Shown piece after piece: positions 1 to 64,000 of a stretch of 64,000 nucleotides of DNA. The DNA comes from an uncultured bacterium. GTDB taxonomy: Bacteria; Methylomirabilota; Methylomirabilia; Methylomirabilales; JACQHM01. The notes below the pieces were generated by a model, which ran no database searches, was not told where the DNA came from, and saw nothing but the letters and a program-made list of their open reading frames with translations. The translations under genes and the position numbers were made by a program. The stretch spans positions 7,758-71,757 of the forward strand of contig CAZHST010000013.1 of assembly GCA_964535215.1 (NCBI GenBank). The letters are read 5' to 3'. Position 1 is the stretch's first letter, and every line of letters starts with the position of its first letter.

Positions 1-54
1 CATCGGCTACACTTTTAGCACATCTGGAGGTCTTCGGTCAAACGTTTTGACGGC

Positions 55-1152
55 CTACAGGACCCTAAGGGTGTCACGTAATGCCTGGATGAACTGGTCG
101 TTCTCGCTTGGTGTCCCGATCGTGACCCGGAGGTGGGTCTTCAGACCGTACCTGGCCATCGGATGGATCATCACCCCTTTCCTCAGAAGGGCCTCCGCAA
201 CTTGAACGGCGTCTTTTCCAACATCCACGAGGATGAAGTTCGCACTTGTCGGAACAAAGGGAAGCCCCAAGTTTTGAAACCCCTTGTAGAGCACCCTTTT
301 TCCCGCTTCGTTGAGCTGCCTGGAGAGGCGGAGGTGATCCGTGTCATGAAGGGCGGCTAAAGCGGCGACCTGGGCCAGCCCGTTCACGTTGAAGGGTTGC
401 CTGACCCGGTCCAGGAGCTGGACCAGGGCTGGCGGGGCCATCCCGTAACCGATCCGCAAACCCGCCAAACCGTGGATCTTGGAAAAGGTTCGTAAGACAA
501 GGATCAGGCGGCCCCGCCGTATCTCCTGGAGAAGGTCAGGCTTCACCTCCTCAGGCATATACTCGTAATAGGCTTCGTCAAACAGCAGGATGACCTTCTC
601 CGGAACCCGATCCAGGAAGGCCTCGATCTCTCGGGGTGGAACACAGGTTCCGGTGGGGTTGTTGGGATTACCGATGAAGATCATCTTGGTGCGATCGGTG
701 ATCCGTCGAGCCATCTCATCCAGGTCATGCCGGTACTCCTTCAAAGGGACCAGAACCAGCCGTGCGCCTGTTGCCCTGGTCGCCCTCCTGTAGACCATGA
801 AGGCCGGATCGGCGATAATGGCTTCGTCCTGAGGGCCAAGGAAGCACCGGGCGGCGAGATCGATCAATTCACAGCTTCCATTGCCAAGGAGGAAATGCGC
901 CGGATCGAGATCGAGCCTTTCAGCCAAGGCCCGCTTGAGGGCGTGGCCTCCTCCATCAGGGTACCTGTTGATTCCCTGAAGGGCTGACTGGATGGCTATG
1001 ACGGCTAAAGGTGAAGGACCAAGAGGGTTCTCGTTGGAGGCAAGTTTCACAAGGTCCCCTCCCCCCAGTTCCTTCTTGACCTCCTCGACGGGCTTGCCAA
1101 GGTTAGAGGGGGAAAGGTTTCTGAGATGCGGGGAAGCCAGCTCTTCGATCAT
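55..1152 (-). CDS. hisC: Histidinol-phosphate/aromatic aminotransferase (class I/II PLP enzyme)
   Basis: KLASNENPLGPSP, LGNGSCELI, GNPNNPTG, DEAY and RTFSKIHGLAGLRIG (PLP lysine) motifs; ATG overlaps the upstream TGA (ATGA). Confidence 0.9.
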   Translation of the reverse strand: MIEELASPHLRNLSPSNLGKPVEEVKKELGGGDLVKLASNENPLGPSPLAVIAIQSALQGINRYPDGGGHALKRALAERLDLDPAHFLLGNGSCELIDLAARCFLGPQDEAIIADPAFMVYRRATRATGARLVLVPLKEYRHDLDEMARRITDRTKMIFIGNPNNPTGTCVPPREIEAFLDRVPEKVILLFDEAYYEYMPEEVKPDLLQEIRRGRLILVLRTFSKIHGLAGLRIGYGMAPPALVQLLDRVRQPFNVNGLAQVAALAALHDTDHLRLSRQLNEAGKRVLYKGFQNLGLPFVPTSANFILVDVGKDAVQVAEALLRKGVMIHPMARYGLKTHLRVTIGTPSENDQFIQALRDTLRVL

Positions 1153-3743
1153 CGTAGGACGTGAACCTTTCCCGAGTAGCCGTCGATCTTGACCCTGGTC
1201 CCCTCCGGGAGCAAGAGGGTGGCCTTTTCCAAGACCACGGCCGGGATACCACTCTCGCGGGCCAGGCAGGCGCCATGGGCGAGGATGCCCCCTGTCTCCA
1301 GGATGAGTCCTGCTGCCTTCCTGATGAGCGGGAACATGCCTAAGTTCGCTGACCTTGCTACGATCACGACATCTTCGCTGACCTCCTCGAGACCCTTGGC
1401 GAAATCCAGCTCCTGGGGATCTATGATCCTCGCCGTTCCCACGGCTTCACCGGAAGAGACGGGGCTGCCGTGGAACTGTTGCACGGTCTCGAAGGTCGGC
1501 TTCTGACCGATCCCTTCCAAGGCATCCTCGAAGATCACGTTTGGCATCCGTCCGTGCTTTGAGAGATGAAGGGCCAACCGCCGCTCTTCTTTCCGTTGCT
1601 CTATTCTTCCTCTGATGGAATCGAAGGAGCTGAGGACCTCGGGGAGCTCTCGCGGATAGAGGTAAAAGAGGTCATCCCGTTGAAGTCCAAGTTTCTCCGC
1701 CAAGGCCAGCAAGGCCCTGCGGATCAAGGCGTACTCTGCGGTCAGGTAGTACTTCACGGTCTCCCGAAGGGGGAGGTAACGCTGGGCATAGGCGAGATCC
1801 TGAAACAGTTCCTGGATGAGGAGGGGGTTGACCCCCACCTGGGCCAGGCGGGTCCGAACCTCCTCTTCCCCTTTTCTCCTTTTTCGGGTCTGTTCGATGG
1901 CTTCGTGGAAGGGGTCCCGGGCCCCCTTCTTGAATTCTTTCACCATCCCTTCGAGGATTTGAGGATCCTCGGCGATCCTGGGGAGGGAGATCTCCAGCTC
2001 GTTGGGGGCGAGGTGACCGTAGACCTCCAGGAATTCCCTGGGGGACACCTCCCCCTGAGCGAGTCGTGCCAGGTCCCTTGTCTGTTGACCGATCTTGCTT
2101 TCCTCTAATCCCCTGAGCAGATCCCCGATCAGCCTTTCCCCTTCTTCCGGGAAGAAGGCTGTCATCTTCTTCTTGAACCTCTCGACGAAGAAAAAGCCGA
2201 GCCTGGCGGCGATGACAAAGTGGACTGCGGTAAAGGTCCTGAGATGCTCCAGATACGAGTGGATCTTTTCAACGATCTCCTCAGGAGAGACCTGGGAGGG
2301 GTCGTCGTCCCTTTCCCGGGCCAGATAGCGTTGAAGGGCTGGCTCCACCTTAAAGGAGAATTCATCGAGGTAACCCTCGGCCCTTTCAATCATCCCGGCC
2401 AGAAACTCCAGGAAGCGGGCGTGATACCTTCGCCCCCTTTTCGGGCCAAAGCGGGTGATGGCTTCTTCAAGGGTCAGACTTTGCTCGTAGAGGCCGAGCT
2501 CCGGGTAGTTTGCCAGCCGGGGGTTTGCTTTCACCTTCTTGATATAGCCTTCGATGTCAAGGGGGAAGCCAATGTGGAAGGTGGCTGCATCAAGCTCCAG
2601 GTTGAAGTAAGGATGGCCGCAGATTAGCTCGAAGAGGCCTTCGGAGGTCTTGTCGTCGAGGTCGTAGCCCAGATGCCGTCGGCCGATCTGGATCCCACCC
2701 TCTTCAGCGAAGATGTAGGTGAAGATCCCGAAGCTCATCGGCGTCGGGGTCGGGAGGATCTCCCCGATGTTCCCGTTGCTGTAAACGGCCTCGCTACAGG
2801 TGAGCCTCCCCTTTTGCCTCAGATCGGTGATCCTGGAGCGGAGCCGCTCCACCTCCTTCTTCCGATACCGCTCGATTTTTACCTCAAGCGGTTCATGGCC
2901 GATCGGGACCGGTCTCGACTGGACGATGGCAAGCTTTCCACCAGCAAAGGCGAATTCGATGTCCTGGGGCCCTTGAAAAAGGGCCTCGAGGGTCAGGCCT
3001 TGTTGAACCAAAAGGGCCAGCTGCTCGGGTGTAAGGGTCGGCCGATTCCTCCTCTCTTCCGGCACCGGGACCTCGCCCTTCAGGCAAAGCATGGAGGTTT
3101 TCTCAGAAAGTCTCTGATCAAGGATCCGTCCGTTCCTGCCCACACGGAAGACATCGCCCTGGACCTTTCCGGAAACCAGCGGCTCGCTTAAACCAAAGAC
3201 CGAGTTGATGAACAATTCCTCCCGGTCCAGCGTGATGGGGTTCAAGGTGTACATCACGCCTGAGACCTCGGCGTCGATCATCTCCTGGACCACGATGGCC
3301 ATCCCGTAGCCCTCCTGGTCCCCATCGAGGCCCATGCACCTCCGGTAAAGATCCGATCTAACGGTTTCCAGCGAAAGGAAACACTCCTTGATCGCCTCCA
3401 GGAGTTCTTCCTCCGAGCTCACGTTCAGGCGGGAGAGGTAGATGCCGGCAAAGCTTGCATGGGGGAGGTCTTCGTGGGTCGCGGAGCTTCTTACCGCAAC
3501 ATGATGAAAAGCTCGTTCTCGATAGGCCGCCAGGATCCTGTTCTTCAAAGGGTCGGGGATCTCGATCCCCCCGGAAGGGGAGCGCCCCGCTTTCCTGAAG
3601 GCGTTGGTCGTGATGACAAAGCCCCTCGGCACGGGAAGGCCGGCCTTGATCATCAGGCCCAGGTTCAAGGCCTTGACCCCAACCAGGGAAAGGTCCCCTT
3701 CCCGAACATCCCCGAGATCAAGGAGGTCCAACTCGTCAGCCAC
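1149..3743 (-). CDS. PEP/pyruvate-binding (PPDK_N) plus PEP-utilising swivel domain protein; rifampicin phosphotransferase/phenylphosphate synthase-like architecture
   Basis: N-terminal G.KA.NL, VAVRSSA..ED...SFAG and VQEM..A.VSGV, DIEFA motifs; central helical region; C-terminal GGILAHGACLARESGIPAV phospho-His motif; GTG start with SD. Confidence 0.85.
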   Translation of the reverse strand: MADELDLLDLGDVREGDLSLVGVKALNLGLMIKAGLPVPRGFVITTNAFRKAGRSPSGGIEIPDPLKNRILAAYRERAFHHVAVRSSATHEDLPHASFAGIYLSRLNVSSEEELLEAIKECFLSLETVRSDLYRRCMGLDGDQEGYGMAIVVQEMIDAEVSGVMYTLNPITLDREELFINSVFGLSEPLVSGKVQGDVFRVGRNGRILDQRLSEKTSMLCLKGEVPVPEERRNRPTLTPEQLALLVQQGLTLEALFQGPQDIEFAFAGGKLAIVQSRPVPIGHEPLEVKIERYRKKEVERLRSRITDLRQKGRLTCSEAVYSNGNIGEILPTPTPMSFGIFTYIFAEEGGIQIGRRHLGYDLDDKTSEGLFELICGHPYFNLELDAATFHIGFPLDIEGYIKKVKANPRLANYPELGLYEQSLTLEEAITRFGPKRGRRYHARFLEFLAGMIERAEGYLDEFSFKVEPALQRYLARERDDDPSQVSPEEIVEKIHSYLEHLRTFTAVHFVIAARLGFFFVERFKKKMTAFFPEEGERLIGDLLRGLEESKIGQQTRDLARLAQGEVSPREFLEVYGHLAPNELEISLPRIAEDPQILEGMVKEFKKGARDPFHEAIEQTRKRRKGEEEVRTRLAQVGVNPLLIQELFQDLAYAQRYLPLRETVKYYLTAEYALIRRALLALAEKLGLQRDDLFYLYPRELPEVLSSFDSIRGRIEQRKEERRLALHLSKHGRMPNVIFEDALEGIGQKPTFETVQQFHGSPVSSGEAVGTARIIDPQELDFAKGLEEVSEDVVIVARSANLGMFPLIRKAAGLILETGGILAHGACLARESGIPAVVLEKATLLLPEGTRVKIDGYSGKVHVLR

Positions 3744-3788
3744 GCTCCCTCCCTTACAGGTTTTCCGTTGGGAAAGATCGTGGTGAGA

Positions 3789-4754
3789 CTACGCCGGCAC
3801 CACGGCCTCGGAGAGGCGGCGGCGATCCCGCTTCCCCCGTTCAACCACCCATCGCTTTTTCAGCTCTTCCCATTCGGGGAGGAACCGTTGGAAGGAAACG
3901 CCGTCAGGGGCCATCAAGGCCTCATCAAGGACCTTTCTGTAGAACGCGGTAATATCCCGCATCAAGCCCTCAGGATGTTCCCTTCCCGGGATCTTCAGGT
4001 AATCCACACCGATCCTGACGTAGTCGGGAAGCTCCCAGAGGAGGAGGGTAGGGTTGGTTTTTAAAGAGACTTTCTTCCGGGTAGGGCCGTCCACGCCCGA
4101 GACGTCCCATCCCGCCTGACAAACCCGGTGGCAGCTCCCCCCCCGGTTTGAGCTCCCCAGGTAGTGATCCTTGCCATCGGCGTCCACAACGTGTTCGAAC
4201 TTAAAGTAGCTGGACATGGTACACTTGCCGGGGCAGATGATTCCCCGTTGAAGAGGCTGGAACAGGAAGGCCTCCACGCGGACACCCACCTCCTGCTTGA
4301 TTCTCTTGATGTCGGCGATCTCAACCCCCCACCGGTAGGAGAGGATGATAAAGGTAGCCCCGATTTCCCGGTAGAATCGGATGTCCTCCCGGTTGGCCAC
4401 AGCGCAGGTGACGCTGGCGTGGATGTCCACATGGGGGAAATGCCTCCGCACCTGCCTGATACACCCGGGATCGTTCATGATGAAACCGTTCAAACCCCAG
4501 GTGCTGTAGGTCTCCACCTTCTTTAACAGGAGGGGGATCTCCTTCGGACCGGGCAGGGTGTTCAAGGCGACCTTTACCTCTTTCCCCGTGTCCGAAGCGG
4601 CTTCGTAGACCTCCTTGATCTCCTCATCCGTCAGCTCATCCTCGGGAGGCCGCCGGCTCCAACCCATGGCGCCGACGTAGACGGCATCAGCACCCGCCTC
4701 CAGGACGAGGAGGGCCATCTCCTTGGTCCCTCCGGGGGCCAAAAGCTTCGTCAT
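3789..4754 (-). CDS. U32 family protein, UbiU-like paralog 1 (putative Fe-S hydroxylase)
   Basis: LLAPGG, GADAVYVG..GWSRR, DIHASV, and the Cys cluster ICPGKC...SNRGGSCHRVC; LKIPGR. Confidence 0.85.
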   Translation of the reverse strand: MTKLLAPGGTKEMALLVLEAGADAVYVGAMGWSRRPPEDELTDEEIKEVYEAASDTGKEVKVALNTLPGPKEIPLLLKKVETYSTWGLNGFIMNDPGCIRQVRRHFPHVDIHASVTCAVANREDIRFYREIGATFIILSYRWGVEIADIKRIKQEVGVRVEAFLFQPLQRGIICPGKCTMSSYFKFEHVVDADGKDHYLGSSNRGGSCHRVCQAGWDVSGVDGPTRKKVSLKTNPTLLLWELPDYVRIGVDYLKIPGREHPEGLMRDITAFYRKVLDEALMAPDGVSFQRFLPEWEELKKRWVVERGKRDRRRLSEAVVPA

Positions 4755-4782
4755 CGTTTCCCTCCTAGGAAGCCTTCAGCTA

Positions 4783-4858
4783 TTAGCCATCAGCGGTCAG
4801 GTTTGAGGAGGTTCAAGGTTCAACGTTGAACTTTGAACCGTTTTTGGCTGACGGCTAA
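4783..4858. repeat. Nested palindromic intergenic element built from heptamer-like repeats
   Basis: Outer arms ttagccatcagc (4783-4794) and gctgacggctaa (4847-4858); inner near-perfect palindrome ggttcaaggttcaacgttgaactttgaacc (4810-4839). Confidence 0.7.
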
Positions 4859-5811
4859 GGGCTTATGTTCGTAAAGGTCCCTGGGGGGATCGTCGCAACC
4901 CCTAAGGCCTCCGATCCCACCAGCCGCACCAGCTCGTCGAAGAAGAGGTGGATCTCCCTAATGGTCTCTAGATCCCAGGATGTCATCACCCGGGACCGCC
5001 AGCTCTCTCTTAACGCATGGAGGACTTTGGTCTCGATCCCGCCAAGCACCTCTCGCCCGATCTCCTCCCAGATCGTGTCATCCTCTTTCATGTATGCTGC
5101 CGCCTCACAGTAGGCCTTGATAAACCCTTGGAGGAGGTCAGGGTGCTTGGCTAGGCATTCATCTTTCACGGTGAAGGCCGTGATGGGGATCATCCTTTTC
5201 ACCCCAAGTTCCCCGATCAAGTCCTGGACATCCAGGACCTGCCGGTAGCGCCCCGTGGCCACCAGGGGGGGGATCAGTTGCCAAAACTGAAAAGCGCCAT
5301 CGACCTTTCCCTCTTCGAGAAGCTGGACAAGGGCGGTCTTTGAGAGGGCCTCGACGACCCTTCCCTCTTCCTGGGGATCGAAGCCGTAGAGCTTCCGGCA
5401 GGCTCCTCTCGTGATCAGCCAGTTTTTGTCCAGGAGTCGGACAACCCCGATTCGTCTTCCCCGGAGATCCTGTAGGTCCCGGATAGGGGAGTCGTGGGGG
5501 GCGACCAATCCTCCGACGATCCTCCCGTAGGGGAAGACGGCGGTGATGGGAACCCCCCGAGTCCGATGACGGGCGATGGAGATCCAATCAATATCCACCA
5601 GGTCCGCCGTTCCGTCCTGAAGGGCGATCTCAAAGGATTGGAGGGATCCTTTGACCTGATCCTTCAGGAGGGTCATCTCCAGGAGAAAGCCCTGCTTTCG
5701 ATCCAGGCCAAGTTTTTTCAGGACGTACATCAGCCACCGGGGGCTTCCATGGGGCTCAAAGGCCGCTTTTAGGACCCCGGCTCCCGATGAGGGCTGGGTC
5801 AGCGCCGGCAT
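4855..5811 (-). CDS. NMT1/THI5/SsuA-like PBP-fold protein with no signal peptide (paralog 1)
   Basis: DLVDIDWISIARHR, DLQDLRGRRIGV and G.VDGAFQFW motifs; start moved to ATG 5811 (SD, 2 nt after the upstream stop); no hydrophobic N-terminus. Confidence 0.75.
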   Translation of the reverse strand: MPALTQPSSGAGVLKAAFEPHGSPRWLMYVLKKLGLDRKQGFLLEMTLLKDQVKGSLQSFEIALQDGTADLVDIDWISIARHRTRGVPITAVFPYGRIVGGLVAPHDSPIRDLQDLRGRRIGVVRLLDKNWLITRGACRKLYGFDPQEEGRVVEALSKTALVQLLEEGKVDGAFQFWQLIPPLVATGRYRQVLDVQDLIGELGVKRMIPITAFTVKDECLAKHPDLLQGFIKAYCEAAAYMKEDDTIWEEIGREVLGGIETKVLHALRESWRSRVMTSWDLETIREIHLFFDELVRLVGSEALGVATIPPGTFTNISP

Positions 5812-5812
5812 C

Positions 5813-6775
5813 TCATCCCCTTCCAACCGCTGCCTGGGAGAGGAGAAGGCCTGCCCGCCGGCTCCTCTCCATGGTCCACCGCTTTTTCAGCTCCTGCCAC
5901 GGAGCAACATACCGTTCCAGGGAGACTTCGCCAGGGGAGGCTTTGACCTCGTCCACGACCCCTCGATAGAATCGGACCAGGTCCCTAACCAGCTCTACGG
6001 ATCGCTCCCTCCCTTGGATTTTCAGGTACTCAACCCCTGCCTTGATGTACCCGGGCACCTCCCACAGCATGAAGGTTGGATCGGATCGTAAGGTGGTCTT
6101 TCTTAGCGTCCCCTCGGGGGAAAGGGTGAACTCCCATCCTGCCTGACAGACCCGGGAACAGCCTCTGGCCCCCCGGTTGGCGCTCCCGAGAAAGCCCTCC
6201 TCGATCCCATCAGACCAGTCTTTGTAGACAAGATAGCTGGACATGATGCACTTCCCCGGGCAGACGAGCCCCCCTTGAAGGGGTTGGAAGAGAAAGACCT
6301 CAAGTCCCACATCCAGTTCGGCCTTGATCGCTCTAACCTCCTCGACGCTCAAGCGGTAGGGGAGGATCACGAAGGTCGCGCCCAGATCCCGGTAAAACCG
6401 GATATCCTCCCGGTTTGTCAGACCGCAGCCGACACTGGTATGGATGCCAATAAAGGGGAAGTGGCGCCTCACCTCCACCAGGCACCCTGGATCGGCGATC
6501 ATGAGCCCTGAGACCCCCCAGTCCACGTACTGCTCCACCTTCTTCAAGAGAAGCTTCATCTCCGTCGGACCAGGCATGGCGTTGATGGCGACCTTCACCT
6601 CCCGCCCAAGGGTCCGGGCGAACTCGTTCAGCTCCTTGATCTCCCCATCCTTCAGATCCAGCTGGTAGGATCGCCGACTCCATCCAAAGGCCCCCACGTA
6701 GACAGCCTCGGCCCCCTCCTCCAAGACCGTGTAGGCCATCTCCAGGGTCCCACCAGGAGCCAGAAGCTTCGCCAT
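5813..6775 (-). CDS. U32 family protein, UbiU-like paralog 2
   Basis: LLAPGG, GAEAVYVG..GWSRR, VCPGKC...SANRGARGCSRVC and LKIQGRER; SD gaggagg. Confidence 0.85.
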   Translation of the reverse strand: MAKLLAPGGTLEMAYTVLEEGAEAVYVGAFGWSRRSYQLDLKDGEIKELNEFARTLGREVKVAINAMPGPTEMKLLLKKVEQYVDWGVSGLMIADPGCLVEVRRHFPFIGIHTSVGCGLTNREDIRFYRDLGATFVILPYRLSVEEVRAIKAELDVGLEVFLFQPLQGGLVCPGKCIMSSYLVYKDWSDGIEEGFLGSANRGARGCSRVCQAGWEFTLSPEGTLRKTTLRSDPTFMLWEVPGYIKAGVEYLKIQGRERSVELVRDLVRFYRGVVDEVKASPGEVSLERYVAPWQELKKRWTMERSRRAGLLLSQAAVGRG

Positions 6776-6785
6776 GGTTTCCTCC

Positions 6786-7742
6786 TCACGCCTTTGCCCG
6801 GGCGATAAGGCGCTCGTCCCGTCTGTTCCGCTCGGTGATCCATCGCCTTTTCAGTTCCTCGATCTCTGGAACGTACCTTTCAGGAGAGAACCCATCGGGA
6901 GAGGTCAGGATCTCATCCACCACCTTCCGGTAGAACCGGACGATGTCCCGGACGAGGGTCTCGGACCGGTCCCTCCCGGGAACCTTGAAGTACTCAACGC
7001 CCGCCTTGATGTAATCGGCCAGCTCATGGAACCAAAGGCGGGGGTTCCCCTTCAGGATGGTCTTCCTGGAGAGGGGTTGATCGTCCGTGGCCACATCCCA
7101 CCCGACCTGGCAGATCCGGAGACAGTCCCCGCCCCGGTTGGCGCTCCCGTAGAAGTAATCCTTCCCCTCGGCATCCACCCAATGCCTGAAGCTGAAGTAG
7201 CTCGACATGGTGCATTTCCCGGGGCAGATGATCCCCCCTTGGGTGTCCGTCCTGAAGAGGAAGATCTCCAGGCCCACATCAATCGTCTGCTTGATCGCCT
7301 TGACCTCCTCCAGCCACATCCGGTAAGGGAGGATGATGTAGGTGGCCCCCATGTCCTTGTAGAATTTGACGTCCTCAGCGTTTGTCAGACCCGTCCCGAC
7401 GCTGACGTGGATCGCGATCTCGGGGAAATGTTTCCTGACCTGGACCAGGCAGCCGACATCCGAGATCATGAACCCGGAGACCCCCCAGCCGATATACCGG
7501 TCCACCTTCTTCAGGAGGAGGGGGATCTCCGTAGAACTCGGCATCGTGTTCAGGACCACCCTGACCTCCTTCCCTTTGGTCTCGGCGAAGGCCACCAGAT
7601 CCCGGATCTCCTCGTCTTTCAGCTCTACGTCAGAGCCCCGCCGACTCCATCCCAAGACGCCGACGTAGACGGCATCGGCCCCTTCCTCCAACACCGAGTA
7701 GGCCATCCGCATCGTCCCACCAGGGGCCATCAACTTCGACAT
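6786..7742 (-). CDS. U32 family protein, UbiU-like paralog 3
   Basis: LMAPGG, GADAVYVG..GWSRR, ICPGKC...SANRGGDCLRIC and FKVPGRDR. Confidence 0.85.
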   Translation of the reverse strand: MSKLMAPGGTMRMAYSVLEEGADAVYVGVLGWSRRGSDVELKDEEIRDLVAFAETKGKEVRVVLNTMPSSTEIPLLLKKVDRYIGWGVSGFMISDVGCLVQVRKHFPEIAIHVSVGTGLTNAEDVKFYKDMGATYIILPYRMWLEEVKAIKQTIDVGLEIFLFRTDTQGGIICPGKCTMSSYFSFRHWVDAEGKDYFYGSANRGGDCLRICQVGWDVATDDQPLSRKTILKGNPRLWFHELADYIKAGVEYFKVPGRDRSETLVRDIVRFYRKVVDEILTSPDGFSPERYVPEIEELKRRWITERNRRDERLIARAKA

Positions 7743-7759
7743 GGTCTTCCCTCCCTTCT

Positions 7760-8686
7760 TCAGGATCGTGTGCCCTGAAGCAGAAGCTCACGGCCGATAT
7801 AGTCCTGCCCGGATCTCCCGAAGGAGTAGCCGTTGCAGAAGCCTAACGGGGCTAGGGATCGAAGCTCTGTCAACCAGTGAGGGGTGCAGAACTCCTCTCC
7901 CGCCATGGCCCTTTGGAGGGCCTCGCGGTAGATGCCCCCGACCATCTTCACGTAACCAGGATCTTCACCCAGGGTATGGATGTAGAAGGTGTCAAAGCCC
8001 TGTTTCACGAGGAGGTCCAGGTGTTCCAGCAGGCAGAGGTCCTTCCCGCTCAAGTTGACCCTCCCGATGTTCTTCATGTGCCACTCCTCGTGGGTCAGCC
8101 AATGCCCCTGGGCACAACCCTCCTCGCAGTGGGCGGGGACTTTTTTCGTGTATTCGGTGAGGAAGCAGGTGGCCGAGATCACCAGGGGGATCTTGCCGTG
8201 GAGGGGGAGGATGACCTGGATAGGGGTATGATCCCTGATGTAGAGGATCTCCTCCAGGCTGAGCTCAGCGTTCGGGAAGACCCGCACGACCCCGTAGCCT
8301 TTCAGGACCCTGGCCGTCTCGTCGGTGTAGAGGTTGCCGAAGACCCCTAAATGGATAGGGATCTCACCCCTGAGTTCCCTGACGATCCTCAAAAGCCCCA
8401 TGCTGTGGACCTCAATGCCATCAAGGGGGAGGTCTCTCGACTCCTGCACAAGGACCCTAATCCAGGGAAGATCGCTGTCCTTCGGGATCGCATAAAGACT
8501 CAAGTAGCATTTCTTACCCATGGCCTTCACCCGGTAGACCCCTTCTCGGAGCTCTTGGAGGCACGAGCTGAAGTTGCCGGGGTAGAGGGGGCAGGTGAAG
8601 TCGCCCAGGTAGAGGGCGTCATAGGCTGAAAAGTCATAGGCTTGGAGCTTCTCCATGTTGGGGACATGGGTCGCTAACTCAAACAT
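7760..8686 (-). CDS. U32 family protein, UbiV-like
   Basis: LYLGDFTCP resembles UbiV YLGE.VC; HGKIPLVISATCF...HCEEGC resembles UbiV G.LPLA.S.RCF...C..CC. Confidence 0.75.
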   Translation of the reverse strand: MFELATHVPNMEKLQAYDFSAYDALYLGDFTCPLYPGNFSSCLQELREGVYRVKAMGKKCYLSLYAIPKDSDLPWIRVLVQESRDLPLDGIEVHSMGLLRIVRELRGEIPIHLGVFGNLYTDETARVLKGYGVVRVFPNAELSLEEILYIRDHTPIQVILPLHGKIPLVISATCFLTEYTKKVPAHCEEGCAQGHWLTHEEWHMKNIGRVNLSGKDLCLLEHLDLLVKQGFDTFYIHTLGEDPGYVKMVGGIYREALQRAMAGEEFCTPHWLTELRSLAPLGFCNGYSFGRSGQDYIGRELLLQGTRS

Positions 8687-8762
8687 TGTCGCCTCCTCCA
8701 GGATTTTTCGCCCTGTTTAGAGCAGGGATCACCAGCCTTTATAGGTTAGCCTATAGGGAGTG

Positions 8763-8777
8763 GCAAATACTGTTCCA
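8763..8777 (-). promoter_or_regulatory. Sigma-54 (-24/-12) promoter for the U32 operon
   Basis: Minus strand reads TGGAACAGTATTTGC (GG-N10-GC), about 77 nt upstream of the ATG at 8686. Confidence 0.7.
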
Positions 8778-8860
8778 TACCTAACCGGAGAAGGCTGATG
8801 CATCTGGATTATTTTGGTAGTGAAGATGTCCTAAAGGCAGAGGGGAAGAAGGGAAGAGAA

Positions 8861-8894
8861 TGGGGCATTTGACCAACAAGGGCATTTCACCCAC
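8861..8894. promoter_or_regulatory. Putative tandem upstream activator sites for an NtrC-family enhancer-binding protein
   Basis: tggggcatttgacca (8861-8875) and caagggcatttcacccac (8877-8894); both resemble sites at 20724-20757. Confidence 0.55.
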
Positions 8895-8934
8895 CCTTCG
8901 TTTCAATCTGAAATCTAAAATCCCCTGCCCGCAG

Positions 8935-9642
8935 TTAGAGGAGATTATATCTGAAGGCAAGGACGAGGGCTTCGAGTTTGGTATGCACCCCAAGCTTTCC
9001 CAGGATCCTCTGGGTGTGATTCCTCGCGGTGGCTGTGCTGATGTGGAGGGCTTCGGCGATCCCCTTGGCGGTTTCACCCCTGGCGATGAGCCTCAAGACC
9101 TCCTGCTCACGAGGGGTCAGGGCCCGAAGCGGGGAAGGAGGGTCTAAAGGGCGGGCCGGTTCCTTCTGAACCAACAAGGTGGCTTGACCGAGGAGGGTAT
9201 GGATCCGTTCCAGGAGCCTCTCCGTCGCCACGTGGTTGGTGACATCTCGGAAGAGGTGGACCATAGTGAACAGGTCCGGAGACATGGATGGAACGACAAT
9301 GACGCTCACATTGATCCAGATCGTCCGGCCTGTCTTGGTTCGGGTCAGGAGGTCGCTCGTCTCGACAGGTTCCCCTTTCTTCGCCGTTTCAAGGAGAGGG
9401 CACCCTGGACCACATAGCCGTTGCCCGGTGCGGCTCCTCCCGCCAAAGATCTCATAGCAGGGCTTCCCGAGCACCTCGCCGGCCTGGTACCCCAGGAGCC
9501 GCTCGGCCGCCTGGTTCCAAAGGATGACCCGCTGGGTCTGGTCAATGGCGAAGGCACCATCGGCAGCCCTCATAAACATCTCCAGAATGGCGGGGAGGCC
9601 ACCTCCGATGCCAGGGGACTTCTCGTTGACGGCCTGACGCAA
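8935..9642 (-). CDS. PAS domain plus LuxR-type HTH transcriptional regulator
   Basis: N-terminal PAS (AFAID...WNQAAERLLGY...GKPCYEIF); C-terminal LTPREQEVLRLIARG...IAEAL.IS..TARNH...ILGKLGV. Confidence 0.88.
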   Translation of the reverse strand: MRQAVNEKSPGIGGGLPAILEMFMRAADGAFAIDQTQRVILWNQAAERLLGYQAGEVLGKPCYEIFGGRSRTGQRLCGPGCPLLETAKKGEPVETSDLLTRTKTGRTIWINVSVIVVPSMSPDLFTMVHLFRDVTNHVATERLLERIHTLLGQATLLVQKEPARPLDPPSPLRALTPREQEVLRLIARGETAKGIAEALHISTATARNHTQRILGKLGVHTKLEALVLAFRYNLL

Positions 9643-9656
9643 GACCTTCTCCTTTC

Positions 9657-10457
9657 CTAGATCCCCCCCCGGCTCAGCCGGACGAGTTTGGCCTCTTTAT
9701 CGAAGAGGGCCGTGGCGGCCAGGAGCATGGTGGCACTGAAGACGGAAAGGGCCATGAGATCTACCAGGACGGGGAGATCCGCTTCCATAGGGGTCAGGGT
9801 GGCATGGGGGAGGAGGACATGCTTGAAGAGGTCGATCCCGTAGGTGAGGGGATTCAGGTACATAGGGATCTGGAGCAGATCCGGGAGCAGCTTCACCGGG
9901 TAGAGGCCCCCGCTTAAGAAGAACATGGGGAAGACAACGAAGTTCATGATGGTGGCGAAGTTCTCCAGGGAGTCGATCCTCGTCGCCATCAGCATCCCCA
10001 GCGAGGCAACGGCGAAGGAGGTGAGAAAGAGGAAGAAGAGGAGCAGGAGGAGCTGGAGGGGGCCAACCGGGAGCCTCAAGAACGGGACGAGGATCAAGAG
10101 GAGGAGGGCCTGGAAGACGGCCAGCAGGGTACCTCCCATGACCTTTCCCAGAACGAGGGTTAGGCGGGAGACGGGGGCGATCAGCATGATCCTGACAACC
10201 CCGAACTCCCGATCGTAGACGGTGGAGAGGGACGAGAGCATGGCGCCGAAGAGGACGACGATCCCCAGGACGCCAGGGAAGAGGAACTGCTGGTAGGAGA
10301 TCCCTCCCTCCCCACCGAGGAGCCGATCGAAGCCAGGACCGACGATGAAGAGCCAGAAGAGGGGGCGGGCGAGGGAGCTCCACAAACGACCCTTTTGGCG
10401 GAAGAACCGCTTGAATTCCCGGAGGACGATTACCGAGAGCGGCTTCAGCTGAAGCAT
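9657..10457 (-). CDS. ABC-2 type transporter permease (PedC/DrrB-like)
   Basis: Multiple hydrophobic segments; YDREFG, FPMFFLSG.LYP and NPLTYGID motifs; ATG 10457 overlaps the upstream TGA. Confidence 0.85.
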   Translation of the reverse strand: MLQLKPLSVIVLREFKRFFRQKGRLWSSLARPLFWLFIVGPGFDRLLGGEGGISYQQFLFPGVLGIVVLFGAMLSSLSTVYDREFGVVRIMLIAPVSRLTLVLGKVMGGTLLAVFQALLLLILVPFLRLPVGPLQLLLLLFFLFLTSFAVASLGMLMATRIDSLENFATIMNFVVFPMFFLSGGLYPVKLLPDLLQIPMYLNPLTYGIDLFKHVLLPHATLTPMEADLPVLVDLMALSVFSATMLLAATALFDKEAKLVRLSRGGI

Positions 10458-10969
10458 CACTGCTGGGCCAGGTCCTTCATCAACGCGTCGATCCCTGCTT
10501 GGCAGGCCTGAGCGTCCTGATCCCCCCGGGCGCCGCTGGCCCCGCACCCTCCAATCACCGTCCCTCCCACGATAATGGGGAGGCCTCCTTCGAGGATCAT
10601 CACCCGGTCGAGGTGCTGGATGCCGTAGGCCCGTCCGTCAGGCCGGGCGATGTCCTGCAGGGCCTTCGTCGGACGCTGGAAGAAAACGGCGGTCGCTGCT
10701 TTCCTGATGGCGACTTCGATGGAGCCGAGGAAGGCGTCGTCCATTCGTTGGAAGTAGACCAAGTTGGCCCCATCGTCCACGATGGCGATGTTCAGCTTCC
10801 AGCCGTTTCTGATCGCCTCCAGTTCAGCGGCAGCGGCTACCTTCTTGGCAGCTTCCAGGGTGAGGGCCTTCTTCTCCCTAAGTTGCGCATGGCCAGGTTG
10901 AGCCAGGGCTAAGGCAAGGGCCAGAACAATACAGCCCCCGACGAACCACCGTAGACCTCTTCTCATCAT
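10457..10969 (-). CDS. GlcG/HbpS family heme-binding protein with a Sec signal peptide
   Basis: IAIVDDGANL...RMD, A..KA.TA and GGLPII.....IGG.GASGA...QD motifs; signal peptide ending AQPGHA. Confidence 0.85.
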   Translation of the reverse strand: MMRRGLRWFVGGCIVLALALALAQPGHAQLREKKALTLEAAKKVAAAAELEAIRNGWKLNIAIVDDGANLVYFQRMDDAFLGSIEVAIRKAATAVFFQRPTKALQDIARPDGRAYGIQHLDRVMILEGGLPIIVGGTVIGGCGASGARGDQDAQACQAGIDALMKDLAQQ

Positions 10970-11006
10970 TCTCCCTCCTTAAGGTTAAGGTTTCACGGTT
11001 CTTGTC

Positions 11007-11921
11007 CTATCGAATCGCCCGCCCCGTTAGGTGGATGAAGACTTCGTTCAGGGAAGGCCGGGTAATGTTGATGGCCAGGATCTTTCCACCAAAGCTGCTT
11101 AAGAGACGGGGGAGGAGGGTCTCGGCGGAGTCCACCTCCAGGAAGAGACCGTCCTGGGTCCGCTTCGTCACCACCGCGAACTGCCTCCGGATTTCATCCT
11201 CCACCCTGGCATCGTCAGTCGTCTTCAGGTGGATGACCTCCCCTTTGATCGTCCGCTTCAGCGTCTCCGGGGTTCCCAGGGCGATGATCCTCCCGTGGTC
11301 GATGATCGCAACCCGGTCGCATCGCTCCGCCTCATCCAGGTAGTGGGTGGTCAGGAAGATGGTCATGTGCTCCTGTTCCCGCAGCCGGTTAATCAGGTCC
11401 CAGATCGCAACCCGGGCCTGCGGGTCTAATCCGAGGGTGGGCTCATCGAGGAAGAGGATCCTCGGGCGGTGGAGGAGACCTCTGGCGAGATCCACACGCC
11501 GTTTCAGGCCTCCCGAGAGGGTCTTGACCAGGGCATCCCTTCGATCCGTTAGCTCCAGAACCTTCAGGGTCTCCCCGATCCGTTCCCGGGCCTCATGGCG
11601 CTTCATGTTGTAGAGGTAACAGGTAAGGAGGAGGTTCTCCTGTACGGTCAGGTCCTTGTCAAGGGTCGTCTCCTGGAAGACAAGGCCGATGGCGTTTCGG
11701 ACATGACGGGCCTCGGTTGTGCAGTCATATCCGTTGACTTTAGCCGATCCGGATGTCGGCTTCAAGAGGGTGCACAGCATATGGATGGTCGTGGTCTTGC
11801 CGGCGCCGTTTGGTCCCAGGAAGCCGAAGAACTCCCCGGCCTTGACCTCAAAGGTCACGCCGTCCACCGCCGTGGTGGCTCCAAAGCGCTTCACCAACCC
11901 TTTAGCCTCGATTGCCAGCAC
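11007..11921 (-). CDS. ABC transporter ATP-binding protein (DrrA/PedB-like)
   Basis: Walker A GPNGAGKT, signature LSGG, Walker B LFLDEPT, and LTTHY. Confidence 0.92.
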   Translation of the reverse strand: MLAIEAKGLVKRFGATTAVDGVTFEVKAGEFFGFLGPNGAGKTTTIHMLCTLLKPTSGSAKVNGYDCTTEARHVRNAIGLVFQETTLDKDLTVQENLLLTCYLYNMKRHEARERIGETLKVLELTDRRDALVKTLSGGLKRRVDLARGLLHRPRILFLDEPTLGLDPQARVAIWDLINRLREQEHMTIFLTTHYLDEAERCDRVAIIDHGRIIALGTPETLKRTIKGEVIHLKTTDDARVEDEIRRQFAVVTKRTQDGLFLEVDSAETLLPRLLSSFGGKILAINITRPSLNEVFIHLTGRAIR

Positions 11922-11989
11922 CGCTTTTCCCCGAGGTGGAGAAGGGGTTGTCTGGAGGTCGTCCGTCCAAGCCCCGCGGGAGGGTTGCC

Positions 11990-13477
11990 CTACAAGAGAC
12001 CGAGGGAGACGAACTTCACCTCGAGGTACTCCTCGATCCCCCAGTGGCCTCCTTCCCGGCCGAGGCCGCTCTGTTTGACACCCCCGAAGGGGGCCTGAAC
12101 GGTTCCGGGGAGGGGATCGTTCACCCCGACGATCCCGTACTCCAGCCGCTCGGCCACCCGGATGGCCCGGGATAGGTCCTTCGTGTAGAAGAAGGCGGCA
12201 AGGCCGGAGGGGAGGGCGTTGGCGAAGGAGAGGACCTCTTCCTCGGTCCTGAACGGGACGATGGGCACCACCGGCCCGAAGGTCTCCTCCTGCATGATCC
12301 GCATCTCGTGGGTGACTTGGGTGAGGACCGTCGGCTCATAGTAGTAGCCCTTCGCAAACTCCCCATCCTCCCGACGCCCTCCGCCGCAGAGGAGCTTGGC
12401 CCCTTTCGAGAGGGCTTCCTCCACATGATGCTTCACCTTCAGGAAGCCCCGCCTATCAATTAACGGCCCGACCTGCACGCTTTCATCCAGAGGATTTCCC
12501 ATCTTGAGCCCGTTCACCAGCTTCACGAAATGACGGGTGAAAGGCTCCACCACCGCCTCATGGACGTAGATCCGGTTGGTGCAGATGCAGGTCTGGCCCG
12601 TATTCCGGAACTTCGACAGCAAAGCTCCTCTGGCGGCTGCCTCGAGATCGGCATCCTCGAAGACGATGAAGGGGGCATGACCACCCAGCTCCAGGGTGAT
12701 CCTTTTCACCTGATCGGCGGCTCCCCGCATGAGAAGCCTCCCGACCTCTACCGACCCGGTGAAGTTCACCTTCCGGACCAAGGGGTTCTCCAGGAACTCC
12801 CGCCCGATCTCCTCCGGCTCAAAGGCCGTGACCAGATTCGCGACCCCGGGTGGCAGCCCAGCCTCTTCCAGAAGCTCGAAGATCGCGATGGCGGAAAGGG
12901 GAGTTTGCTCAGCCGGTTTCACCACCACCGTGCAGCCCGCGGCAAGGGCAGGGGCCAGGGGCCTTGTGATCCCGGCTGAGGGGAAGTTCCAGATGGTGAT
13001 GATGGCGGCCACCCCCACAGGGCGTTTCAGCACGAGGAGACGCTTGCCCGGGGAGGAGGCCGGGATCACCTCGCCATAGACCCTTTTCGCCTCCTCGGCG
13101 AACCATCCGAGGAAATCGGCCGCGTAGAGGATCTCCCCCCGGGCCTCCGTGATTGGTTTGCCCTCCTCAAGGGTGAGGAGTTGGGCCAACTCCTCTTTAT
13201 GGTCCAGCATCAGGTCCCGGGCTTTGAAGAGAATGGTGGCCCGATCTTTGGGGGGGAGGTCGGCCCATGACGGGAACGCCCGTTGAGCGGCCTCGATGGC
13301 CCGGCGGGTCTCCTCCCGACCGGCCCAGGGGACCTGGGCGATCACCTCACCGGTGGCAGGGTTTTCAACCGAGAAGGTCCGACCTGAATCGGCCTCGACC
13401 CATCGGCCCTCAATGAACATCCGCCAGGTTTTGACCTCCCCCTTTGAAACAAGAGCCCGGGCGCTCTCCATCGTCAT
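11990..13477 (-). CDS. NAD(P)-dependent aldehyde dehydrogenase (GabD/SSADH-like)
   Basis: FTGS.EVG, LELGGHAP (catalytic Glu), NTGQTC (catalytic Cys), EETFGP and PFGG.KQSG; start at ATG 13477 (ATGA overlap). Confidence 0.92.
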   Translation of the reverse strand: MTMESARALVSKGEVKTWRMFIEGRWVEADSGRTFSVENPATGEVIAQVPWAGREETRRAIEAAQRAFPSWADLPPKDRATILFKARDLMLDHKEELAQLLTLEEGKPITEARGEILYAADFLGWFAEEAKRVYGEVIPASSPGKRLLVLKRPVGVAAIITIWNFPSAGITRPLAPALAAGCTVVVKPAEQTPLSAIAIFELLEEAGLPPGVANLVTAFEPEEIGREFLENPLVRKVNFTGSVEVGRLLMRGAADQVKRITLELGGHAPFIVFEDADLEAAARGALLSKFRNTGQTCICTNRIYVHEAVVEPFTRHFVKLVNGLKMGNPLDESVQVGPLIDRRGFLKVKHHVEEALSKGAKLLCGGGRREDGEFAKGYYYEPTVLTQVTHEMRIMQEETFGPVVPIVPFRTEEEVLSFANALPSGLAAFFYTKDLSRAIRVAERLEYGIVGVNDPLPGTVQAPFGGVKQSGLGREGGHWGIEEYLEVKFVSLGLL

Positions 13478-13890
13478 GTCCTGTCCTCGGGGCAAGCCTG
13501 GGATTCCAGAAGCCCTTTTAGGAGGGCCAGCTCCTTCCTCACGTTGCCGATCAGGGTTTCGAACTGCCCGGGCGGGGCGCCAGGAGGCTCGAACTGGGTG
13601 AAGGTATAGACGACCCCGTCATCATTTTCCAAGAGCCGGGATGGGGAGGACCGGTACTTCCCTTCTGTCCCGTAGTAGAAATCGATCACACCGGTTTCTT
13701 TGTCGCTTTTCACGAACAGGTCCAGCTCCCCCCGGGGGGTCTGGACCTTGTAGATCTCGCCGGCCCTTGTGGGGGGGGCGAGGGCGAAGTCCACGGTCCA
13801 GAGGTGGAGGTTTTCGGGATTCGCGATGAACTGGAAGGCCTTCTCGAAAGAGGTCCGAATGGAGACACTTAAGGTTTCTGACCGTCGCAC
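13474..13890 (-). CDS. SRPBCC/START-like small ligand-binding protein
   Basis: 138 aa; F.FIANPENL..W motif and a C-terminal helix typical of SRPBCC folds; sits in the operon. Confidence 0.6.
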   Translation of the reverse strand: MRRSETLSVSIRTSFEKAFQFIANPENLHLWTVDFALAPPTRAGEIYKVQTPRGELDLFVKSDKETGVIDFYYGTEGKYRSSPSRLLENDDGVVYTFTQFEPPGAPPGQFETLIGNVRKELALLKGLLESQACPEDRT

Positions 13891-13913
13891 GGGAGCCTCG
13901 ACACTCGTACCAG

Positions 13914-14861
13914 TTACGAAACGAGGGATGTGGTGAAGGTCCCTGAGGGGATATGGTCAACCCCTAGGACCTCCTTCCCACCGACCTTCAGGAGCTCGTC
14001 GAAGAGGCGGTGGATGCCCCTGATGGTCTCCTCATCCCACCCGGTCATGACCATCTCCCGCCACCCATCCCGGATGGCGTGGACCAGCCGGGGGTCAGCC
14101 CCCTCCATCATCTTCTCGCCGAGTTCCTCCCAGATCTGATCGTTCCGCTTCATATACCCGGCCACCTCCCGGAAGGCCCCGATGAAGCCCCGGAGGAGAT
14201 CCGGGCGCTCTTCAACCACTTCCTCCCGGGTGACGAAGGCCGAGATCGGGATCCTCTCTTTTGTCCCGGCCAACTCCTGCACAAGCTCGACCATGTCAAC
14301 GACCTTCCGGTACCGGCCGGTGAACAGGAACACGGGCACATACTGCCAGAAGAGGAGGGCGCCGTCCACCTCGCCTCTCTCCAGGGCATGGTTCAGCCTC
14401 GATTTCGAGAGGGCCTCGACGACGATCGCCTCCTCCTGGGGATCGAAGCGGTAGAGCTTTCGGCAAGCGGCCCGGGTGACTACCCAGTTCTTGTCATGAA
14501 TCCGGACGACGCCGATCCGTTTCCCCCGGATGTCAGGGAGGGTGTGGATCGGGGATCCGTTGGGGACGATGAGACTTCCGATGGTCTGGCCGTACGGAAA
14601 GAAGGACGTGATCGGTAGGCCTTTGGCCCGTTCCCGGGCGATGGAGATCCAGTCAATATCGATGAGATCAGCCTCCCCCTTCTGGAGGGCCAGCTCGACA
14701 GACTCCAAAGCCTGCTGGACCTGATCAACGGCATATTTGATCTCCAGCTTGAATCCGTGCTTTCGATCCACGCCGAGCTTCTGAATCGTGTACATGACGA
14801 AACGAGGGGTCCCTGTCGTCTCGAAGGCCCCCCGCAAGATTGGGAGAGTTTCGCGGCCCAT
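13914..14861 (-). CDS. NMT1/THI5/SsuA-like PBP-fold protein with no signal peptide (paralog 2)
   Basis: Closely parallels 4855-5811 (DIDWISIAR, KNW..TR.ACRKLY.FDPQEE, IP.GTFT); ATG 14861 with SD ggaggagga. Confidence 0.75.
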   Translation of the reverse strand: MGRETLPILRGAFETTGTPRFVMYTIQKLGVDRKHGFKLEIKYAVDQVQQALESVELALQKGEADLIDIDWISIARERAKGLPITSFFPYGQTIGSLIVPNGSPIHTLPDIRGKRIGVVRIHDKNWVVTRAACRKLYRFDPQEEAIVVEALSKSRLNHALERGEVDGALLFWQYVPVFLFTGRYRKVVDMVELVQELAGTKERIPISAFVTREEVVEERPDLLRGFIGAFREVAGYMKRNDQIWEELGEKMMEGADPRLVHAIRDGWREMVMTGWDEETIRGIHRLFDELLKVGGKEVLGVDHIPSGTFTTSLVS

Positions 14862-14895
14862 TCCTCCTCCTTTGAGCACCATGGATCCGGGTTTC

Positions 14896-16530
14896 CTACC
14901 GCTCCTTCGGTTTGAAGGTCACCTCCATCATTGAACCAAGCAGCCTGACCTCGACACTCCCGAGCCATCGCTTGTCCTGGAAAGGATGATCGTCCCGGTA
15001 ATGGGGCCCCCGGCTTTCCTCCCGTGTCAGGGCCGACACCGTGACCGCTTCAGCCACCACGCACATCCCCTGGAGGGTCCGATGGTGGAGCCACTCCTTC
15101 GGGTTCCGGATGGCGCATCCTTCCAGGAAGGATCGGCAGGCCTGGATCTCTTCCTGGGCCTTCCTGAGGGAGGCGCCGGAGCGGAAGAGGCCAACCTGTT
15201 CCCACATGATCCGGCGGAGGTGGGCTTCAACCTCTGGCAGGGAGGCCTCTCCGGGCCGCCGGTGGAACTCCAAGGGCGAAACCGGTGTCGGGATTGACCG
15301 CCTGGTCCTGGCGTAGAGAGCGGCCTCCCGTCCCGCTAAGGCCCCTGAGACCTGGGTGTGGGCGACGGCATTCCCCCCGAAGCGCTTCGCCCCGTGCACG
15401 CCTCCAACGGCCTCGCCGGCGGCGTAGAGACCGGGGATTTCAGTCCTCCCTCTGGTCTTCACCTTGACCCCCCCGGTGAACAGATTGGCCCGGACCCCAA
15501 CCACCAAAAAATCCTTTCGAGGATCGATGCCGTTCCGGAGGAGGGCGTCGAACAAGAAGGGGTACCGGTCCCGCCAAACCTCCATGGGGATAGCTGTGGC
15601 GTCCAGGTAGATCCCCCCGTCAACACCCCGGCCCTCCGCGACCTCTTTCAACAAGAGCCTTGGCATCTCCTCCCGGAACGAGGCCTCCTCCCCGAGAGGG
15701 TTATGCGGGAGGATGAAGCGCTCGCCCAAGACGTTCCTCAAGACCCCACCAAAGCTGAAGAGATCAGGGGGGAGATTCGTTTCCAGAGATTGAGGGCGGA
15801 GGAGGCGACAGGGGTTGAACTCGACGAACTCCATGTCCTTGATGGTTGCCCCAACGTCCAGGGCAAGGGTGTAGGAGTCCCCCGTCAGATCCTGGCTGTT
15901 CGAGGTGACCGCATAGAGCCATCCGGCCCCACCGGTGGCCAGGATCACGGCCCGGGCCGGCAGAAAGACGACCTCGCCTGTTGTGGTATCGAAGCCAAAG
16001 GCCCCCCCTACTTCCCCATCATACCGGAAAAGCTTCACGATGGGGAGGTGATTGATCAGGGTGACCCCCAAACGCCGGGCCTGTTCAGCCAAGGGCCGGG
16101 TCAGGGAAGATCCCCTGACCGAAAACCCGTACCCGGTATAGTCAGGTTCGATCCCTGAGGGGAGGAGGGCCCCATCGCCCCGGCCGAGGAGAAACCCTCC
16201 CTTTTTCCTATGCAACTTCACCCCCAGGGCTTCAAGGGCCAGGATCTCCTTCCCGGCATGGGTCACCAGCTCTTCGACCAGGGCCTCATCGTTCAAAAAC
16301 TTCCCAACGGCCATCGTATCCTTGAAGTGGACCTCCACCGCCTCGGGAGGGTCTGTAGGAAGGGCAGCAATCATGGAGCAGCCAGCGTACATGGTGCTCC
16401 CGCTCCGTCCGGCCTCCTCTTTACAGACCAGGACCACATCGTCCACGAGCTTCTTCGCCTCGATGGCCGCCCGGAGGCCGGCCCCCCCTCCACCAACCAC
16501 GAGGACATCACAGGGTTCAAGGATTCGCAT
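14896..16530 (-). CDS. FAD-dependent oxidoreductase, SdhA/FrdA/NadB flavoprotein superfamily (stand-alone)
   Basis: VVGGGGAGLRAA, VILATGG, TGD, GLYAAGE..GGVHGA.R.GGN and A..REESRG.HYR.D.P motifs. Confidence 0.85.
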   Translation of the reverse strand: MRILEPCDVLVVGGGGAGLRAAIEAKKLVDDVVLVCKEEAGRSGSTMYAGCSMIAALPTDPPEAVEVHFKDTMAVGKFLNDEALVEELVTHAGKEILALEALGVKLHRKKGGFLLGRGDGALLPSGIEPDYTGYGFSVRGSSLTRPLAEQARRLGVTLINHLPIVKLFRYDGEVGGAFGFDTTTGEVVFLPARAVILATGGAGWLYAVTSNSQDLTGDSYTLALDVGATIKDMEFVEFNPCRLLRPQSLETNLPPDLFSFGGVLRNVLGERFILPHNPLGEEASFREEMPRLLLKEVAEGRGVDGGIYLDATAIPMEVWRDRYPFLFDALLRNGIDPRKDFLVVGVRANLFTGGVKVKTRGRTEIPGLYAAGEAVGGVHGAKRFGGNAVAHTQVSGALAGREAALYARTRRSIPTPVSPLEFHRRPGEASLPEVEAHLRRIMWEQVGLFRSGASLRKAQEEIQACRSFLEGCAIRNPKEWLHHRTLQGMCVVAEAVTVSALTREESRGPHYRDDHPFQDKRWLGSVEVRLLGSMMEVTFKPKER

Positions 16531-16549
16531 CGAACATCCAACAGGAAGG

Positions 16550-17512
16550 TCAGTCGAGGGTATTCGGGGCAAACAGTTCTTCAGGGACAAGCTTCTTTTC
16601 GATCAGATGCTGCTCGTAGAGATACTGGAGATAGGTTTCAAGGACGTGGCGATTGGCCTTCAGGCCGTAAGGCCAAAAGTCCTGCCCCATCTCCTTCCAG
16701 AGGTCGTCCATGTAGTAATCCAGCCACGGGACGGTATATTTCAGAGCTTCCATCGTCTCCTTGAGATCCTGGTAACAGACCTCTTTCGCCTTGACGAAGG
16801 CCCGGTAGAGGCTGCTAGCCACCCATGGATGCTGTTCGTAAACCGATTCCTTAATGACAACCATGTGCAGGATCGGAAAGATCCCTGTCCGCTTGTAATA
16901 CTCCGCCTCAACGGCTTTCGGGTTGGCGAAAAGCCGTTTCACGGAGGGGTGCTGGTTTCTGAACTTGGGCGGGACCCGGGGGGCGATCAGGGCATCAATC
17001 TCCCCGTCCTCCAACCGGTCAGGCAGCATCTTCCCCGGAGGGAAGAGGGTGACCCTTATCTCCTTGGGGAGGTCGAGGCCGACCTCGGCCCGCGCCGTGT
17101 ACCACTCGATGGTGGTCAAATCGACGCCATAGTCCTGCTTGAGGATCCCCCTAGCCCACACGGCGATGGACATCTGGTACTGGCCGGAGGCAACCCGCTT
17201 CCCCTCCAGGTCTTTTGGTTTCTCGATCCCAGCCTTCGTGTTGACGAAGATGCCCCCATGAGGAAAGGCCCTGGCCAGGAAGACAGGGATGGCGATGTAA
17301 GGAGCCTCCCCCCTGGCCCGGAGCATGGTGTAGGTTGCCAGGGTCATCTCTGAGGCGTCGAATTCCTGAAAGCGGACCATAGGCCACACCGAGTCATCGG
17401 GCGTATACGGCAGGATGTTTAGGTCAATGCCGGCCGGTTCGACGACCTTGAGCATCAGGGGTTTGACCCGGTCATAGTCCAAGCAGGCCAGGGTCAGCGG
17501 GAGTTTCGCCAT
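16550..17512 (-). CDS. 4,5-dihydroxyphthalate decarboxylase-like PBP-fold protein
   Basis: MAKLPLTLACLDYDR N-terminus; FDASEM, AIPVF..RAF.H and YY..TGIFPI.H.VVI motifs; no signal peptide. Confidence 0.75.
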   Translation of the reverse strand: MAKLPLTLACLDYDRVKPLMLKVVEPAGIDLNILPYTPDDSVWPMVRFQEFDASEMTLATYTMLRARGEAPYIAIPVFLARAFPHGGIFVNTKAGIEKPKDLEGKRVASGQYQMSIAVWARGILKQDYGVDLTTIEWYTARAEVGLDLPKEIRVTLFPPGKMLPDRLEDGEIDALIAPRVPPKFRNQHPSVKRLFANPKAVEAEYYKRTGIFPILHMVVIKESVYEQHPWVASSLYRAFVKAKEVCYQDLKETMEALKYTVPWLDYYMDDLWKEMGQDFWPYGLKANRHVLETYLQYLYEQHLIEKKLVPEELFAPNTLD

Positions 17513-17532
17513 GGATCTTCTCCTCCTAACCG

Positions 17533-18561
17533 TTAGGTGGCAGGGACGAGCTCCTCCCTGGAAGCCCCTTTAAAATACGGCATGACAAACTTGGCAAACC
17601 GTTCCATGGACCTGAGGCAACGATCATGGTCCATCGTGACGAAGTTTAAGGTGCAGAGGAGATATGTCAGGCCGATCTCACGCTTCAGTTCCTCAATCTT
17701 CGCGATGCAGGTGTCGGGAGAACCGAAGATGCAGAAATCGTTCAGAAACCGTTCGAAGCTCAAGTTTCCCTCCCCATACCTCTGGCAGAGGGCGGCTTTC
17801 AGATCCGGGGCCTTTTCGTGGATGAAGGCCATAAAGGGACCCTCCACTTCCTCCCGGGCTTTCCGGTCTGTCTCAGCGACATAGAGAAAGCGATTCACCG
17901 GGAGCTCCACCCTGGTCCCGTTATGCCCGGCTTGCTTGTAGGTCTGCCAGTAGAGGTCGAGGGTCCTCTTTAGATCAGGGAGTCGCTGGATCGCTCCGAT
18001 AAAGATAGGGTATCCTCGCAAGGCGGCGTACCGGATTGTCTCTGGCGAGATGGCGACAACGTAAATGGGCGGATGAGGCTTCTGGAAGGGCTTCGGATGA
18101 ACGGACACCTCGGGGATCTTGTAGTACTTCCCCTCATAGGAGAAACGGTTGGTGGTCCAGGCCTGGAGGATCACCTCTAGGGCCTCTTGGAAACGCCCCC
18201 TGGTCTCTTCAAGGGGGACGTGAAAGGCCTGGTGAAATCCCTCATCCAAACCTGCCCTGGTCACCCCAAGATCGAGCCTCCCCCCGCTTAAGATATCCAG
18301 CGTCGCCGCATCTTCAGCGACATGGAGCGGATGGTCGAGGGGGAGGATCTTTGCCGCGGTCCCGATCCTGATCCTGGAGGTCTTGGCGGCAATGGCCGCC
18401 CCCACGTTGAACGGAGAAGGATAGAGGAGGTGGCTGTGGCGGAAGTGCCGCTCTCCCAGCCAGACCCCGTCGAAGGCGAGTTCCTCCGCATACTGGATCT
18501 GATCCAGGATATCATGGTAGGTCCCGGTCCGCGTTCCCATGATGAACAGGCCACACTTCAT
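17533..18561 (-). CDS. LLM class flavin-dependent oxidoreductase (paralog 1)
   Basis: AEEL.FDGVWLGERHF, TSRIRIGT, HPLHVAED.ATLD.LSGGRLDLG and P.QKPHPPI motifs; start moved to ATG 18561 (SD). Confidence 0.88.
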   Translation of the reverse strand: MKCGLFIMGTRTGTYHDILDQIQYAEELAFDGVWLGERHFRHSHLLYPSPFNVGAAIAAKTSRIRIGTAAKILPLDHPLHVAEDAATLDILSGGRLDLGVTRAGLDEGFHQAFHVPLEETRGRFQEALEVILQAWTTNRFSYEGKYYKIPEVSVHPKPFQKPHPPIYVVAISPETIRYAALRGYPIFIGAIQRLPDLKRTLDLYWQTYKQAGHNGTRVELPVNRFLYVAETDRKAREEVEGPFMAFIHEKAPDLKAALCQRYGEGNLSFERFLNDFCIFGSPDTCIAKIEELKREIGLTYLLCTLNFVTMDHDRCLRSMERFAKFVMPYFKGASREELVPAT

Positions 18562-18630
18562 CGGCAGATCCCCTGATCTACAACACGATGCTGGACGTAG
18601 AAAACAGCCCTCCCAGCGGGCATCCGACAC

Positions 18631-19638
18631 CTAACAGCCTTTCCTAAGGTAGGGCATCACATAATTTACGAACCGCTCCATGGACCTCTGGCACTTCTGA
18701 TGGTCGATCGTGTAGTAGTTAAAGGTACAGATCAGGTACCGGAGGTCAATTTCCTCACCAAGCTTCTCAAGACGGGCGATGCAGTAGTCAGGATCCCCAA
18801 AGATACAGACCTCGTTGAAGAGAAGGTCATACGTGATCTCTTCCCGGGGGAGGAAGAGGAAATCTCGGATGACGGAACCGCCCCGGTGGATGAAGGCGGT
18901 GAGGGCCTCCTGGGTGTCCTCGATGGCTTGCTCATTGGTTTCAGCGACGTAAAGGAATCGGTTCACGGGGAGGATCACATCCTCCCGTTTGTACCCGGCT
19001 TCTTCAAGGGCCTTGTAATAATACTCCTGGGTCTCCCTGACAACAGAGACGGTTTGGGCGGCGGCGAGGATCAAGGGGAAACCGCGGGTCGCCCCAAAGG
19101 CCAAGGTCTGGGGGCTGATGCCAACGAGATAGATGGGTGGATGAGGTTTTTGGACTGGCTTTGGGTAAACCGATACCTCAGGGATCCTATAGTAGTTCCC
19201 GTTGTAGGAAAAGCGCTCTTTTGTCCAGGCCAGGAGGAGGATATCCAAAGCCTCCTCAAAACGCTCCCGGCTCTGATCGGTGGTCACGCCGAAAGCCAGT
19301 TGGTAAAGGTCGTTCTCCCCAACCCGAGCGATTCCGAGATCCAGACGTCCATTGCTGATCACATCCACCGTGGAGGCATCCTCGGCAACGTGGATGGGAT
19401 GGTCCAGGGGAAGGATGCGTGAAGCGATGCCGATCCGGATGCGCTCTGTCCTGCCGGCGATGTACGCCGCCGCTACCAGGGGAGACGCGAAGAAGTTCCG
19501 GCCCTGGTGGTCAGGGTGGAAATGGCGTTCACGAAGCCACACGCTATCAAAGCCGGCCTCTTCAGCGTACTCGACCTGGCTCAGGAGATCCGCATAGCTT
19601 GCCGAACCAGACCCTGTTGCGTAAAATCCAAATTTCAT
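18631..19638 (-). CDS. LLM class flavin-dependent oxidoreductase (paralog 2)
   Basis: AEEAGFDSVWLRERHF, TERIRIG, HPIHVAED and P.QKPHPPI motifs; ATG 19638 with SD aaggag. Confidence 0.88.
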   Translation of the reverse strand: MKFGFYATGSGSASYADLLSQVEYAEEAGFDSVWLRERHFHPDHQGRNFFASPLVAAAYIAGRTERIRIGIASRILPLDHPIHVAEDASTVDVISNGRLDLGIARVGENDLYQLAFGVTTDQSRERFEEALDILLLAWTKERFSYNGNYYRIPEVSVYPKPVQKPHPPIYLVGISPQTLAFGATRGFPLILAAAQTVSVVRETQEYYYKALEEAGYKREDVILPVNRFLYVAETNEQAIEDTQEALTAFIHRGGSVIRDFLFLPREEITYDLLFNEVCIFGDPDYCIARLEKLGEEIDLRYLICTFNYYTIDHQKCQRSMERFVNYVMPYLRKGC

Positions 19639-19667
19639 GGATCGTCTCCTTTTTGGCGTTTGAACCC

Positions 19668-20540
19668 TCACCTTGCCCGGTCGGGGAAGTCGCGATTCCT
19701 CACCTTAACCTTGATCTTCTTCACCTCCTCAACGAAGGCGGCGAGATGAGCGGAAAGCTCCTCGAGGATCTTTCGGCCCTTCTCAGGGGTGGCCTGGGAG
19801 GGGAGGGGATCGTCGTGGGCGATGGGGCTGACGAATTCAAAGTCATCCATCCCGAGGAAGATGTTCTCCGCCCCCTGGAACCGGATCGCCATCCCGGTCC
19901 CGGCCCGCTTCGAGAAGGCTGGACCTAGCCACTCAGGTGCGTGGATACGATACGAATGGGCCATATATTCCTTGGAATTGAACTTCTCCCCCAAGAGGAC
20001 CATGGCCATGGCCGCCTCAAAATCACTGGCGAGACGCTCGGGGGAGGAGCCAAGGATACCCTGGACAGCTGCCGTCTCCCGTCCCCCATAGAAGGCCACG
20101 AAGGCCCCAGTTTTGAAACGAAGGGAAAAGAGGACCTCCTCAGCGTTTACCACGTTGAAACTGTGAAAGGACACAAAGATGATCTTGCTAAATCCATGAA
20201 AGATGAGGCTTCGGCCAATATCCTCCAGGACCCTTCGGTAAGTGTCCACCCTCAGGTTGATGGTCCCACACCCTTCGCCGACCCGGCCCATGTGGTGAGG
20301 GGCGTAGCCAAAAGGCATCAAGGGCGTGTAGAGAACATCGGCCCTCTTTGCCGCACGCTCGACCACGGCAAAGCTGACAATCCCATCAAGGCCCAAGGGG
20401 GTGTAAGGATTGCCGTGGCGCTCACAGCTTCCGATAGGGACGAGGATCGTCTCACAGCCCTCATCCAGCTTCCGTCTGATATCCCCCGATCCCAGTTCCT
20501 GGATATTCAGGATCTCTCCATCCTTCCTTTCGGTCGCCAT
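19668..20540 (-). CDS. Creatininase/creatinine amidohydrolase family protein (family that includes MftE)
   Basis: ILVPIGSCERHG...LGLD, P.MPFGYAPHH...GTI and SLIFHGF.KIIFVSFH motifs. Confidence 0.8.
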   Translation of the reverse strand: MATERKDGEILNIQELGSGDIRRKLDEGCETILVPIGSCERHGNPYTPLGLDGIVSFAVVERAAKRADVLYTPLMPFGYAPHHMGRVGEGCGTINLRVDTYRRVLEDIGRSLIFHGFSKIIFVSFHSFNVVNAEEVLFSLRFKTGAFVAFYGGRETAAVQGILGSSPERLASDFEAAMAMVLLGEKFNSKEYMAHSYRIHAPEWLGPAFSKRAGTGMAIRFQGAENIFLGMDDFEFVSPIAHDDPLPSQATPEKGRKILEELSAHLAAFVEEVKKIKVKVRNRDFPDRAR

Positions 20541-20654
20541 AGGCTATACCCTTTCCTTTGAAACGGTTTAATCCGGCTGGATCCTTTCAACAGGCCGCCT
20601 CCAGAAGCAACAGGCTCCCGGCAAGGCCTTTCAGGGTTTGAGGACAAAAGATTA

Positions 20655-20670
20655 AGCATACTTTGTGCCA
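20655..20670 (-). promoter_or_regulatory. Sigma-54 (-24/-12) promoter for the creatininase-to-LuxR operon
   Basis: Minus strand reads TGGCACAAAGTATGCT (GG-N10-GC). Confidence 0.75.
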
Positions 20671-20684
20671 GGGAGAAGGAGGGC

Positions 20685-20697
20685 TAAGTTCTTGAAT
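20685..20697 (-). promoter_or_regulatory. Possible IHF site between the sigma-54 promoter and the enhancer
   Basis: ATTCAAGAACTTA versus consensus WATCAANNNNTTR (one mismatch), in the expected position. Confidence 0.35.
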
Positions 20698-20723
20698 TTA
20701 AAGGGGACCATTGGACAAGGGGG

Positions 20724-20757
20724 TGGGGGATTTGGCAAAGTGGGTGAGATACCCCAC
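20724..20757. promoter_or_regulatory. Putative tandem upstream activator sites for an NtrC-family enhancer-binding protein
   Basis: tgggggatttggcaa (20724-20738) and the inverted repeat GTGGG-tgagatac-CCCAC (20740-20757). Confidence 0.6.
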
Positions 20758-20785
20758 CCAGGTGAGGGAAGCCTCAAACTTACTG

Positions 20786-22183
20786 TCAACGAGGTTTAGG
20801 GATCTTGAACTTCTTTAACCGGTAGCGGAGGGTATCGCGGGTGATCCCTAAAAGTCTTGCAGCCTCAACCTGGTTTCCCCCTGTCTGTTGGAGGGCCCGC
20901 TCGAGCAAGGCCCGCTCCCACTGGGGCAGGCTAATCCCCTCAGGGGGGATCCTCACCACAAGCTCGAGGGGGTTCATCGGCACGGGGGAGGGTTTCTGGA
21001 GCTGGGGGGAGGAGGTGAGGGAGAGGTGCTCCGGTTCAAGGGTCTCCCCCTGACAGGCGAGGACCGCCCGCTCCATGACATGTTTCAACTCCCGCACATT
21101 CCCCGGCCAGTGGTACTGGACCAGGGCCTTGGCCGCTCGGTCGCTGATCCGGGGGATCGGCTTCGCGTATTTGCTGCTGATCCGCTCCAGGAAATACTTG
21201 GCAAGGAGGAGGATGTCCTCCCCTCGCTGGCGAAGGGGAGGGAGGTGGATGGTAAAGACGGCTAAGCGGTAGTACAGCTCCTTTCTGAAGGATCCCTGGG
21301 CAATGGCCTCTTCCAGATGTTTGTTTGTTGCGGCGATGATTCGGGCATCGATCTTCCGATCCCGAAGGCTGCCGATCCGCCGGATCATCCGTTCCTCGAG
21401 GGCCCTTAAGAGCTTCCCCTGAAGGGGGAGCTCCAGGTCGCCGATCTCGTCCAGGAAGAGGGTACCTCCGTTGGCCGCCTCGAACAAGCCCATCTTGGAT
21501 TCCTTGGCATCGGTGAAGGAGCCCTTCTCATAGCCAAAGAGTTCTGCCTCGACCAAGGTTGCTGGCAGGGCGGTACAGTCGATCTCGATAAAAGGCGCCG
21601 ACGCCCGGGAGCTGTTCATGTGGATGGCCCGGGCCACAAGACCCTTGCCTGTTCCTGTCTCACCGGTGATGAGCACCGTGGAGACCTCCTCCAGGGAAGC
21701 GATCTGCCGGATCTGCTGAAAAACCCGTTGCATCTCCTCACACTTGCCGATCAGGCCTTCGAAGGAGAAGGTCCTCGTCTCCCGCTCACGGTAGTAGAAG
21801 AGCTCCTGTCTTAAACGGGAGTCTTCGTGGGCCCGGTTCAGCAGGATCTTCAGCTCGCCCAGGTCCACCGGTTTCTTCAGGTAATCGAAGGCCCCAAGCT
21901 TCATGGCCTCGACCGCTCCCTCGATGGAGCCGTAAGCCGTCATGACGACCACATACATGTGGGGGTCAAACTCCTTCATCCTCTTCAAGAGCTCAATCCC
22001 GCTGATCTTCGGCAACCTCACATCCAGAAAGACCAGATCGGGATGCATGGTCTCGAGAAGACTCAGGGCCTTCTCCCCATCCTCCGCCACCTCAGCCTCG
22101 TAGCCCTGTTCCTCCAGGAAAAGTTTGATGGATCGGGCCAGGGTTTTCTCATCGTCCACGATCAGGATCGTGAAAGGTCCCAT
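20786..22183 (-). CDS. Sigma-54-dependent response regulator (REC, AAA+, Fis-type HTH; NtrC/AtoC-like)
   Basis: REC LDVRLP, Walker A GETGTGKG, GSFTDA loop, LFLDEIG, WPGNVREL, and HTH AARLLGITRDTLRYRL; ATG 22183 with SD. Confidence 0.93.
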   Translation of the reverse strand: MGPFTILIVDDEKTLARSIKLFLEEQGYEAEVAEDGEKALSLLETMHPDLVFLDVRLPKISGIELLKRMKEFDPHMYVVVMTAYGSIEGAVEAMKLGAFDYLKKPVDLGELKILLNRAHEDSRLRQELFYYRERETRTFSFEGLIGKCEEMQRVFQQIRQIASLEEVSTVLITGETGTGKGLVARAIHMNSSRASAPFIEIDCTALPATLVEAELFGYEKGSFTDAKESKMGLFEAANGGTLFLDEIGDLELPLQGKLLRALEERMIRRIGSLRDRKIDARIIAATNKHLEEAIAQGSFRKELYYRLAVFTIHLPPLRQRGEDILLLAKYFLERISSKYAKPIPRISDRAAKALVQYHWPGNVRELKHVMERAVLACQGETLEPEHLSLTSSPQLQKPSPVPMNPLELVVRIPPEGISLPQWERALLERALQQTGGNQVEAARLLGITRDTLRYRLKKFKIPKPR

Positions 22184-22205
22184 GCCTCCTCCCAAGATTT
22201 TCTCC

Positions 22206-23726
22206 TTACGAAGCCCGGACGGGGAGGGTGATCCGTACGGAGGTTCCCTTGCCGGGATCGCTCGTGATCGTCATGGTCCCTTTGTTCTGTTCGACAAAAC
22301 GTTCGGCAATGGCCAAGCCCAAACCCGTCCCATCGGCCTTGGTGGTAAAGAACGGTTCGAACACGTGGGGGAGGGCCTCTTCGGGGATGCCCTCACCGTC
22401 ATCGGTGACCTCAATGGCGACGACTTCTCCCTCACCCTCCCGCCCCATTCCCACGGAGAGCCGAAGGGTCCCCCCCTTGGGCATGGCCTCTAAGGCATTG
22501 GAAATCACCTCCAGGAGGGCCTGTTCGATCTGGGAGGGATCAATCCACACGCTTGGGAGATCAGGTTGAAAGGCGGTCTCGAGCCGGATCTGCTGTTCGG
22601 CCATCTTTTCGGTGAAGATGGTTAGCACACCCTTCACCAGAGGCTCCACCCTCTCGAAGAGGGGGTGAAAGGGGGCTGGCTTGGTAAAATCCAGCAGGTG
22701 GCTGATCCGCTTCTCCAAGCGGTCCACCTCCCCGATGACCGCCCGGAGGTGCTCGGTCAGGGGGCTTTTCTTCGGAAGCTGGTGGAGACTCAACTGGGTC
22801 GCCGCCCGGATACTGGCCAAAGGGTTCCGAAGCCCATGGGCCACGGCGGCCGACATCTGCCCAAGGGAAGCCAGCTTCTCCTTCTGGATGAGCTGGGCCT
22901 GGGTTTCCTTTATGGTCTGGATCTTTTGCTGGAGGTCGGCGTTCAAGCTGGCCATCTCCTCCTGGGTCTTCTTCAGCTTCTTCGTCATCTTGATAAAGGA
23001 CTCGGCCAGCTCACCGATCTCGTCTCGGGATTGGACCTGGATCGCATGATCCAGATGGCCTTCCCCCACAATATCCATGGCCCGCTTCAGTTCCTTGACA
23101 GGTCGGGCGAGGCTCCGGGAGATCAAAACGGAGAAGAGGATGCCAAAAAGGATGGAGGACAAAACGATGAGGATCAAGAGGGTCCTGGTGGACCGTTCGA
23201 TGGCCTCAAGCCTCTGAAAGGCCCGCTGGAGGTTGTGGGTCCTGGAGGTCCTGAAGATTTCCTTGATGACCCCGTCCAGAGCGGGGAGGAGGCGTCCGTT
23301 CAGCTCCTCTTTCGCCAGGCGTAGGGCCTCTTCCTTCCGGTTCTGGTCGTAGAGGTTGAAGGCTCTCACGGCCAGGGCCGCAATCTCCCCGTGGAGCTGT
23401 TCCAGTTCCTGGGCAAGCCGGAGGTCCTCGGGCTCCACAACGGCCTCCTTCCAGGTCTGCATCCTCCGGTGAATCCGGCCGTTCAGGCTCATGAATTGTT
23501 CCTTGGCCCCGCTCTCGAACCCCGTGAGGTAATCCCGGATCTTCCGGATCTGGCGGTAGATCATGGACTCCAGGTCCGAGAAGATCCTGACCCTCGACAG
23601 GCCGTTCTCGAGAGTTTTCAGGGCCCGGTTCTCCTCCCGGATGGTCCAGAGGGTCAGGCCCCCGATGACCATCAGGGGGACGATCATAATGGCAAAGGCC
23701 AGCATGAGCTTCTTTTGAAAGGTCAT
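22206..23726 (-). CDS. Membrane sensor histidine kinase (periplasmic helical sensor, HAMP, HisKA, HATPase)
   Basis: Two TM segments; HAMP DEIGELA; H-box AHGLRNPL; NALEAM, DDGEGI, FEPFFTTK and GTGLGL. Confidence 0.92.
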   Translation of the reverse strand: MTFQKKLMLAFAIMIVPLMVIGGLTLWTIREENRALKTLENGLSRVRIFSDLESMIYRQIRKIRDYLTGFESGAKEQFMSLNGRIHRRMQTWKEAVVEPEDLRLAQELEQLHGEIAALAVRAFNLYDQNRKEEALRLAKEELNGRLLPALDGVIKEIFRTSRTHNLQRAFQRLEAIERSTRTLLILIVLSSILFGILFSVLISRSLARPVKELKRAMDIVGEGHLDHAIQVQSRDEIGELAESFIKMTKKLKKTQEEMASLNADLQQKIQTIKETQAQLIQKEKLASLGQMSAAVAHGLRNPLASIRAATQLSLHQLPKKSPLTEHLRAVIGEVDRLEKRISHLLDFTKPAPFHPLFERVEPLVKGVLTIFTEKMAEQQIRLETAFQPDLPSVWIDPSQIEQALLEVISNALEAMPKGGTLRLSVGMGREGEGEVVAIEVTDDGEGIPEEALPHVFEPFFTTKADGTGLGLAIAERFVEQNKGTMTITSDPGKGTSVRITLPVRAS

Positions 23727-23730
23727 CGTC

Positions 23731-24600
23731 CTACCTGAGAGAAGAGGGAGAGGGGATTCCGTACCGGTCCGTGATCCGTTGAAGGACTCCCTCGTTCCTC
23801 AAACCATTGAGCGTCTGATCGAGGGTCGTTTTCAGGTCCTTGTCCCCCGCCCGAACGGCGATGACAAGGTTCCCCTGACGGCCCGGCTCGGGAACATAGC
23901 TCAGGTATGGGTTCGTGAGGATGATCTCATCGGTACCCACCTGTTCTGCGGGGACCCCCAGGAAGAAATCACAGCGCTTCTGAAGGAGGGAGTTTCCGAG
24001 GGCCCGGGTGAACCCTTTTCGGGTATCCACCCAGAAGTAGTTGGTACGGAGGCCCAAACGCTGGGTGATCTCACGGGCAAGCTCAACATCGAAACCTGTG
24101 GGCTTTGGGTCCTTGGTGGAAAAGGGGGGGTTATTGGGATCCGCACAGACGGTCATGACCCCTGTTTCCTTGGCCTTCGCCAGCGCCCCATAGTGTTGGG
24201 ATCGGAGGTAGGCGATGATCTTCCAGATCTCGTCCGAGGTGATGCGACCAGCGAAGGCGCCCATTTGGGTCCCTGGCCGTCCAGCGGCAATACTTGCGAA
24301 CACGTCCCCATCCCTCCCCCCGAACCGCCAGAAGTCGTCGGTCAGATCAGGGCCTTTTGCCCCTCTGCCCCCTGCTCCGTGGCAGAAGATGCAGAGACGC
24401 TGGTAGAGGACCTTCCCCTCCTCGATTGCACCAGGGTCCCCCTCGAAAGGGTTGGTGAGGCCTGCTGGTTCGTCCTGACCGAAAGCGATTTGCCCCCCGG
24501 GTGGAAAGGGCCAAAAGGTGAAGGCCAGAGGCAAGACGATCATCCCTCCCAGGAGGGCTCTTTTCGGTGGCCAGGCATGAAACGGGCTCTTTCGATGCAT
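23731..24600 (-). CDS. Fusion of an XoxG/MxaG-like cytochrome c and a single-lobe MxaJ/XoxJ-like domain
   Basis: Signal-like N-terminus, CIFCH heme motif, GPDLTDD.W and TQMGAF; then VCADPNNPPFS...CDF...IAVR.GD..LK..LDQ. Confidence 0.8.
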   Translation of the reverse strand: MHRKSPFHAWPPKRALLGGMIVLPLAFTFWPFPPGGQIAFGQDEPAGLTNPFEGDPGAIEEGKVLYQRLCIFCHGAGGRGAKGPDLTDDFWRFGGRDGDVFASIAAGRPGTQMGAFAGRITSDEIWKIIAYLRSQHYGALAKAKETGVMTVCADPNNPPFSTKDPKPTGFDVELAREITQRLGLRTNYFWVDTRKGFTRALGNSLLQKRCDFFLGVPAEQVGTDEIILTNPYLSYVPEPGRQGNLVIAVRAGDKDLKTTLDQTLNGLRNEGVLQRITDRYGIPSPSSLR

Positions 24601-24660
24601 GGGGAACTCCGCCTCCTCCCTTAGAATGCCTCACAAAACTCACCGCCCAGGCCTAAAGGG

Positions 24661-24700
24661 CGCAGAGAAAAACTTGGGACTTTCCTTAGCGTTCTCTGCG
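24661..24700. repeat. Intergenic REP-like inverted repeat
   Basis: cgcagagaa (24661-24669) and ttctctgcg (24692-24700). Confidence 0.45.
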
Positions 24701-24729
24701 TCTCTACGGTTTTGATCGGCGCTCTTAAT

Positions 24730-25632
24730 CTAGTCGAAGGGGGCATAGAACGGCACCCCATATTTTGCCAGGATTTCTCGGACCTGTCCACTCTTTACTA
24801 ACCGATCAATGACCTGATTGATGGCCTCCTTTAAGTCCTGATCCTCCTTTCTCACCGCGATGGCGATGTTCCACCGCATCTCCGGCTCAGGGGTGTATCC
24901 TTCGAGCAGCTTCAGGCCGCTCTCTGGGTGCAACTTGATCCACCATCCGGCGGTCGGGGCCCAAAGGAGGGCCACATCCGGTGCCGGGGAAGGAGCCGGC
25001 GATCCGGGGGGTGACGATATCCACGTTGAGACCCCTGGTGGTGGAACCTCCCCTTTTTGCATCGCCTCGAGGGCTTCCCTTCCGTTGCGGAAGAGGGCCC
25101 GTTTGTAACCCTTGTAGAAGAGGTAGCCGTCGGCCGGGGTCGTCATCTCAACGCCGATCCTTTGGTCTTTGAGCTCCTGCAGACTCCGAATCTCTGGAGC
25201 TCCTCCGCGGACGACCAGCACAAACCCTGTCCCAAAATAGGGCTTGGTGAGCGCTAACCCTTTCTCCTCCATCTCTTCTTCCATTTCCGATCCGGTCGGA
25301 AGTCCCATGAAGAAGTCGCATTTCCTTTGCTGGATTGAGGTTCGGAGGGCCCGCCCAAGCCCACCCCGGGTGCCGGTATCAGCCCAGAAGTAGGTCACCC
25401 GGAGCCCTAAGCTCCTGCCTATTTCATCCGCGATCTCCACGTCGAATCCGGGACTGCCAGGGTTGTTGCTGGAGAAAGGGGGGTTATAGGGATCCACGCA
25501 AGCAATTAAGGAGCCCCGCTCCCTGACCTTCGCCAGGGCGTCTGCATCGGCCAAGGGGGGGCTTATCATCGGAACGACCAGCAACGGCGCAAAGGTCATC
25601 CCCAGAAACCGTAGAGGGTTCACCGTCTCCAT
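24730..25632 (-). CDS. MxaJ/XoxJ-like periplasmic binding protein of quinoprotein module 1
   Basis: ACVDPYNPPFS, GFDVEIA, KCDF and IAIAVRKED..LK.AI motifs; signal peptide from ATG 25632. Confidence 0.82.
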   Translation of the reverse strand: METVNPLRFLGMTFAPLLVVPMISPPLADADALAKVRERGSLIACVDPYNPPFSSNNPGSPGFDVEIADEIGRSLGLRVTYFWADTGTRGGLGRALRTSIQQRKCDFFMGLPTGSEMEEEMEEKGLALTKPYFGTGFVLVVRGGAPEIRSLQELKDQRIGVEMTTPADGYLFYKGYKRALFRNGREALEAMQKGEVPPPGVSTWISSPPGSPAPSPAPDVALLWAPTAGWWIKLHPESGLKLLEGYTPEPEMRWNIAIAVRKEDQDLKEAINQVIDRLVKSGQVREILAKYGVPFYAPFD

Positions 25633-25723
25633 CTCCTTTCCTGCCGAAACGCACGAAGGGAGGGCAGGAGATCCCTCCCGCCCTCCCCCGTACGGCCCAC
25701 GCCATTTCGGATCCAAGGCGGCC

Positions 25724-27445
25724 TTAGTGGAGGCCAAAGACCACCAGAAGCCCACCCTTCGTGTTGGTCTTCAACCACTCCTTGTAGTAGAGGGGCCAGA
25801 TCCCGCCTCCCCCGGCCCCCGCCACGATGGCCACATACTGCTTCCCCTCAACGGTGAAGGTGGTCGGGTTGCCGTGAATGCCGGTGCCGACGTTAAACCT
25901 CCAAAGCTCCTGACCCGTCGTGTCATCGAAGGCCATGAAGGTGCCCTCAGGGTTCCCGGCAAACACCAACCCGCCGGCGGTGGCGAGGACACCGCTCGTC
26001 ATGGGCATGGCATTATACCGGGTCCAGGCGATCTTCCCGCTGGCGGCATCGATGGCGTGGAGCCAACCATGGCCGGGTTTCAACCGAAGGACCTTGGCAC
26101 CCAGGTACCACTCCCCCCGCCTCCACTCCATCCTCGCGGCCTGGAGGTCCATAGCCATGTTGAAGGCCGGGACGTAGGCCAGGCCAGTCTTCGGGCTATA
26201 GGCAATGGGATGCCACTCCTTCCCCCCGTCCAGGACCGGGGCAACGTCTTCGGTGACCCGATCGTAGACGACATCCTTCTCCGGCCAGTTGAAGATAGGG
26301 CGCCCCTCCCGGGTGAAGCCTTTGTTCCAGTTGATCCGGGAAATGGCCGTCGCGTAGATGAACTTCCCGTTTGTCCGGTCAATGGCGTAGAAGTAACCGT
26401 TCCGGTCGCCGTGGAGCCACACCTTCCGACCCTGCACATCGGCCAGGACCACCTCGTTCACCCCGTCATAGTCATAGGGGTCGTTCGGGGTGTACTGGAA
26501 CCAGAACTTGATCTTGCCCGTGTCAGGGTCCATGGCCAGGGTGCAGTTGGTGTAGAGGTTGTCACCCGGCCGGACATGGCGATCGAAGTCGGGGCCAGGG
26601 TTTCCCACCGGCCAGTAGAGGATGTTCAGTTCAGGATCGTAGGAGCCGGTCACCCAGGCCGAGCCCCCACCGTACTTCCAGGAATCCCCACCCCAGGTCT
26701 CGTTTCCCGGTTCCCCAGGGCCAGGGATTGTGTAGGTCTGCCAGACTTGGTCCCCGGTCTCGGCATCAATGGCCTTGATCCATCCCCGGACGCCGTACTC
26801 GGCCCCTGAGGTCCCGAAGATGATCTTCCCGCGGAGGGCCATGGGCATAATGGTGAAGCTCTCCGAGTACGTGTAGTCCCCATGCTTTTTATCCCAGATG
26901 ACCTCCCCGGTCATGTTGTTCAGGGCGACCACATGGGCATCGAGGGTGGCCAGATAGACCTTGTCCCGGTAAAGGGCCACGCCCCGGTTCACCACGTCGC
27001 AGCAGAGGTGAGGGTAGACATCTCCCGGAAGCTCCCGTTCATACTTCCAGACGATCCTCCCGTTTCTGCCATCCACAGCCAGGACCCGGTTAAAGGAGGT
27101 GGTGACGTAGATCATCCCGTTGATGGCATTGGCCTGGCTATCCTGGCCTTCGACGACACCAAACGAGACGATATACTTCGGCACCAGGTTCCTAACGTTC
27201 CCTTTGTTGATCTGGTCGAGGGGGCTAAACCGGGTGCTGTGATAGTCCCGACCATAGAGGAGCCAGTTATTCGGGTCCTTATCGGCGTTCAGCAGGATCT
27301 CGTCGCTCACGTAGTTCGGGACCTGCTGGGCTTCCAGCACTTCCGGGAGGCCATAGACTTGGGCGGAGACAACAGCCGGTACGCCGACAAAGACAACCGG
27401 CAGGAGGAACAGGCCAAGAAGCATCCGCCTCTCTTTGGTCTTCAT
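25724..27445 (-). CDS. PQQ-type alcohol dehydrogenase 1, lanthanide-type (XoxF/PedH/ExaF-like)
   Basis: Signal peptide; vicinal CC in LCCDVVNRG; GAEY, GNP and YDYDGVNE (D-x-D at 26465-26473); beta-propeller W/GxG repeats. Confidence 0.9.
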   Translation of the reverse strand: MKTKERRMLLGLFLLPVVFVGVPAVVSAQVYGLPEVLEAQQVPNYVSDEILLNADKDPNNWLLYGRDYHSTRFSPLDQINKGNVRNLVPKYIVSFGVVEGQDSQANAINGMIYVTTSFNRVLAVDGRNGRIVWKYERELPGDVYPHLCCDVVNRGVALYRDKVYLATLDAHVVALNNMTGEVIWDKKHGDYTYSESFTIMPMALRGKIIFGTSGAEYGVRGWIKAIDAETGDQVWQTYTIPGPGEPGNETWGGDSWKYGGGSAWVTGSYDPELNILYWPVGNPGPDFDRHVRPGDNLYTNCTLAMDPDTGKIKFWFQYTPNDPYDYDGVNEVVLADVQGRKVWLHGDRNGYFYAIDRTNGKFIYATAISRINWNKGFTREGRPIFNWPEKDVVYDRVTEDVAPVLDGGKEWHPIAYSPKTGLAYVPAFNMAMDLQAARMEWRRGEWYLGAKVLRLKPGHGWLHAIDAASGKIAWTRYNAMPMTSGVLATAGGLVFAGNPEGTFMAFDDTTGQELWRFNVGTGIHGNPTTFTVEGKQYVAIVAGAGGGGIWPLYYKEWLKTNTKGGLLVVFGLH

Positions 27446-27603
27446 TGTTTCCTCCTCATACCTTCTCGTGAACAGCGCTCAACACTCTCCCTAGCTCTCT
27501 TGGGCCCAACCCCCTTCCACCCCCTTTCAGATCCTAAGCTCCTTGCTGAAGGGAGGTTCCTTCCCCATTATTAGCCGTACCAATCCCTGGCCGAGGTAGT
27601 TTA

Positions 27604-27632
27604 AATTTACAACACTGTTCTATTTCAGTCAA
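27604..27632 (-). promoter_or_regulatory. Sigma-70-type promoter for dehydrogenase 1
   Basis: TTGACT-N17-TAAATT; the spacer contains the palindrome AACAGTGTT. Confidence 0.6.
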
Positions 27633-27695
27633 GAAAAATACCACTGATCCCCCCAGAGCCGGCACCAGTCGGCGTCTGAGGGGACCAGGGGGGAT

Positions 27696-28082
27696 CTACC
27701 GGAGGACCTTTGAAGGGTCTCCCCGAGACTTGGACCGGATATAGGCGATGATCTTCCAGATCTGGTCAGGGGTCAGCTTTCCCTCCCATGGCGGCATGAG
27801 CGTCCCCGGACGGCCTCGGCTGATGGTTTTAAACAGCATGCCATCGGTTGGCTGGTACCTCCAGACGTCATCCGTGAGATCTGGACCCGTCCCACCTTCC
27901 GCGTTTAAGCCGTGGCAGTTATGGCAACCGGTGGCGAGGTAAAGCTGGTGTCCTTCGGCAATGGCCTTAGGATCTCCCGTATACGGATTCTTGTCATCCT
28001 CCTGAGCCGTGGTGATTGCCGTGGCCAAAATCCCTATGGCCAGCCCTCCAGCAAGAATCATCCCTCGGTCCCATCGTCTCAT
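27696..28082 (-). CDS. Cytochrome c (XoxG/MxaG cL-like or c550)
   Basis: Signal peptide; NPY.GD..AI.EG; CHNCH; GPDLTDD.W.Y; axial Met in TLMPPW. Confidence 0.88.
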   Translation of the reverse strand: MRRWDRGMILAGGLAIGILATAITTAQEDDKNPYTGDPKAIAEGHQLYLATGCHNCHGLNAEGGTGPDLTDDVWRYQPTDGMLFKTISRGRPGTLMPPWEGKLTPDQIWKIIAYIRSKSRGDPSKVLR

Positions 28083-28092
28083 CGTCTAGGCC

Positions 28093-28902
28093 TCATCCCT
28101 CAAAGGGGGGATAGAAAGGAATCCCATATTTGGCCAGGATCCGCTCAATGGTTCCATCCTTCAAGAGCGTTTCCACAGCTCCATCAATGACCTCCTTTAA
28201 ATCCTGGTCTTCCTTTCGGATTCCAATCGCCACGTTGGTTCTGAGTTCTGGATCCGGGTGATACCTGTCGGCGATCTTTACCCTCAGGGAGGGATCGGTC
28301 CGCTTCAACCATCCAAAGGTGGGAGCCCAGAGGAGGCCGGCTCTGAGCTCCCCCTTCTGGATGGCCTGGAGAAGAGCCCTCGGATCTCGGTACTGACGGA
28401 CCTGATACCCTCTTTGGAAGAGGACCCGATAGGGTCTGGTCCACACCTCAACCCCCACGGGGGTTCCCTTCAAGGCCTCCAGGGGAGGTGTCGCCTCGTC
28501 CTCGCGGAGCACGAGAACGTAGGCTCCTCCATAATAGGGCCGGGAGAACATCAGCTCCTCGCCGGCCCATTCCCCTACCGGAAGGCCCATGAAGAGATCG
28601 CAGCTCTTCTGGGCCAAGAGCCCGCGTCTGATCGCCCGCTCGGTGAAGTAGGTCTCGTTCCAGTGGAGCTGGAGCCGGATCCTGAGATGCGCAGCAATGG
28701 CCTGGGCGATCTCGATGTCGAACCCTGGGCGGGTGGGATCATCCATCGAGTAGGGGGGATTGTCTGGGTCCACGCAGATGCGGAGGATACCCGAGGCCTT
28801 GATCCTCTCCCAGGTCCCCAGCTGGGCCAAAACATCGGAGAGGGCCGGACCTCCAACGAGGAGGAGCCCCGCCATCAGGATCGAGACCTTCACCGTTTCC
28901 AA
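28093..28902 (-). CDS. MxaJ/XoxJ-like periplasmic binding protein of quinoprotein module 2
   Basis: ICVDPDNPPYS, GFDIEIA, SCDLFMG, LLWAP and IGIRKED motifs; signal peptide. Confidence 0.82.
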   Translation of the reverse strand: METVKVSILMAGLLLVGGPALSDVLAQLGTWERIKASGILRICVDPDNPPYSMDDPTRPGFDIEIAQAIAAHLRIRLQLHWNETYFTERAIRRGLLAQKSCDLFMGLPVGEWAGEELMFSRPYYGGAYVLVLREDEATPPLEALKGTPVGVEVWTRPYRVLFQRGYQVRQYRDPRALLQAIQKGELRAGLLWAPTFGWLKRTDPSLRVKIADRYHPDPELRTNVAIGIRKEDQDLKEVIDGAVETLLKDGTIERILAKYGIPFYPPFEG

Positions 28903-28921
28903 TCCTACATGGCTTGGCGCG

Positions 28922-30622
28922 TTAGTCCATCAGCCCAAAGACGAAGAGGGCCCCACCCTTGGTGTTCTCTTTCAACCAGGGGGCACACCCCCCACCCATC
29001 GTCTGCCATCCGATCCAGCCACCCCACCCTGAGACGATAGCCACGTACTGCTTGCCATCAACGGTGAAGGTGGTGGGGCTCCCCTTGATCCCGGAACCGG
29101 TCTGGAACTTCCAGAGGAGCTCGCCGGTCTTGGCATCGAAGGCCAGGAATTCCCCCTCCGGATTCCCCGTGAAGACCAATCCCCCTCCTGTCGCCATCAC
29201 ACCGGCGTACATCGGAGAACGGTTGTTCCAGACCCAGGCTGTTTTCCCGGTGGCCACATCAATGGCCTTTAGCGCCCCGTGGCCCGGATGGTACGCCAGG
29301 AGCTCCGCGCCCAAGTAAAACTGCCCCCTCCTCGGCTCCTCAAACTTGGCCTGCATATCCATGGTGCACTGGAAAGTCGGGACGTAGGCGTACCCGGTCT
29401 GGGGGCTGTAAGCCATTGGCACGGTCTCCTTCCCCCCTTCCAAAGATGGGGAGATGTTCCTCGTCACCCGATCTCGATAGACGAACTTCTCCGGGTTCAC
29501 GATCGGCCGGCCGGTGACGGGATCTAACCCCTTGGCCCAGTTAATAGGAGAAAGAGGGGTCGCATAGATGAACTTCCCGTTCGTCCGGTCAATGGCATAA
29601 AAGTAGCCATTTCGATCGGCATGGACCCAGGCCTTCCGTCCCTTGATATCTACCAGAATCACCTCGTTCGCCCCATCATAGTCCCAGACATCATGGGGGG
29701 TATACTGGAAGTAGAACTTGATCTTCCCGGTGTCCGGATCGAGGGCCAGGGTCGAGTTTGTATAGAGGTTGTCGCCGGGCCTGACCTCGCCGTCCAGATC
29801 AGGCGTTGGGTTTCCAACCCCCCAGTAGAGGATGTTCAGCTCGGGATCGTAAGAGCCTGTGAGGTAGGTAGAGCCGCCCCCGTACATCCAGGCGTCCCCT
29901 GATCCCCACGTCTCGTTCCCAGGCTCCCCAGGGGCAGGGATCGTGTAGGTCTTCCAAACACTTGCCCCGGTCTCCGCGTCAAAGGCCTGGATAAAGAGGC
30001 GGGTCGGATACTCGGCCCCTGAGGTGCCCACGATGATTTTCCCCCGTAAGGGGAGGGGGGCCACCGTCGTCGTATAGCCCCCGGTATAGTCCTCAAATTT
30101 GACATCCCAGATCACTTTACCGGTCTTGGCATCCAACGCGACAAGGTGCTCATCCAGCGTGGCCATATAGACTTTATCCCTGTACAGGGCAACTCCCCTG
30201 TTCAAGACATCACAGCAGAGATACCGGGTGATGTCCTCCGGGAGGGGATGGTAGTAGCGCCAGAGCACTTTTCCCGTTCGGCCATCCAAGGCGAAGAGCC
30301 GGTTCCAAGACGAGGTGACATAGAGCACCCCGTTATTGGCCATCGCCTGGCTGTTTTGGCCATCGAGGACCCCAAACTGGAAGACCCATTTGGGGACGAG
30401 CTTCTTCACATTGCTGGTGTTAATTTGGGCGAGGGGACTGAAGCGGGTGCTGGCGTAGTCCCGACCATAGAAAAACCAGTTGTGGGGATCCTTCTCGGCG
30501 TTCAAGAGCATCTCATCCGTGACATAGATCGGCTCAGCCTGCGCCGCGGCGACGGCCGGTACCGTGAAGAGGGTCAGGAGCGCCAGGATGAACCATCGAA
30601 AGCCTGGGTTCAATGGATTCAT
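28922..30622 (-). CDS. PQQ-type alcohol dehydrogenase 2, lanthanide-type
   Basis: Signal peptide; LCCDVLNRG, GAEY, GNP, TPHDVWDYDGANE (D-x-D at 29675-29683) and HADRNG. Confidence 0.9.
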   Translation of the reverse strand: MNPLNPGFRWFILALLTLFTVPAVAAAQAEPIYVTDEMLLNAEKDPHNWFFYGRDYASTRFSPLAQINTSNVKKLVPKWVFQFGVLDGQNSQAMANNGVLYVTSSWNRLFALDGRTGKVLWRYYHPLPEDITRYLCCDVLNRGVALYRDKVYMATLDEHLVALDAKTGKVIWDVKFEDYTGGYTTTVAPLPLRGKIIVGTSGAEYPTRLFIQAFDAETGASVWKTYTIPAPGEPGNETWGSGDAWMYGGGSTYLTGSYDPELNILYWGVGNPTPDLDGEVRPGDNLYTNSTLALDPDTGKIKFYFQYTPHDVWDYDGANEVILVDIKGRKAWVHADRNGYFYAIDRTNGKFIYATPLSPINWAKGLDPVTGRPIVNPEKFVYRDRVTRNISPSLEGGKETVPMAYSPQTGYAYVPTFQCTMDMQAKFEEPRRGQFYLGAELLAYHPGHGALKAIDVATGKTAWVWNNRSPMYAGVMATGGGLVFTGNPEGEFLAFDAKTGELLWKFQTGSGIKGSPTTFTVDGKQYVAIVSGWGGWIGWQTMGGGCAPWLKENTKGGALFVFGLMD

Positions 30623-30751
30623 ACCTTCCTCCTTTCTCTACCCCTTTAGGGTTGACCCGGAGCTAGACGTTCTTTTAGAGCTCTTTGGTTTCATCAACGG
30701 GCCTTGCTAAGACCCACCACCTCCCTTCTCCAAGCGGGAATGTCGGTGCTT

Positions 30752-30780
30752 CTTCTACAACACAGTTTTATTCTTGTCAA
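30752..30780 (-). promoter_or_regulatory. Sigma-70-type promoter for dehydrogenase 2
   Basis: TTGACA-N17-TAGAAG; the spacer aataaaactgtgttg mirrors that of dehydrogenase 1. Confidence 0.6.
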
Positions 30781-30820
30781 GGCCTAACCGCTCCTGGGTT
30801 CAGAATGGCTTCCCTGCCCT

Positions 30821-30848
30821 TTGACAACGGCTCTTTTTTTGCTACAAT
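30821..30848 (+). promoter_or_regulatory. Sigma-70 promoter for the divergent enolase-superfamily gene
   Basis: TTGACA-N16-TACAAT. Confidence 0.55.
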
Positions 30849-30892
30849 ACGATGACCCACGGAAACCATCATCTTTATGGAGGAGAGATGCC

Positions 30893-31987
30893 ATGCGGAT
30901 CAGCGAGGTGGAGGTTGTCCTCTTAAAAAAGACCCTGGCCAAGCCTCTGGTCCTCTCCCGGGGGGAGATAGGAGAGCGGAGGTTTGCCTTTGTCCTGGTC
31001 CACACCGATGAGGGGATTACCGGTGTAGGGGAAGGGGTTGGGGATCCTGCCGTGATCCAGGCTACTCTAGAACGGCGCCTGAAGCCAATCCTCATCGGGG
31101 AGGACCCGCGCGATATCGAGCGCCTCTGGCGGAAGATGTTTGCTGGAGCCGTCTACTGGGACCTCAAAGGGGGGTTGGTGACGGCGATCAGCGCCGTCGA
31201 TATCGCCCTTTGGGACTTAAAGGCCAAGGCCTTGGGGGTTCCGGTCTATCAACTGCTGGGCGGGAGCTTCCGGGGAAAGGTGAAGGCTTATGCCAGCGAC
31301 CTCTTCTGGGATGAACCGGAGGTGATGGCGGAGGCGGCTGCCAAATCCGTTGCCGATGGGTTTTCTATCGTGAAAACCCACGTCGGAAGGGACCCAGAAG
31401 GGGATATGGCCCGGGTCCGAGCCATCCGCCGCGCCATCGGCGACCGGGTGGCTCTTATGATTGACATCAACGGCAACTTCGACCGACCCACAGCCCTCTC
31501 AATGGGGAAGCGATTCAAGGAAGTAAATCCTTTTTGGTATGAGGAACCCTTGCCCCCGTATGATCTGGAGGGGTACCGGGAGCTCAAGGAGCGCCTTGAC
31601 CTTCCCATCGCCGCCGGGGAGAATGAGTTCACCAAGTACGGGTTTCTCGAACTCTTTCAGCGGGGCGCCGTGGATTACGCCATGCCTGACATTGCCCGGG
31701 TCGGGGGCTTAACAGAGGCCGTCAAGATCTGCGCCCTGGCCGAGGCCTTCAACGTCCCCTGTTCCCCTCACAATTATTCGAGCGGGGTTCTCTTAGCCGC
31801 GACCCTTCACCTAATGGCTGCCTTGCCCGGCACCGATCTCCTGGAGTTCGATGTGACCGGGACGTCCATCTACGAGGAGCTTTTCACCGAGCCCCTCTTG
31901 GTCCAGGAGGGGTTCGTCTCCGTTCCCCACGGGGTTGGTTTAGGCGTCGAGCTCAAGGAGGAAATCCGCAGGCGGTACGCCCCCTGA
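30893..31987 (+). CDS. Mandelate racemase/muconate lactonizing enzyme family protein (enolase superfamily)
   Basis: TDEGITG.GE, SAVDIALWDL..K..GVPVYQLLGG, metal ligands in IDING, YEEP and AGENE, and SPH; ATG 30893 with SD. Confidence 0.9.
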   Translation: MRISEVEVVLLKKTLAKPLVLSRGEIGERRFAFVLVHTDEGITGVGEGVGDPAVIQATLERRLKPILIGEDPRDIERLWRKMFAGAVYWDLKGGLVTAISAVDIALWDLKAKALGVPVYQLLGGSFRGKVKAYASDLFWDEPEVMAEAAAKSVADGFSIVKTHVGRDPEGDMARVRAIRRAIGDRVALMIDINGNFDRPTALSMGKRFKEVNPFWYEEPLPPYDLEGYRELKERLDLPIAAGENEFTKYGFLELFQRGAVDYAMPDIARVGGLTEAVKICALAEAFNVPCSPHNYSSGVLLAATLHLMAALPGTDLLEFDVTGTSIYEELFTEPLLVQEGFVSVPHGVGLGVELKEEIRRRYAP

Positions 31988-32146
31988 ATCCCCTCTTGAG
32001 CCGATCAATATTCTGGGGAAAGGTTTTCCGTTGACAAGGGAAGGGCCGATGCTGTTAAATAACGTATATCTTGGGGATTTCTTTAAGGAGTTCTGTCGGG
32101 GATGGATGGCCTGGACATACCCAGGACGGGAAAGCTGGAGGTGACC

Positions 32147-33292
32147 ATGCAACTTCAAGAGCTCCTTAGGCTAGCCGTTGAGCGAAGGGCTTCCGATCTC
32201 CATATCAAGGTTGGGTGTCCTCCGGTTCTCAGGCTCGATGAGAAGCTCACCCCTTTAAACGAACACCCCAAGTTTACCCAGGAGGATGTCCTCGCCATCG
32301 CCTCCAGCATCATGAATACGAAGCAGAAAGAGAAGTTTAAGGAGAAGACCGAGCTGGACCTGGCGTATAGCGTCCCGGGGCTCGGGCGGTTCAGGGCCAA
32401 TATCTTCCAGCAGCGGGGGACCGTTGGGATTGTCCTCCGGATCATCCCTATGAAGATCAGGTCCTTCGAGGAGCTGAACCTTCCCCCGGTCGTGGAGAAA
32501 CTGGCCATGGAACCCCGGGGATTGCTCCTCGTGACGGGGACGACGGGGAGCGGGAAGTCCACGACCCTGGCGGCAATGATCGATCACATCAACAACACCC
32601 GCTCGGGACACATCATCACCATCGAGGACCCCATCGAGTTCCTCCACCGGGACAAAAAGTGCCTGGTCAACCAGCGGGAGATTGGTGTAGATACCCCTTC
32701 CTTCTCCGAGGCCCTCCGCTCGGCCCTCAGACAGGATCCCGATGTCATTTTGGTCGGGGAGATGCGAGACTTCGAGACGATCTCGACGGCCCTGGTGGCG
32801 GCGGAGACGGGTCATCTGGTCATGAGCACCCTCCACACCATCGACGCGGCTGAGACCATCAATCGGATCATCTCGGTCTTTCCCCCGTATCAGCAAAAAC
32901 AGGTCCGGCTTCAGCTTTCAGGGGTCCTGAAAGGGATCATCTCGCAACGCCTGATCCCGAGGGCGGACGGAAAGGGCCGGGTCCCGGCGGTGGAGGTGAT
33001 GGTCTCGACAGCCACCATCCGGGAGTGCATTGTGGATCCTGAGAAGACAAGAAAGATCCCTGAATACATCGCGGCCGGAAGCTCCCAGTACGGGATGCAG
33101 ACCTTTGATCAGTCCCTTTTAGGGCTCTACAGGCGAGGGCTCATCACCTATGAGGAGGCCCTGCACTGGTCATCAAACCCGGATGACTTTGCCCTGCGGG
33201 TCCGGGGGATCGAATCAACGGCAGATCAGACCTGGGGGATGACGTCTGAACCCCAACCGGCTCAAGGGGTTCCAGGTTTTCAGCGGATATGA
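32147..33292 (+). CDS. pilT: Type IV pilus PilT/PilU family retraction ATPase
   Basis: ASDLHI, RFRANIFQQRG, GTTGSGKST, TIEDPIE, LRQDPDVILVGEMRD, AETGHLV.STLHT and GMQTFDQ; lacks the canonical AIRNLIRE (TIRECIVD), so it may be a paralog. Confidence 0.88.
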   Translation: MQLQELLRLAVERRASDLHIKVGCPPVLRLDEKLTPLNEHPKFTQEDVLAIASSIMNTKQKEKFKEKTELDLAYSVPGLGRFRANIFQQRGTVGIVLRIIPMKIRSFEELNLPPVVEKLAMEPRGLLLVTGTTGSGKSTTLAAMIDHINNTRSGHIITIEDPIEFLHRDKKCLVNQREIGVDTPSFSEALRSALRQDPDVILVGEMRDFETISTALVAAETGHLVMSTLHTIDAAETINRIISVFPPYQQKQVRLQLSGVLKGIISQRLIPRADGKGRVPAVEVMVSTATIRECIVDPEKTRKIPEYIAAGSSQYGMQTFDQSLLGLYRRGLITYEEALHWSSNPDDFALRVRGIESTADQTWGMTSEPQPAQGVPGFQRI

Positions 33293-33801
33293 AGGGGCAA
33301 AAGGAGGACAGGGCTCAGGGGGTGGCCCTCAGGCTTCTGGCCATCCGGGGAAGGACTGTCTCTGAGATGAAAGAGAGACTCCTCAAGAAGGGTTTCCTGC
33401 CAGAAGAGGTTGAGGAAACGCTGCATCGCCTTTTAGAACAAGGGTACTTGAATGATCAGCGCTTCGCCCTCGACTGGGCCAAGGGACGGTTGGCCAGGGC
33501 ACCAGTCGGTCGGCAGAGGATCGCCTCTGAACTCAAAGCGAGAGGGGTTGGTGAGGCAGCGATCAGAAAGGCCCTGACGGAGGTCTATGCCCAGACCGAC
33601 GAGTACCAGTTGGCCTCCAGAGCCGCTCTGCGGCGGCTTCCCTTCGTTCAGCGGCTTCCTTTGGAGAAACAACGACACCGGCTCTTCACTCATCTCCGAC
33701 GGCTTGGGTTCTCGGCCTCAATAGCGTTGACCGTTCTGACAGAGCACCTGGGCAAGGCTTCTCCAGCAAGCGAGGAGCTGGCTGCTGATGACCTGCTCTG
33801 A
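33289..33801 (+). CDS. recX: Regulatory protein RecX
   Basis: ALRLLA.R.RT..EM..RL..KG, YLND.RFA and G..RI..EL..RG; next to alaS as in many bacteria. Confidence 0.85.
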   Translation: MKGQKEDRAQGVALRLLAIRGRTVSEMKERLLKKGFLPEEVEETLHRLLEQGYLNDQRFALDWAKGRLARAPVGRQRIASELKARGVGEAAIRKALTEVYAQTDEYQLASRAALRRLPFVQRLPLEKQRHRLFTHLRRLGFSASIALTVLTEHLGKASPASEELAADDLL

Positions 33802-33826
33802 GGGAAGGCTTTAGGGATACGGCACG

Positions 33827-36475
33827 ATGCGACGACTCTTAAGTGACGAACTTCGACGCACCTTCCTCCAGTTCTTTGCGAGACGGGGGCATACCATCGT
33901 CAGGAGTTCATCCCTGGTCCCTCAGGGGGATCCGACCCTCCTCTTTACCAATGCGGGGATGGTCCAGTTCAAGAACGTTTTCCTTGGCCTTGAGAAACGT
34001 CCGTACACGCGGGCCACCACCTGCCAGAAGTGTGTGAGAGCAGGAGGGAAGCATAACGACCTGGAGAATGTGGGCCGGACGGCCCGGCATCACACCTTCT
34101 TCGAGATGCTTGGGAACTTCTCCTTTGGCGATTACTTCAAAGCAGGGGCCATTGAATACGCCTGGGAGTTTCTCACGGGTGAGCTGGGGCTTCCCCCCGG
34201 GAAGCTCTGGATTACCATCTACAAGGATGACGATGAGAGCTTCCACCTTTGGCAGCGGATCGCCGGAATTCCCGAGGATAGGATCGTTCGACTGGGCGAG
34301 AAGGATAACTTCTGGGCCATGGGGGAAACCGGGCCCTGTGGCCCCTGTTCGGAGATCGTCATCGACCAAGGGCCAAGCGTTGGGTGCGGGAGGCCCACCT
34401 GCGACATCACATGTGACTGCGACCGGTTCCTGGAGCTTTGGAACCTGGTCTTCATGCAGTTCCAACGGGAGGAGGATGGGAAGCTGATCCCCCTTCCAAA
34501 ACCCAGCATTGATACCGGGGCAGGGCTGGAACGGCTGTCGGCTGTTCTCCAGGGGGTTTCTTCGAATTTCGACACGGATCTTTTAAGACCCCTGATTGCC
34601 ACCATTGAAATGCTTTCGGGGAAGCGGTATGGTCAGGATGAGAAAACTGATATAGCTATGAGGGTTATTGCTGATCATGCCCGGGCTGTGACGTTCCTGG
34701 TGAGCGATGGGGTCCTTCCTTCCAACGAAGGGCGGGGTTATGTCCTCCGAAGGATCTTAAGACGGGCCCTTCGGCATGGGCGGTTGATCGGGTTGGAGGG
34801 ACCGTTCCTGGCCCAGGTGACGGAACAGGTGGTCACCCTCATGAAGGAGGCTTACCCTGAGCTTGAGGAGACAAAAGACCGGATCGCGAAGGTGACCCGG
34901 TACGAAGAGGAGCGCTTCGAGCACACGTTGAATGGGGCCCTCCCCAGGTTCCTTGACCACCTAGCCGCCCTGAAGGACAGGAAGGGTGCGATCCTCTCGG
35001 GTGGGGATGCCTTCCGGTTCTATGATACCTATGGGCTTCCCCTGGACCTCCAGCAGGAGATCGCGAGCGAACAGGGGATCGAGGTAGACGAGGTCGGGTT
35101 CTCCCAGGAGCTTACGGCGCAACGGGAGCGGGCCAGGACCTACTGGAAGACCCTGGGGGTCCAAGCTGCACCAGGCCTCTACAAGGATCTGGCCGGGCAA
35201 TGGAAGGTTGAGTTTGTCGGCTATCATCAGCTTGAAGTCGAAGCGAAGGTTCTTGCCTTGGTGAAAGAGGGGGTCCCCAAGGCCTTCGCCGGACCTGGGG
35301 AAGAGGTGGAGGTCATCCTAAATCGGACCCCCTTCTACGCCGAGGGAGGCGGGCAGGTGGCGGATACGGGAACCCTCGTAGGGGATGAGGTCCTCGTGGA
35401 AGTCTTCCACGTAACCTCCCCATTCCCCCCTTTGATCGTCCATCATGCCTTGGTCAAAAAGGGTAGCCTGACCCCAGGGCAGGTCCTCCTCGCCCGGGTG
35501 GCGCGCGAGAAGCGGAGGTTCACGGCTTGGAACCATACGGCCACCCATCTGCTCCATGCCGCCCTTCGGCAGGTCTTGGGGGATCACGTCAAGCAGGCGG
35601 GCTCCCTTGTCGCCCCCGATCGTCTCCGTTTTGATTTCACCCACTTTGGCCCTGTGAGGGACCGGGAGCTGGAGTGGGTCGAGGAGCTGGTCAACGAGAA
35701 GATCAACGAGAACCTTCCGGTCCGGGTGAAGGAAACAGCTCTGGAGGAGGCTTTAGCCACAGGGGCCCTCGCGTTTTTCGGCGACAAATATGGGGACTGG
35801 GTCCGGGTGGTCGAGATCGCCGATTTCAGCCGCGAGCTCTGCGGCGGCACCCATGTCAGCGCCACAGGGGAGATCGGGCTCTTCAAGGTGGTGGATGAGG
35901 GGGGGATCGCTGCTGGTATCCGCCGGGTCGAGGCCCTAACAGGGATGGGCCTCTACGACCACCTCAAGCGGCAGGAGCAGACGAGGCGCCGGCTGGAGGC
36001 GTTGCTTAAGGGAAGGGCAGAGGAGATTCCGGAGAAGCTGGAGCGGCTCCTGGCCCTCCTAAAGGAGAAGGAGCAGGAGATCGAACGGCTCAAAGGCCTT
36101 CTGGCCTCGCGGATGACCGAGGAGCTGCTCCAAAAGGCCAGGACGGTGCGGGGGATTAAGGTGGCCATCGGGCGGGTGGACCTCTTCGACCATCGAGGGC
36201 TTCGGGAGCTGGCCGACCGCCTCCGCACCCGCTTGGGAAGTGGGGTGATTGTCCTGGGCTCCACCATAAACGGGAAGGTCGCCTGGGTAGTCGCCGTGAC
36301 GCCAGATTTGACCTCGAAGGTCCATGCAGGGACCTTTGTTCGAGAGGTGGCCAAGCTCACCGGTGGAGGTGGGGGGGGGAAGGCCGATCTCGCTGAGGCG
36401 GGTGGGAAAGAGCCTGAAAAGCTCGACGAGGCCTTAGCCAAGGTCCCAAAGCTCTTAGAGCAGCTGTTAGGGTAA
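33827..36475 (+). CDS. alaS: Alanine--tRNA ligase
   Basis: TLLFTNAGMVQFK, RHHTFFEMLGNFSFGDYFK, IDTGAGLER, NHTATHLL, ELCGGTH and GGGGGG..A.AGG. Confidence 0.98.
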   Translation: MRRLLSDELRRTFLQFFARRGHTIVRSSSLVPQGDPTLLFTNAGMVQFKNVFLGLEKRPYTRATTCQKCVRAGGKHNDLENVGRTARHHTFFEMLGNFSFGDYFKAGAIEYAWEFLTGELGLPPGKLWITIYKDDDESFHLWQRIAGIPEDRIVRLGEKDNFWAMGETGPCGPCSEIVIDQGPSVGCGRPTCDITCDCDRFLELWNLVFMQFQREEDGKLIPLPKPSIDTGAGLERLSAVLQGVSSNFDTDLLRPLIATIEMLSGKRYGQDEKTDIAMRVIADHARAVTFLVSDGVLPSNEGRGYVLRRILRRALRHGRLIGLEGPFLAQVTEQVVTLMKEAYPELEETKDRIAKVTRYEEERFEHTLNGALPRFLDHLAALKDRKGAILSGGDAFRFYDTYGLPLDLQQEIASEQGIEVDEVGFSQELTAQRERARTYWKTLGVQAAPGLYKDLAGQWKVEFVGYHQLEVEAKVLALVKEGVPKAFAGPGEEVEVILNRTPFYAEGGGQVADTGTLVGDEVLVEVFHVTSPFPPLIVHHALVKKGSLTPGQVLLARVAREKRRFTAWNHTATHLLHAALRQVLGDHVKQAGSLVAPDRLRFDFTHFGPVRDRELEWVEELVNEKINENLPVRVKETALEEALATGALAFFGDKYGDWVRVVEIADFSRELCGGTHVSATGEIGLFKVVDEGGIAAGIRRVEALTGMGLYDHLKRQEQTRRRLEALLKGRAEEIPEKLERLLALLKEKEQEIERLKGLLASRMTEELLQKARTVRGIKVAIGRVDLFDHRGLRELADRLRTRLGSGVIVLGSTINGKVAWVVAVTPDLTSKVHAGTFVREVAKLTGGGGGGKADLAEAGGKEPEKLDEALAKVPKLLEQLLG

Positions 36476-36497
36476 ACTGACCGCTTCGGGGGGGGGT

Positions 36498-37169
36498 GTG
36501 GGGGGAATCGCCATTGCCCGGGAGGCAATCCCTTTCGTTTTCCCCTTGGTGGCCCTAGGCCTGCTTTTCCTTGTCTTACGGATGCCGGTCGGGGTTGTCC
36601 TGTCCCTTCTCCTCCTCGGGTTTGTCCTGTTTTTCTTCAGGGATCCCGAGCGGAAGATCCCGAAGGGGAAAGGGCTGGTCATCGCCCCCGCCGATGGCCG
36701 GGTCATCGTCGTTGAACCGTATAAAGGGACGGAGATCCAAGGGAAGGGGCTCCAGCAGATCAGCATCTTCCTCTCCCTCTTGGATGTCCACATCAACAGG
36801 GCTCCTGTGAGCGGCCTGGTTGAGGCGATCCACTACAGCCCCGGTCGCTTTAAGCGGGCCTATGTCCCGGAGGCCTCCTGGGAGAACGAGCAAAACTTGA
36901 TCCGTATTGCCTCACCGGGTGGGACCGTATGGATGAAACAAATCGCCGGCTATCTGGCGAGGCGGATCGTCTGTCGGGTCAAACCCGGCCAACGGGTCGA
37001 GGCTGGAGAGCGCATAGGCTTGATCCGCTTTGGCTCCCGGGTGGACCTCCTCCTCCCCCGGCAAGCCATGGTCCAGGTCAAGGTGGGGGATCGGGTGAAA
37101 GCTGGGATCACAATTATCGCCCTCTTGCCCGGGAAGGGGGACGGGAGGGAAACGGTGGAGTCATCGTGA
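36498..37169 (+). CDS. psd: Phosphatidylserine decarboxylase proenzyme (short type)
   Basis: FFRDPER, APADG, SIFLS..DVHINRAP, QIAG..ARRI and the cleavage motif RFGSRVD. Confidence 0.93.
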   Translation: MGGIAIAREAIPFVFPLVALGLLFLVLRMPVGVVLSLLLLGFVLFFFRDPERKIPKGKGLVIAPADGRVIVVEPYKGTEIQGKGLQQISIFLSLLDVHINRAPVSGLVEAIHYSPGRFKRAYVPEASWENEQNLIRIASPGGTVWMKQIAGYLARRIVCRVKPGQRVEAGERIGLIRFGSRVDLLLPRQAMVQVKVGDRVKAGITIIALLPGKGDGRETVESS

Positions 37170-37972
37170 AGGAGGCCTTTCAAAAGGAACAGGTCAAAAA
37201 GCGGATGAAGGGGGGGGTCTTTCTCCTCCCCAGTCTTTTTACCGTCGCAAATCTTTTGAGCGGTGTCTACGCCATCGTCGCTGTCTACAATGACGAGTAT
37301 CTGAAGGCTGCCATCGCCATCCTGGTCGCCTTCATGCTGGACGGATTTGACGGGGCTATCGCCCGCTTGACCAACAGCCAGAGCGAGTTTGGCATCCAAC
37401 TCGATTCCCTGGCCGACCTGGTTTCCTTCGGCGTCGCCCCGGCGATCCTGGCCTATGTGTGGGCCATCAAACCCTACGGCCAGGTCGCCTGGTTTTTTGA
37501 GGCCATCGTTCCAATGGCCCTCTTCGTGAGCTGCGCAGCCTTCCGGCTGGCCAGGTTTAACATCCAGACGACCAAGCTGGACAAGCGCTACTTCATCGGC
37601 CTCCCAAGCCCTGCAGCGGCCATGACCATTGCCTCTTTTGTCCTTCTCATCTTAGGGTCGCCTGCCGGGGATCGTTTCTCCCGGCAGGCGACCTCGGTCA
37701 TTGTCATCATGATGGTCTACACCCTTTCCTTTCTCATGGTAAGCCGGCTCCGGTACCGGAGCCTGAAAGGGATCGAGATCAGGAGGAGACAACCTTTTGC
37801 CCTCCTCCTGGGCTTGACCTTGTTTCTGTTGCTTATCGCCTCACAGCCTAGCGTTGTCCTCTTCGCTGGCTCGCTGGTCTATGCGGCCTCGGGCCCCTTC
37901 CGTCTCCTCTTCAGAAGGAAAGGGGTCCTGGAGGTCCCCCGGGAGCCCGTGGCAGGGGAACGGCAGGCCTGA
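37166..37972 (+). CDS. pssA: CDP-diacylglycerol--serine O-phosphatidyltransferase
   Basis: LPSLFT.AN, DGFDG.IAR......FG.QLDSLADLVSFGVAP, RLARFN and FIGLPSPAAA; GTG 37166 overlaps the psd stop. Confidence 0.93.
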   Translation: MKEAFQKEQVKKRMKGGVFLLPSLFTVANLLSGVYAIVAVYNDEYLKAAIAILVAFMLDGFDGAIARLTNSQSEFGIQLDSLADLVSFGVAPAILAYVWAIKPYGQVAWFFEAIVPMALFVSCAAFRLARFNIQTTKLDKRYFIGLPSPAAAMTIASFVLLILGSPAGDRFSRQATSVIVIMMVYTLSFLMVSRLRYRSLKGIEIRRRQPFALLLGLTLFLLLIASQPSVVLFAGSLVYAASGPFRLLFRRKGVLEVPREPVAGERQA

Positions 37973-38037
37973 GGGGATGGATTCTTCACAACTGATCATG
38001 ATCCCTGCCGGGAGGCAGCGATTGACAGGAGGAAACC

Positions 38038-39579
38038 ATGGCAAGGAGAATCTTCATCTTTGATACTACCCTCCGGGATGGGGAGCAGTCGCCGGGTTAC
38101 AGCATGAACACCCGGGAGAAGCTGGAGATGGCCAGGCAGCTCGCCCGCCTGAACGTGGATGTCATTGAAGCTGGCTTTCCCATCGCCTCGGAGGATGATT
38201 TTGAGGCGGTCAAGCTGATCGCTGAAACTATCAAAGGGGGTCCCATCATCGCGGGCTTGGCCCGGGCCAAGGATATTGACATTGACCGGGCCTGGGAAGC
38301 CTTGAGGTACGCCGATCGGGCCAGGATCCACACCTTCATCGCCACGTCGGATATCCACATCCAGTACAAGCTGAAAAGCACCCGGGAGGAGGTCCTGGAA
38401 GCTGCCATCCGGGCGGTCAGGCGGGCCAGAGGGTACTGCGATGACGTGGAGTTCTCGGCCGAGGATGCCTGCCGTTCTGACCAGGACTACCTCTGCAAGG
38501 TGGTGGAGGAGGCTGTCAAGGCTGGGGCCACGACCATCAACATCCCGGACACCGTTGGCTACATCACCCCCTGGGAGTTCGCCGGGAGGATCCGGGATCT
38601 CATGAATCGGGTTCCAAACATCGATAAGGTTGTCGTGAGCGCCCACTGCCATAACGACCTGGGGTTGGCCGTCGCGAACTCCCTTGCGGCCATTCGAGAA
38701 GGGGCTGGCCAGGTGGAGTGCACCATCAACGGGATCGGGGAACGGGCGGGCAACGCCTCCCTGGAGGAGATCGTCATGGCCTTGAAGACCCGCCGCGATC
38801 TCTTTGAGTGTGAGACGGGGATCAGGACCGAGGAGATCTACCGGACCTCGAAGCTCCTGCAGACCATTACAGGGATCTCCGTCCAGCCCAACAAGGCCAT
38901 TGTGGGGGCCAACGCCTTCGCCCACGAGGCGGGGATCCACCAGCATGGCGTCCTCTCCCACAAACTGACCTACGAGATCATGACCCCCGAGTCCGTCGGG
39001 GTGCCGCAGAGCCGGTTGGTCCTGGGCAAGCACTCGGGACGCCACGCCTTCAAGAAGCGCCTGGAGGAGCTGGGGATCGAGCTTACCGATGATGATCTGA
39101 ACAAGGCCTTTGTCCGCTTCAAGGCCCTGGCCGATAAAAAGAAGGAGGTCTTCGATGAGGATCTTCTCGCCATCATCGAAGAGGAGGTCCTGACAGCCGG
39201 CGAGACCTACGTCCTGGAGCACCTCCAGTTTTTGAGCGGCACCGGCATGATCCCCACGGCCACGGTCAGACTCCGAAAACACGATGAGATCCTCCAGGAG
39301 TCGGGATGGGGGGATGGCCCGGTGGATGCCGCCTACAAGGCCATTGATTTGATGACCAAGATGCCAGGGCGACTCAAGGATTACGGCATCCGTTCGGTGA
39401 CAGCCGGCAAAGATGCCCTGGGCGAGGTGGTGGTCTCCGTCGAGTTCGACGGCCAGACGGTTGTGGGCCGGGGGACCTCCACGGATGTTATTGAGGCGAG
39501 CGTCAAGGCTTATCTGAACGCCATCAACAAGGCAGTGGTCAGGCGCTCGAAGCCAAGGATTACCACCGAGCGCGTGTAA
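38038..39579 (+). CDS. leuA: 2-isopropylmalate synthase
   Basis: [39 protein letters not shown] and LGKHSGR; C-terminal regulatory domain. Confidence 0.96.
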
Positions 39580-39581
39580 CG

Positions 39582-39724
39582 GCCGGTGCGAGAGACACGG
39601 GCGGGGGTCTAAGACCTCCGCCCGGATTCTCATACCGAAGCGCTTTCATCCCGGGGTGCGGGGAGGCTTCTGACCGGATCGAGAGGGGTACTCCCGCGAA
39701 GGAGAGGGAACCGTCGCAACCGGC
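39582..39724 (+). ncRNA. Candidate structured RNA or leader of unknown family between leuA and asd
   Basis: 5' gccggtgcga pairs with 3' tcgc(a)accggc; internal 12-bp hairpin cgggcgggggtc/gacctccgcccg with G-U support on the plus strand; no confident family match. Confidence 0.3.
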
Positions 39725-39741
39725 ACAAGAGAAGGCGTAAG

Positions 39742-40764
39742 ATGGGAAAGACATACCGTGTAGCCGTGGTAGGAGCAACGGGAGCCGTGGGGCAAACGAT
39801 GCTCCAGATTTTGGAGGAGCGGAACTTCCCGGTCAGCGGGATCAGACTCTTGGCATCCGAGCGCTCCGAGGGCAAGGTCGTGAAGTTCCAAGGGGAGGAG
39901 GTCAAGGTGGAGCGGCTTACCGAGACCTCTTTCCGGGGGATCGATATTGCCCTCTTCTCGGCAGGGGCTTCCCGGAGCAAGGAGTTTGTCCCCATCGCTG
40001 TACAGACGGGGGCGGTGGTCATCGATAACAGTTCGGCCTTCCGGATGGACCCAGATGTACCACTGGTCGTTCCCGAGATCAACCCCCATGCCATCAGTTT
40101 GGTCGAGAAACGGGGGATCGTGGCGAATCCCAACTGCACGACGACGGTCCTGGTCATGGCCTTAAAGCCCCTCCACACCTATGGCGGTGTGACCCGGGTC
40201 GTGGCGACCAGCTTCCAAGCTGTCTCCGGGGCCGGGGCCCGGGCCGTCGAGGAGCTCCGGATCCAGACCCTGGCCTGGACAAAGGGGGAGACCCTGACGC
40301 CTCGGGTCTTTCCCCACCCGATTGCCTTCAACGTGATCCCCCATATTGACCTCTTCCACGAGAATGGCTATACGAAGGAGGAGCTGAAACTCGTGTACGA
40401 GACGAGGAAGATCTTGGAGGACGAGGAGATCAGGGTTTCACCGACGACGGTCAGGGTCCCGGTTTTCACCGCCCATTCGATCTCCGTCAGTGTGGAGACC
40501 AAACGACCGATCACCCGTGGGGAGGCCCTGGAACTTTTCGGAAAGATGCCGGGTCTCCAAGTCCTGGACGATCCGGGACGGAACCTCTACCCTATGCCCC
40601 TCCTGGCCGCCGGCCGGGACGACTGCTATGTCGGCCGGATCCGGCAGGATCTCTTCCAGGACAACGTCTTGAACTTCTGGATCGTAGGGGACCAGCTTCG
40701 AAAGGGAGCAGCGCTCAATGCCGTCCAGATCGCCGAGCTCCTTCTGGACCGGCACCTGTTATAG
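39742..40764 (+). CDS. asd: Aspartate-semialdehyde dehydrogenase
   Basis: VVGATGAVG, IDNSSAFRM, ANPNCTT, QAVSGAG, VRVPVF..HS and DQLRKGAALN. Confidence 0.96.
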   Translation: MGKTYRVAVVGATGAVGQTMLQILEERNFPVSGIRLLASERSEGKVVKFQGEEVKVERLTETSFRGIDIALFSAGASRSKEFVPIAVQTGAVVIDNSSAFRMDPDVPLVVPEINPHAISLVEKRGIVANPNCTTTVLVMALKPLHTYGGVTRVVATSFQAVSGAGARAVEELRIQTLAWTKGETLTPRVFPHPIAFNVIPHIDLFHENGYTKEELKLVYETRKILEDEEIRVSPTTVRVPVFTAHSISVSVETKRPITRGEALELFGKMPGLQVLDDPGRNLYPMPLLAAGRDDCYVGRIRQDLFQDNVLNFWIVGDQLRKGAALNAVQIAELLLDRHLL

Positions 40765-40820
40765 AGGAAGCAGGAGTCCGATCCGGGGGTCTTCTCTCTG
40801 CCTCTCATGGATGAGGAACG

Positions 40821-42503
40821 ATGGAAAAGCCATGGTTTGCCTCGTATGACCCTGGAGTTCCCCGATCCCTCACCTATCCTGAGGTACCCCTCGTCTCCTT
40901 TCTCACCCGGGCGGCTGAAAGGTTTCCGACAAAGCCTGCCCTGATCTACTATGGTCGTTCCATCTCTTACCAGGAGCTGAACACCCTGACCAACCGGTTC
41001 GCCAATGCCTTGCTGGTTGATGGGGTGAAAAAAGAGGACAGGATTGCCCTGATGCTCCCCAACATCCCCCAAGCGGTCATTGGCTACTATGGGACCCTCA
41101 AGGCAGGGGCGATTGCTGTTGAGGTCAATCCCCTGTCCGCCGGGCGGGAGCTTGAGCAGCAGCTCTCCGATGCCGGGGCGGAGACCCTCATCATCCTGGA
41201 CCGCTTCTTCCCCAAGGTTCAAAACCTTCGCACCACCACTCCCTTGAAGCGGATCATCGTCACGGGGGCCCAAGATTTCTTGCCCTTTCTCCTCCGTCTC
41301 CTCTACCCTCTGAAGGCGGGAAAGGAGGGAAGGGTGCAGGTCCCGACTGCTCCCCCTTTCTATCGGTTCCTGCCTTTCCTCAAGCAAGGGGATGCCTCCT
41401 CGCCTCCTGTCCCGCTCCGCCCCGAGGATGTGGCCATGCTCCAGTACACGGGGGGAACGACCGGAATTCCGAAAGGGGTGATGCTCACCCACCGGAATCT
41501 GGTCGCCAATGCCCTTCAGGCTCGGCACTGGTTCCCGGATCTGAAGGAGGGGGAAGAGATCATGCTGGCTGCCCTTCCTTTCTTCCATGTCTACGGCATG
41601 ACCGTTTGCATGAACCTGGGGATCCTGTTGGCCTCCACCCTCGTCCTTGTACCCCAGCCCCGTCTGACAGAGGAGGTGCTCAAAGCTGCCCATAAGCACC
41701 GGGTGACTCTCTTCCCGGGTGTCCCGGCCATGTACGCCGCGATCAACAATCACCCTGATGTCGGCAAGTATGATCTGAAGTCCGTCAAGGTCTGCGTCAG
41801 TGGGGCAGGACCCCTCCACCCCCGGATCCAGGAGCAGTTCGAAGCCCTGACCGGGGGAAGGCTGGTGGAGGGTTACGGGCTTTCCGAGGCTTCCCCCGTC
41901 ACCCACTGCAACCCGGCCTTGGGGAAGCGGAAGGTGGGATCCATCGGCCTCCCGTTGCCGGATACGGATGCCCGGATCGTGGACATGGAGACCGGGGAGA
42001 AGGAGTTGCCTGTTGGCGAAGCCGGGGAGCTGATCATCAGGGGGCCCCAGGTCATGAAAGGGTATTGGAAGAACCCAGAGGAGGAGGCCAAAACCCTCCG
42101 GAATGGCTGGCTCTACACCGGGGATATAGCCAGGATGGACGAGGAGGGGTTCTTCTACATCGTGGACCGGAAGAAGGAGATGATCAAAACCTTCGGTGAA
42201 AATGTCTACCCCCGTGAGGTGGAGGATGTGCTCTTCCGCCATCCCAAGATCAAAGAGGCCGCCGTTGTCGGCATCCCTTACCGGCATGCCGGGGAGGTCA
42301 TTAAGGCCTATGTTGTCCTGAAGGAAGGGGAGACGGCCACTGAAGAGGAGATCATCGCCTTCTGCGAGGGGGAACTGGCCAAGTTCAAGGTTCCGAGGAA
42401 AGTCGAGTTTCGCCAGGAGCTTCCAAAGACGTTGGTCGGCAAGGTCCTTCGGCGGGTTCTGAGGGAGGAGGAGCTTAAACGGAGGGAGACCCTTGGGGCA
42501 TGA
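40821..42503 (+). CDS. Long-chain fatty acid--CoA ligase (adenylate-forming)
   Basis: YTGGTTG.PKG, EGYGLSEASP, TGDIA.MD..G.FYIVDRKK and PKT.VGK. Confidence 0.92.
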   Translation: MEKPWFASYDPGVPRSLTYPEVPLVSFLTRAAERFPTKPALIYYGRSISYQELNTLTNRFANALLVDGVKKEDRIALMLPNIPQAVIGYYGTLKAGAIAVEVNPLSAGRELEQQLSDAGAETLIILDRFFPKVQNLRTTTPLKRIIVTGAQDFLPFLLRLLYPLKAGKEGRVQVPTAPPFYRFLPFLKQGDASSPPVPLRPEDVAMLQYTGGTTGIPKGVMLTHRNLVANALQARHWFPDLKEGEEIMLAALPFFHVYGMTVCMNLGILLASTLVLVPQPRLTEEVLKAAHKHRVTLFPGVPAMYAAINNHPDVGKYDLKSVKVCVSGAGPLHPRIQEQFEALTGGRLVEGYGLSEASPVTHCNPALGKRKVGSIGLPLPDTDARIVDMETGEKELPVGEAGELIIRGPQVMKGYWKNPEEEAKTLRNGWLYTGDIARMDEEGFFYIVDRKKEMIKTFGENVYPREVEDVLFRHPKIKEAAVVGIPYRHAGEVIKAYVVLKEGETATEEEIIAFCEGELAKFKVPRKVEFRQELPKTLVGKVLRRVLREEELKRRETLGA

Positions 42504-42509
42504 AGGCCC

Positions 42510-43244
42510 ATGCGGAATTTGAAGCTCACCTTGGAGTATGACGGGACCAGCTACCATGGATGGCAGAAACAACCTGGCCTTCCGACAATCCAGGGTGTCT
42601 TGGAGGATCGGGTGAGCCGGTTGGCCGGGGAGGCGGTGAGGATTAAAGGGGCCGGGCGGACCGATGCCGGCGTTCATGCCCTAGGACAGGTGGCGAATTT
42701 CATAAGCCGCATCACCCTACCCAACGAGGTCGTCCAGAGGGCCCTGAATGCCCTTCTCCCAGAGGACATCGCTGTCACGAAGGTTGAAGAAGTCCCGCTG
42801 GGCTTTGATGCCCAGCGGGATGCGAAGGCCAGGACCTATCGCTACACGTTGCTCACCCGTCCTTACCCATCGCCTCTGGCCCGGCTTCAGAGCCTCTTCA
42901 TCCCCTTCCCCCTAAACGTGGACGCAATGGCGGAGGCCGCGAGCTTCCTGGTCGGTGAACATGACTTTTCCTCCTTCCGGGCGACCGGCGGGACCCCCAC
43001 CTCCCCAGTCCGCCATGTCCTGGAAGCCCGATTCGTCCAGGAGGGGAACTACCTCTATTTTTTCATGACCGCCGATGCCTTCCTGAAACACATGGTCCGG
43101 ATTGTCGTCGGGACCCTCTTGGAGGTAGGGAGGGAAAGGCTGACCCCTGAAGGGTTTCGGCAGATCCTTGAGGCGAAGGACCGGCGCCGGGCCGCGAGGA
43201 CGATCCCTCCCCACGGCCTCTGTCTTCTGGAAGTTACCTATTGA
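42510..43244 (+). CDS. truA: tRNA pseudouridine(38-40) synthase
   Basis: EYDGT.YHGWQ.Q, AGRTDAGVHA.GQ, HDFSSF, FL.HMVR.VG and P.HGL.L. Confidence 0.96.
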   Translation: MRNLKLTLEYDGTSYHGWQKQPGLPTIQGVLEDRVSRLAGEAVRIKGAGRTDAGVHALGQVANFISRITLPNEVVQRALNALLPEDIAVTKVEEVPLGFDAQRDAKARTYRYTLLTRPYPSPLARLQSLFIPFPLNVDAMAEAASFLVGEHDFSSFRATGGTPTSPVRHVLEARFVQEGNYLYFFMTADAFLKHMVRIVVGTLLEVGRERLTPEGFRQILEAKDRRRAARTIPPHGLCLLEVTY

Positions 43245-43284
43245 ACTTTAGGGTTGACACGGGGAAGCCAACCTACGGAGGAGG

Positions 43285-45879
43285 ATGCGATCAGGAATGG
43301 CAACCGGGTACGATTTCAAGACCATCGAGGTCAAGTGGCAGCGGATCTGGGAACAGACCAGGGCCTTTAAGGCCAGTGAGGACCGCTCCAAACCGAAGTA
43401 CTACTGCTTGGAGATGTACCCCTATCCTTCAGGGAAGATCCATATGGGCCATGTGCGAAACTACTCTATCGGTGATGTGGTGGCCCGGTACTTCCGGATG
43501 AGAGGGTACAACGTGCTCCACCCAATGGGCTGGGACGCGTTTGGCCTCCCGGCGGAAAACGCCGCCATCGAGCATGGCATCCACCCGGCCGCCTGGACCT
43601 ATGACAACATTGCCTATATGAGGACCCAGCTTAAAAGGATGGGGTTCTCTTATGATTGGGACCTGGAGTTTGCCTGCTCAGATCCCGAATATTACCGCTG
43701 GAATCAGTGGTTTTTCCTAAAGCTCTACGAGAAGGGACTGGCTTATAAGAAGCCGGCCTTTGTGAACTGGTGCGAAAGGTGTCAGACCGTCCTGGCCAAC
43801 GAGCAGGCCGAGGGAGGGGTCTGCTGGCGACATGAGGACACCCCCGTCATCCAGAAGGAGCTGGACCAATGGTTCCTCAAGATCACCGCTTACGCGGAGG
43901 AGCTGTTGAACGATCTCGACAGGCTGGACGGATGGCCCGAACGGGTCAAGGTGATGCAGCGAAACTGGATCGGGAAAAGTGTCGGGGCTGAGGTGGAGTT
44001 CCCTCTGGCCTCTGGGCAGGGCTCCATTACCATCTTCACCACCAGACAGGATACCCTTTACGGGGCGACCTTCATGGTGTTGGCCCCTGAACACCCTCTG
44101 GCCGAAATCCTCTCGGTTGGCCCCTTCCGGGAAAAGGCCCTGGCCTTTATCACCCGGATGCGGCGGGAGGATAAAGCGGTCCGTACCTCGGTGGAGGTGG
44201 AGAAGGAAGGGGTCTTCACCGGATCCTACGCCATCAACCCCCTGACCGAGGAGCTGATCCCGATCTACCTGGCAAACTTTGTCCTCATGGAGTACGGGAC
44301 AGGAGCCATCATGGCCGTCCCGGCCCATGACCAGCGGGACTACGAATTTGCCAGGAAGTATCAGCTTCCCCTTCGGGTCGTCATCCAGCCTCCTCAGGGG
44401 CTCTCCCCGGAAGCCATGGACAAGGCTTACGAAGGGGAGGGGGTGATGGTTAACTCGGGTCCCTTCACGGGTCTCGCCAGCGAGCAGGGCAGGGAAGCCA
44501 TCGTCCGGTACCTGGAGGAGAAAGGGATCGGGAGGCGAGCGGTCCACTATCGCCTCCGGGACTGGGGGATCTCCCGGCAGCGGTACTGGGGGACGCCCAT
44601 CCCAATCATCTACTGTGCCTCCTGCGGCACGGTCCCGGTCCCCTACAACGATCTCCCGGTCCGTCTCCCCATGGAGGTCAAGATCACCTTGATGGGAGGC
44701 TCCCCGCTGGCGAATGTCCCCGAGTTCGTCAACGTCCCATGCCCGAGCTGCCAAAGACCGGCCCGCCGGGAGACGGATACTATGGATACCTTTGTAGACT
44801 CCTCCTGGTACTTCCTCCGGTTCTGCAGTCCCCATGCCACCGATCTCCCCATTGATCCCGAGAAGGCCCGGTACTGGATGCCCGTGGACCAGTATATTGG
44901 TGGGATTGAGCATGCCGTCCTTCATCTCCTCTATGCCCGCTTCTTCACCAAGGTCCTCCGGGATCTGGGTTTGATTCAAGTGGATGAGCCGTTCCGAAAC
45001 CTCCTCACCCAGGGGATGGTCTGCAAGGAGACCTACCGGTGCCTGACCCATGGCTACCGGTTTCCGGAAGAGGTGGATCGGGAAAAGCGGTGTCGGGAGT
45101 GCCAGCTCCCCGTTGAGATCGGGCGGACCGAGAAGATGTCCAAGTCCAAGAAAAACGTCGTGGACCCCGATGACCTGATTGAACGATACGGGGCGGACAC
45201 CGCAAGGCTCTTCTGCCTTTTTGCCGCTCCCCCTGAAAAGGACCTGGAGTGGTCCGATCAAGGGGTGGAGGGCTGTTTCCGGTTCCTGAACCGGATCTGG
45301 CGACTTGTCGAGGAACACGCCGAAAGGCTTCAACGCCCTCTCCAGCCGATCCCGCTGAAGGCCCTCACGACGGGGAGAGAGCTCTTGAGGAAGGCCCACC
45401 AGACCATTAAAAAGGTCACCGAGGATATCGAGAACGAGTTTCACTTCAACACGGCCATCAGCGCATTGATGGAGCTGGTGAATGCCCTCTCCCACTTTGA
45501 TCCGGATGGGGATCCTGAAACGGCCCATGAGAGGTCCTTCGTCTTCAAGTTCACGCTGGAGACCGTTCTCCGGATCCTTGCCCCCTTCGCCCCTCACATC
45601 GCTGAGGAGCTGTGGCAGAGGCTTGGACATGAGAGGAGCATCTTTGCGGAGCCTTGGCCCAGTTATGACCCCGAAGCCCTCCTGGCCGAGGAGATGGTGA
45701 TCGTCGTCCAGGTGGATGGGAAGCTTCGAGCCCGTCTCTCCCTCCCGGCCTCAAGCGATGAGGCGACGATCAAACAGGCGGCCCTGGAGGATCGTAAGAT
45801 CCAACAGTGGCTAAAGGGGAGAGAGGTCAAGCAGGTGGTGGTCGTCCCCAAACGACTCGTCAATATCGTCACCTCGTAG
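43285..45879 (+). CDS. leuS: Leucine--tRNA ligase
   Basis: [12 protein letters not shown] (HIGH-like), [25 protein letters not shown] and KMSKSK; alternative start at ATG 43297. Confidence 0.98.
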
Positions 45880-45892
45880 GGTTTTCGGGAAG

Positions 45893-46402
45893 ATGGGGTC
45901 GGCTCTCCGGAAGGTTGGATTCCCCGTCCTGGGGCTGTTCCTCACAATGGCCGCCTGCGCCTACCGGCCCGCCGGAAGGCTTCCCTTGGTCAGGACCTTT
46001 GCCTTGGTTCCGTTCACAAACGAGACCTTCAAACCGGGGCTTCAGGCGGCCCTCCACTCGGCGATCCTCGACGAGCTGGGGCGGGATCCAGCCATCAGGC
46101 TCGAGGCGCCTGAGACCGCCGATGCCCTGTTAGAAGGAACCATCGCGGGGTATACAAATGATGGGATTGGCTTCGATGAACAGGATATCGCCAGGCGCTT
46201 CCGGGTCCAGATCCGTCTCCGTCTGATCATCCGGGATCGTCAGAGCAAGGCTGTTCTCCTGATGGAGGATCTGGTGGGGGAGGCCCTCTACACGGCTGGA
46301 CCGTCGGTGACGACGACGAAGGCTGCCGAGGCAAATGCCCTCCAGCAAGCGGCCTTGGACGTGGCAAGACAGGTTCGGTTCTGGGTCAACAGGGGATTGT
46401 GA
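45893..46402 (+). CDS. lptE: LPS assembly lipoprotein LptE-like
   Basis: Lipobox-like MAAC; conserved leuS-lptE-holA order. Confidence 0.7.
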   Translation: MGSALRKVGFPVLGLFLTMAACAYRPAGRLPLVRTFALVPFTNETFKPGLQAALHSAILDELGRDPAIRLEAPETADALLEGTIAGYTNDGIGFDEQDIARRFRVQIRLRLIIRDRQSKAVLLMEDLVGEALYTAGPSVTTTKAAEANALQQAALDVARQVRFWVNRGL

Positions 46403-47400
46403 GCGAAAGGATGGCGACCTATCCGGAAGTGCTTCGCGACATCCGCCGGGGCCGGGTCGCCCCGGCGTATTATCTTTATGGCGAAGAACTCTTGGTGGCG
46501 GAGGCCCTGGAGGCCTTGTTGGAGGCCCTCGTTCCCGCGGAAGGTCGGGAGTTTAACCTTGAGGTCCTCCACGGCAACGAAGGGACCCTGGGCGTGATCT
46601 TGCAGGCGGTAAGAATCCCTCCAATCTTCTCCCCGCGACGGGTGATCTTCGTCAAAGAGGCTGATCAGATGGGCCTCGCTTCTTTCCAAGAGCTGGCCTC
46701 CTATGTGGAGAACCCCGTCCCGACAACCACCCTGATCCTAGCCGGGAAAAAGCCTGACATGAGAACCCGGTTGTTCAAGGTGCTGGAGCGGAGGGGGGGA
46801 CTCCTTTCATTTGAGGCTCCTAAAAGGGATTCCCTTAAGGAGTGGTTGAAGAAATCGGCATCGAAGCTCGGGAAGACCTTGACCCCAGAGGCCTCGGACC
46901 TCCTGTTAGAGCTTGTTGGCGAAGAGCTCCAATCTCTGCACAACGAACTTGAGAAAGTTTGTCTCTTTATCGGGGATGGAACGCAGATTCAAAGGGAGCA
47001 TGTTGAAGCCTTAGTGGACGAACAGCGATCCTTAAGCGTCTTTCAACTGGTTGAAGCCGTCAGCGGTCGACAGCTTGAAGCCTCTTTCCGTTGCCTGTCC
47101 CGTCTCCTGGAAGCTGGTGAGGACCCCATGGCAATCCTGGGGATGCTGGCCCGCCAAATCCGACTGCTTTTAAAGGTCCAAGAGCTCCAACGGCGGAGGG
47201 CGACGGTGGATGAGCTTCAAGACAGTTTAAGGGTTTATCCCCGCTACCTTGGGAGCCTTCTCCAACAGGCCCAAGCATTTCCCCAGGTTAGGCTTCAAGC
47301 CAGTCTGGGAAGGCTCCTCCAGGCTGATCGTGAACTGAAAGGGGGCGGGGACAAGCGTCTGATCCTGGAGCGGCTGGTGGTGGACCTTTGCAAAGGCTAG
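46399..47400 (+). CDS. holA: DNA polymerase III delta subunit
   Basis: YYLYGEE, PIF..RRVI.VK, ELEK..LF and R.L.AD..LK; position after leuS-lptE. Confidence 0.88.
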   Translation: MSERMATYPEVLRDIRRGRVAPAYYLYGEELLVAEALEALLEALVPAEGREFNLEVLHGNEGTLGVILQAVRIPPIFSPRRVIFVKEADQMGLASFQELASYVENPVPTTTLILAGKKPDMRTRLFKVLERRGGLLSFEAPKRDSLKEWLKKSASKLGKTLTPEASDLLLELVGEELQSLHNELEKVCLFIGDGTQIQREHVEALVDEQRSLSVFQLVEAVSGRQLEASFRCLSRLLEAGEDPMAILGMLARQIRLLLKVQELQRRRATVDELQDSLRVYPRYLGSLLQQAQAFPQVRLQASLGRLLQADRELKGGGDKRLILERLVVDLCKG

Positions 47401-47675
47401 GACATGATGGAGAGCTTCAGGGCGTTCACCTGGCGGGTAAGTCTTGATTTGTAGCGGGCCGCTGTGTTTTTATGGGCGATCCCTTTTGCAACAGCTTTAT
47501 CAATGATTGGGATCGCGTGGGCGAGAGCTTCCTGGGCCTTGCCAAGATCGCCCGAGGCGATCCCGGCCCGTACCTTCTTGATCGCTGTCCGGAGGGCACT
47601 TCTGGCTGCGTGGTTTCGCATCCTCCGTCGCTCATTCACCCGCATCTGTTTGAGAGCTGATTTTGTTCTTGGCAT
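47397..47675 (-). CDS. rpsT: 30S ribosomal protein S20
   Basis: MPRTKSALKQMRVNERRR.RN...S.LRT.IKK and IDKA..KG..HKN.AAR.KSRL; ATG 47675 with SD. Confidence 0.96.
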   Translation of the reverse strand: MPRTKSALKQMRVNERRRMRNHAARSALRTAIKKVRAGIASGDLGKAQEALAHAIPIIDKAVAKGIAHKNTAARYKSRLTRQVNALKLSIMS

Positions 47676-47776
47676 CTCCTCCCCTCTCTGTAGAGATTTA
47701 GCCTTATTTACCAAGGAAGAGGCTCCGATGTCAAGCTTTTTTGCAGGGCCTGGTGTTCGCCCTTTGGGAAAGATGC

Positions 47777-49372
47777 ATGCTTGACGGGAAGGGTAAAATT
47801 GCCCGGGCGGTCGGCGTCATCAGCGCCGCGACCTTTTTGAGCCGTATCTTAGGCTTTATCCGGGACATGGTGGTGGCGAAGGCCTTCGGGGCAGGCATGG
47901 CAACCGATTCCTTCTTCGTGGCCTTCCGGCTGCCGAATATGTTCCGGGAACTCCTGGGGGAGGGGGCCCTTTCGGCTTCCTTCGTTCCTGTCTTTGCGGA
48001 ACGACTTCTCGTGGGGAGAAAGGAGGCCTGGGAGCTGGCCAGGAAGACCTTAACGCTTTTAGGCCTCCTCCTCCTTGCCGTCTCGCTCGTGGGTGTCCTC
48101 CTCGCCCCGATCCTGGTCAGGATCCTTGCCCCTGGTTTCTCGACCGTTCCTGAGAAGCTTTCGCTCACCATCCGGTTGACCCGCCTGATCTTCCCGTATA
48201 TCTTCTGCGTGGGCGTTGCTGCCCTCTTCATGGGTATCCTCAATGCCCTTGGACACTTTGCCACCCCTGCCCTCTCACCGGTCATGTTGAACACAAGCAT
48301 GATTGGCTCGGTCCTCTTCCTGGCCCCTCGACTTCACGAACCAATCTTTGCTTTGGCCTACGGGGTCCTGCTTGGTGGCCTTTTGCAGGTGGGCATCCAG
48401 ATCCCGATCGCCGCCCGGAAAGGGCTGCCGCTTCGCCCCATCCTCGACTTTGGGGATCCAAGCCTCCTTCGGATCGGGAGGCTTATGCTCCCGGGGACCG
48501 TTGGGTTGGCCGTCACCCAGATCAATGTGTTTATCGGAACCTTCCTCGCCTCGTTCTTAGAAGAGGGGAGCATTTCCTACTTGTACTACGCGTTCCGACT
48601 GATCCAGCTCCCCATCGGTCTCTTCGGCGTCGCCTTGGGAACAGCCCTTCTTCCGACCCTTTCTTCCCAGGCCTCCACCCGGTCGTTGGAGGAGATCAAA
48701 GGAACCCTGGTGTTTTCCGTGAGGTTTGCCTTCTTCCTGACCCTCCCTGCGATGCTGGGCTTGATCGTCTTCCGGGTCCCCATTATTGGGCTCCTGTTCG
48801 AGCGGGGAGAATTCACGAGGGTCCAAACCATGGCCACGGCCGACATCCTGCTTTTCTATAGCCTGGGGCTTATCTTTTATGTCCTGAATCGAGTGGTCAC
48901 CCCGGTGTATTACGCCTTCCAGGACACCAAGACCCCTGTCGTGATCGGTGCAGGAGCGGTTTTGTCGAACATTGCCTTTAGCCTCCTCCTCATGCCGACC
49001 CTGGGTGCCCGGGGCCTCGCCCTGGCGACATCCCTCTCTTCCTTCGTCAACTTCTTTTGGTTGGTGCGAACCCTGAAATCCAAGCTGGGTCCTCTAGGGT
49101 GGAGGAGGCAGGCCAAGGCCTTTGCCAAGATCTCCCTAGCGGCCCTCACCATTCCGCTTCTTGGCCTCATGGTCCAACCAGAACTCCTGACCACCGGTGG
49201 ATTCCAGGGAGCCCTGCGGGTGGGTGGCACCCTAGGGGTTGGAGCAATCTTCTTTCTCTTCACCGCCCGAGCCCTCAGGTGTGAGGAGTTCTACCTCCTC
49301 CGGGATCCTCTGGCTGGTAGGAGGCCGCGTCCAAGGAAGGGGGACAGCAGCACCGACGATCTTTTTGGTTGA
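47777..49372 (+). CDS. murJ: Lipid II flippase MurJ (MviN)
   Basis: SRILGF.RD...A..FGAG...D.F.VAFRLPN.FR.L.GEGA, YYA.RL.QLP.G.FG and YA.QDTKTP. Confidence 0.95.
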   Translation: MLDGKGKIARAVGVISAATFLSRILGFIRDMVVAKAFGAGMATDSFFVAFRLPNMFRELLGEGALSASFVPVFAERLLVGRKEAWELARKTLTLLGLLLLAVSLVGVLLAPILVRILAPGFSTVPEKLSLTIRLTRLIFPYIFCVGVAALFMGILNALGHFATPALSPVMLNTSMIGSVLFLAPRLHEPIFALAYGVLLGGLLQVGIQIPIAARKGLPLRPILDFGDPSLLRIGRLMLPGTVGLAVTQINVFIGTFLASFLEEGSISYLYYAFRLIQLPIGLFGVALGTALLPTLSSQASTRSLEEIKGTLVFSVRFAFFLTLPAMLGLIVFRVPIIGLLFERGEFTRVQTMATADILLFYSLGLIFYVLNRVVTPVYYAFQDTKTPVVIGAGAVLSNIAFSLLLMPTLGARGLALATSLSSFVNFFWLVRTLKSKLGPLGWRRQAKAFAKISLAALTIPLLGLMVQPELLTTGGFQGALRVGGTLGVGAIFFLFTARALRCEEFYLLRDPLAGRRPRPRKGDSSTDDLFG

Positions 49373-49459
49373 CAGCCGTGGGTGAGAATGGTACGTTATC
49401 TACCCAAATATTGAGGGTTGGAATGGGATCCCCGGTACGGGTAGGGAGGAGAGATAACC

Positions 49460-51193
49460 ATGCGAAGCGATGTTATCAAGAAGGGGTTCCAACGAGCCCC
49501 CCATCGGGCCCTTCTCCGGGCCACCGGAGTTGTTCGGAGCGAGGAGGACTTCTCCAAGCCCTTCATCGGGATTGCCAACTCCTTCGTAGAGATTATCCCA
49601 GGCCACACCCACCTCCACGCCTTGGGGCAGGTCGTCAAGGAGGCCGTCCGGGAGGCAGGGGGTCTCCCCTTCGAGTTCAACACGATCGGGGTTGATGATG
49701 GGATCGCCATGGGTCATTTTGGGATGAAGTATTCCCTCCCCAGCCGGGAGCTGATCGCCGACTCGGTCGAGACCATGGCCTTGGCCCACTGCTTCGATGG
49801 TCTAATCCTCATCGCCAACTGTGACAAGATTGTCCCGGGGATGCTCATGGCCGCCATGCGCCTTAATATCCCCTGTATCTACCTGAGCGGCGGACCTATG
49901 ATGGCGGGACGGACCAGGGATGGTCGGGTTGTTGACCTCTCGCACGTCTTCGAAGGGGTTGGGGCCTACAGCGCGGGAAAAATCGACGAGGCTACACTTA
50001 CAGACCTGGAGAAGGCTGGATGCCCTACCTGCGGCTCCTGCTCCGGAATGTTTACCGCAAACTCGATGAACTGCCTGGCAGAGGCCCTGGGTATGGCCCT
50101 TCCAGGGAATGGCACCATCCTCGCCGTTGACGAGGGGCGAAAGGAGCTGGCCCGGCAAGCCGGGAGACAGATCCTGAAGCTTATCGAGGCTGACCTCAAA
50201 CCCCGGGATATTGTGACCAGCCGTTCCATCGATAACGCGTTTATCCTGGACATGGCCATGGGAGGCTCCACGAACACGGTTCTCCACACCTTGGCCATTG
50301 CCCACGAGGCAGGGATCGAGTACCCCCTGGAGCGGATCAACCAGCTGGCCGAGTTGACCCCGTATATCTGTAAGGTAAGCCCCGCCGGTCATTACCATGT
50401 GGAGGATGTCCATCGGGCGGGGGGGATCAGCGCCATCCTAAAGGAGCTGAGCCGGAAGGAAGGGCTCCTCAACCTGGAGGCCAAAACGGTGACGTTGAAG
50501 ACCCTTGGGGAAAATATCGCTGATGCGGTTATCCGCGACGAGGACGTGATCCGGCCTTTGGAAAATGCCTACAGCCAGAAAGGTGGGCTGGCGATCCTCT
50601 TTGGAAACCTGGCCCCCGAAGGGGCGGTCCTGAAGGTAGGGGCGGTTGATCCTACGATCCAACGGCATGAAGGGCCGGCGGTGGTCTTCGAATCCCAGGA
50701 TGAGGCCTACGCCGGGATCCTGGCCGGACAGGTCAAGGCCGGGGATGTCGTCGTCATCCGGTATGAGGGGCCGAAAGGGGGTCCTGGAATGCAGGAGATG
50801 CTTGCCCCGACTTCGGCCATCGTCGGGATGGGGCTTGGGACCAAGGTGGCCCTCATCACCGATGGTCGGTTTTCTGGGGCGACAAGGGGGATCTGCGTCG
50901 GCCACATCTCCCCGGAAGCGGCGGAAGGTGGACCCATTGCGCTTGTCCAGCCAGGGGATACGATTGTTATAGACATCCCCAAGCGGTTGGTGGAGTTAAA
51001 GGTCTCGGAGGCAGAGTTAAAGAGGCGGAAGAAGGCGTGGCGGTCTCCTGGTCCAAAGGTCACCACCGGCTGGCTTGCCCGCTACAGCACGTTTGTCACG
51101 TCTGCAAGCCGAGGGGCGGTCCTCCAGGCTCCGATGGGAGCTGTTGAAAAACAACCGCTGAAGACTCGTGCCAAGAAGGAGGGGAAGGGATGA
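49460..51193 (+). CDS. ilvD: Dihydroxy-acid dehydratase
   Basis: [50 protein letters not shown] and TDGRFSG. Confidence 0.97.
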
Positions 51194-52920
51194 GGTTGAC
51201 AGGTTCTGAGATCCTTCTTAAGTGTCTGGTTGAGGAGGGGGTCACCACGGTCTTCGGCCATCCCGGAGGGGCCATCCTGCACACCTATGATGTCCTGCCT
51301 GAGTACCCTATCAAACACATCCTCTGCCGGCATGAGCAGGGAGCCGCCCACGCCGCGGAGGGCTACTACAAGGCAAGCGGCAAGGTGGGAACGGTCATGG
51401 TGACCTCAGGTCCCGGGGCTTGCAATACAATTACAGGGTTGACGGATGCCTTGATGGACTCCATGGCCATCGTCGTCTTCAGCGGCCAGGTCCCAACGGT
51501 GGTCATGGGCTGCGACGCCTTCCAGGAGGCGGACGTGGTGGGCACCACCAGGGCTTGTACGAAACACAACTATGTGGTCATGAAGACCGAGGATATCCCC
51601 CGGGTTGTTAAGGAGGCCTACTATATCTCGCGGTCAGGGCGGCCCGGTCCCGTCCTGGTGGATCTCCCCAAGGATATCCTCATGGGGAAAGCTGAGTTCA
51701 AAGGCTACCCTCCGGAGGTGAACATCCGAGGGTACAAGCCTACCTTACAGGGGCATCCCGGCCAGATTAAAAAAGCGGCTGACCTCATCGCTCAGGCTAA
51801 ACGCCCTGTCATTTACGGCGGTGGTGGGATCATCCACTCGGATGCCCATGCGGAGCTTCAGGAGCTGGTGGAGATCACCAAGATCCCTATCACCCTTACC
51901 CTGATGGGCCTTGGTGCATTCCCTACCAGTCATCCCCTCTGGTTGGGGATGCTGGGCATGCATGGGACCTATACCGCCAACATGGGCATGATCCACTGTG
52001 ACCTAATGATCGCCATCGGGGCCAGGTTCGACGACCGGGTGACGGGGAAGCTCTCAGAATTCGGGAAGCAGTGCAGGATCATCCACATTGACATTGATCC
52101 GACGTCTATCAGGAAAAATGTTAAGGTTGATGTTCCCATTGTGGGGGATGTCAAGCACGTGCTTGCCCAGCTCAACCACGAGTTGCGGAAGGTGGAACGG
52201 GACTGGGGAAAGGAGTTCGAGGAGTGGTATGCCGAGATCGAGGGGTGGAAGAGGAGCCATCCCCTCCGCTATGACCAGAAAGAAGGGGTCATCAAGCCCC
52301 AATACGCTATCGACACCATCATCCGAATGACCGAGGACTACGACCCCATCATCTCAACCGGGGTGGGGCAGCACCAGATGTGGGCCGCCCAGTACTACCG
52401 GGCGAGACGCCCCCGGCGGTGGCTGACCTCGGGCGGCCTAGGGACCATGGGGTACGGCTTCCCCGCGGCCATGGGGGCTCAGGCCGCCTTCCCGAAGGAT
52501 CTGGTCCTTTGCATTGATGGGGATGGAAGCTTTCAGATGACCATGCAGGAGCTTGCCGCATGCGTCCAGTATAACCTTCCGGTCAAGGTGTTTATCATCA
52601 ACAACAGGTACCTCGGGATGGTCAGGCAATGGCAAGCGCTCTTCTACGGGAAGAACTATTCGGAGGTGGATCTGGCCGTTCATCCTGACTTTGTGAAGCT
52701 GGCCGAGGCGTATGGGGCGACCGGGCTCCGGGCCGAGCGACCCGAGGAGGTGAAGGCCGTGGTGGAGAAGGCCATCGCCACCCCTGGTCCCGTTGTGGTG
52801 GACGTCGTGGTGGACCGGGAGGAGAACTGCTTTCCTATGATCCCGGCAGGGGCGGCCATTCGGGACATCCTTGACGTCGGTGATCCCATTCCCGAGAAAC
52901 TCTTCCAAGGTATCCGGTAA
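51190..52920 (+). CDS. ilvB: Acetolactate synthase large subunit
   Basis: [38 protein letters not shown] and the TPP motif GDGSFQM...NN. Confidence 0.96.
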
Positions 52921-52933
52921 AACGGAGAAGGGT

Positions 52934-54509
<1,576 letters not shown>

Positions 54510-54548
54510 GGCTGGAGGCCAAACCTTCAGCCCCCCGTTTAGCTCCGT

Positions 54549-55559
54549 ATGGACACGGTTTCCGTCGAGGCGCTCTCAAGCGCCTTTTTTGTTAAGAAAA
54601 GCTGCGGTGAATCTTCCTCAGGGAGGGTTCCACTGATCGTTGTTGTCGGCCCCACCGCGGTCGGAAAAACCGCCTTCGCCACAGCCCTCGCCAAGGCTAT
54701 TCAGGGGGAGATCATCTCTGCCGATTCGATGCAGGTCTACCGGTTCCTGGACATTGGGACGGACAAACCCTCGTGGAAAACCCGTCAGGAGATCCCCTAT
54801 CACCTCATTGACGTCGTTGATCCCGCCGACCCGTTCACCGCTAAGGACTATGAGCGTCTAGGTCTTGCTGCCCTCGTTCAAATCTGGGGGCGGGGGAGGA
54901 TTCCTATTGTCGTCGGCGGAACCGGCCTCTACGTCCGGGCCCTCCTAAAGGGGATCTTCCCCGGACCTTCCGGTGACCAGTCCCTCCGCACAGCCCTTTA
55001 CAGAGAAGCTGAAGAGTATGGTCCTCACCACCTCCACCGTCGCCTCCAGGAGGTGGATCCTGAAGCGGCTTCCAGGATCCATCCGAACGACCTGTTCCGG
55101 ATCGTTCGGGCCCTCGAGGTTTATTTCGTGACCGGCCGTCCCATTTCAGAGCATCATCGGGAAGGTCACCGCTCCCCGTTAGAGCCTCTCGTGTATCTCG
55201 GCTTAAGGCGGGAACGGGCGGAACTTTACCGGTTGATCAACGAGCGGGTGGATCGCATGATGGCTGCAGGTTTCCTTCGTGAAGTGGAGGGTCTTCTCCA
55301 GCGTGGGTACAAAGCTGACCTGAAGCCGATGCAGGGCCTTGGCTATCGGCATCTCCTAGGATACCTCCAAGGCTGTTATTCGCTTGACACAGCCGTTGAT
55401 CTCTTCAAAAGGGATACGCGGCGCTATGCGAAACGGCAGATGACTTGGTTTTCAAAAGAGGAAGAGATCGAGTGGGTGGACATCGGGGGGTTGGAGTGGA
55501 TCCCCGATCTTGTCCGTTCCGTTAAGAAAAGCGTTGAAAAAGTTCTCGGGAAGCGTTAG
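54549..55559 (+). CDS. miaA: tRNA dimethylallyltransferase (true start uncertain)
   Basis: GPTAVGKT, EIISADSMQVYR.LDIGT.KP, VGGTGLY, HPND..RI.RALE and TRRYAKRQ.TW. Confidence 0.95.
   Translation: MDTVSVEALSSAFFVKKSCGESSSGRVPLIVVVGPTAVGKTAFATALAKAIQGEIISADSMQVYRFLDIGTDKPSWKTRQEIPYHLIDVVDPADPFTAKDYERLGLAALVQIWGRGRIPIVVGGTGLYVRALLKGIFPGPSGDQSLRTALYREAEEYGPHHLHRRLQEVDPEAASRIHPNDLFRIVRALEVYFVTGRPISEHHREGHRSPLEPLVYLGLRRERAELYRLINERVDRMMAAGFLREVEGLLQRGYKADLKPMQGLGYRHLLGYLQGCYSLDTAVDLFKRDTRRYAKRQMTWFSKEEEIEWVDIGGLEWIPDLVRSVKKSVEKVLGKR
54568..54590 (+). terminator. Putative intrinsic terminator after the ilv operon
   Basis: Stem aggcgct/agcgcct with loop ctca and a T run; a second hairpin lies at 54510-54532. 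Confidence 0.6.
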
Positions 55560-55583
55560 GATCAGAAGGGATTTCCCACTACT

Positions 55584-56912
55584 ATGGCGGCCTCGTTGCC
55601 ATCCATTGCGATCAGCCAGGCCAGGGGATTGAAGGGGGAGCTTCGAGTCCCTGGGGATAAGTCCATCACCCATCGGGCCATGATCCTCGCTTCTCTCGCC
55701 GATGGCCGGAGCGAGGTGACCGGATTTTTACGAGGGGACGATTGCCTTCGAACGGCCTCGGCCTTATCCTCTATGGGGGTCGAGATTCATGGGTTGGAAG
55801 GGGAGACCCTCTCGATTTATGGCAAGGGGTTCCACGGCTTAAAAGAGCCCCAGGGGATCCTGGACTGTGGGAACTCGGGGACGACCATCCGCCTCCTTTC
55901 CGGCCTGTTAGCCGGACAGCCTTTCTTCTCCGTCCTCACCGGCGATGGCTCGTTGCGAAAGCGGCCTATGAGGCGGGTGGTGGAGCCGTTAACGAGGATG
56001 GGGGCAACGATCCTGGGTCGTGATGGGGGCAACTTCCCGCCTTTGGCTATTCAAGGGGGTCCTCTCCGAGGGATCACCTACGAGAGCCCGGTTGCCTCTG
56101 CCCAAGTCAAATCAGCCCTCCTCCTGGCAGGTCTTTTCGCTTCCGGGGAGACGTCGGTCATAGAGCCAGCGCCGTCTAGGGATCATATGGAGCGGCTGCT
56201 TCAGGCCTTCGGGGCCTCCATCGTAAAGGATGGCACGCAGGTTACCCTCCGAGCCCCCGGGAGCCTCATCCCCCAACAGCTCCAGATCCCCGGAGACTTT
56301 TCCTCGGCCGCGTTCTTTCTCGTTGCAGCCCTCCTGATCCCCGATTCCGAGTTGATCGTTAGAGACGTAGGGGTCAACCCGACCAGGACCGGTCTGCTGG
56401 AGGCGCTCCAGGCTGCAGGAGCAGAGATCGTGGTCGAAAATCCCCGTCTGGTTTCGGGGGAGCCGGTGGCTGATCTTCGAGCAAGGACGAGCAGCTTAAA
56501 AGGTGTGGAGGTCTCAGGGGCCCTCATCCCTCGGATGATCGATGAACTGCCGGCCTTCGCCGTTGCCGCCTGCTTGGCCGACGGGGTAAGCGTGATCCGG
56601 GACGCCTCTGAACTCCGGGTGAAAGAGGTGGATCGACTTTCCGCGTTGACCTCGGAGCTCCGGAAGCTGGGGGCTCAGGTGGAAGAGCGACCTGACGGTC
56701 TCCTGATCGAAGGGGGCCATCCCCTGCGAGGGGCCGTATGCCAGAGCATGGGCGACCATCGGATGGCGATGACCCTGGCCCTGGCAGGCCTTGTCGCTGA
56801 AGGAACCACGATCATCCGGGATCCCTTTTGCGTGGATATTTCCTTTCCCGGCTTTTTTGACACCCTTGCCGCCTTGGCTCCTGGATGCCTCGCGGGGAGG
56901 GCGACCCGGTGA
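55584..56912 (+). CDS. aroA: 3-phosphoshikimate 1-carboxyvinyltransferase
   Basis: PGDKSITHR, DCGNSGT, ASAQVKSA, RDH.ER, ELRVKE.DR and DHRMAM. Confidence 0.96.
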   Translation: MAASLPSIAISQARGLKGELRVPGDKSITHRAMILASLADGRSEVTGFLRGDDCLRTASALSSMGVEIHGLEGETLSIYGKGFHGLKEPQGILDCGNSGTTIRLLSGLLAGQPFFSVLTGDGSLRKRPMRRVVEPLTRMGATILGRDGGNFPPLAIQGGPLRGITYESPVASAQVKSALLLAGLFASGETSVIEPAPSRDHMERLLQAFGASIVKDGTQVTLRAPGSLIPQQLQIPGDFSSAAFFLVAALLIPDSELIVRDVGVNPTRTGLLEALQAAGAEIVVENPRLVSGEPVADLRARTSSLKGVEVSGALIPRMIDELPAFAVAACLADGVSVIRDASELRVKEVDRLSALTSELRKLGAQVEERPDGLLIEGGHPLRGAVCQSMGDHRMAMTLALAGLVAEGTTIIRDPFCVDISFPGFFDTLAALAPGCLAGRATR

Positions 56913-57607
56913 CGATCCGTAAGACCAAGGGATTGATCATCGCCATTGATGGTCCTGTCGCCTCCGGGAAGAGCACTGCCGCCAAAGGCTTGGCCAAACG
57001 TCTCGGGTACCGGTATATTGATACAGGGGCTACGTATCGGGCTTTGGCGTGGAAGGCCTTGGCGCTGGGGCTTGACCTCCAAGATGGACCAGCCCTGGCC
57101 CGTCTCGCCAAGACCCTGGCGATCACGTTTGAAGGCCCTCCTGATGCCCTCAGGGTCTTGGTGGATGGCCAGGATGTGACCGAGGCAATCCGGGCCCCCG
57201 AGATTGATCTCGCCTCCTCGGTTGTCTCCGCCCATGGGGAGGTCCGCGAACCAATGGTTGCCCTCCAGCGAAGCTTGGCCCAAGAGGGGGGGGTGGTGAT
57301 GGATGGTCGGGATGTGGGGACGGTGGTCTTCCCCGATGCCGATCTGAAATTCTATCTGGACGCCTCCCCGGAGACACGGGCCACCCGCCGATTCCAGGAG
57401 GTTTCCGGGAAAGGGCGGGAAACCACCCTCGAGGAGGTGGCGGAAGAGATCCGGATGCGGGATACCAGGGATGCTGGCCGGACGGTTTCACCCTTGCAAA
57501 AGGCCCCCGATGCCATTACCATTGACTCAACCGATCTGGATGTTGAACAGGTCATCTACCGTATGTGGGCAGCCATCTGGGAACGGTTCCGGGGGACGGG
57601 CAGGTAG
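56909..57607 (+). CDS. cmk: Cytidylate kinase
   Basis: IAIDGP.ASGKST, YIDTGA.YR, DGRD.GTVVFPDA and RD.RD..R..SPL; GTG overlaps the aroA stop. Confidence 0.96.
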   Translation: MTIRKTKGLIIAIDGPVASGKSTAAKGLAKRLGYRYIDTGATYRALAWKALALGLDLQDGPALARLAKTLAITFEGPPDALRVLVDGQDVTEAIRAPEIDLASSVVSAHGEVREPMVALQRSLAQEGGVVMDGRDVGTVVFPDADLKFYLDASPETRATRRFQEVSGKGRETTLEEVAEEIRMRDTRDAGRTVSPLQKAPDAITIDSTDLDVEQVIYRMWAAIWERFRGTGR

Positions 57608-57684
57608 AGGTTCCCATCGTTTTTTTCTTGCATTGATGACCTGAGGTTGTCTATGATGGAACTCCCTAAGGGAGGGAAGGTCCT

Positions 57685-58362
57685 ATGTTCTATGCTCTTC
57701 TCCAGGCCCTGTTGCTCCCTGTGGCCAAGCTCCTGTTCCGGCTTCGGGTGGAAGGGGCCGAGAACGTTCCGACGACGGGGGGGGTTATCCTCGCGGCCAA
57801 CCATGTGAGCTTTGCCGATCCCCTTATCCTGGGCCTGGCTGTGAGGAGGCCCCTCTACTTCGTGGCCAAGGAGGAGCTGTTTCGCCACAGGGCTTTTGCC
57901 TGGCTCATCCGGTCCTTAAACGCCTTTCCGGTTGGAAAAGAGCAGAGGAGCGCCGCAGCCCTGAAGAAGACCTTGGCCCTCTTGAAGGCAGGGGAGCCTG
58001 TGGTCATCTTTCCGGAGGGGACCAGAGGTGATGGTCTGACGTTTGGAGAACCAAAGCCCGGGATTGGCCTCGTAGCCAAGAAAAGTGGGGCCCCGGTCAT
58101 CCCGGTCTATCACCAAGGAGCGGAGAAGATCCTCCCTCGGGGGACTGTCTTCCCCCGCATCCATCCAGTGGTGGTTTGCTTCGGTCGGGCCATCCATTTT
58201 CCTGAGGGGTCCAGAGAGGGGAGGGAAGCCCTGGATCTCTTCGGCCAGCGGGTAATGGGGGCCATTGCCTCTCTCAAGGAAGCTCTGGAGAGGAGGAAGG
58301 ATGTTTGTAACAGTTCACCAAATGAAACGACAGTAGGAGGTGCGACAGCAGATGCCTTTTGA
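57685..58362 (+). CDS. plsC: 1-acyl-sn-glycerol-3-phosphate acyltransferase (PlsC-like)
   Basis: NH.SF.DP (HX4D), FPEGTR and A.KSGAPVIPV. Confidence 0.88.
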   Translation: MFYALLQALLLPVAKLLFRLRVEGAENVPTTGGVILAANHVSFADPLILGLAVRRPLYFVAKEELFRHRAFAWLIRSLNAFPVGKEQRSAAALKKTLALLKAGEPVVIFPEGTRGDGLTFGEPKPGIGLVAKKSGAPVIPVYHQGAEKILPRGTVFPRIHPVVVCFGRAIHFPEGSREGREALDLFGQRVMGAIASLKEALERRKDVCNSSPNETTVGGATADAF

Positions 58363-60079
58363 GCCACACGGGACAGAGGAACTTGAGATCCAGGGACAAG
58401 GTCACCAAGGCGATGACCGTTCACCCGCTGAGCTTGACGCCTCGAAGATCGCCGAGTTCTACGAGAGGACCGTCCGAGACATCGTCGAGGGGGAGATCGT
58501 CAAGGGGACCGTGATAGAGATCAAGGGGGATTCGGTCATCGTTGACATCGGTTACAAATCTGAAGGGATCATCCCTATCCGGGAGTTTTACTCTCCCTCG
58601 GGTGAGCTAACGGTTAAGCCGGGCGACGTCGTTGATGTCTACCTCGATCAGAAAGAAGATAGTGAAGGACTCATCGTCCTTTCCAGGGAAAAAGCTGAGA
58701 AGATCAAAATCTGGGACGATCTCGCCAGGATCTATGAGAAGGGTGAGGTCGTTCAGGGCACCATCCTGGGAAAAACCAAGGGCGGGCTGATGGTGGATAT
58801 CGGGGTGAAGGCCTTCCTCCCAGGCTCCCAAGTGGATCTCCGTCCCGTGAAGGATCTGGACAAGCTCATTGGCAAGACCTTCTCGATGAAGGTGATCAAG
58901 CTGAATCAAAAGCGGGGGAACATCGTCCTCTCACGACGGGAGCTGCTGGAGCAGGAGCGAAAGGCCTTGAAGGAGGCGACCATCGCCAGCCTAGAAGAGG
59001 GAAAGCTTGTTAAGGGAAAGGTCAAGAACATCACCGACTACGGGGCCTTCATCGACCTTGGGGGAATTGACGGGTTGCTGCACATCACCGATATGTCCTG
59101 GGGTCGGTTGTCCCATCCGACGGAGCTCTTCAACGTTGGAGACGAGATCGAGGTTGTGGTCTTGAAATTCGATCGTCAGACCGAGCGGGTTTCCCTGGGC
59201 TATAAACAGAAATTCCCCGATCCCTGGGAGGCGGTGGACCAGAAGTATCCAGCCGGTTCCAGGGTCCGGGGCAAGGTGGTCTCCATGACTGATTACGGCG
59301 CCTTCGTGGAACTGGAACCAGGGGTGGAAGGGCTGGTCCATATCTCGGAGATGTCCTGGACCCAACGAGTCAAGCATCCTTCAAAGGTGGTCTCTATCGG
59401 CGATGTGGTTGACGTGGTGGTGCTGGACGTGGACAAGGAGAACCGTCGGATCTCCTTGGGAATGCGTCAGGCAGAGCCTAACCCTTGGGACTCTATCGAG
59501 GAGCGCTATCCTGTCGGGGCCAGGGTATCTGGAAAGGTTCGGAACCTGACGGAATTCGGTGCCTTTGTTGAGCTGGAGGAGGGGATCGACGGTCTGATCC
59601 ACGTCTCGGACCTGGCCTGGAAACGGGTGAAGCACCCTTCAGAGGTCTTGAAGAAAGGGGATCGGATTGAAGCCATCGTTCTCCACGTGGATAAGGAGAA
59701 TCACCGGATCTCTTTAGGGCTCAAGCAGGTCCAGGCCGATCCATGGCAGACTGTTGTTCCCGAGAAGTACCAGGTCGGAATGGACGTGAAGGGGAAAGTG
59801 GTTCGGCTCACAGAGTTTGGCGCCTTTGTTGAGCTGGAGGAGGGGATCGAGGGGCTCCTCCACGTTTCTGAGATGAGCCATCAACGGGTTGCGAGGCCTG
59901 AGGATGTGGTGGCCGTCGGCCAAGAGTTGATGCTGAAGATCATTCGGTTGGACACCGAGGATCGGAAGCTTGGGTTAAGCCTTAAAGCCTATACCGACGC
60001 CAAGGGGCCGTCTGATACGGAGTGGGACCTGGGCCGGTCAAAACGGAAGCGAAAGCGGGACACCGCCAAGGACGAATAG
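58352..60079 (+). CDS. rpsA: 30S ribosomal protein S1
   Basis: Repeated S1 domains (DIGYKSEG, FLPGSQVD, DYGAF.DLGG.DGLLH, GAFVELE.G.EGL.H); ATG 58352 after SD aggagg. Confidence 0.97.
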   Translation: MPFEPHGTEELEIQGQGHQGDDRSPAELDASKIAEFYERTVRDIVEGEIVKGTVIEIKGDSVIVDIGYKSEGIIPIREFYSPSGELTVKPGDVVDVYLDQKEDSEGLIVLSREKAEKIKIWDDLARIYEKGEVVQGTILGKTKGGLMVDIGVKAFLPGSQVDLRPVKDLDKLIGKTFSMKVIKLNQKRGNIVLSRRELLEQERKALKEATIASLEEGKLVKGKVKNITDYGAFIDLGGIDGLLHITDMSWGRLSHPTELFNVGDEIEVVVLKFDRQTERVSLGYKQKFPDPWEAVDQKYPAGSRVRGKVVSMTDYGAFVELEPGVEGLVHISEMSWTQRVKHPSKVVSIGDVVDVVVLDVDKENRRISLGMRQAEPNPWDSIEERYPVGARVSGKVRNLTEFGAFVELEEGIDGLIHVSDLAWKRVKHPSEVLKKGDRIEAIVLHVDKENHRISLGLKQVQADPWQTVVPEKYQVGMDVKGKVVRLTEFGAFVELEEGIEGLLHVSEMSHQRVARPEDVVAVGQELMLKIIRLDTEDRKLGLSLKAYTDAKGPSDTEWDLGRSKRKRKRDTAKDE

Positions 60080-60095
60080 GGGACCTAAGGATCCG

Positions 60096-60974
60096 GTGGG
60101 GAAGGGTGGAAAGCTTTGGCTGTTTCTCGGCGGGTTGATTCTTCTCTTCTTCCTCTTGGTAGGGGGGATGGTTTGGTTCCTGGGCCGGGTGGAGCTTCTC
60201 GGCAGGGACAAGGTGGCCCTTATCACCATTGACGGCGTCATCCTGGACTCTAAGGATGTAATTGATCAATTGGAACAGTACCGTAGATCCCCCTCCGTTA
60301 AGGCTATTGTGATCAGGATTAACAGTCCGGGTGGAGGAGTGGTGGCTTCCCAGGAGATCCACGAGGAAATCCTGAAGGTGCGCCAGCTTGGAAAACCGGT
60401 GATCGCCTCTATGGCCGGGGTAGCCGCCTCAGGCGGCTACTATATCGCTGCCGCCGCTGACCGGATTGTGGCGAACCCCGGGTCGATCACCGGTTCCATC
60501 GGTGTCATCATGCAGATCCCGAATATTGCCGGGCTTCTCCAGAAAGTCGGGATCAAGACAGCCGTCATCAAAAGCGGTGAGCACAAGGATCTCGCCTCGA
60601 GCACTCGCGAGCTCACCCCTGAAGAACGGAGGATCCTCCAAGGTGTCCTCGATGATGTCCACCAACAGTTTATCCAAGCTGTAGCCCAAGGCCGTCGGAT
60701 GGAGAGAACCCGGGTCGAAGCCCTCGCCGATGGCCGGATCTTCAGCGGCCGACAGGCCCTTTCCCTGGGTCTGGTGGATGAGCTCGGAAACCTCCAGGAT
60801 GCCATCGAGCGGGCAGGACAGCTCGGAGGGATTCTTGGAGAGCCGGAGGTGATTCAAGAGCGAAAACGCCGGTTTTCCCTATGGGATCTCCTTACCCAGA
60901 TTCTTGGTTCCAGCCATCTCCACCCTCCCACCGGTTCCTCTTCAGGCGTTTCCCTGGACTATCTCCTTTACTAG
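60096..60974 (+). CDS. sppA: Signal peptide peptidase SppA (short form, S49)
   Basis: INSPGG, AASGGYYIA, TGSIGV, KSGEHKD and ADGRIFSG.QA..LGLVDELG; N-terminal TM segment. Confidence 0.93.
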   Translation: MGKGGKLWLFLGGLILLFFLLVGGMVWFLGRVELLGRDKVALITIDGVILDSKDVIDQLEQYRRSPSVKAIVIRINSPGGGVVASQEIHEEILKVRQLGKPVIASMAGVAASGGYYIAAAADRIVANPGSITGSIGVIMQIPNIAGLLQKVGIKTAVIKSGEHKDLASSTRELTPEERRILQGVLDDVHQQFIQAVAQGRRMERTRVEALADGRIFSGRQALSLGLVDELGNLQDAIERAGQLGGILGEPEVIQERKRRFSLWDLLTQILGSSHLHPPTGSSSGVSLDYLLY

Positions 60975-61003
60975 GGTACCCGAGTTGTAAGGAGGATCCC
61001 CCA

Positions 61004-61285
61004 ATGACCAAAGCCGATCTCATCGAGAAGGTGGCAGCCGCGGTGAATCTGACCAAGAAAGACACCGAGGTCGTCATCGAGACCATTTTGCAGGGTATTG
61101 CCAGGGCTCTGGCCTCGAGAGACGATGGAAAGGTGGAGCTCCGAAGATTTGGGAGCTTCAGGGTGAGAAGTCGAAGGGCCCGTCAAGGGCGAAATCCTCA
61201 GACAGGTCAACCCGTTCAGGTCCCGCCGAAGCGGGTTCCGTACTTCAAACCAGGGAAGGAGCTCAAGGCCCTCATCGAGGGTTAA
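61004..61285 (+). CDS. HU/IHF-beta family DNA-binding protein
   Basis: MTKADLI, VELRRFGSF, RQGRNPQTG and VP.FKPGKELK; follows rpsA-sppA, where ihfB usually sits. Confidence 0.92.
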   Translation: MTKADLIEKVAAAVNLTKKDTEVVIETILQGIARALASRDDGKVELRRFGSFRVRSRRARQGRNPQTGQPVQVPPKRVPYFKPGKELKALIEG

Positions 61286-61312
61286 TTGTTCCTGAACCCG
61301 GTCCAGGATCCG

Positions 61313-63163
61313 ATGAGAAGGTTCTCCCAGCTTTCCGCAAAGCTGGCTGAGCGCTTCCGCTTCACCGATGGCACCACCCGGGAGGCTGAAGAGCTGTTTG
61401 GGAGCCCTCTTCCGCAGTTGCCGGAAGGGCACCTGGGATCGGAGGGTGAGGAGCAGCTCCTGGTTGAACTTCATCCCTCCCTGCAACGGTTCGCACGGGA
61501 GGTGATCGCCTATTTTTACCGAACCTTGACAAGCAAGGATCCGGCTATCCTTCCCCCATGGGCTTCCGGAACGGGAGCTGATCCATATTCCCGATACTTT
61601 GACCTCCTCTCCGAGATCCTCACCAACATCATCGAAAGTGAGCGCCGTCAGGGGCTCCTGAACCTTTTCTGGCTTGCTCACTCCAAACAGGTCGTCCAAA
61701 CTATCAACGATTTCTTTGACTCCTCGAGCATCAAAGCTTATGTGAAGTACCAAATGCATCCTCTGTTAGCCGGTCTCTACCGGGGTGTGTTGACAAGCGT
61801 CTGGCAACGATTCAGAAGCCTCAGGGAAGAAACCCTCTCTTACAATCTCGGTTCTGACTTTAACACGGCGCTGATTGACAGCATCATTGATGATCAACTT
61901 CCCTTGACCGAGCTGGATCTTAGCAAGCTTACCGTCGTTGAACTGGCCGGTCAAATCCTTGTAGAGCAAAATAAGCGTTTTCGGATCAGCTTCAAGGAGT
62001 TTAAGGAGATTTTCGCCATCTGCCGTGACCGGTTGAGAGAGGGGATTCAGAGAAAGGAGGAACCCCTTCTCTCCTTGATCCGCCGGTTTCTCCCTTCAAC
62101 CTTCCACGAGCGGAACCTGGAAGATGAAAGATCCATGCTCAGGATCCTCTTCAACCCCCGTATCCTCACCTATCTCTTCATGGACTACGGAGGAGTGGGT
62201 CAGAGGATCATGGCTAACTCCACCTTAAAGGCTGGTCTGGCCAGGGGCAGGGGGTGGCTTGATCTTCTGAACGCTTACCTGGATTTCGTCCAGGCGCTGA
62301 GGCGAACGGAGATGATTGGAGTCCTCAGGGACATAATCACCCTCATCCCCCCAGGGCTAGACGAGGCGGAGCTAAAGCGGCTCTTCGCGGAAGGGAAGCT
62401 GTACCGTTTTCAGGAATCGGCCGAGATCCTCAACGCTGCTAGAAAGGTCACGATCCTCTTTGCCGACCTTCGAGGCTTCACGAGAACCTCCGAGGGGGGA
62501 GTTTCAGAAGGGGAGCTCGTCTCCTCCCTTTATCGAGTTTTTGATCCCTTGGTTCCAATCGTAAAGCGGTGTGGGGGAAAGATTGATAAGTTCACCGGTG
62601 ATGGGGCAATGGTGATCTACGGGGCGACCAAGCTCTCGAGGGACGACGAGCTCAATGCCATACGGACGGCCCTATCCCTTCAAGCGATGATGGAGGAGCT
62701 CCGCCGCTCCGGCAGAACCCGGTTCCAGATGGGAATCGCTATCCATACAGGTAGAGCTCAGGTGGCCCACTTTATCGTCGATGAGAAGGATATGGATGTC
62801 ACCGTCATAGGCAGGAATGTGAATATCGCTGGACGCCTTTCCGGCTCCGGGGACAAAGCGAAGGAAGAAGAGGCGTATCAGGATGGCCTGGGGGGGTCAT
62901 ATGCATCCCAGGTCGTTGGGCCAAGAAAGGTTTGGGTTGATGAGAAAGGGGTTTTGTATAACACGGGCATCGCTGTGAGCCAGGATACCGTAGACGGGTT
63001 GGCCCGGGTTGTCCCCTTGGAACCGTTGGAGGATCAAGGGAAGGTCGGGTACCGGTTCTTCGACGAGTCCCTGCAAAAAAAAATCTTGCTAGAATACGTT
63101 GGTGATGCTAAGTTTAAAGGTATAGAACGTTCCATCCCTATCTACAGTGTTGATATCGGCTGA
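61313..63163 (+). CDS. Class III adenylate cyclase with a long unrecognised soluble N-terminal region
   Basis: FADLRGFT, DKFTGDG, GIAIHTG and DVTVIG.NVNIAGRL; alternative TTG start at 61286. Confidence 0.85.
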   Translation: MRRFSQLSAKLAERFRFTDGTTREAEELFGSPLPQLPEGHLGSEGEEQLLVELHPSLQRFAREVIAYFYRTLTSKDPAILPPWASGTGADPYSRYFDLLSEILTNIIESERRQGLLNLFWLAHSKQVVQTINDFFDSSSIKAYVKYQMHPLLAGLYRGVLTSVWQRFRSLREETLSYNLGSDFNTALIDSIIDDQLPLTELDLSKLTVVELAGQILVEQNKRFRISFKEFKEIFAICRDRLREGIQRKEEPLLSLIRRFLPSTFHERNLEDERSMLRILFNPRILTYLFMDYGGVGQRIMANSTLKAGLARGRGWLDLLNAYLDFVQALRRTEMIGVLRDIITLIPPGLDEAELKRLFAEGKLYRFQESAEILNAARKVTILFADLRGFTRTSEGGVSEGELVSSLYRVFDPLVPIVKRCGGKIDKFTGDGAMVIYGATKLSRDDELNAIRTALSLQAMMEELRRSGRTRFQMGIAIHTGRAQVAHFIVDEKDMDVTVIGRNVNIAGRLSGSGDKAKEEEAYQDGLGGSYASQVVGPRKVWVDEKGVLYNTGIAVSQDTVDGLARVVPLEPLEDQGKVGYRFFDESLQKKILLEYVGDAKFKGIERSIPIYSVDIG

Positions 63164-63175
63164 GGAACCTCCTTG

Positions 63176-63664
63176 ATGGATGTTCTGTGGGCACCGTGGA
63201 GGATGGCTTACATTACCGGGGTGAAACCCCAGGGGTGCATCTTTTGCGAGAAGGCCAGGGGGGAAGACGACGCTAAGCACTTCGTGCTCTTTCGAGCAAA
63301 GCTCGCTTTTGTCCTTCTGAACATCTATCCTTACAATAACGGTCATCTCATGATCGCGCCATACCGCCATCTCGATGGACTCGAAAAGCTAAATGAGGAT
63401 GAGCTCTTGGATATGATGAGCCTGGCCCAGCGGGCGATCGTCATCCTCATGGAGGGCCTGAAAGCCGAAGGGTTCAACCTGGGGATTAATCAGGGAAGGA
63501 TTGCTGGGGCAGGTATCGAAGAGCATATCCACCTCCATGTTGTCCCGCGCTGGGGAGGAGATACGAACTTTATGCCAGTTTTGGCAGATACCAAGGTGAT
63601 GCCTGAACACCTTGAAGCCACTTATGCGAAGCTTTACCCTCTCTTTCGAGAGGAGCTGGGATGA
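63176..63664 (+). CDS. HIT family hydrolase (Ap4A phosphorylase/FHIT-like)
   Basis: LWAPWR..YI, CIFC, LN.YPYN.GHLM and [15 protein letters not shown]. Confidence 0.93.
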
Positions 63665-63674
63665 GGAGGATCAG

Positions 63675-64000
63675 ATGTTGATCAAGATGACGGTCAAAGG
63701 CATAGTCCTCGATCCCATCACCAACATGCCCATCGTCATCCTCAAGGACCCTGAGGAGAGACGAGCCCTTCCCATCTGGGTTGGAATCTTTGAGGCGAAC
63801 GCCATCGCCTTGGAGCTGGAGAAGGTGACGACACCACGACCGATGACCCATGACCTCCTCAAGAACATTCTGGAAGGGTTAGGGGTCAGTGTTCGGCAAA
63901 TCATTGTCAACGACCTTAAGGACAACACCTTTTATGCGGTCATCGAACTGCAATACAACGGGAATATCTTTACCATTGACTCCCGTCCCAGCGATGCGAT
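63675..64000 (+). CDS. Bifunctional nuclease family protein (DUF151), truncated by the window end
   Basis: My translation [25 protein letters not shown]...[14 protein letters not shown]...RPMTHDLL...IDSRPSDA; SD aggagg; not in the supplied ORF track. Confidence 0.9.

Follow-up and report, generated by a model that had tools for sequence, protein, structure and literature searches.

In the genome of an uncultured methane-oxidiser relative (NC10/Methylomirabilota), two operons with promoters 12 kb apart carry the same regulatory pattern, a predicted sigma-54 promoter preceded by a pair of tandem sites. Judged from the sequence, this shared pattern is genuine, and chance does not account for it. 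Promoters and sites, how far they are conserved, and the linkage of regulator to target genes can all be demonstrated at this level. The best candidate for activation of both promoters is the response regulator encoded beside one of them, an assignment that we hold to be moderately probable. The features are listed in Table 1, in which the window is the whole stretch of DNA that was analysed (64 kb).

Table 1. Predicted regulatory elements and genes in the window (L numbers, loci of other genomes)
Feature	Position	Strand	Remarks
U32 operon	55..8686	-	U32, U32, U32, NMT1-like binding-protein fold, U32, PEP-synthase/Rph-like dikinase, HisC-like aminotransferase
Sigma-54 type -24/-12 promoter, U32 operon (TGGAACagtatTTGCC)	8762..8777	-	orthologous element in L001, L013, L015/16, L026, L027, L028, L029/30
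CCAGATGCATCA box	8796..8807	-	A/T-rich stretch between enhancer and U32 promoter; identical in L001
Proximal enhancer site A (TTGGTCAAATGCCCCA), predicted	8861..8876	-	centre ~ -117; top window match of other-genome matrix; kept in L001
Distal enhancer site A (TGGGTGAAATGCCCTT), predicted	8878..8893	-	centre ~ -134; weaker match; kept in L001 as TGGGTGAATTCCCCTT
PAS-LuxR (GerE) regulator	8935..9642	-	last gene of upstream cluster; most conserved neighbour of U32 operon
Flavoprotein operon	9657..20540	-	first part: creatininase-family, two luciferase-like oxidoreductases, NMT1-like, fumarate-reductase-like flavoprotein; remainder: NMT1-like, 138-aa unknown, aldehyde dehydrogenase, ABC ATPase, HbpS-like, ABC-2 permease
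Sigma-54 type -24/-12 promoter, flavoprotein operon (TGGCACaaagtATGCT)	20655..20670	-	orthologues in L001, L011, L020/21, L023
IHF-like box ATTCAAgaacTTA	20685..20697	-	between enhancer and flavoprotein-operon promoter; 12/13 to WATCAANNNNTTR
Proximal enhancer site B (TTTGCCAAATCCCCCA), predicted	20724..20739	-	centre ~ -88
Distal enhancer site B (TGGGGTATCTCACCCA), predicted	20741..20756	-	centre ~ -105; begins 29 bp past activator-gene stop codon
Response-regulator enhancer-binding protein	20786..22195	-	REC, sigma-54 AAA+ domain, Fis-type HTH; AtoC/NtrC-like
Cognate sensor histidine kinase	22206..23726	-	4HB_MCP sensor, HAMP, HisKA, HATPase; 4 bp downstream of cytochrome c/SBP gene

Two predicted sigma-54 promoters

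The two -24/-12 elements are housed in intergenic gaps of 245-248 bp and are correctly oriented before the first gene of each operon. Their location on the minus strand (8777-8762 and 20670-20655), each with two upstream sites, agrees with the preliminary description. A sigma-54 promoter is defined here by GG at -24 and GC at -12, exactly 10 bases apart, and by a match to the 16-mer TGGCAC-N5-TTGC. Both elements show this arrangement, with two mismatches to the 16-mer in the U32 promoter and one in the flavoprotein-operon promoter. The predicted +1 positions, near 8751 and near 20644, give leaders of 65 nt (to the ATG at 8686) and 104 nt, respectively. No sigma-70-like site was found in either gap. 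Across the window, matches to the sigma-54 consensus occur at chance level (19 seen, 18.5 expected).

Conservation of the elements is high. All 13 orthologous promoters, each of them intergenic and correctly oriented, have the same T-26, GG, A-22, T-14 and GC. Promoter and sites are found again at eight of the nine U32 loci and at all five flavoprotein-operon loci examined, the exception being L022, in which the -24 GG is lost and a good site is absent. Even where the U32 operon is located elsewhere in the genome, it keeps both. We regard the two elements as credible sigma-54 promoters, with predicted dependence on this factor. An rpoN gene is not present within the 64-kb window, an Rfam scan of the whole window found no leader RNA, and a search of public RNA runs for the window sequence showed that only DNA metagenomes carry it.

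The U32 operon contains four U32 paralogues, and this module has been kept in NC10 genomes as well as in Aromatoleum evansii. Gene gaps in the flavoprotein operon do not exceed 68 bp. In NCBIfam, the U32, luciferase-like, flavoprotein and creatininase-family proteins match no family above threshold. Literature searches on U32 or sigma-54 in Methylomirabilis and on U32 in Aromatoleum found nothing relevant, and contig searches with the flavoprotein, in genomes and metagenomes, returned few close loci.

Paired upstream sites and intervening boxes

Each promoter is accompanied by two tandem 16-bp sites, 17 bp apart from centre to centre and all on the minus strand, for which the consensus over 26 sites is TGGGKCAAATSMCCCA. 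An enhancer is taken here as at least two copies of a specific motif, about 80-160 bp upstream, at every target, and this is what is found at the A and B positions. The A and B pairs are colinear over 36 bp, with 24 of 36 positions identical by eye and 28 of 43 in a scored 43-bp alignment. The earlier counts of 13/18 and 12/15 matches hold, and the sites aligned in them are indeed the two distal and the two proximal ones. Such pairwise matches alone are weak evidence, and against shuffled sequences the similarity between the gaps reaches only p ~0.02. The strong evidence is the independent cross-genome matrix, together with the conserved promoters.

This weight matrix was trained solely on the flavoprotein-operon sites of four other genomes (L001, L011, L020 and L023). 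In the 64-kb window, it ranks the U32 site at 8861-8876 first (21.2 bits, with 0.0017 such matches expected per 128 kb) and the site at 20724-20739 second, and it gives U32 sites scores as high as those of its own training sites. Distal site A reaches 11.4 bits with the matrix of L011 and L020. A second, similar matrix was built from six sites, two of these from the window itself. Its top match in the whole U32 locus falls upstream of the U32 promoter in L013, L015, L026, L027, L028 and L029. The spacing of the sites is 17-20 bp in 12 of 13 promoters, with centres between about -75 and -157, and the proximal site has the same position relative to -24, namely -88, in four of five flavoprotein-operon promoters. 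The three genomes showing both promoters have AAATGCCCCA at the U32 sites and AAATCCCCCA at the flavoprotein-operon sites, a consistent one-base difference.

The DNA between sites and promoter is A/T-rich in both gaps and contains further boxes. Upstream of the U32 promoter, the CCAGATGCATCA box may be bound by the adjacent PAS-LuxR regulator or by a protein that bends DNA; L022 has two copies of a related box, CAGATGCAACTGCxTCAT. The consensus for IHF is WATCAANNNNTTR. Judged by its match to this consensus, the stretch before the flavoprotein-operon promoter is clearly IHF-like in sequence and a putative IHF site. The pattern ATTCAA-N4-TTA is present at the same position in four of the five orthologous flavoprotein-operon promoters, and L020 has ATTTAA-N4-TTA. 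Among the U32 promoters, those of L013 and L029 contain perfect matches to the consensus, and the one in the window has only an A/T-rich stretch there.

The candidate activator and its alternatives

The only enhancer-binding protein encoded in the window is the activator at 20786-22195. Its start codon is probably the ATG at 22183, and a 98% identical homologue (P0121) has a length of 464 aa. It matches PF00072, PF00158, PF25601 and PF02954 and contains the motifs GETGTGK, LFLDEI and FRKELYYRL. With these domains, a Walker A, a Walker B and an arginine finger, it is predicted to belong to the response-regulator class of bacterial enhancer-binding proteins. Its sigma-54 contact loop reads GSFTDA instead of GAFTGA, a point against the proposed activation, with the F and the T kept, and a G[AS][FY]TDA loop is found in 120 of the 120 top homologues. 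GAFTDA and GSFTGA, each singly, are among the loop variants expected to retain activity (PMC4641369), and the double variant of the window is a combination of both.

In the proposed mechanism, the kinase at 22206-23726 would sense a signal via its four-helix-bundle domain and phosphorylate the activator. The latter would oligomerise on the tandem sites and reach the sigma-54 RNA polymerase through DNA looping, the promoter being opened with ATP. We infer the binding, the sigma-54 dependence, the signal and the action of the same protein at both promoters; serving the neighbouring flavoprotein operon and the distant U32 operon alike, this protein would co-induce both enzyme sets.

The adjacent activator is the best candidate because these sites come right after its gene in five genomes and because a Methylomirabilis homologue lies beside a motif-bearing U32 operon. 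The sites begin 4-45 bp past the activator stop codon in the window, L001, L011, L020 and L023. In the Methylomirabilis-type L029/L030, the nearest homologue of the kinase-activator pair is located directly beside the U32 operon, which also has the motif. Identity is 63-64% for the activator there and 41% for the sensor domain of the kinase, which is colinear. No flavoprotein operon is present at the Methylomirabilis loci examined, which does not imply genome-wide absence, as the flavoprotein searches gave few close loci. The same ArsP gene (88% identity) is found at the contig end of L015. In L028, an unrelated activator is encoded 4 kb before the U32 operon; it was rejected as the operon's regulator, being only 43% identical, with a different HTH. 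Its own promoter is without the motif, so the motif tracks the AtoC/NtrC-like family and not any nearby activator. The kinase-activator-ArsP unit of L017 has no motif or promoter nearby and is uninformative on targets.

The preliminary description had the adjacent NtrC-type regulator activating both operons. Site linkage and the Methylomirabilis adjacency leave it as the best candidate. A close paralogue is a less probable one; the activator family has many members that are 60-70% identical and share the recognition helix RDTLRYR(L/M)KKF. Both promoters would then depend on sigma-54, with the adjacent activator driving only the flavoprotein operon and a separate, unlinked paralogue driving the U32 operon. 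Such a paralogue would be of the type that Methylomirabilis genomes encode beside ArsP and the U32 operon, and it would recognise nearly the same site. We consider this rather unlikely. Two clades with different linked targets do exist, the U32-linked activators of Methylomirabilis type being sister to those linked to the flavoprotein operon; they could thus be paralogues, and the window's genome may encode a second one elsewhere. However, both clades occur together in none of the examined genomes. Moreover, their identity of 63-66% equals that of U32 proteins from the same lineages (66-67%), as expected for orthologues, and the kinase sensor domains are colinear and homologous. At site position 11, the window, L001 and L023/L026 consistently have G at one operon and C at the other (U32 versus flavoprotein-operon sites, respectively), which would suit two separate proteins, as would the genomes in which the U32 operon carries the sites and the search of its surroundings found no flavoprotein operon, but the flavoprotein-site matrix does not score the U32 sites any lower than its training sites.

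It is improbable that the adjacent PAS-LuxR protein is the true regulator of the U32 operon, with the sigma-54-like and enhancer-like sequences there being unused. Although it is the operon's most conserved neighbour, L026 has the promoter and the sites without a PAS-LuxR gene. The position of the CCAGATGCATCA box between enhancer and promoter, and its duplication in L022, which is without a sigma-54 promoter, are consistent with a role of this protein. If unused, however, the 16-bp motif and the invariant GG/GC would not have been retained between lineages whose proteins share only 66% identity, and the gap offers no recognizable sigma-70-like promoter. The two inputs are compatible, and PAS-LuxR may modulate the sigma-54 promoter.

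That the shared sequences resemble each other by chance through their G/C-richness, or are hairpin terminators of the preceding genes, is strongly disfavoured: the chance-level consensus matches in the window, the modest similarity of the two gaps and the detection of the distal U32 site as a weak terminator-like hairpin would fit, but the low expectation of the cross-genome matrix and the fixed -88 position would not, and the terminator reading of the dyads was rejected because what is kept is sequence, including a CAAAT core, rather than pairing, while T-runs are absent and proximal sites such as TTTGCCAAATCCCCCA are non-palindromic.

Neighbouring quinoprotein genes and known systems

Two xoxF-type clusters directly precede the regulator in the window, and the U32 operon had been proposed to be part of a quinoprotein island. 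This assignment is not sustained. No -24/-12 element (at least four mismatches) is present in the xoxF-type cluster regions 27446-27695 and 30623-30820, and matrix scans of the window gave no strong site match at the two clusters. Linkage to PQQ dehydrogenases is not conserved either, as no such genes lie beside the regulator in L011, L020 or L023, and the U32 operon retains its promoter at other locations.

It is very improbable that the kinase, the activator and the two operons constitute a regulon through which a redox cofactor for the neighbouring xoxF methanol dehydrogenases is made or salvaged independently of oxygen. The enzymes behind this reading are four UbiU/UbiV/TrhP-like U32 proteins, a PEP-synthase-like dikinase, an aminotransferase, two luciferase-like oxidoreductases, a flavoprotein and an MftE-like creatininase-family protein. 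It is worth stating because Ca. M. oxyfera is reported to be without PQQ biosynthesis genes (PMC6094997), because the regulator follows the xoxF clusters, and because of a pqqA-like gene in L024. In this last locus, a 69% identical activator precedes the sigma-54 promoter of a pqqA-like peptide gene, with one motif-like site at ~ -106. A scan of the window found no pqqA-like ORF.

Among known systems, AtoS-AtoC with atoDAEB of Escherichia coli provides the best-scoring named families (AtoC 434 bits, AtoS 248 bits). It shares the REC-AAA+-Fis HTH architecture and a target operon beside the regulator gene. AtoC has two abutting upstream sites, as at the window promoters, but the sequence of its site is unrelated. 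The scores fall well short of the equivalog cut-offs (714 and 646), the window kinase has a four-helix bundle as sensor, and the targets are the U32 and flavoprotein operons, one of them at a second, distant promoter, instead of acetoacetate genes. By these scores, the activator is AtoC-like in architecture and not an AtoC orthologue (434 bits against the 714-bit cut-off of NCBIfam NF008469), and the kinase is not AtoS.

The NtrB-NtrC system at glnAp2 resembles the window in its tandem activator sites at ~ -90 to -150, its -24 GG/-12 GC promoter and, as proposed for the window, its phosphorylated response regulator and the use of one activator for several promoters. NtrC binds TGCACC-N5-GGTGCA, whereas the window motif is different. 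The window also shows no link to nitrogen genes, has a GSFTDA loop, and its sites abut at 17 bp instead of being about three helical turns apart. In Desulfovibrio vulgaris Hildenborough, sigma-54 regulons have been reconstructed computationally, and the regulome has partly experimental support (PMC4641369). There too, an activator gene lies by a -24/-12 promoter and a family-specific upstream motif is found again at distant operons; the phylum, the motif and the targets are others, and the window regulon is a prediction from sequence.

The proposed regulon and its motif are new, of a classical kind, namely textbook enhancer-dependent sigma-54 activation. They are of value for annotation and as a guide to experiments, with no new principle involved. 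With a motif, two promoters and a candidate sensor-activator pair, they provide the first concrete regulatory unit for this uncultured NC10/Methylomirabilota lineage. The regulon would join two conserved enzyme operons without known function. For the module of four U32 proteins, NMT1-like protein, PEP-synthase-like dikinase and aminotransferase, which extends from NC10 to Aromatoleum, knowledge of the inducer would be a practical handle on its role.

Paired promoters and enhancer sites in the window

The minus strand carries every gene from 55 to 30622. Right of 30.8 kb, those genes that were sampled are housekeeping ones. The nearest genomes are Methylomirabilota (NC10) MAGs. The flavoprotein cluster encodes two luciferase-like oxidoreductases, NMT1-like proteins, a fumarate-reductase-like flavoprotein, an aldehyde dehydrogenase and an ABC exporter, and the PAS-LuxR gene appears to be its last gene.

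Features of the regulon region (window coordinates unless a locus is named)
Feature	Coordinates	Strand	Length or sequence
Two xoxF-type clusters, each with a PQQ methanol/ethanol-family dehydrogenase, SBP_bac_3 protein and cytochrome c	30622 down to 23731	-	
Sensor kinase	22206-23726	-	
Response-regulator enhancer-binding protein (activator)	20786-22195	-	
Gap, activator gene to flavoprotein cluster			245 bp
-24/-12 element, flavoprotein operon	20670-20655	-	TGGCACaaagtATGCT
Flavoprotein cluster, creatininase-family gene first	20540 down to 9657	-	11 genes
PAS-LuxR regulator	8935-9642	-	
Gap, PAS-LuxR gene to U32 operon			248 bp
-24/-12 element, U32 operon	8777-8762	-	TGGAACagtatTTGCC
U32 operon: four U32 paralogues, NMT1-like, PEP-synthase/Rph-like dikinase, HisC-like aminotransferase	8686 down to 55	-	
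ArsP_1 gene	L029 11467-11967; L017 9467-9970; L015 19050-19436		

Both -24/-12 elements were found on the minus strand where the preliminary description had placed them, and its 13/18 and 12/15 matches are correct, pairing the true distal and proximal sites. Upstream of each lies a tandem pair of 16-mers at a 17-bp spacing, and on the coding strand the two upstream regions run colinear for 36 bp (24/36 by eye; 28/43 in a scored 43-bp alignment). Taken alone, the pairwise matches between the two gaps are not compelling; their best local similarity was equalled in 21 of 1000 shuffles, and the 19 sigma-54 consensus matches of the whole window, against 18.5 from shuffles, are at chance level.

The enhancer common to both operons, as originally proposed, is nevertheless genuine, on the strength of cross-genome matrix results. 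A weight matrix was built from eight flavoprotein-operon sites of other genomes (loci L001, L011, L020 and L023), leaving out those of the window, and run over both strands of the whole window. The best match is the U32 site at 8861-8876 (21.2 bits; 0.0017 expected per 128 kb), followed by the window's own proximal flavoprotein-operon site (20724-20739). With a second matrix, to which the window contributed two of the six sites, the best match of the whole locus lies ahead of the U32 promoter in each of L013, L015, L026, L027, L028 and L029.

Both promoters in other genomes

The kinase-activator pair is followed by the same architecture in four further genomes: L001 (flavoprotein 81% identical to that of the window), L023, L020/21 and L011 (activators 75%, 71% and 70% identical). 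The sites come after the activator gene in every flavoprotein-operon genome (window, L001, L011, L020, L023), starting 4-45 bp past its stop codon in the four others. Site centres are at -88 and -105 in four of these five promoters; an IHF-like box ATTCAA-N4-TTA follows the sites in 4/5 (ATTTAA-N4-TTA in L020), and next comes a TGGCAY-N5-ATGC promoter, ahead of a creatininase or luciferase-like gene.

Nine U32 loci came to light through homologues of the activator and of the first U32 protein. In eight of them a -24/-12 element is accompanied by the motif, present once or twice and with its centre between about -75 and -157 (window, L001, L013 from Ca. M. lanthanidiphila, L015/16, L026, L027, L028, L029/30), and promoter and motif are kept even where the flavoprotein operon is not nearby. 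Of the nine, only L022 (9709-10001) is without a sigma-54 promoter, carrying TAGTATagaaaTTAGC at the homologous position (GG to AG) and retaining just a degenerate site, CAGGCAAGTGCCCCA; a CAGATGCAACTGCxTCAT box is present there in duplicate. T-26, GG, A-22, T-14 and GC are invariant in all 13 promoters, and the consensus of the 26 sites is TGGGKCAAATSMCCCA.

The U32 leader, from promoter to start codon, ranges from about 60 nt up to 150-250 nt via lineage-specific insertions (L013 9745-10000, L026 2975-3159, L027 2471-2631). L028 holds two identical 16-nt sigma-54 promoters, TGGCACAGGGCTTGCC, 3.5 kb apart (3051-3066 and 6607-6622), one with the motif ahead of the U32 operon, the other without it, located after an unrelated activator (43% identical) and before small ORFs and an NrfD-like gene.

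The module itself (three U32 genes, NMT1-like, U32, dikinase, aminotransferase) is kept from NC10 (window 55-8686) to Aromatoleum evansii (L031 7550-16593), where the aminotransferase carries a fused dual-specificity phosphatase domain and the sigma-54 promoter is absent. The U32 proteins score UbiU/UbiV/TrhP-like, though far under the family cut-offs.

The candidate activator of the two operons

A single enhancer-binding protein is encoded in the window, and rpoN is absent from it. The activator has REC, sigma-54 AAA+ and Fis-HTH domains, with Walker A, Walker B and arginine finger present. Its predicted sigma-54 contact loop is GSFTDA (21506-21544, residues 218-230). An Asp at the fifth position characterises the whole clade, the 120 best homologues all reading G[AS][FY]TDA in place of GAFTGA; the D. 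vulgaris regulome study (PMC4641369) counts GAFTDA and GSFTGA among the natural variants that are tolerated. The ORF as called mechanically begins at TTG (22183-22195), but since P0121, its 98% homologue, has 464 aa, the ATG at 22183 is probably the true start.

The preliminary description had this regulator drive both operons. Gene neighbourhoods link its family independently to both targets: to the flavoprotein operon, and in L029/L030, loci where no flavoprotein operon is present, to the U32 operon, which a kinase-activator pair directly adjoins in convergent orientation. There, the closest activator homologue is 63-64% identical and its kinase colinear (sensor domain 41% identical); the contig end of L015 has the same ArsP gene (88% identity). 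It is thus reasonably probable that the single adjacent activator serves both promoters. Paralogy remains the main doubt, as a separate paralogue might serve the U32 operon: the family has many members at 60-70% identity with the same recognition helix, the U32-linked activators of Methylomirabilis and the flavoprotein-operon-linked ones fall into two sister clades, and the three genomes in which both promoters are seen have AAATGCCCCA at U32 sites versus AAATCCCCCA at flavoprotein-operon sites. We consider such a division of labour rather unlikely. The activator near the U32 operon of L028 was rejected as a candidate, being unrelated and having a promoter without the motif.

A small ArsP_1 permease-family gene comes after the activator gene without exception in Methylomirabilis-type genomes. 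Directly past the activator stop codon, TGTGGCAGAT occurs in L029 and L024.

No neighbour of the U32 operon is more conserved than the PAS-LuxR gene. A CCAGATGCATCA box at 8796-8807, between the U32 enhancer and promoter, is identical in L001, with a related box duplicated in L022, and is a candidate site for this adjacent regulator. A feed-forward arrangement is possible, in which the activator would switch on the flavoprotein cluster including PAS-LuxR, after which the U32 promoter would respond to both regulators.

The xoxF-type clusters and the scope of the regulon

The U32 operon had also been assigned to a quinoprotein island, an assignment that these data do not support. The gaps upstream of the xoxF-type clusters (27446-27695 and 30623-30820) contain no -24/-12 element and no strong match in the matrix scans of the window, and the regulator's neighbours in L011, L020 and L023 are not PQQ dehydrogenases. 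The conserved linkage is therefore of regulator to flavoprotein operon and of regulator to U32 operon.

The SBP_bac_3 proteins of the xoxF-type clusters (23731-30622) are XoxJ-like. The last gene of the second cluster encodes a cytochrome c-SBP_bac_3 fusion (23731-24600) and lies 4 bp from the kinase gene, a spacing at which one transcript may cover it together with kinase and activator. In L024, an activator (69% identical) with its own kinase is followed by one motif-like site, TGTGGCAGATCCCCCG (11398-11413), and a predicted sigma-54 promoter, TGGCATgctgtGTGCT (11486-11501), ahead of a PqqA-family peptide gene (27 aa, MEWTTPEFAEVKMDAEINSYQDDFSGI, about 11548-11631; 20.7 bits against TIGR02107, cut-off 20). 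The window has no pqqA-like ORF, and Ca. M. oxyfera was reported without PQQ biosynthesis genes (PMC6094997). Kinase adjacency, the L024 gene and this report back only a speculative, improbable reading, a regulon for the xoxF redox cofactor.

Comparative sequence evidence thus points to a genuine, conserved two-promoter sigma-54 regulon in NC10 bacteria, with a newly defined enhancer motif. The mechanism of the predicted regulon is of the classical enhancer-dependent sigma-54 type, and the enzymes under its control are conserved and uncharacterised.

Follow-up and report, generated by a model that had tools for sequence, protein, structure and literature searches.

What is the role of half a J protein on the end of a cytochrome c? 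The question is raised by a gene, hereafter GJ', in a 64,000-nucleotide stretch of DNA from an uncultured bacterium (the whole stretch is referred to as the window). GJ' lies on the minus strand at 23731-24600 (stop codon 23731-23733) and would encode a 289-residue periplasmic protein made up of a cytochrome c and a J domain, hereafter J', that has lobe 1 only and so departs from the two-lobed class II fold of the XoxJ/MxaJ family. This assignment draws on the list of open reading frames, Pfam and NCBIfam models, orthologues and selection. The reading frame is single and intact, with an ATG start and a Shine-Dalgarno-like GGGAGGAGG upstream, and the product carries CIFCH at residues 70-74 and, later, ILTNPYLSYVPEPGRQGNLVIAVR across the J junction; the strings CIFCH and LTNPYLS-YVPEP that an earlier reading of the letters alone (hereafter the original prediction) had quoted are present as claimed. 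An exact-sequence look-up of the protein returned no record. A 281-aa open reading frame on the opposite strand (23779-24624, plus) was rejected as the shadow of a high-GC coding strand, all homology and selection signal lying in the minus frame.

GJ' begins with a putative signal peptide or anchor (residues 1-41; 24478-24600, minus) containing the hydrophobic ALLGGMIVLPLAFTFWPF and a possible AFG|Q cleavage site read from the sequence, and is probably cleaved and exported; this region has an AlphaFold2 pLDDT below 50 and relaxed dN/dS (0.17-0.62). Residues 42-140 (24181-24477, minus) form a mono-haem cytochrome c domain of the cL/XoxG type, in which the Pfam families Cytochrome_CBB3 and Cytochrom_C match residues 58-134 (PF13442, E=1.3e-12; PF00034, E=8.2e-10). 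The one CxxCH motif, CIFCH (24379-24393, minus), is that of a class I cytochrome c and presumably attaches haem; M113 is the candidate Met ligand (24262-24264, minus), and the methionine of PGTQMGAF is conserved. Matches in the PDB include cytochrome cL/c551i (1mg2, 2c8s and 2d0w; E=1e-11 to 5e-8). The score against the cytochrome_MoxG equivalog TIGR03872 is below its cutoff (53.4 vs 147.8 bits), as is that of a stand-alone cytochrome in the window (75.2 bits).

A short linker leads to J', which is assembled from two segments. Residues 141-233 (23902-24180, minus) correspond in alignments to the N-terminal segment of lobe 1 and end in LTNPYL, with AlphaFold2 pLDDT in blocks of 65-92. Residues 234-289 (23734-23901, minus) correspond to its C-terminal segment, a SYVPEP...NLVIAVR strand and two helices, with pLDDT of 88-94 to about residue 280. 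The two meet at L233|S234 (23901-23902, minus). J' passes the gathering threshold of Pfam SBP_bac_3 (PF00497; 47.4 vs 26.4 bits) and is nearest among NCBIfam families to the quinoprotein-dehydrogenase-associated MoxJ_2, a match below the cutoff (TIGR03871, 67.9 vs 212.15 bits; for MoxJ, TIGR03870, 25.8 vs 258.1 bits). The complete J proteins of the window are likewise below the MoxJ-type cutoff, at 109-113 bits.

GJ' closes the second of two tandem paralogous clusters on the minus strand, ADH1-J1-G1 and ADH2-J2-GJ', which were delineated from open reading frames, Pfam and NCBIfam. The first comprises a PQQ alcohol dehydrogenase with the lanthanide-type motif WDYDGANE (ADH1, 28922-30622), a stand-alone two-lobed J (J1, 28093-28902, with lobe 2 at 28264-28530) and a stand-alone cL/XoxG-type cytochrome c (G1, 27696-28082). 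In the second, GJ' adjoins a dehydrogenase of the PQQ methanol/ethanol family and a J protein: ADH2 (25724-27445, minus) scores 607 bits against TIGR03075 (cutoff 480), a cutoff that ADH1 also exceeds, and J2 (24730-25632, minus), also placed by alignment, is a stand-alone two-lobed J directly upstream of GJ', with lobe 2 at 24898-25233 and, within that lobe, a Pro/Ser-rich insertion at 24976-25044. An intergenic stretch of 47 nt (24665-24711) occurs once only in the window. The two dehydrogenase genes are 71-75% identical in nucleotides, and in the alignment both enzymes show DYD at the place taken by DFS or DYA in calcium enzymes. The aspartate of DYD is the lanthanide-coordinating residue, and the YDYDGVNE of ADH2 aligns to the WDYDGVNE of the XoxF structure 4mae; the best PDB matches of ADH2 are PedH (6zcv/6zcw) and 4mae, and for both dehydrogenases the nearest enzymes of solved structure are the lanthanide enzyme PedH and XoxF. 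In more distant relatives of ADH2 (70-73%) the dehydrogenase is followed by J and then by a separate cytochrome.

Downstream, a sensor histidine kinase (4HB_MCP-like/HAMP/HisKA/HATPase; 22206-23726, minus) begins 4 nt beyond the stop codon of GJ' and shows synteny across all orthologous loci, and a sigma-54-dependent response regulator follows (Response_reg/Sigma54_activat/HTH_8; 20786-22195, minus; from the open reading frames and orthologous loci). Inspection by eye of the regions upstream of either ADH gene found no sigma-54 consensus; a sigma-70-like block, also seen by eye, is common to both. The leucyl-tRNA synthetase of the host is 73% identical to those of Methylomirabilales MAGs and 68-70% identical to those of Candidatus Methylomirabilis species, and by this marker the host is assigned to NC10/Methylomirabilota.

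How much of the J protein is missing? The junction was aligned over 14 sequences, four one-lobed proteins and 10 two-lobed J domains. Between the L233 and S234 columns there are 0 residues in all four one-lobed proteins, as against 83-113 in every two-lobed J (88 in J1 and 111 in J2, which reads LTKPYFG-(111 residues)-YTPEPEMRWNIAIAVR). The second lobe is cleanly deleted, as the original prediction had it, and its figure of over 100 residues in the neighbouring J agrees with J2. Both cysteines that it placed in lobe 1, C152 (24145-24147, minus) and C210 (23971-23973, minus), are retained as invariant columns. Positions 2-130 of the 132 in the SBP_bac_3 model cover J' residues 150-281 unbroken, whereas in J1 and J2 the same positions stretch over 221-251 residues. 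By these alignments, what is missing is exactly lobe 2, the continuous lobe in class II binding proteins, whose limits are the two hinge crossings. The match of the deletion to one whole domain is far beyond chance, since exactly one continuous domain has been removed and what is left runs collinear with engineered constructs of lobe 1.

A precise deletion of this kind could also come from misassembly, a chimera or a recent pseudogene. The window's GJ' gene is near-identical in four subsurface-metagenome runs (X1-X4), and contigs from three of them (X1, X2 and X4) run across the deletion junction without a gap and with one mismatch at most. No RNA run carrying the gene was listed. The original prediction proposed a search for the same fusion in other genomes, and four further metagenome loci, from other samples, were found to carry the same junction (JGI 3300003892, JGI 3300010938, SRR22388028 and ERR15087770), which rules out that it is unique to one assembly. 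The gene order ADH-J-GJ'-HK(-RR) is common to the window and these loci (the fourth being L085), with a contiguous dehydrogenase-J-GJ' order as in the window in L001 and L085. Three proteins of 289-297 aa, found among 5.8 billion proteins searched, share the architecture of GJ' and are 75-90% identical to it overall and 72-91% over the lobe-1 columns of J'. With an identical junction in contigs of three runs, a conserved gene order, an intact frame and purifying selection (see below), an artefact, chimera or pseudogene is barely credible, and nothing was found in its favour. The one-lobed form makes up only one 50%-identity cluster (P0001) among the best 150 of 9748 matches of a profile search for J forms in 1.84 billion representatives; more distant one-lobed forms may occur elsewhere.

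Can a lobe made of two non-contiguous segments stand by itself? In a PDB sequence search J' is collinear with the engineered lobe-1 proteins 6xks, 6y16, 7a99 and 6gpc, and in an AlphaFold2 model of GJ' built from a 15-row alignment most of the J' region has a pLDDT of about 80-94. The top Foldseek matches of the model are isolated lobe-1 structures (TM 0.71-0.77, normalised to target). J' is thereby predicted to be a self-contained alpha/beta fold, the outcome of the structure prediction that had been suggested at the outset. Domain A of LAO (6XKS) and domain 1 of TmArgBP (6GPC/6Y16/7A99) have the same topology, with a direct join between the N- and C-terminal segments of lobe 1, but these are laboratory constructs of amino-acid binding proteins whereas J' is a natural deletion in a cytochrome-tethered J-family protein. 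The isolated discontinuous domain of LAO is stable and native-like and keeps ligand binding (bioRxiv 10.1101/2023.03.18.532921).

The retention of ligand binding by isolated discontinuous domains (LAO and TmArgBP, with 6gpc and 6y16 as ligand-bound domain 1) allows a different role for J', that of a ligand-binding or signalling module which would bind a small molecule or the periplasmic sensor domain of the downstream kinase and so link the dehydrogenase to regulation. GJ' and the kinase are tightly coupled, at 4 nt, in a synteny that holds in all loci, although a simple account of the kinase-regulator pair is that it regulates the operon. No J protein has, to our knowledge, a known ligand, which counts against ligand binding, and we consider a role in signalling or ligand binding quite improbable.

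Selection bears on whether the half domain matters to the cell. Values of dN/dS were calculated by the Nei-Gojobori method for each of the six pairs of GJ' orthologues, with dS reaching about 1, and are 0.13-0.27 for J' and 0.08-0.13 for the cytochrome domain, compared with 0.12-0.16 for J2, 0.15-0.17 for the histidine kinase and 0.09-0.10 for ADH2. Because its dN/dS is near that of J2 and the kinase, the purifying selection acting on J' is of ordinary strength, and, as the original prediction stated, the frame is intact, in a single 289-aa open reading frame under that selection. Values of dN/dS do not separate purely structural from functional constraint on J'.

This distinction matters for a more modest account, in which the half J is a leftover that the structure tolerates and that has no function in interaction, lobe 2 having been lost once a stand-alone J covered its role. 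Lobe 1 would then persist only since its removal would destabilise or misfold the cytochrome, or because it aids solubility or serves as a spacer. The gene directly upstream always encodes a complete J, no conserved charge signature was found in J', and cytochrome-fused J domains erode differently by lineage, lobe 1 being partly lost in Methylacidiphilum and erosion being more severe in a further protein (P0091). The dN/dS of J', as low as that of J2 and the kinase at dS near 1, argues for selection and not mere tolerance. A remnant of this kind is unlikely, but it has to be taken seriously.

How did the one-lobed form arise? A related locus (L003) encodes a 386-aa protein in which the same cytochrome is fused to a complete two-lobed J, and further fusions of this G->J order with a complete J are known from two other clusters (P0014, 382 aa, and P0068). 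Over lobe 1, J' is 53-62% identical to the J of L003, 50-56% to P0014 and 25-35% to P0068, compared with 44-50% to J2, 38-40% to J1 and 47-56% to the stand-alone J of locus L088. The run FWVDTRKG..RALGNSLLQKRCDFF is common to J' and its full-length G-J relatives, and forms a long identical run with L003. On average, the closest lobe-1 relatives of J' are the full-length fusions L003 and P0014, by a margin that is modest against some stand-alone J proteins such as that of L088. Most likely, the fusion of the cytochrome to a complete J came first and the deletion of lobe 2 second, because G-J relatives with a complete J exist and are those whose lobe 1 is closest to J'. Such full-length fusions have the same two domain families as GJ' in one periplasmic protein but keep both lobes, and in a further group, J->G, the domain order is reversed. 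Dozens of J->G fusions occur among the best 150 of 9748 profile matches (e.g., P0006, P0011 and P0017), and they are also found downstream of XoxF in Vicinamibacterales genomes; P0091 is a differently and more severely eroded J->G protein.

A cytochrome fused to a truncated J is not in itself new. In Methylacidiphilum strains, the order xoxF-xoxJ-xoxG:J has been described, with the cytochrome fused to a truncated XoxJ (PMC6688271), and the product, cytochrome cGJ (Versantvoort et al. 2019, as cited in PMC8498564 and PMC6688271), is given as the experimentally established physiological acceptor of XoxF in the citing statements of two later works (PMC8498564; bioRxiv 10.1101/2023.10.26.563981). 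Methylacidiphilum loci were retrieved with the XoxF sequence of Methylacidiphilum fumariolicum SolV and compared with the window. Both proteins join an N-terminal XoxG-type cytochrome and a C-terminal truncated XoxJ in one polypeptide; both genes come after a dehydrogenase and a separate complete J (xoxF-xoxJ-xoxGJ in locus L006); the proteins are of similar size (292 aa for cGJ, 289 aa for GJ'), and their cytochrome domains are 40% identical.

The J parts are nevertheless different. Residues 118-263 of cGJ align to residues 75-227 of XoxJ (BLASTP), the Pfam model that recognises lobe 1 gives no match to cGJ, and hhalign puts the C-terminal part of cGJ on lobe-2 columns with a probability of 94.7%. 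By these comparisons, the J part of cGJ comprises the final strand in lobe 1's N-terminal part and the whole of lobe 2, whereas GJ' keeps complete lobe 1 and no lobe 2. No significant alignment was obtained between the J parts of GJ' and cGJ, which makes the truncations independent: two lineages made fusions of a cytochrome to a truncated J separately, keeping complementary halves of the J protein. The hosts also differ (NC10/Methylomirabilota for GJ', Verrucomicrobiota for cGJ), as do the partner enzymes, ADH2 being closer to PedH than to XoxF2. The Methylacidiphilum type of fusion is carried by an Acidobacteriota MAG as well (locus L009). The concept of a cytochrome-truncated XoxJ fusion is thus already published, and what is new is the retention of the opposite lobe, lobe 1.

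What could lobe 1 be doing? The original prediction offered it as a module that docks the cytochrome on the dehydrogenase and as a clue to an unresolved function of XoxJ/MxaJ. Docking to the dehydrogenase has already been speculated for the part of Methylacidiphilum XoxGJ that is a truncated XoxJ (PMC6688271), and a function for MxaJ has since been described, that of a chaperone of PQQ insertion which pulls the roof sheet of MxaF away so that PQQ enters (PMC12276312). In the MxaF/MxaJ structures obtained by cryo-EM, MxaJ contacts MxaF mainly through loop L8 (R161, N162 and Y164) and also through Q225, and the small subunit MxaI displaces MxaJ from MxaF (PMC12276312). On chain B of 9ism the L8 residues are R194, N195 and Y197, in an insertion within lobe 2, and Q225 is Q258, on the strand just past the second hinge, where the equivalent in GJ' is L245. 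The L8 loop (R-N-x-Y) has no counterpart in GJ', from which lobe 2 is absent, and the insertion is absent from J1 and J2 too. On this mapping, the only known MxaJ contact element that GJ' would keep is the post-hinge strand. The stand-alone XoxJ/MxaJ proteins (6ONP; MxaF/MxaJ 9ISM/9ISO; PMC12276312) resemble GJ' in a homologous lobe 1, two conserved cysteines and a gene beside a PQQ dehydrogenase, and differ from it in that GJ' is one-lobed and cytochrome-fused, is without the position of the L8 loop (RNQY) and scores far below the TIGR03870/TIGR03871 cutoffs.

These differences bear most directly on whether GJ' might still act as a MxaJ-like chaperone of PQQ insertion. It is homologous to J proteins and keeps the post-hinge strand with the equivalent of MxaJ Q225, but the whole of lobe 2 is gone, and with it the site of the L8 loop by which the MxaF roof sheet is captured, and an intact J is encoded next door. 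We regard a chaperone function of GJ' as very improbable.

Docking of J' lobe 1 on the dehydrogenase is possible, but is without positive support because L8 is missing and because Methylacidiphilum cGJ keeps the opposite lobe; for the latter reason the two natural truncations indicate no common docking surface. Charge complementarity was considered and rejected: in the window a basic J' (pI about 9) stands beside an acidic ADH2, and the shift over matched lobe-1 columns is not shared by P0002 and P0003. Across the four orthologues, J' shows no consistent shift in net charge. Lanthanide-type dehydrogenases are without the small subunit MxaI. A bolder proposal makes the tethered half J a device for competitive hand-over, which would part-occupy the J site, displace the stand-alone J after PQQ loading and set the haem at the PQQ funnel. 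This proposal is a long shot. If true, such a device would have been built twice from opposite halves of the J protein, in Methylacidiphilum cGJ and in NC10 GJ', and a natural one-lobed binding-protein domain would serve as a protein-protein adaptor.

The reading that we prefer, with a probability of roughly 0.6, is that GJ' is a periplasmic XoxG-like electron acceptor of ADH2 carrying an autonomously folding lobe-1 module that is kept by selection, while J2 keeps the two-lobed role. That the module probably serves protein-protein contact is a part of this reading held with much less confidence than the whole. The order of events would be a fusion of the cytochrome to a complete J, a form that persists in relatives, and then a precise excision of the continuous lobe 2 at both hinge crossings, leaving a self-contained lobe 1. 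Being a mono-haem cytochrome c of the cL/XoxG type, and probably exported, GJ' most likely takes electrons from the adjacent ADH2, a role supported by the likeness of its cytochrome to that of cGJ, the established XoxF acceptor. The stand-alone J2 presumably opens the dehydrogenase for PQQ insertion, by homology with MxaJ. The half J would be an accessory of the cytochrome, and our best guess is a contact module that aids it in finding its partner or staying with it.

Were the remnant structural ballast only, the finding would amount to a modest note on domain erosion following gene fusion. In either case, J' is a rare case in nature of a class II binding protein that has been cut down to the discontinuous lobe, like the constructs made in the laboratory to study the evolution of folds. 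If the lobe-1 remnant has a defined partner, GJ' would be a natural dissection of a J protein: lobe 1 is kept in one lineage and lobe 2 in another, on the same kind of cytochrome and with an intact J adjacent in both. Comparison of the two lineages could then show which surfaces of J proteins make contact with lanthanide-dependent dehydrogenases, how the chaperone comes off enzymes that have no small subunit, and whether electron transfer, in practice a bottleneck for assays with native cytochromes, gains from tethering.

The dehydrogenase-J-cytochrome cluster is tandemly duplicated (25724-30622 of the window), and the two alcohol dehydrogenase genes, ADH1 (28922-30622) and ADH2 (25724-27445), share 71-75% nucleotide identity. 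All genes of both clusters lie on the minus strand. Only the second copy carries GJ' (23731-24600), in which a cytochrome c is fused to half of a XoxJ/MxaJ-like solute-binding protein (J). A promoter-like block on the minus strand is common to the regions upstream of ADH1 (~30754-30780) and ADH2 (~27606-27632) and reads TTGAC[T/A]..AATA.AAC[A/T]GTGTTGTA. Inspection by eye revealed no sigma-54 consensus before either dehydrogenase gene, even though the downstream genes include one for a sigma-54-type regulator. Beyond the regulator gene lie one gene of the creatininase family and two for luciferase-like monooxygenases (17533-20540, minus strand), the synteny of which is kept in the related locus L085. 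The 47-nt intergenic piece between J2 and GJ' (24682-24728) has copies with three mismatches on other contigs from the same metagenome runs and may be a short dispersed element; an overlapping 47-mer (24665-24711) occurs once within the window, with no second copy.

The stand-alone, full-length proteins J1 (28093-28902) and J2 (24730-25632) are members of a divergent J subfamily, because both score below the MoxJ and MoxJ_2 cutoffs. The L8 loop insertion (..RNQY..), which mediates the contact between MxaJ and MxaF (PMC12276312), is missing in both. J2 additionally contains a Pro/Ser-rich insertion of 23 residues within lobe 2, PPPGVSTWISSPPGSPAPSPAPD (24976-25044, minus strand). This is also present in its orthologues, the L001 J protein and P0019, and is absent from J1 and the other J proteins compared.

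Cytochrome-J fusions of other architectures are found elsewhere. In the XoxF loci L019-L084, from Vicinamibacterales and other Acidobacteriota, one gene after XoxF (~7.7-9.2 kb in each locus) encodes a complete J with a C-terminal cytochrome c. Such complete fusions in the J-to-cytochrome order are widespread downstream of XoxF, and no discussion of them was found in the literature surveyed. One 201-residue protein with this domain order, P0091, has a J eroded further, down to the first beta-alpha-beta-alpha unit plus helices at the C-terminus, and may represent a further natural truncation or a poor gene call. The Methylacidiphilum fusion cGJ, which retains J lobe 2, has a counterpart outside Verrucomicrobiota, in an uncultured Acidobacteriota MAG (L009:7712-8701), where the gene is downstream of a separate J and a XoxF 71% identical to the M. 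fumariolicum SolV enzyme. In relatives, the cytochrome following J (L087:6110-7045, P0007 and P0009) is a protein of ~300 residues with a second CxxCH motif and a further C-terminal domain. This cytochrome lineage has therefore gained several kinds of C-terminal extension.

Follow-up and report, generated by a model that had tools for sequence, protein, structure and literature searches.

Two PQQ-dependent alcohol dehydrogenases with a predicted lanthanide site, encoded in dehydrogenase-XoxJ-like-cytochrome modules of an uncultured subsurface NC10-type bacterium

We analyzed a 64-kb stretch of DNA (64,000 nucleotides, hereafter the window) from an uncultured subsurface NC10-type bacterium that hosts two PQQ dehydrogenase genes, ADH1 and ADH2 (Table 1). 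When the window was searched by tblastn with ADH1, ADH2, MxaF, PedH, ExaA and XoxF, the only matches were the ADH1 and ADH2 loci. The two are thus the sole PQQ dehydrogenase genes of the window, which bears out the claim of an earlier sequence-only reading that it holds no Ca-type paralogue. Both proteins carry a Sec signal peptide (cleavage ..VVSA/QV in ADH1 and ..VAAA/QA in ADH2). Each gene belongs to a module in which the dehydrogenase is followed by a XoxJ-like protein and then by a cytochrome cL-like protein.

Table 1. Features of the two dehydrogenase modules and the adjoining regulatory genes (positions counted from the first letter of the window).
Feature	Position	Strand	Description or basis
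ADH1	25724..27445	minus	PQQ-dependent methanol/ethanol-family dehydrogenase, 573 aa
D325-Y326-D327 of ADH1	26465..26473	minus	D325, predicted catalytic base; D327, extra lanthanide-type Asp
XoxJ/MoxJ-like binding protein, module 1	24730..25755	minus	TIGR03871 (113 bits) and SBP_bac_3
Cytochrome c fused to shortened XoxJ-like domain, module 1	23731..24600	minus	Pfam domains
Sensor histidine kinase	22206-23726	minus	Pfam; directly downstream of module 1
Sigma-54 response regulator	20786-22195	minus	Pfam; downstream of the sensor histidine kinase
ADH2	28922..30622	minus	PQQ-dependent methanol/ethanol-family dehydrogenase, 566 aa
D314-Y315-D316 of ADH2	29675..29683	minus	D314, predicted catalytic base; D316, extra lanthanide-type Asp
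XoxJ/MoxJ-like periplasmic binding protein, module 2	28093..28902	minus	PDB XoxJ 6ONP; TIGR03871
Monohaem cytochrome c, cL/XoxG type, module 2	27696..28082	minus	PDB matches; TIGR03872

The XoxJ-like protein of module 2 has XoxJ 6ONP as its top PDB match (E = 3e-17) and reaches 109 bits against TIGR03871, under the cut-off of 212. The cytochrome of the same module is matched best in the PDB by cytochrome cL/c551i (2GC4, 1MG2, 2C8S; E about 1e-15) and scores 75 bits against TIGR03872, again under the cut-off. The true start of the module 1 XoxJ-like protein is probably internal, near position 25632; this protein also has a Pro/Ser-rich insert. The module 1 fusion combines Cytochrome_CBB3 (residues 58-132) with SBP_bac_3 (residues 150-281). 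A cytochrome-XoxJ-like fusion is also found in the related contig L084, where the histidine kinase and the sigma-54 response regulator stand in identical order; these two proteins are the probable regulators of the locus. The tandem of dehydrogenase, binding protein and cytochrome recurs in three related contigs (L084, L085 and L086), and most members of the clade that includes ADH1 and ADH2 have a cytochrome and/or a binding protein after the dehydrogenase gene. The adjacent cytochromes are the predicted electron acceptors, one per module. A nearby aldehyde dehydrogenase resembles the succinate-semialdehyde type. Within the 64-kb window, nothing was recognised as a PQQ synthesis gene, a lanthanide-uptake receptor or lanmodulin; pqq genes were likewise not found in its short flanks, and the contig flanks outside the window carry housekeeping genes only. 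None of the RNA runs contained the locus.

Both dehydrogenases score well above the curated HMM cut-off of 480 bits for the methanol/ethanol family TIGR03075 (607.4 bits for ADH1 and 638.1 bits for ADH2), and both align end to end with PedH, XoxF and MxaF. The sequence match to PedH 6ZCV is strong (E = 3.4e-121 for ADH1 and 8.5e-131 for ADH2). The AF2 model of ADH2 (pLDDT 89.9, pTM 0.90) is an eight-bladed beta-propeller that superimposes on PedH, XoxF and MxaF with TM scores of 0.85-0.90. Its top structural match is PedH 6ZCW (TM 0.89-0.90, rmsd 1.8 A), and the top five matches are all lanthanide enzymes (PedH 6ZCW and 6ZCV, and XoxF 6DAM, 6FKW and 4MAE). For ADH1, the same eight-bladed fold is predicted from its 64.5% identity to ADH2.

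Alignment to the solved structures places the metal ligands at E216, N282, D325 and D327 in ADH1 and at E204, N271, D314 and D316 in ADH2. We consider this alignment validated because its numbering gives the published XoxF ligands (Glu172, Asn256, Asp299 and Asp301). The Glu of GAEY, the Asn of GNP and the vicinal Cys pair (C148-C149 in ADH1 and C136-C137 in ADH2), all listed by the sequence-only reading, are present in both proteins. That reading had also reported YDYDG at 26465-26473 and WDYDG at 29675-29683; both motifs exist, but these positions cover D-Y-D only, the full YDYDG spanning 26462-26476 and the full WDYDG 29672-29686. In context, the motifs read PYDYDGVNE (codons GAC TAT GAC) in ADH1 and VWDYDGANE (codons GAC TAT GAT) in ADH2, as reverse complements of the window strand. 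The second Asp, D327 or D316, aligns with D301, the lanthanide-coordinating Asp of XoxF, and with its PedH counterpart, so a chance match of the motif can be dismissed. In this column, XoxF has D299/D301 and PedH has D-F-D, whereas the Ca2+-dependent enzymes have Ala305 (MxaF, D303-Y-A305) or Ser318 (ExaA, D316-F-S318); the MxaF-type Ala at +2 is absent from both ADH1 and ADH2. The Ca2+-dependent enzymes MxaF (1H4I/1W6S) and ExaA/PedE (1FLG) otherwise share with ADH1 and ADH2 the fold, the PQQ/Cys-Cys architecture and the first three ligands.

The rule on which the sequence-only reading relied, that D-x-D marks lanthanide enzymes and D-x-A/S calcium enzymes, was reproduced on the aligned solved structures. 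By itself, D-x-D is not diagnostic for all PQQ propellers. For instance, E. coli glucose dehydrogenase (Gcd) carries D466-M-D468 and is a Mg/Ca enzyme that has been reconstituted with Mg2+/Ca2+. In Gcd, however, Asn and Val replace the Glu and Asn ligands, whereas ADH1 and ADH2 have the complete PedH/XoxF set. Mutagenesis backs the rule: lanthanide-dependent function was lost in XoxF1 D320A and ExaF D319S (bioRxiv 10.1101/2020.02.25.964783). Reviews regard DYD as a lanthanide signature (PMC11845868).

One may ask whether ADH1 and ADH2 could instead be Ca2+-dependent or metal-promiscuous, the extra Asp serving some other purpose, for example hydrogen bonding in the second shell. Besides the Gcd example, the residue preceding the Glu ligand leans that way: it is Ala (A215 in ADH1 and A203 in ADH2), as in MxaF (Ala176), and not the Gly of XoxF (Gly171) or PedH (Gly172). 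Gly171 of XoxF has been proposed in the literature to make room for large lanthanides; it is an auxiliary, non-defining feature. PedH and XoxF can also bind Ca2+, with low activity. A Ca-type enzyme of broad metal selectivity has been reported (PMC10409515), and the window gave no lanthanide-uptake genes. On the other side, the assayed D-x-D enzymes of the methanol/ethanol family in the literature cited here are all lanthanide-dependent, and the second Asp is invariant in 118 of 118 close homologues and in all orthologues. D316 is encoded by GAT in the window and by GAC in orthologues; the Asp has thus been retained through synonymous change. Independently assembled contigs from four samples of the subsurface metagenome show 0 differences at either motif. 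Among diverse representatives, 134 of 150 have D-x-D. One clade member, from Methyloversatilis (L038), was found to have Ser at the second-Asp position, and from its sequence this looks like a derived switch to the Ca type, parallel to PedE/PedH. On balance, calcium dependence or metal promiscuity of ADH1 and ADH2 seems quite unlikely.

The closest match of ADH1 and ADH2 in both sequence and structure is PedH (PP_2679) of Pseudomonas putida KT2440, a lanthanide-dependent PQQ ethanol dehydrogenase; ExaF of Methylorubrum extorquens is of the PedH type. Identity to PedH is 44-47% in pairwise alignment columns and 42-44% by tblastn. PedH is periplasmic and matches the two proteins in its Glu/Asn/Asp/Asp ligands, its Cys-Cys ring and the Arg. 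As here, genes for a cytochrome c, in this case PedF, and for the XoxJ-like binding protein PedG lie near the dehydrogenase gene. The differences are a loop of about 20 residues past the fourth blade, present in PedH and missing from ADH1 and ADH2; Ala for Gly172, Phe/Leu for W265 and Thr/Tyr for PedH W467; and regulation, with a sigma-54 two-component pair at our locus and the LuxR-type PedR2 for PedH.

XoxF (XoxF2 4MAE/6FKW, XoxF1-type 7O6Z, XoxF5 6OC5/6DAM) likewise shares D-Y-D and identical ligand positions. A further reading is that ADH1 and ADH2 are themselves XoxF-type methanol dehydrogenases, for instance of clade XoxF3, and that the locus is a methylotrophy module. The module of dehydrogenase, XoxJ-like protein and cL-type cytochrome fits, as does a Trp in ADH2 that is equivalent to XoxF W532 and MxaF W540, and XoxF3 has been reported from Rokubacteria and related phyla (PMC10875860). 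However, identity to XoxF is only 37-40%, compared with 42-47% to PedH. The long surface loops of MxaF/XoxF are missing, Pro stands for Thr259 of XoxF, and no formaldehyde-oxidation genes lie near ADH1 or ADH2, the neighbouring aldehyde dehydrogenase being succinate-semialdehyde-like. The tree, whose XoxF references are XoxF1-type, XoxF2 and XoxF5, also argues against this reading. In it, XoxF1-type, XoxF2, XoxF5 and MxaF sequences form a clade (100/100), PedH, ExaA and four genome relatives form another (100/100), and ADH1 and ADH2 fall in neither. The XoxF/MxaF group joins the PedH/ExaA group (98/95), leaving out the clade of ADH1 and ADH2 (100/99). We regard a XoxF-type identity as very unlikely.

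By sequence phylogeny, then, ADH1 and ADH2 are neither XoxF (as represented in the tree by XoxF1-type, XoxF2 and XoxF5) nor ExaF/PedH, and belong to a separate, well-supported clade. This clade is widespread, with members in Burkholderiales, Alphaproteobacteria and Entotheonella MAGs. The types of PQQ alcohol dehydrogenase are reportedly treated by Keltjens et al. 2014. A plasmid search returned relatives of <47% identity only and no clade member. The name Mdh2 has been used for a different, NAD-dependent enzyme; the clade may be linked to the PQQ-dependent Mdh2 of Burkholderiales. No characterised member of the clade was identified, and applying the D-x-D rule here is therefore an extrapolation. 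A recent tandem duplication was rejected as the origin of the two genes: in the tree, ADH1 clusters with proteobacterial sequences and ADH2 stays outside that group (100/100), and dS between ADH1 and ADH2 is saturated (1.4). On these grounds, the two are paralogues of ancient divergence. Purifying selection on the two genes is strong (dN/dS of 0.04-0.09 between orthologues). A comparable approach was taken in the Voutsinos et al. 2026 preprint, which describes 15 predicted lanthanide-binding clades of eight-bladed PQQ dehydrogenases from metagenomic data; those clades likewise rest on D-x-D-based assignment and come from uncultured bacteria of many phyla.

The PQQ pocket is partly retained and partly altered (W243, W476 and Trp540 follow MxaF numbering). 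The PQQ-binding Arg109 and Arg331 are kept (R154 and R348 in ADH1, R142 and R337 in ADH2), as are T159 and S174. In MxaF, Trp243 is the PQQ-stacking residue and Trp476 a PQQ-contact residue. The former is kept in ADH1 (W264) and is Tyr in ADH2 (Y253); an assembly error was rejected as the source of Tyr253, the identical TAC codon occurring in two other metagenomes. At the latter position ADH1 has T483 and ADH2 has Y472; the Trp is missing clade-wide, with Thr or Met in its place. W265 is replaced by Phe in ADH1 and Leu in ADH2, and N394 by Glu in both. Since the MxaF/XoxF-type Trp540 is kept by ADH2 and absent from ADH1, the two enzymes may accept alcohols of different size.

These substitutions, the lack of pqq genes in the window or short flanks, and scores of 402 bits (ADH1) and 456 bits (ADH2) against TIGR04528 (acido-empty-quinoprotein group A) could be taken to mean that ADH1, ADH2 or both do not work as PQQ dehydrogenases in this bacterium and are instead "empty" quinoprotein homologues, sensors or enzymes with another cofactor, yet this is highly improbable: both scores lie far under the curated HMM cut-off of 650 bits while TIGR03075 is passed, the catalytic Asp, Cys-Cys pair, R109, T159, S174 and R331 are retained, the dN/dS is low, and a cytochrome c and XoxJ-like partner for each gene make sense only for a redox-active enzyme. 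PQQ import is also possible and is said to have been proposed for Methylomirabilis oxyfera.

The analysis itself establishes the motifs and residues, the fold, the phylogenetic placement, the order of the genes and the purifying selection on them; the metal, cofactor, electron path and substrate are inferred. We consider it likely, with a probability of about 0.8, that ADH1 and ADH2 are periplasmic, eight-bladed PQQ alcohol dehydrogenases whose metal is a light lanthanide (Ln3+) and not Ca2+. The mechanism as a whole would follow that of PedH and XoxF. The Cys-Cys ring would carry PQQ, and Ln3+ would be held by E216/E204, N282/N271, the catalytic D325/D314 and the extra D327/D316 (ADH1/ADH2) together with O5, N6 and O7 of PQQ. 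The bound Ln3+ would polarise the C5 carbonyl of PQQ. The alcohol would then give its proton to the first Asp and a hydride to PQQ, and the aldehyde would be released. Electrons would leave via the cytochrome c encoded beside each dehydrogenase gene, and the XoxJ-like protein would probably aid cofactor loading.

The lanthanide prediction is sound but routine, because D-x-D is an accepted marker and the majority state of environmental homologues. A bolder proposal is that ADH1 and ADH2 represent a third line of lanthanide-dependent alcohol dehydrogenases next to XoxF and ExaF/PedH, with a remodelled cofactor pocket, in a host without visible canonical PQQ synthesis. We think this unlikely. Under it, the pair could differ from known enzymes in the lanthanides they prefer, in redox tuning or in the range of substrates, or could rely on a quinone that is imported or made by another route. 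As the clade combines the lanthanide Asp with an MxaF-like Ala and an altered PQQ pocket, it is a natural testing ground for the reach of the D-x-D rule. If the lanthanide assignment is true, a subsurface NC10/Methylomirabilota lineage would join the organisms that need rare-earth metals for alcohol oxidation, and a clade without an identified characterised member would join the rare-earth-dependent alcohol oxidisers.

Both predicted PQQ alcohol dehydrogenases of the window, ADH1 and ADH2, contain the D-Y-D motif where the sequence-only reading had placed it, and alignment to solved structures bore out the Glu, Asn and vicinal Cys pair described alongside. The reference sequences were rebuilt from PDB alignments (MxaF from 1H4I and 2D0V, PedH from 6ZCW, ExaA from 1FLG, XoxF2 from 4MAE), and because the alignment reproduced the published XoxF ligand numbers (Glu172, Asn256, Asp299, Asp301), the registers are right. 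The contrast drawn earlier between lanthanide-type D-x-D and Ca-type D-x-A/S also held: the residue two after the catalytic Asp (the +2 position) is Ala305 in MxaF and Ser318 in ExaA, whereas it is Asp in PedH, XoxF, ADH1 and ADH2. Both motifs are identical across contigs of four samples from a single subsurface-metagenome study.

Features of the window and residue correspondences (MxaF numbering where marked)
Feature	Position	Strand	Residues or length	Remark
ADH2	28922-30622	-	566 aa	module 2 PQQ dehydrogenase
D-Y-D of ADH2	29675-29683	-	D314-Y315-D316	motif
Family-3 solute-binding protein	28093-28902	-		module 2
Monohaem cytochrome c	27696-28082	-		module 2
ADH1	25724-27445	-	573 aa	module 1 PQQ dehydrogenase
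D-Y-D of ADH1	26465-26473	-	D325-Y326-D327	motif
Second binding protein (XoxJ-like)	24730-25755	-		module 1
Cytochrome c fused to shortened family-3 binding-protein domain	23731-24600	-		module 1
Promoter-like elements	27607-27631; 30755-30780	-		upstream of ADH1 and ADH2
Aldehyde dehydrogenase group	9657-13495
U32 operon	55-8686
E177 (MxaF)			ADH1 E216; ADH2 E204	metal ligand
N261 (MxaF)			ADH1 N282; ADH2 N271	metal ligand
D303 (MxaF)			ADH1 D325; ADH2 D314	catalytic base
A305 (MxaF)			ADH1 D327; ADH2 D316	+2 position
C103-C104 (MxaF)			ADH1 C148-C149; ADH2 C136-C137	disulfide ring
R109, R331 (MxaF)			ADH1 R154, R348; ADH2 R142, R337	PQQ binding

The two genes lie in two alike three-gene modules (23.7-30.6 kb, minus strand), followed by a sensor kinase and then a sigma-54 response regulator. 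Both proteins carry Sec-type signal peptides and pass the NCBI curated model for PQQ methanol/ethanol dehydrogenases (607 bits for ADH1, 638 for ADH2; cut-off 480). A tblastn search of the window returned no further PQQ dehydrogenase gene, in agreement with the earlier statement that it holds no Ca-type paralogue. XoxJ (6ONP) is the best solved relative of the binding protein (E = 3e-17), and cytochromes cL and c551i are those of the cytochrome. Similar promoter-like elements, reading cTTGACa/t, ~11-12 bases, a(a/c)(t/a)GTGTTGTAa/g, lie ~150-185 bases upstream of the two start codons. A low-complexity insert rich in Pro and Ser (..EVPPPGVSTWISSPPGSPAPSPAPDV..) sets the module-1 XoxJ-like protein apart from its module-2 paralogue, which lacks it. 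The GTG annotated as the start codon of the module-1 protein lies inside the end of ADH1, and its true start is probably internal. The cytochrome/binding-protein fusion recurs as a 270-aa gene in L084, one of three related contigs.

The +2 Asp is conserved in 118 of the 118 closest database homologues and in every orthologue found on the three related contigs (L084, L085 and L086), where the tandem layout is also kept. Orthologue dN/dS is 0.04-0.09, and the D316 codon shows a synonymous change (GAT versus GAC). AF2 predicts the structure of ADH2 with confidence (pLDDT 89.9), and the model is closest to PedH (6ZCW/6ZCV; TM 0.89-0.90, rmsd 1.8-1.9 A), then to XoxF (6DAM, 6FKW, 4MAE) and then to Ca-type enzymes.

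Trees of 110 and 46 sequences agreed in placing ADH1 and ADH2 within one clade (support 100/99), together with sequences of NC10 MAGs, Burkholderiales, Alphaproteobacteria, Entotheonella, and Methyloversatilis, Methylibium and Hyphomicrobium MAGs; no characterised (assayed) member was identified in it. XoxF1-type, XoxF2, XoxF5 and MxaF form one clade (100/100), and PedH and ExaA form another; these two unite (98/95), leaving the ADH1/ADH2 clade outside. Because of this separation, the two enzymes belong neither to XoxF1/2/5, the XoxF types covered by the references, nor to ExaF/PedH; membership of XoxF3 or XoxF4 is a possible but unlikely alternative. Across the ADH1/ADH2 clade the dehydrogenase is usually directly followed by a homologous cytochrome, binding protein or both, which does not hold for the neighbouring acidobacterial clade. 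Such an arrangement is also known around XoxF, ExaF and PedH. Recent tandem copying was rejected: ADH1 and ADH2 are 64.5% identical with saturated dS, and the pair is therefore old. ADH1 is placed beside sequences of Burkholderiales and Alphaproteobacteria and apart from ADH2 (100/100), pointing either to an ancient duplication or to genes passed laterally between Proteobacteria and NC10-type bacteria.

In both enzymes Ala directly precedes the Glu ligand (GAEY), a feature shared with MxaF; XoxF and PedH have Gly there, a proposed aid for large lanthanides. The combination of Ala and D-x-D is stable across the close subclade. The pocket of the two enzymes is unlike that of any solved enzyme. 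In MxaF numbering, both have E for N394, ADH1 has F and T for W265 and W476, and ADH2 has L and Y (Y472, 29207-29209). The PQQ-stacking W243 is Trp in ADH1 and in all 118 close homologues, and Tyr in ADH2 (Y253, 29864-29866), a change that recurs in two other metagenomes. ADH2 orthologues have Y and Y at the W243 and W476 sites in L084 and L085 (97-98%), and W and T in L086 (82%). The paired Tyr change in the ADH2 cofactor pocket is real and lineage-specific.

The membrane glucose dehydrogenase of E. coli K-12 (gcd) has D466-M-D468 at the aligned position while its other ligand positions differ, so D-x-D alone does not identify lanthanide enzymes beyond the methanol/ethanol family. Within the ADH1/ADH2 clade, one Methyloversatilis MAG (L038, match 10001-11605) has D-Y-S, and thus a switch to the Ca type seems possible there; other Methyloversatilis MAGs (L035, L070) have D-Y-D, and the two forms may correspond to PedE and PedH as a pair of one Ca-type and one lanthanide-type enzyme. 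A Candidatus Methylomirabilis sp. MAG (L043, ~4544-6214) has E-Y-D, with Glu replacing the catalytic Asp, on a long branch (51% identity).

Neither pqq genes nor a TonB receptor nor lanmodulin were found within the 64-kb window, and the contig flanks beyond it hold housekeeping genes. Downstream of the modules, an aldehyde dehydrogenase near the succinate-semialdehyde type (626 bits; model cut-off 646) lies alongside an ABC ATPase, a secreted GlcG/HbpS-like protein and an ABC-2 permease, a gene content reminiscent of the PedB/PedC portion of the lanthanide-related transporter in Pseudomonas. This enzyme type, with no formaldehyde-oxidation genes near ADH1 and ADH2, weakly disfavours a dedicated methanol role. 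A further operon encodes four U32-family proteins, an NMT1-like protein, a PEP-utilising enzyme and an aminotransferase, in a gene order that recurs in another locus (L081).

A scan of all 1.84 billion cluster representatives returned 2,712 clusters at E <= 1e-30. Asp occupies +2 in 134 of the best 150 representatives (36-65% identity), with Thr in 9 others, Gly in 3, Ala in 2, Ser in 1 and Asn in 1. In environmental data, the PQQ methanol/ethanol family has the lanthanide-type motif by default, and the presence of this motif in ADH1 and ADH2 is not very unusual. Predicted lanthanide eight-bladed PQQ enzymes have been counted in 15 clades (2026 preprint, Voutsinos et al.), and reviews name DYD the signature (PMC11845868). 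XoxF1 D320A showed neither La binding nor methanol oxidation, ExaF D319S lost function in vivo, and the authors put the Asp forward as a marker by which further lanthanide enzymes could be recognised (bioRxiv 10.1101/2020.02.25.964783). The lanthanide need expected by the sequence-only reading is supported as a prediction, with a probability of about 0.8, and ADH1 and ADH2 are predicted additions to the established class of lanthanide-type PQQ alcohol dehydrogenases.
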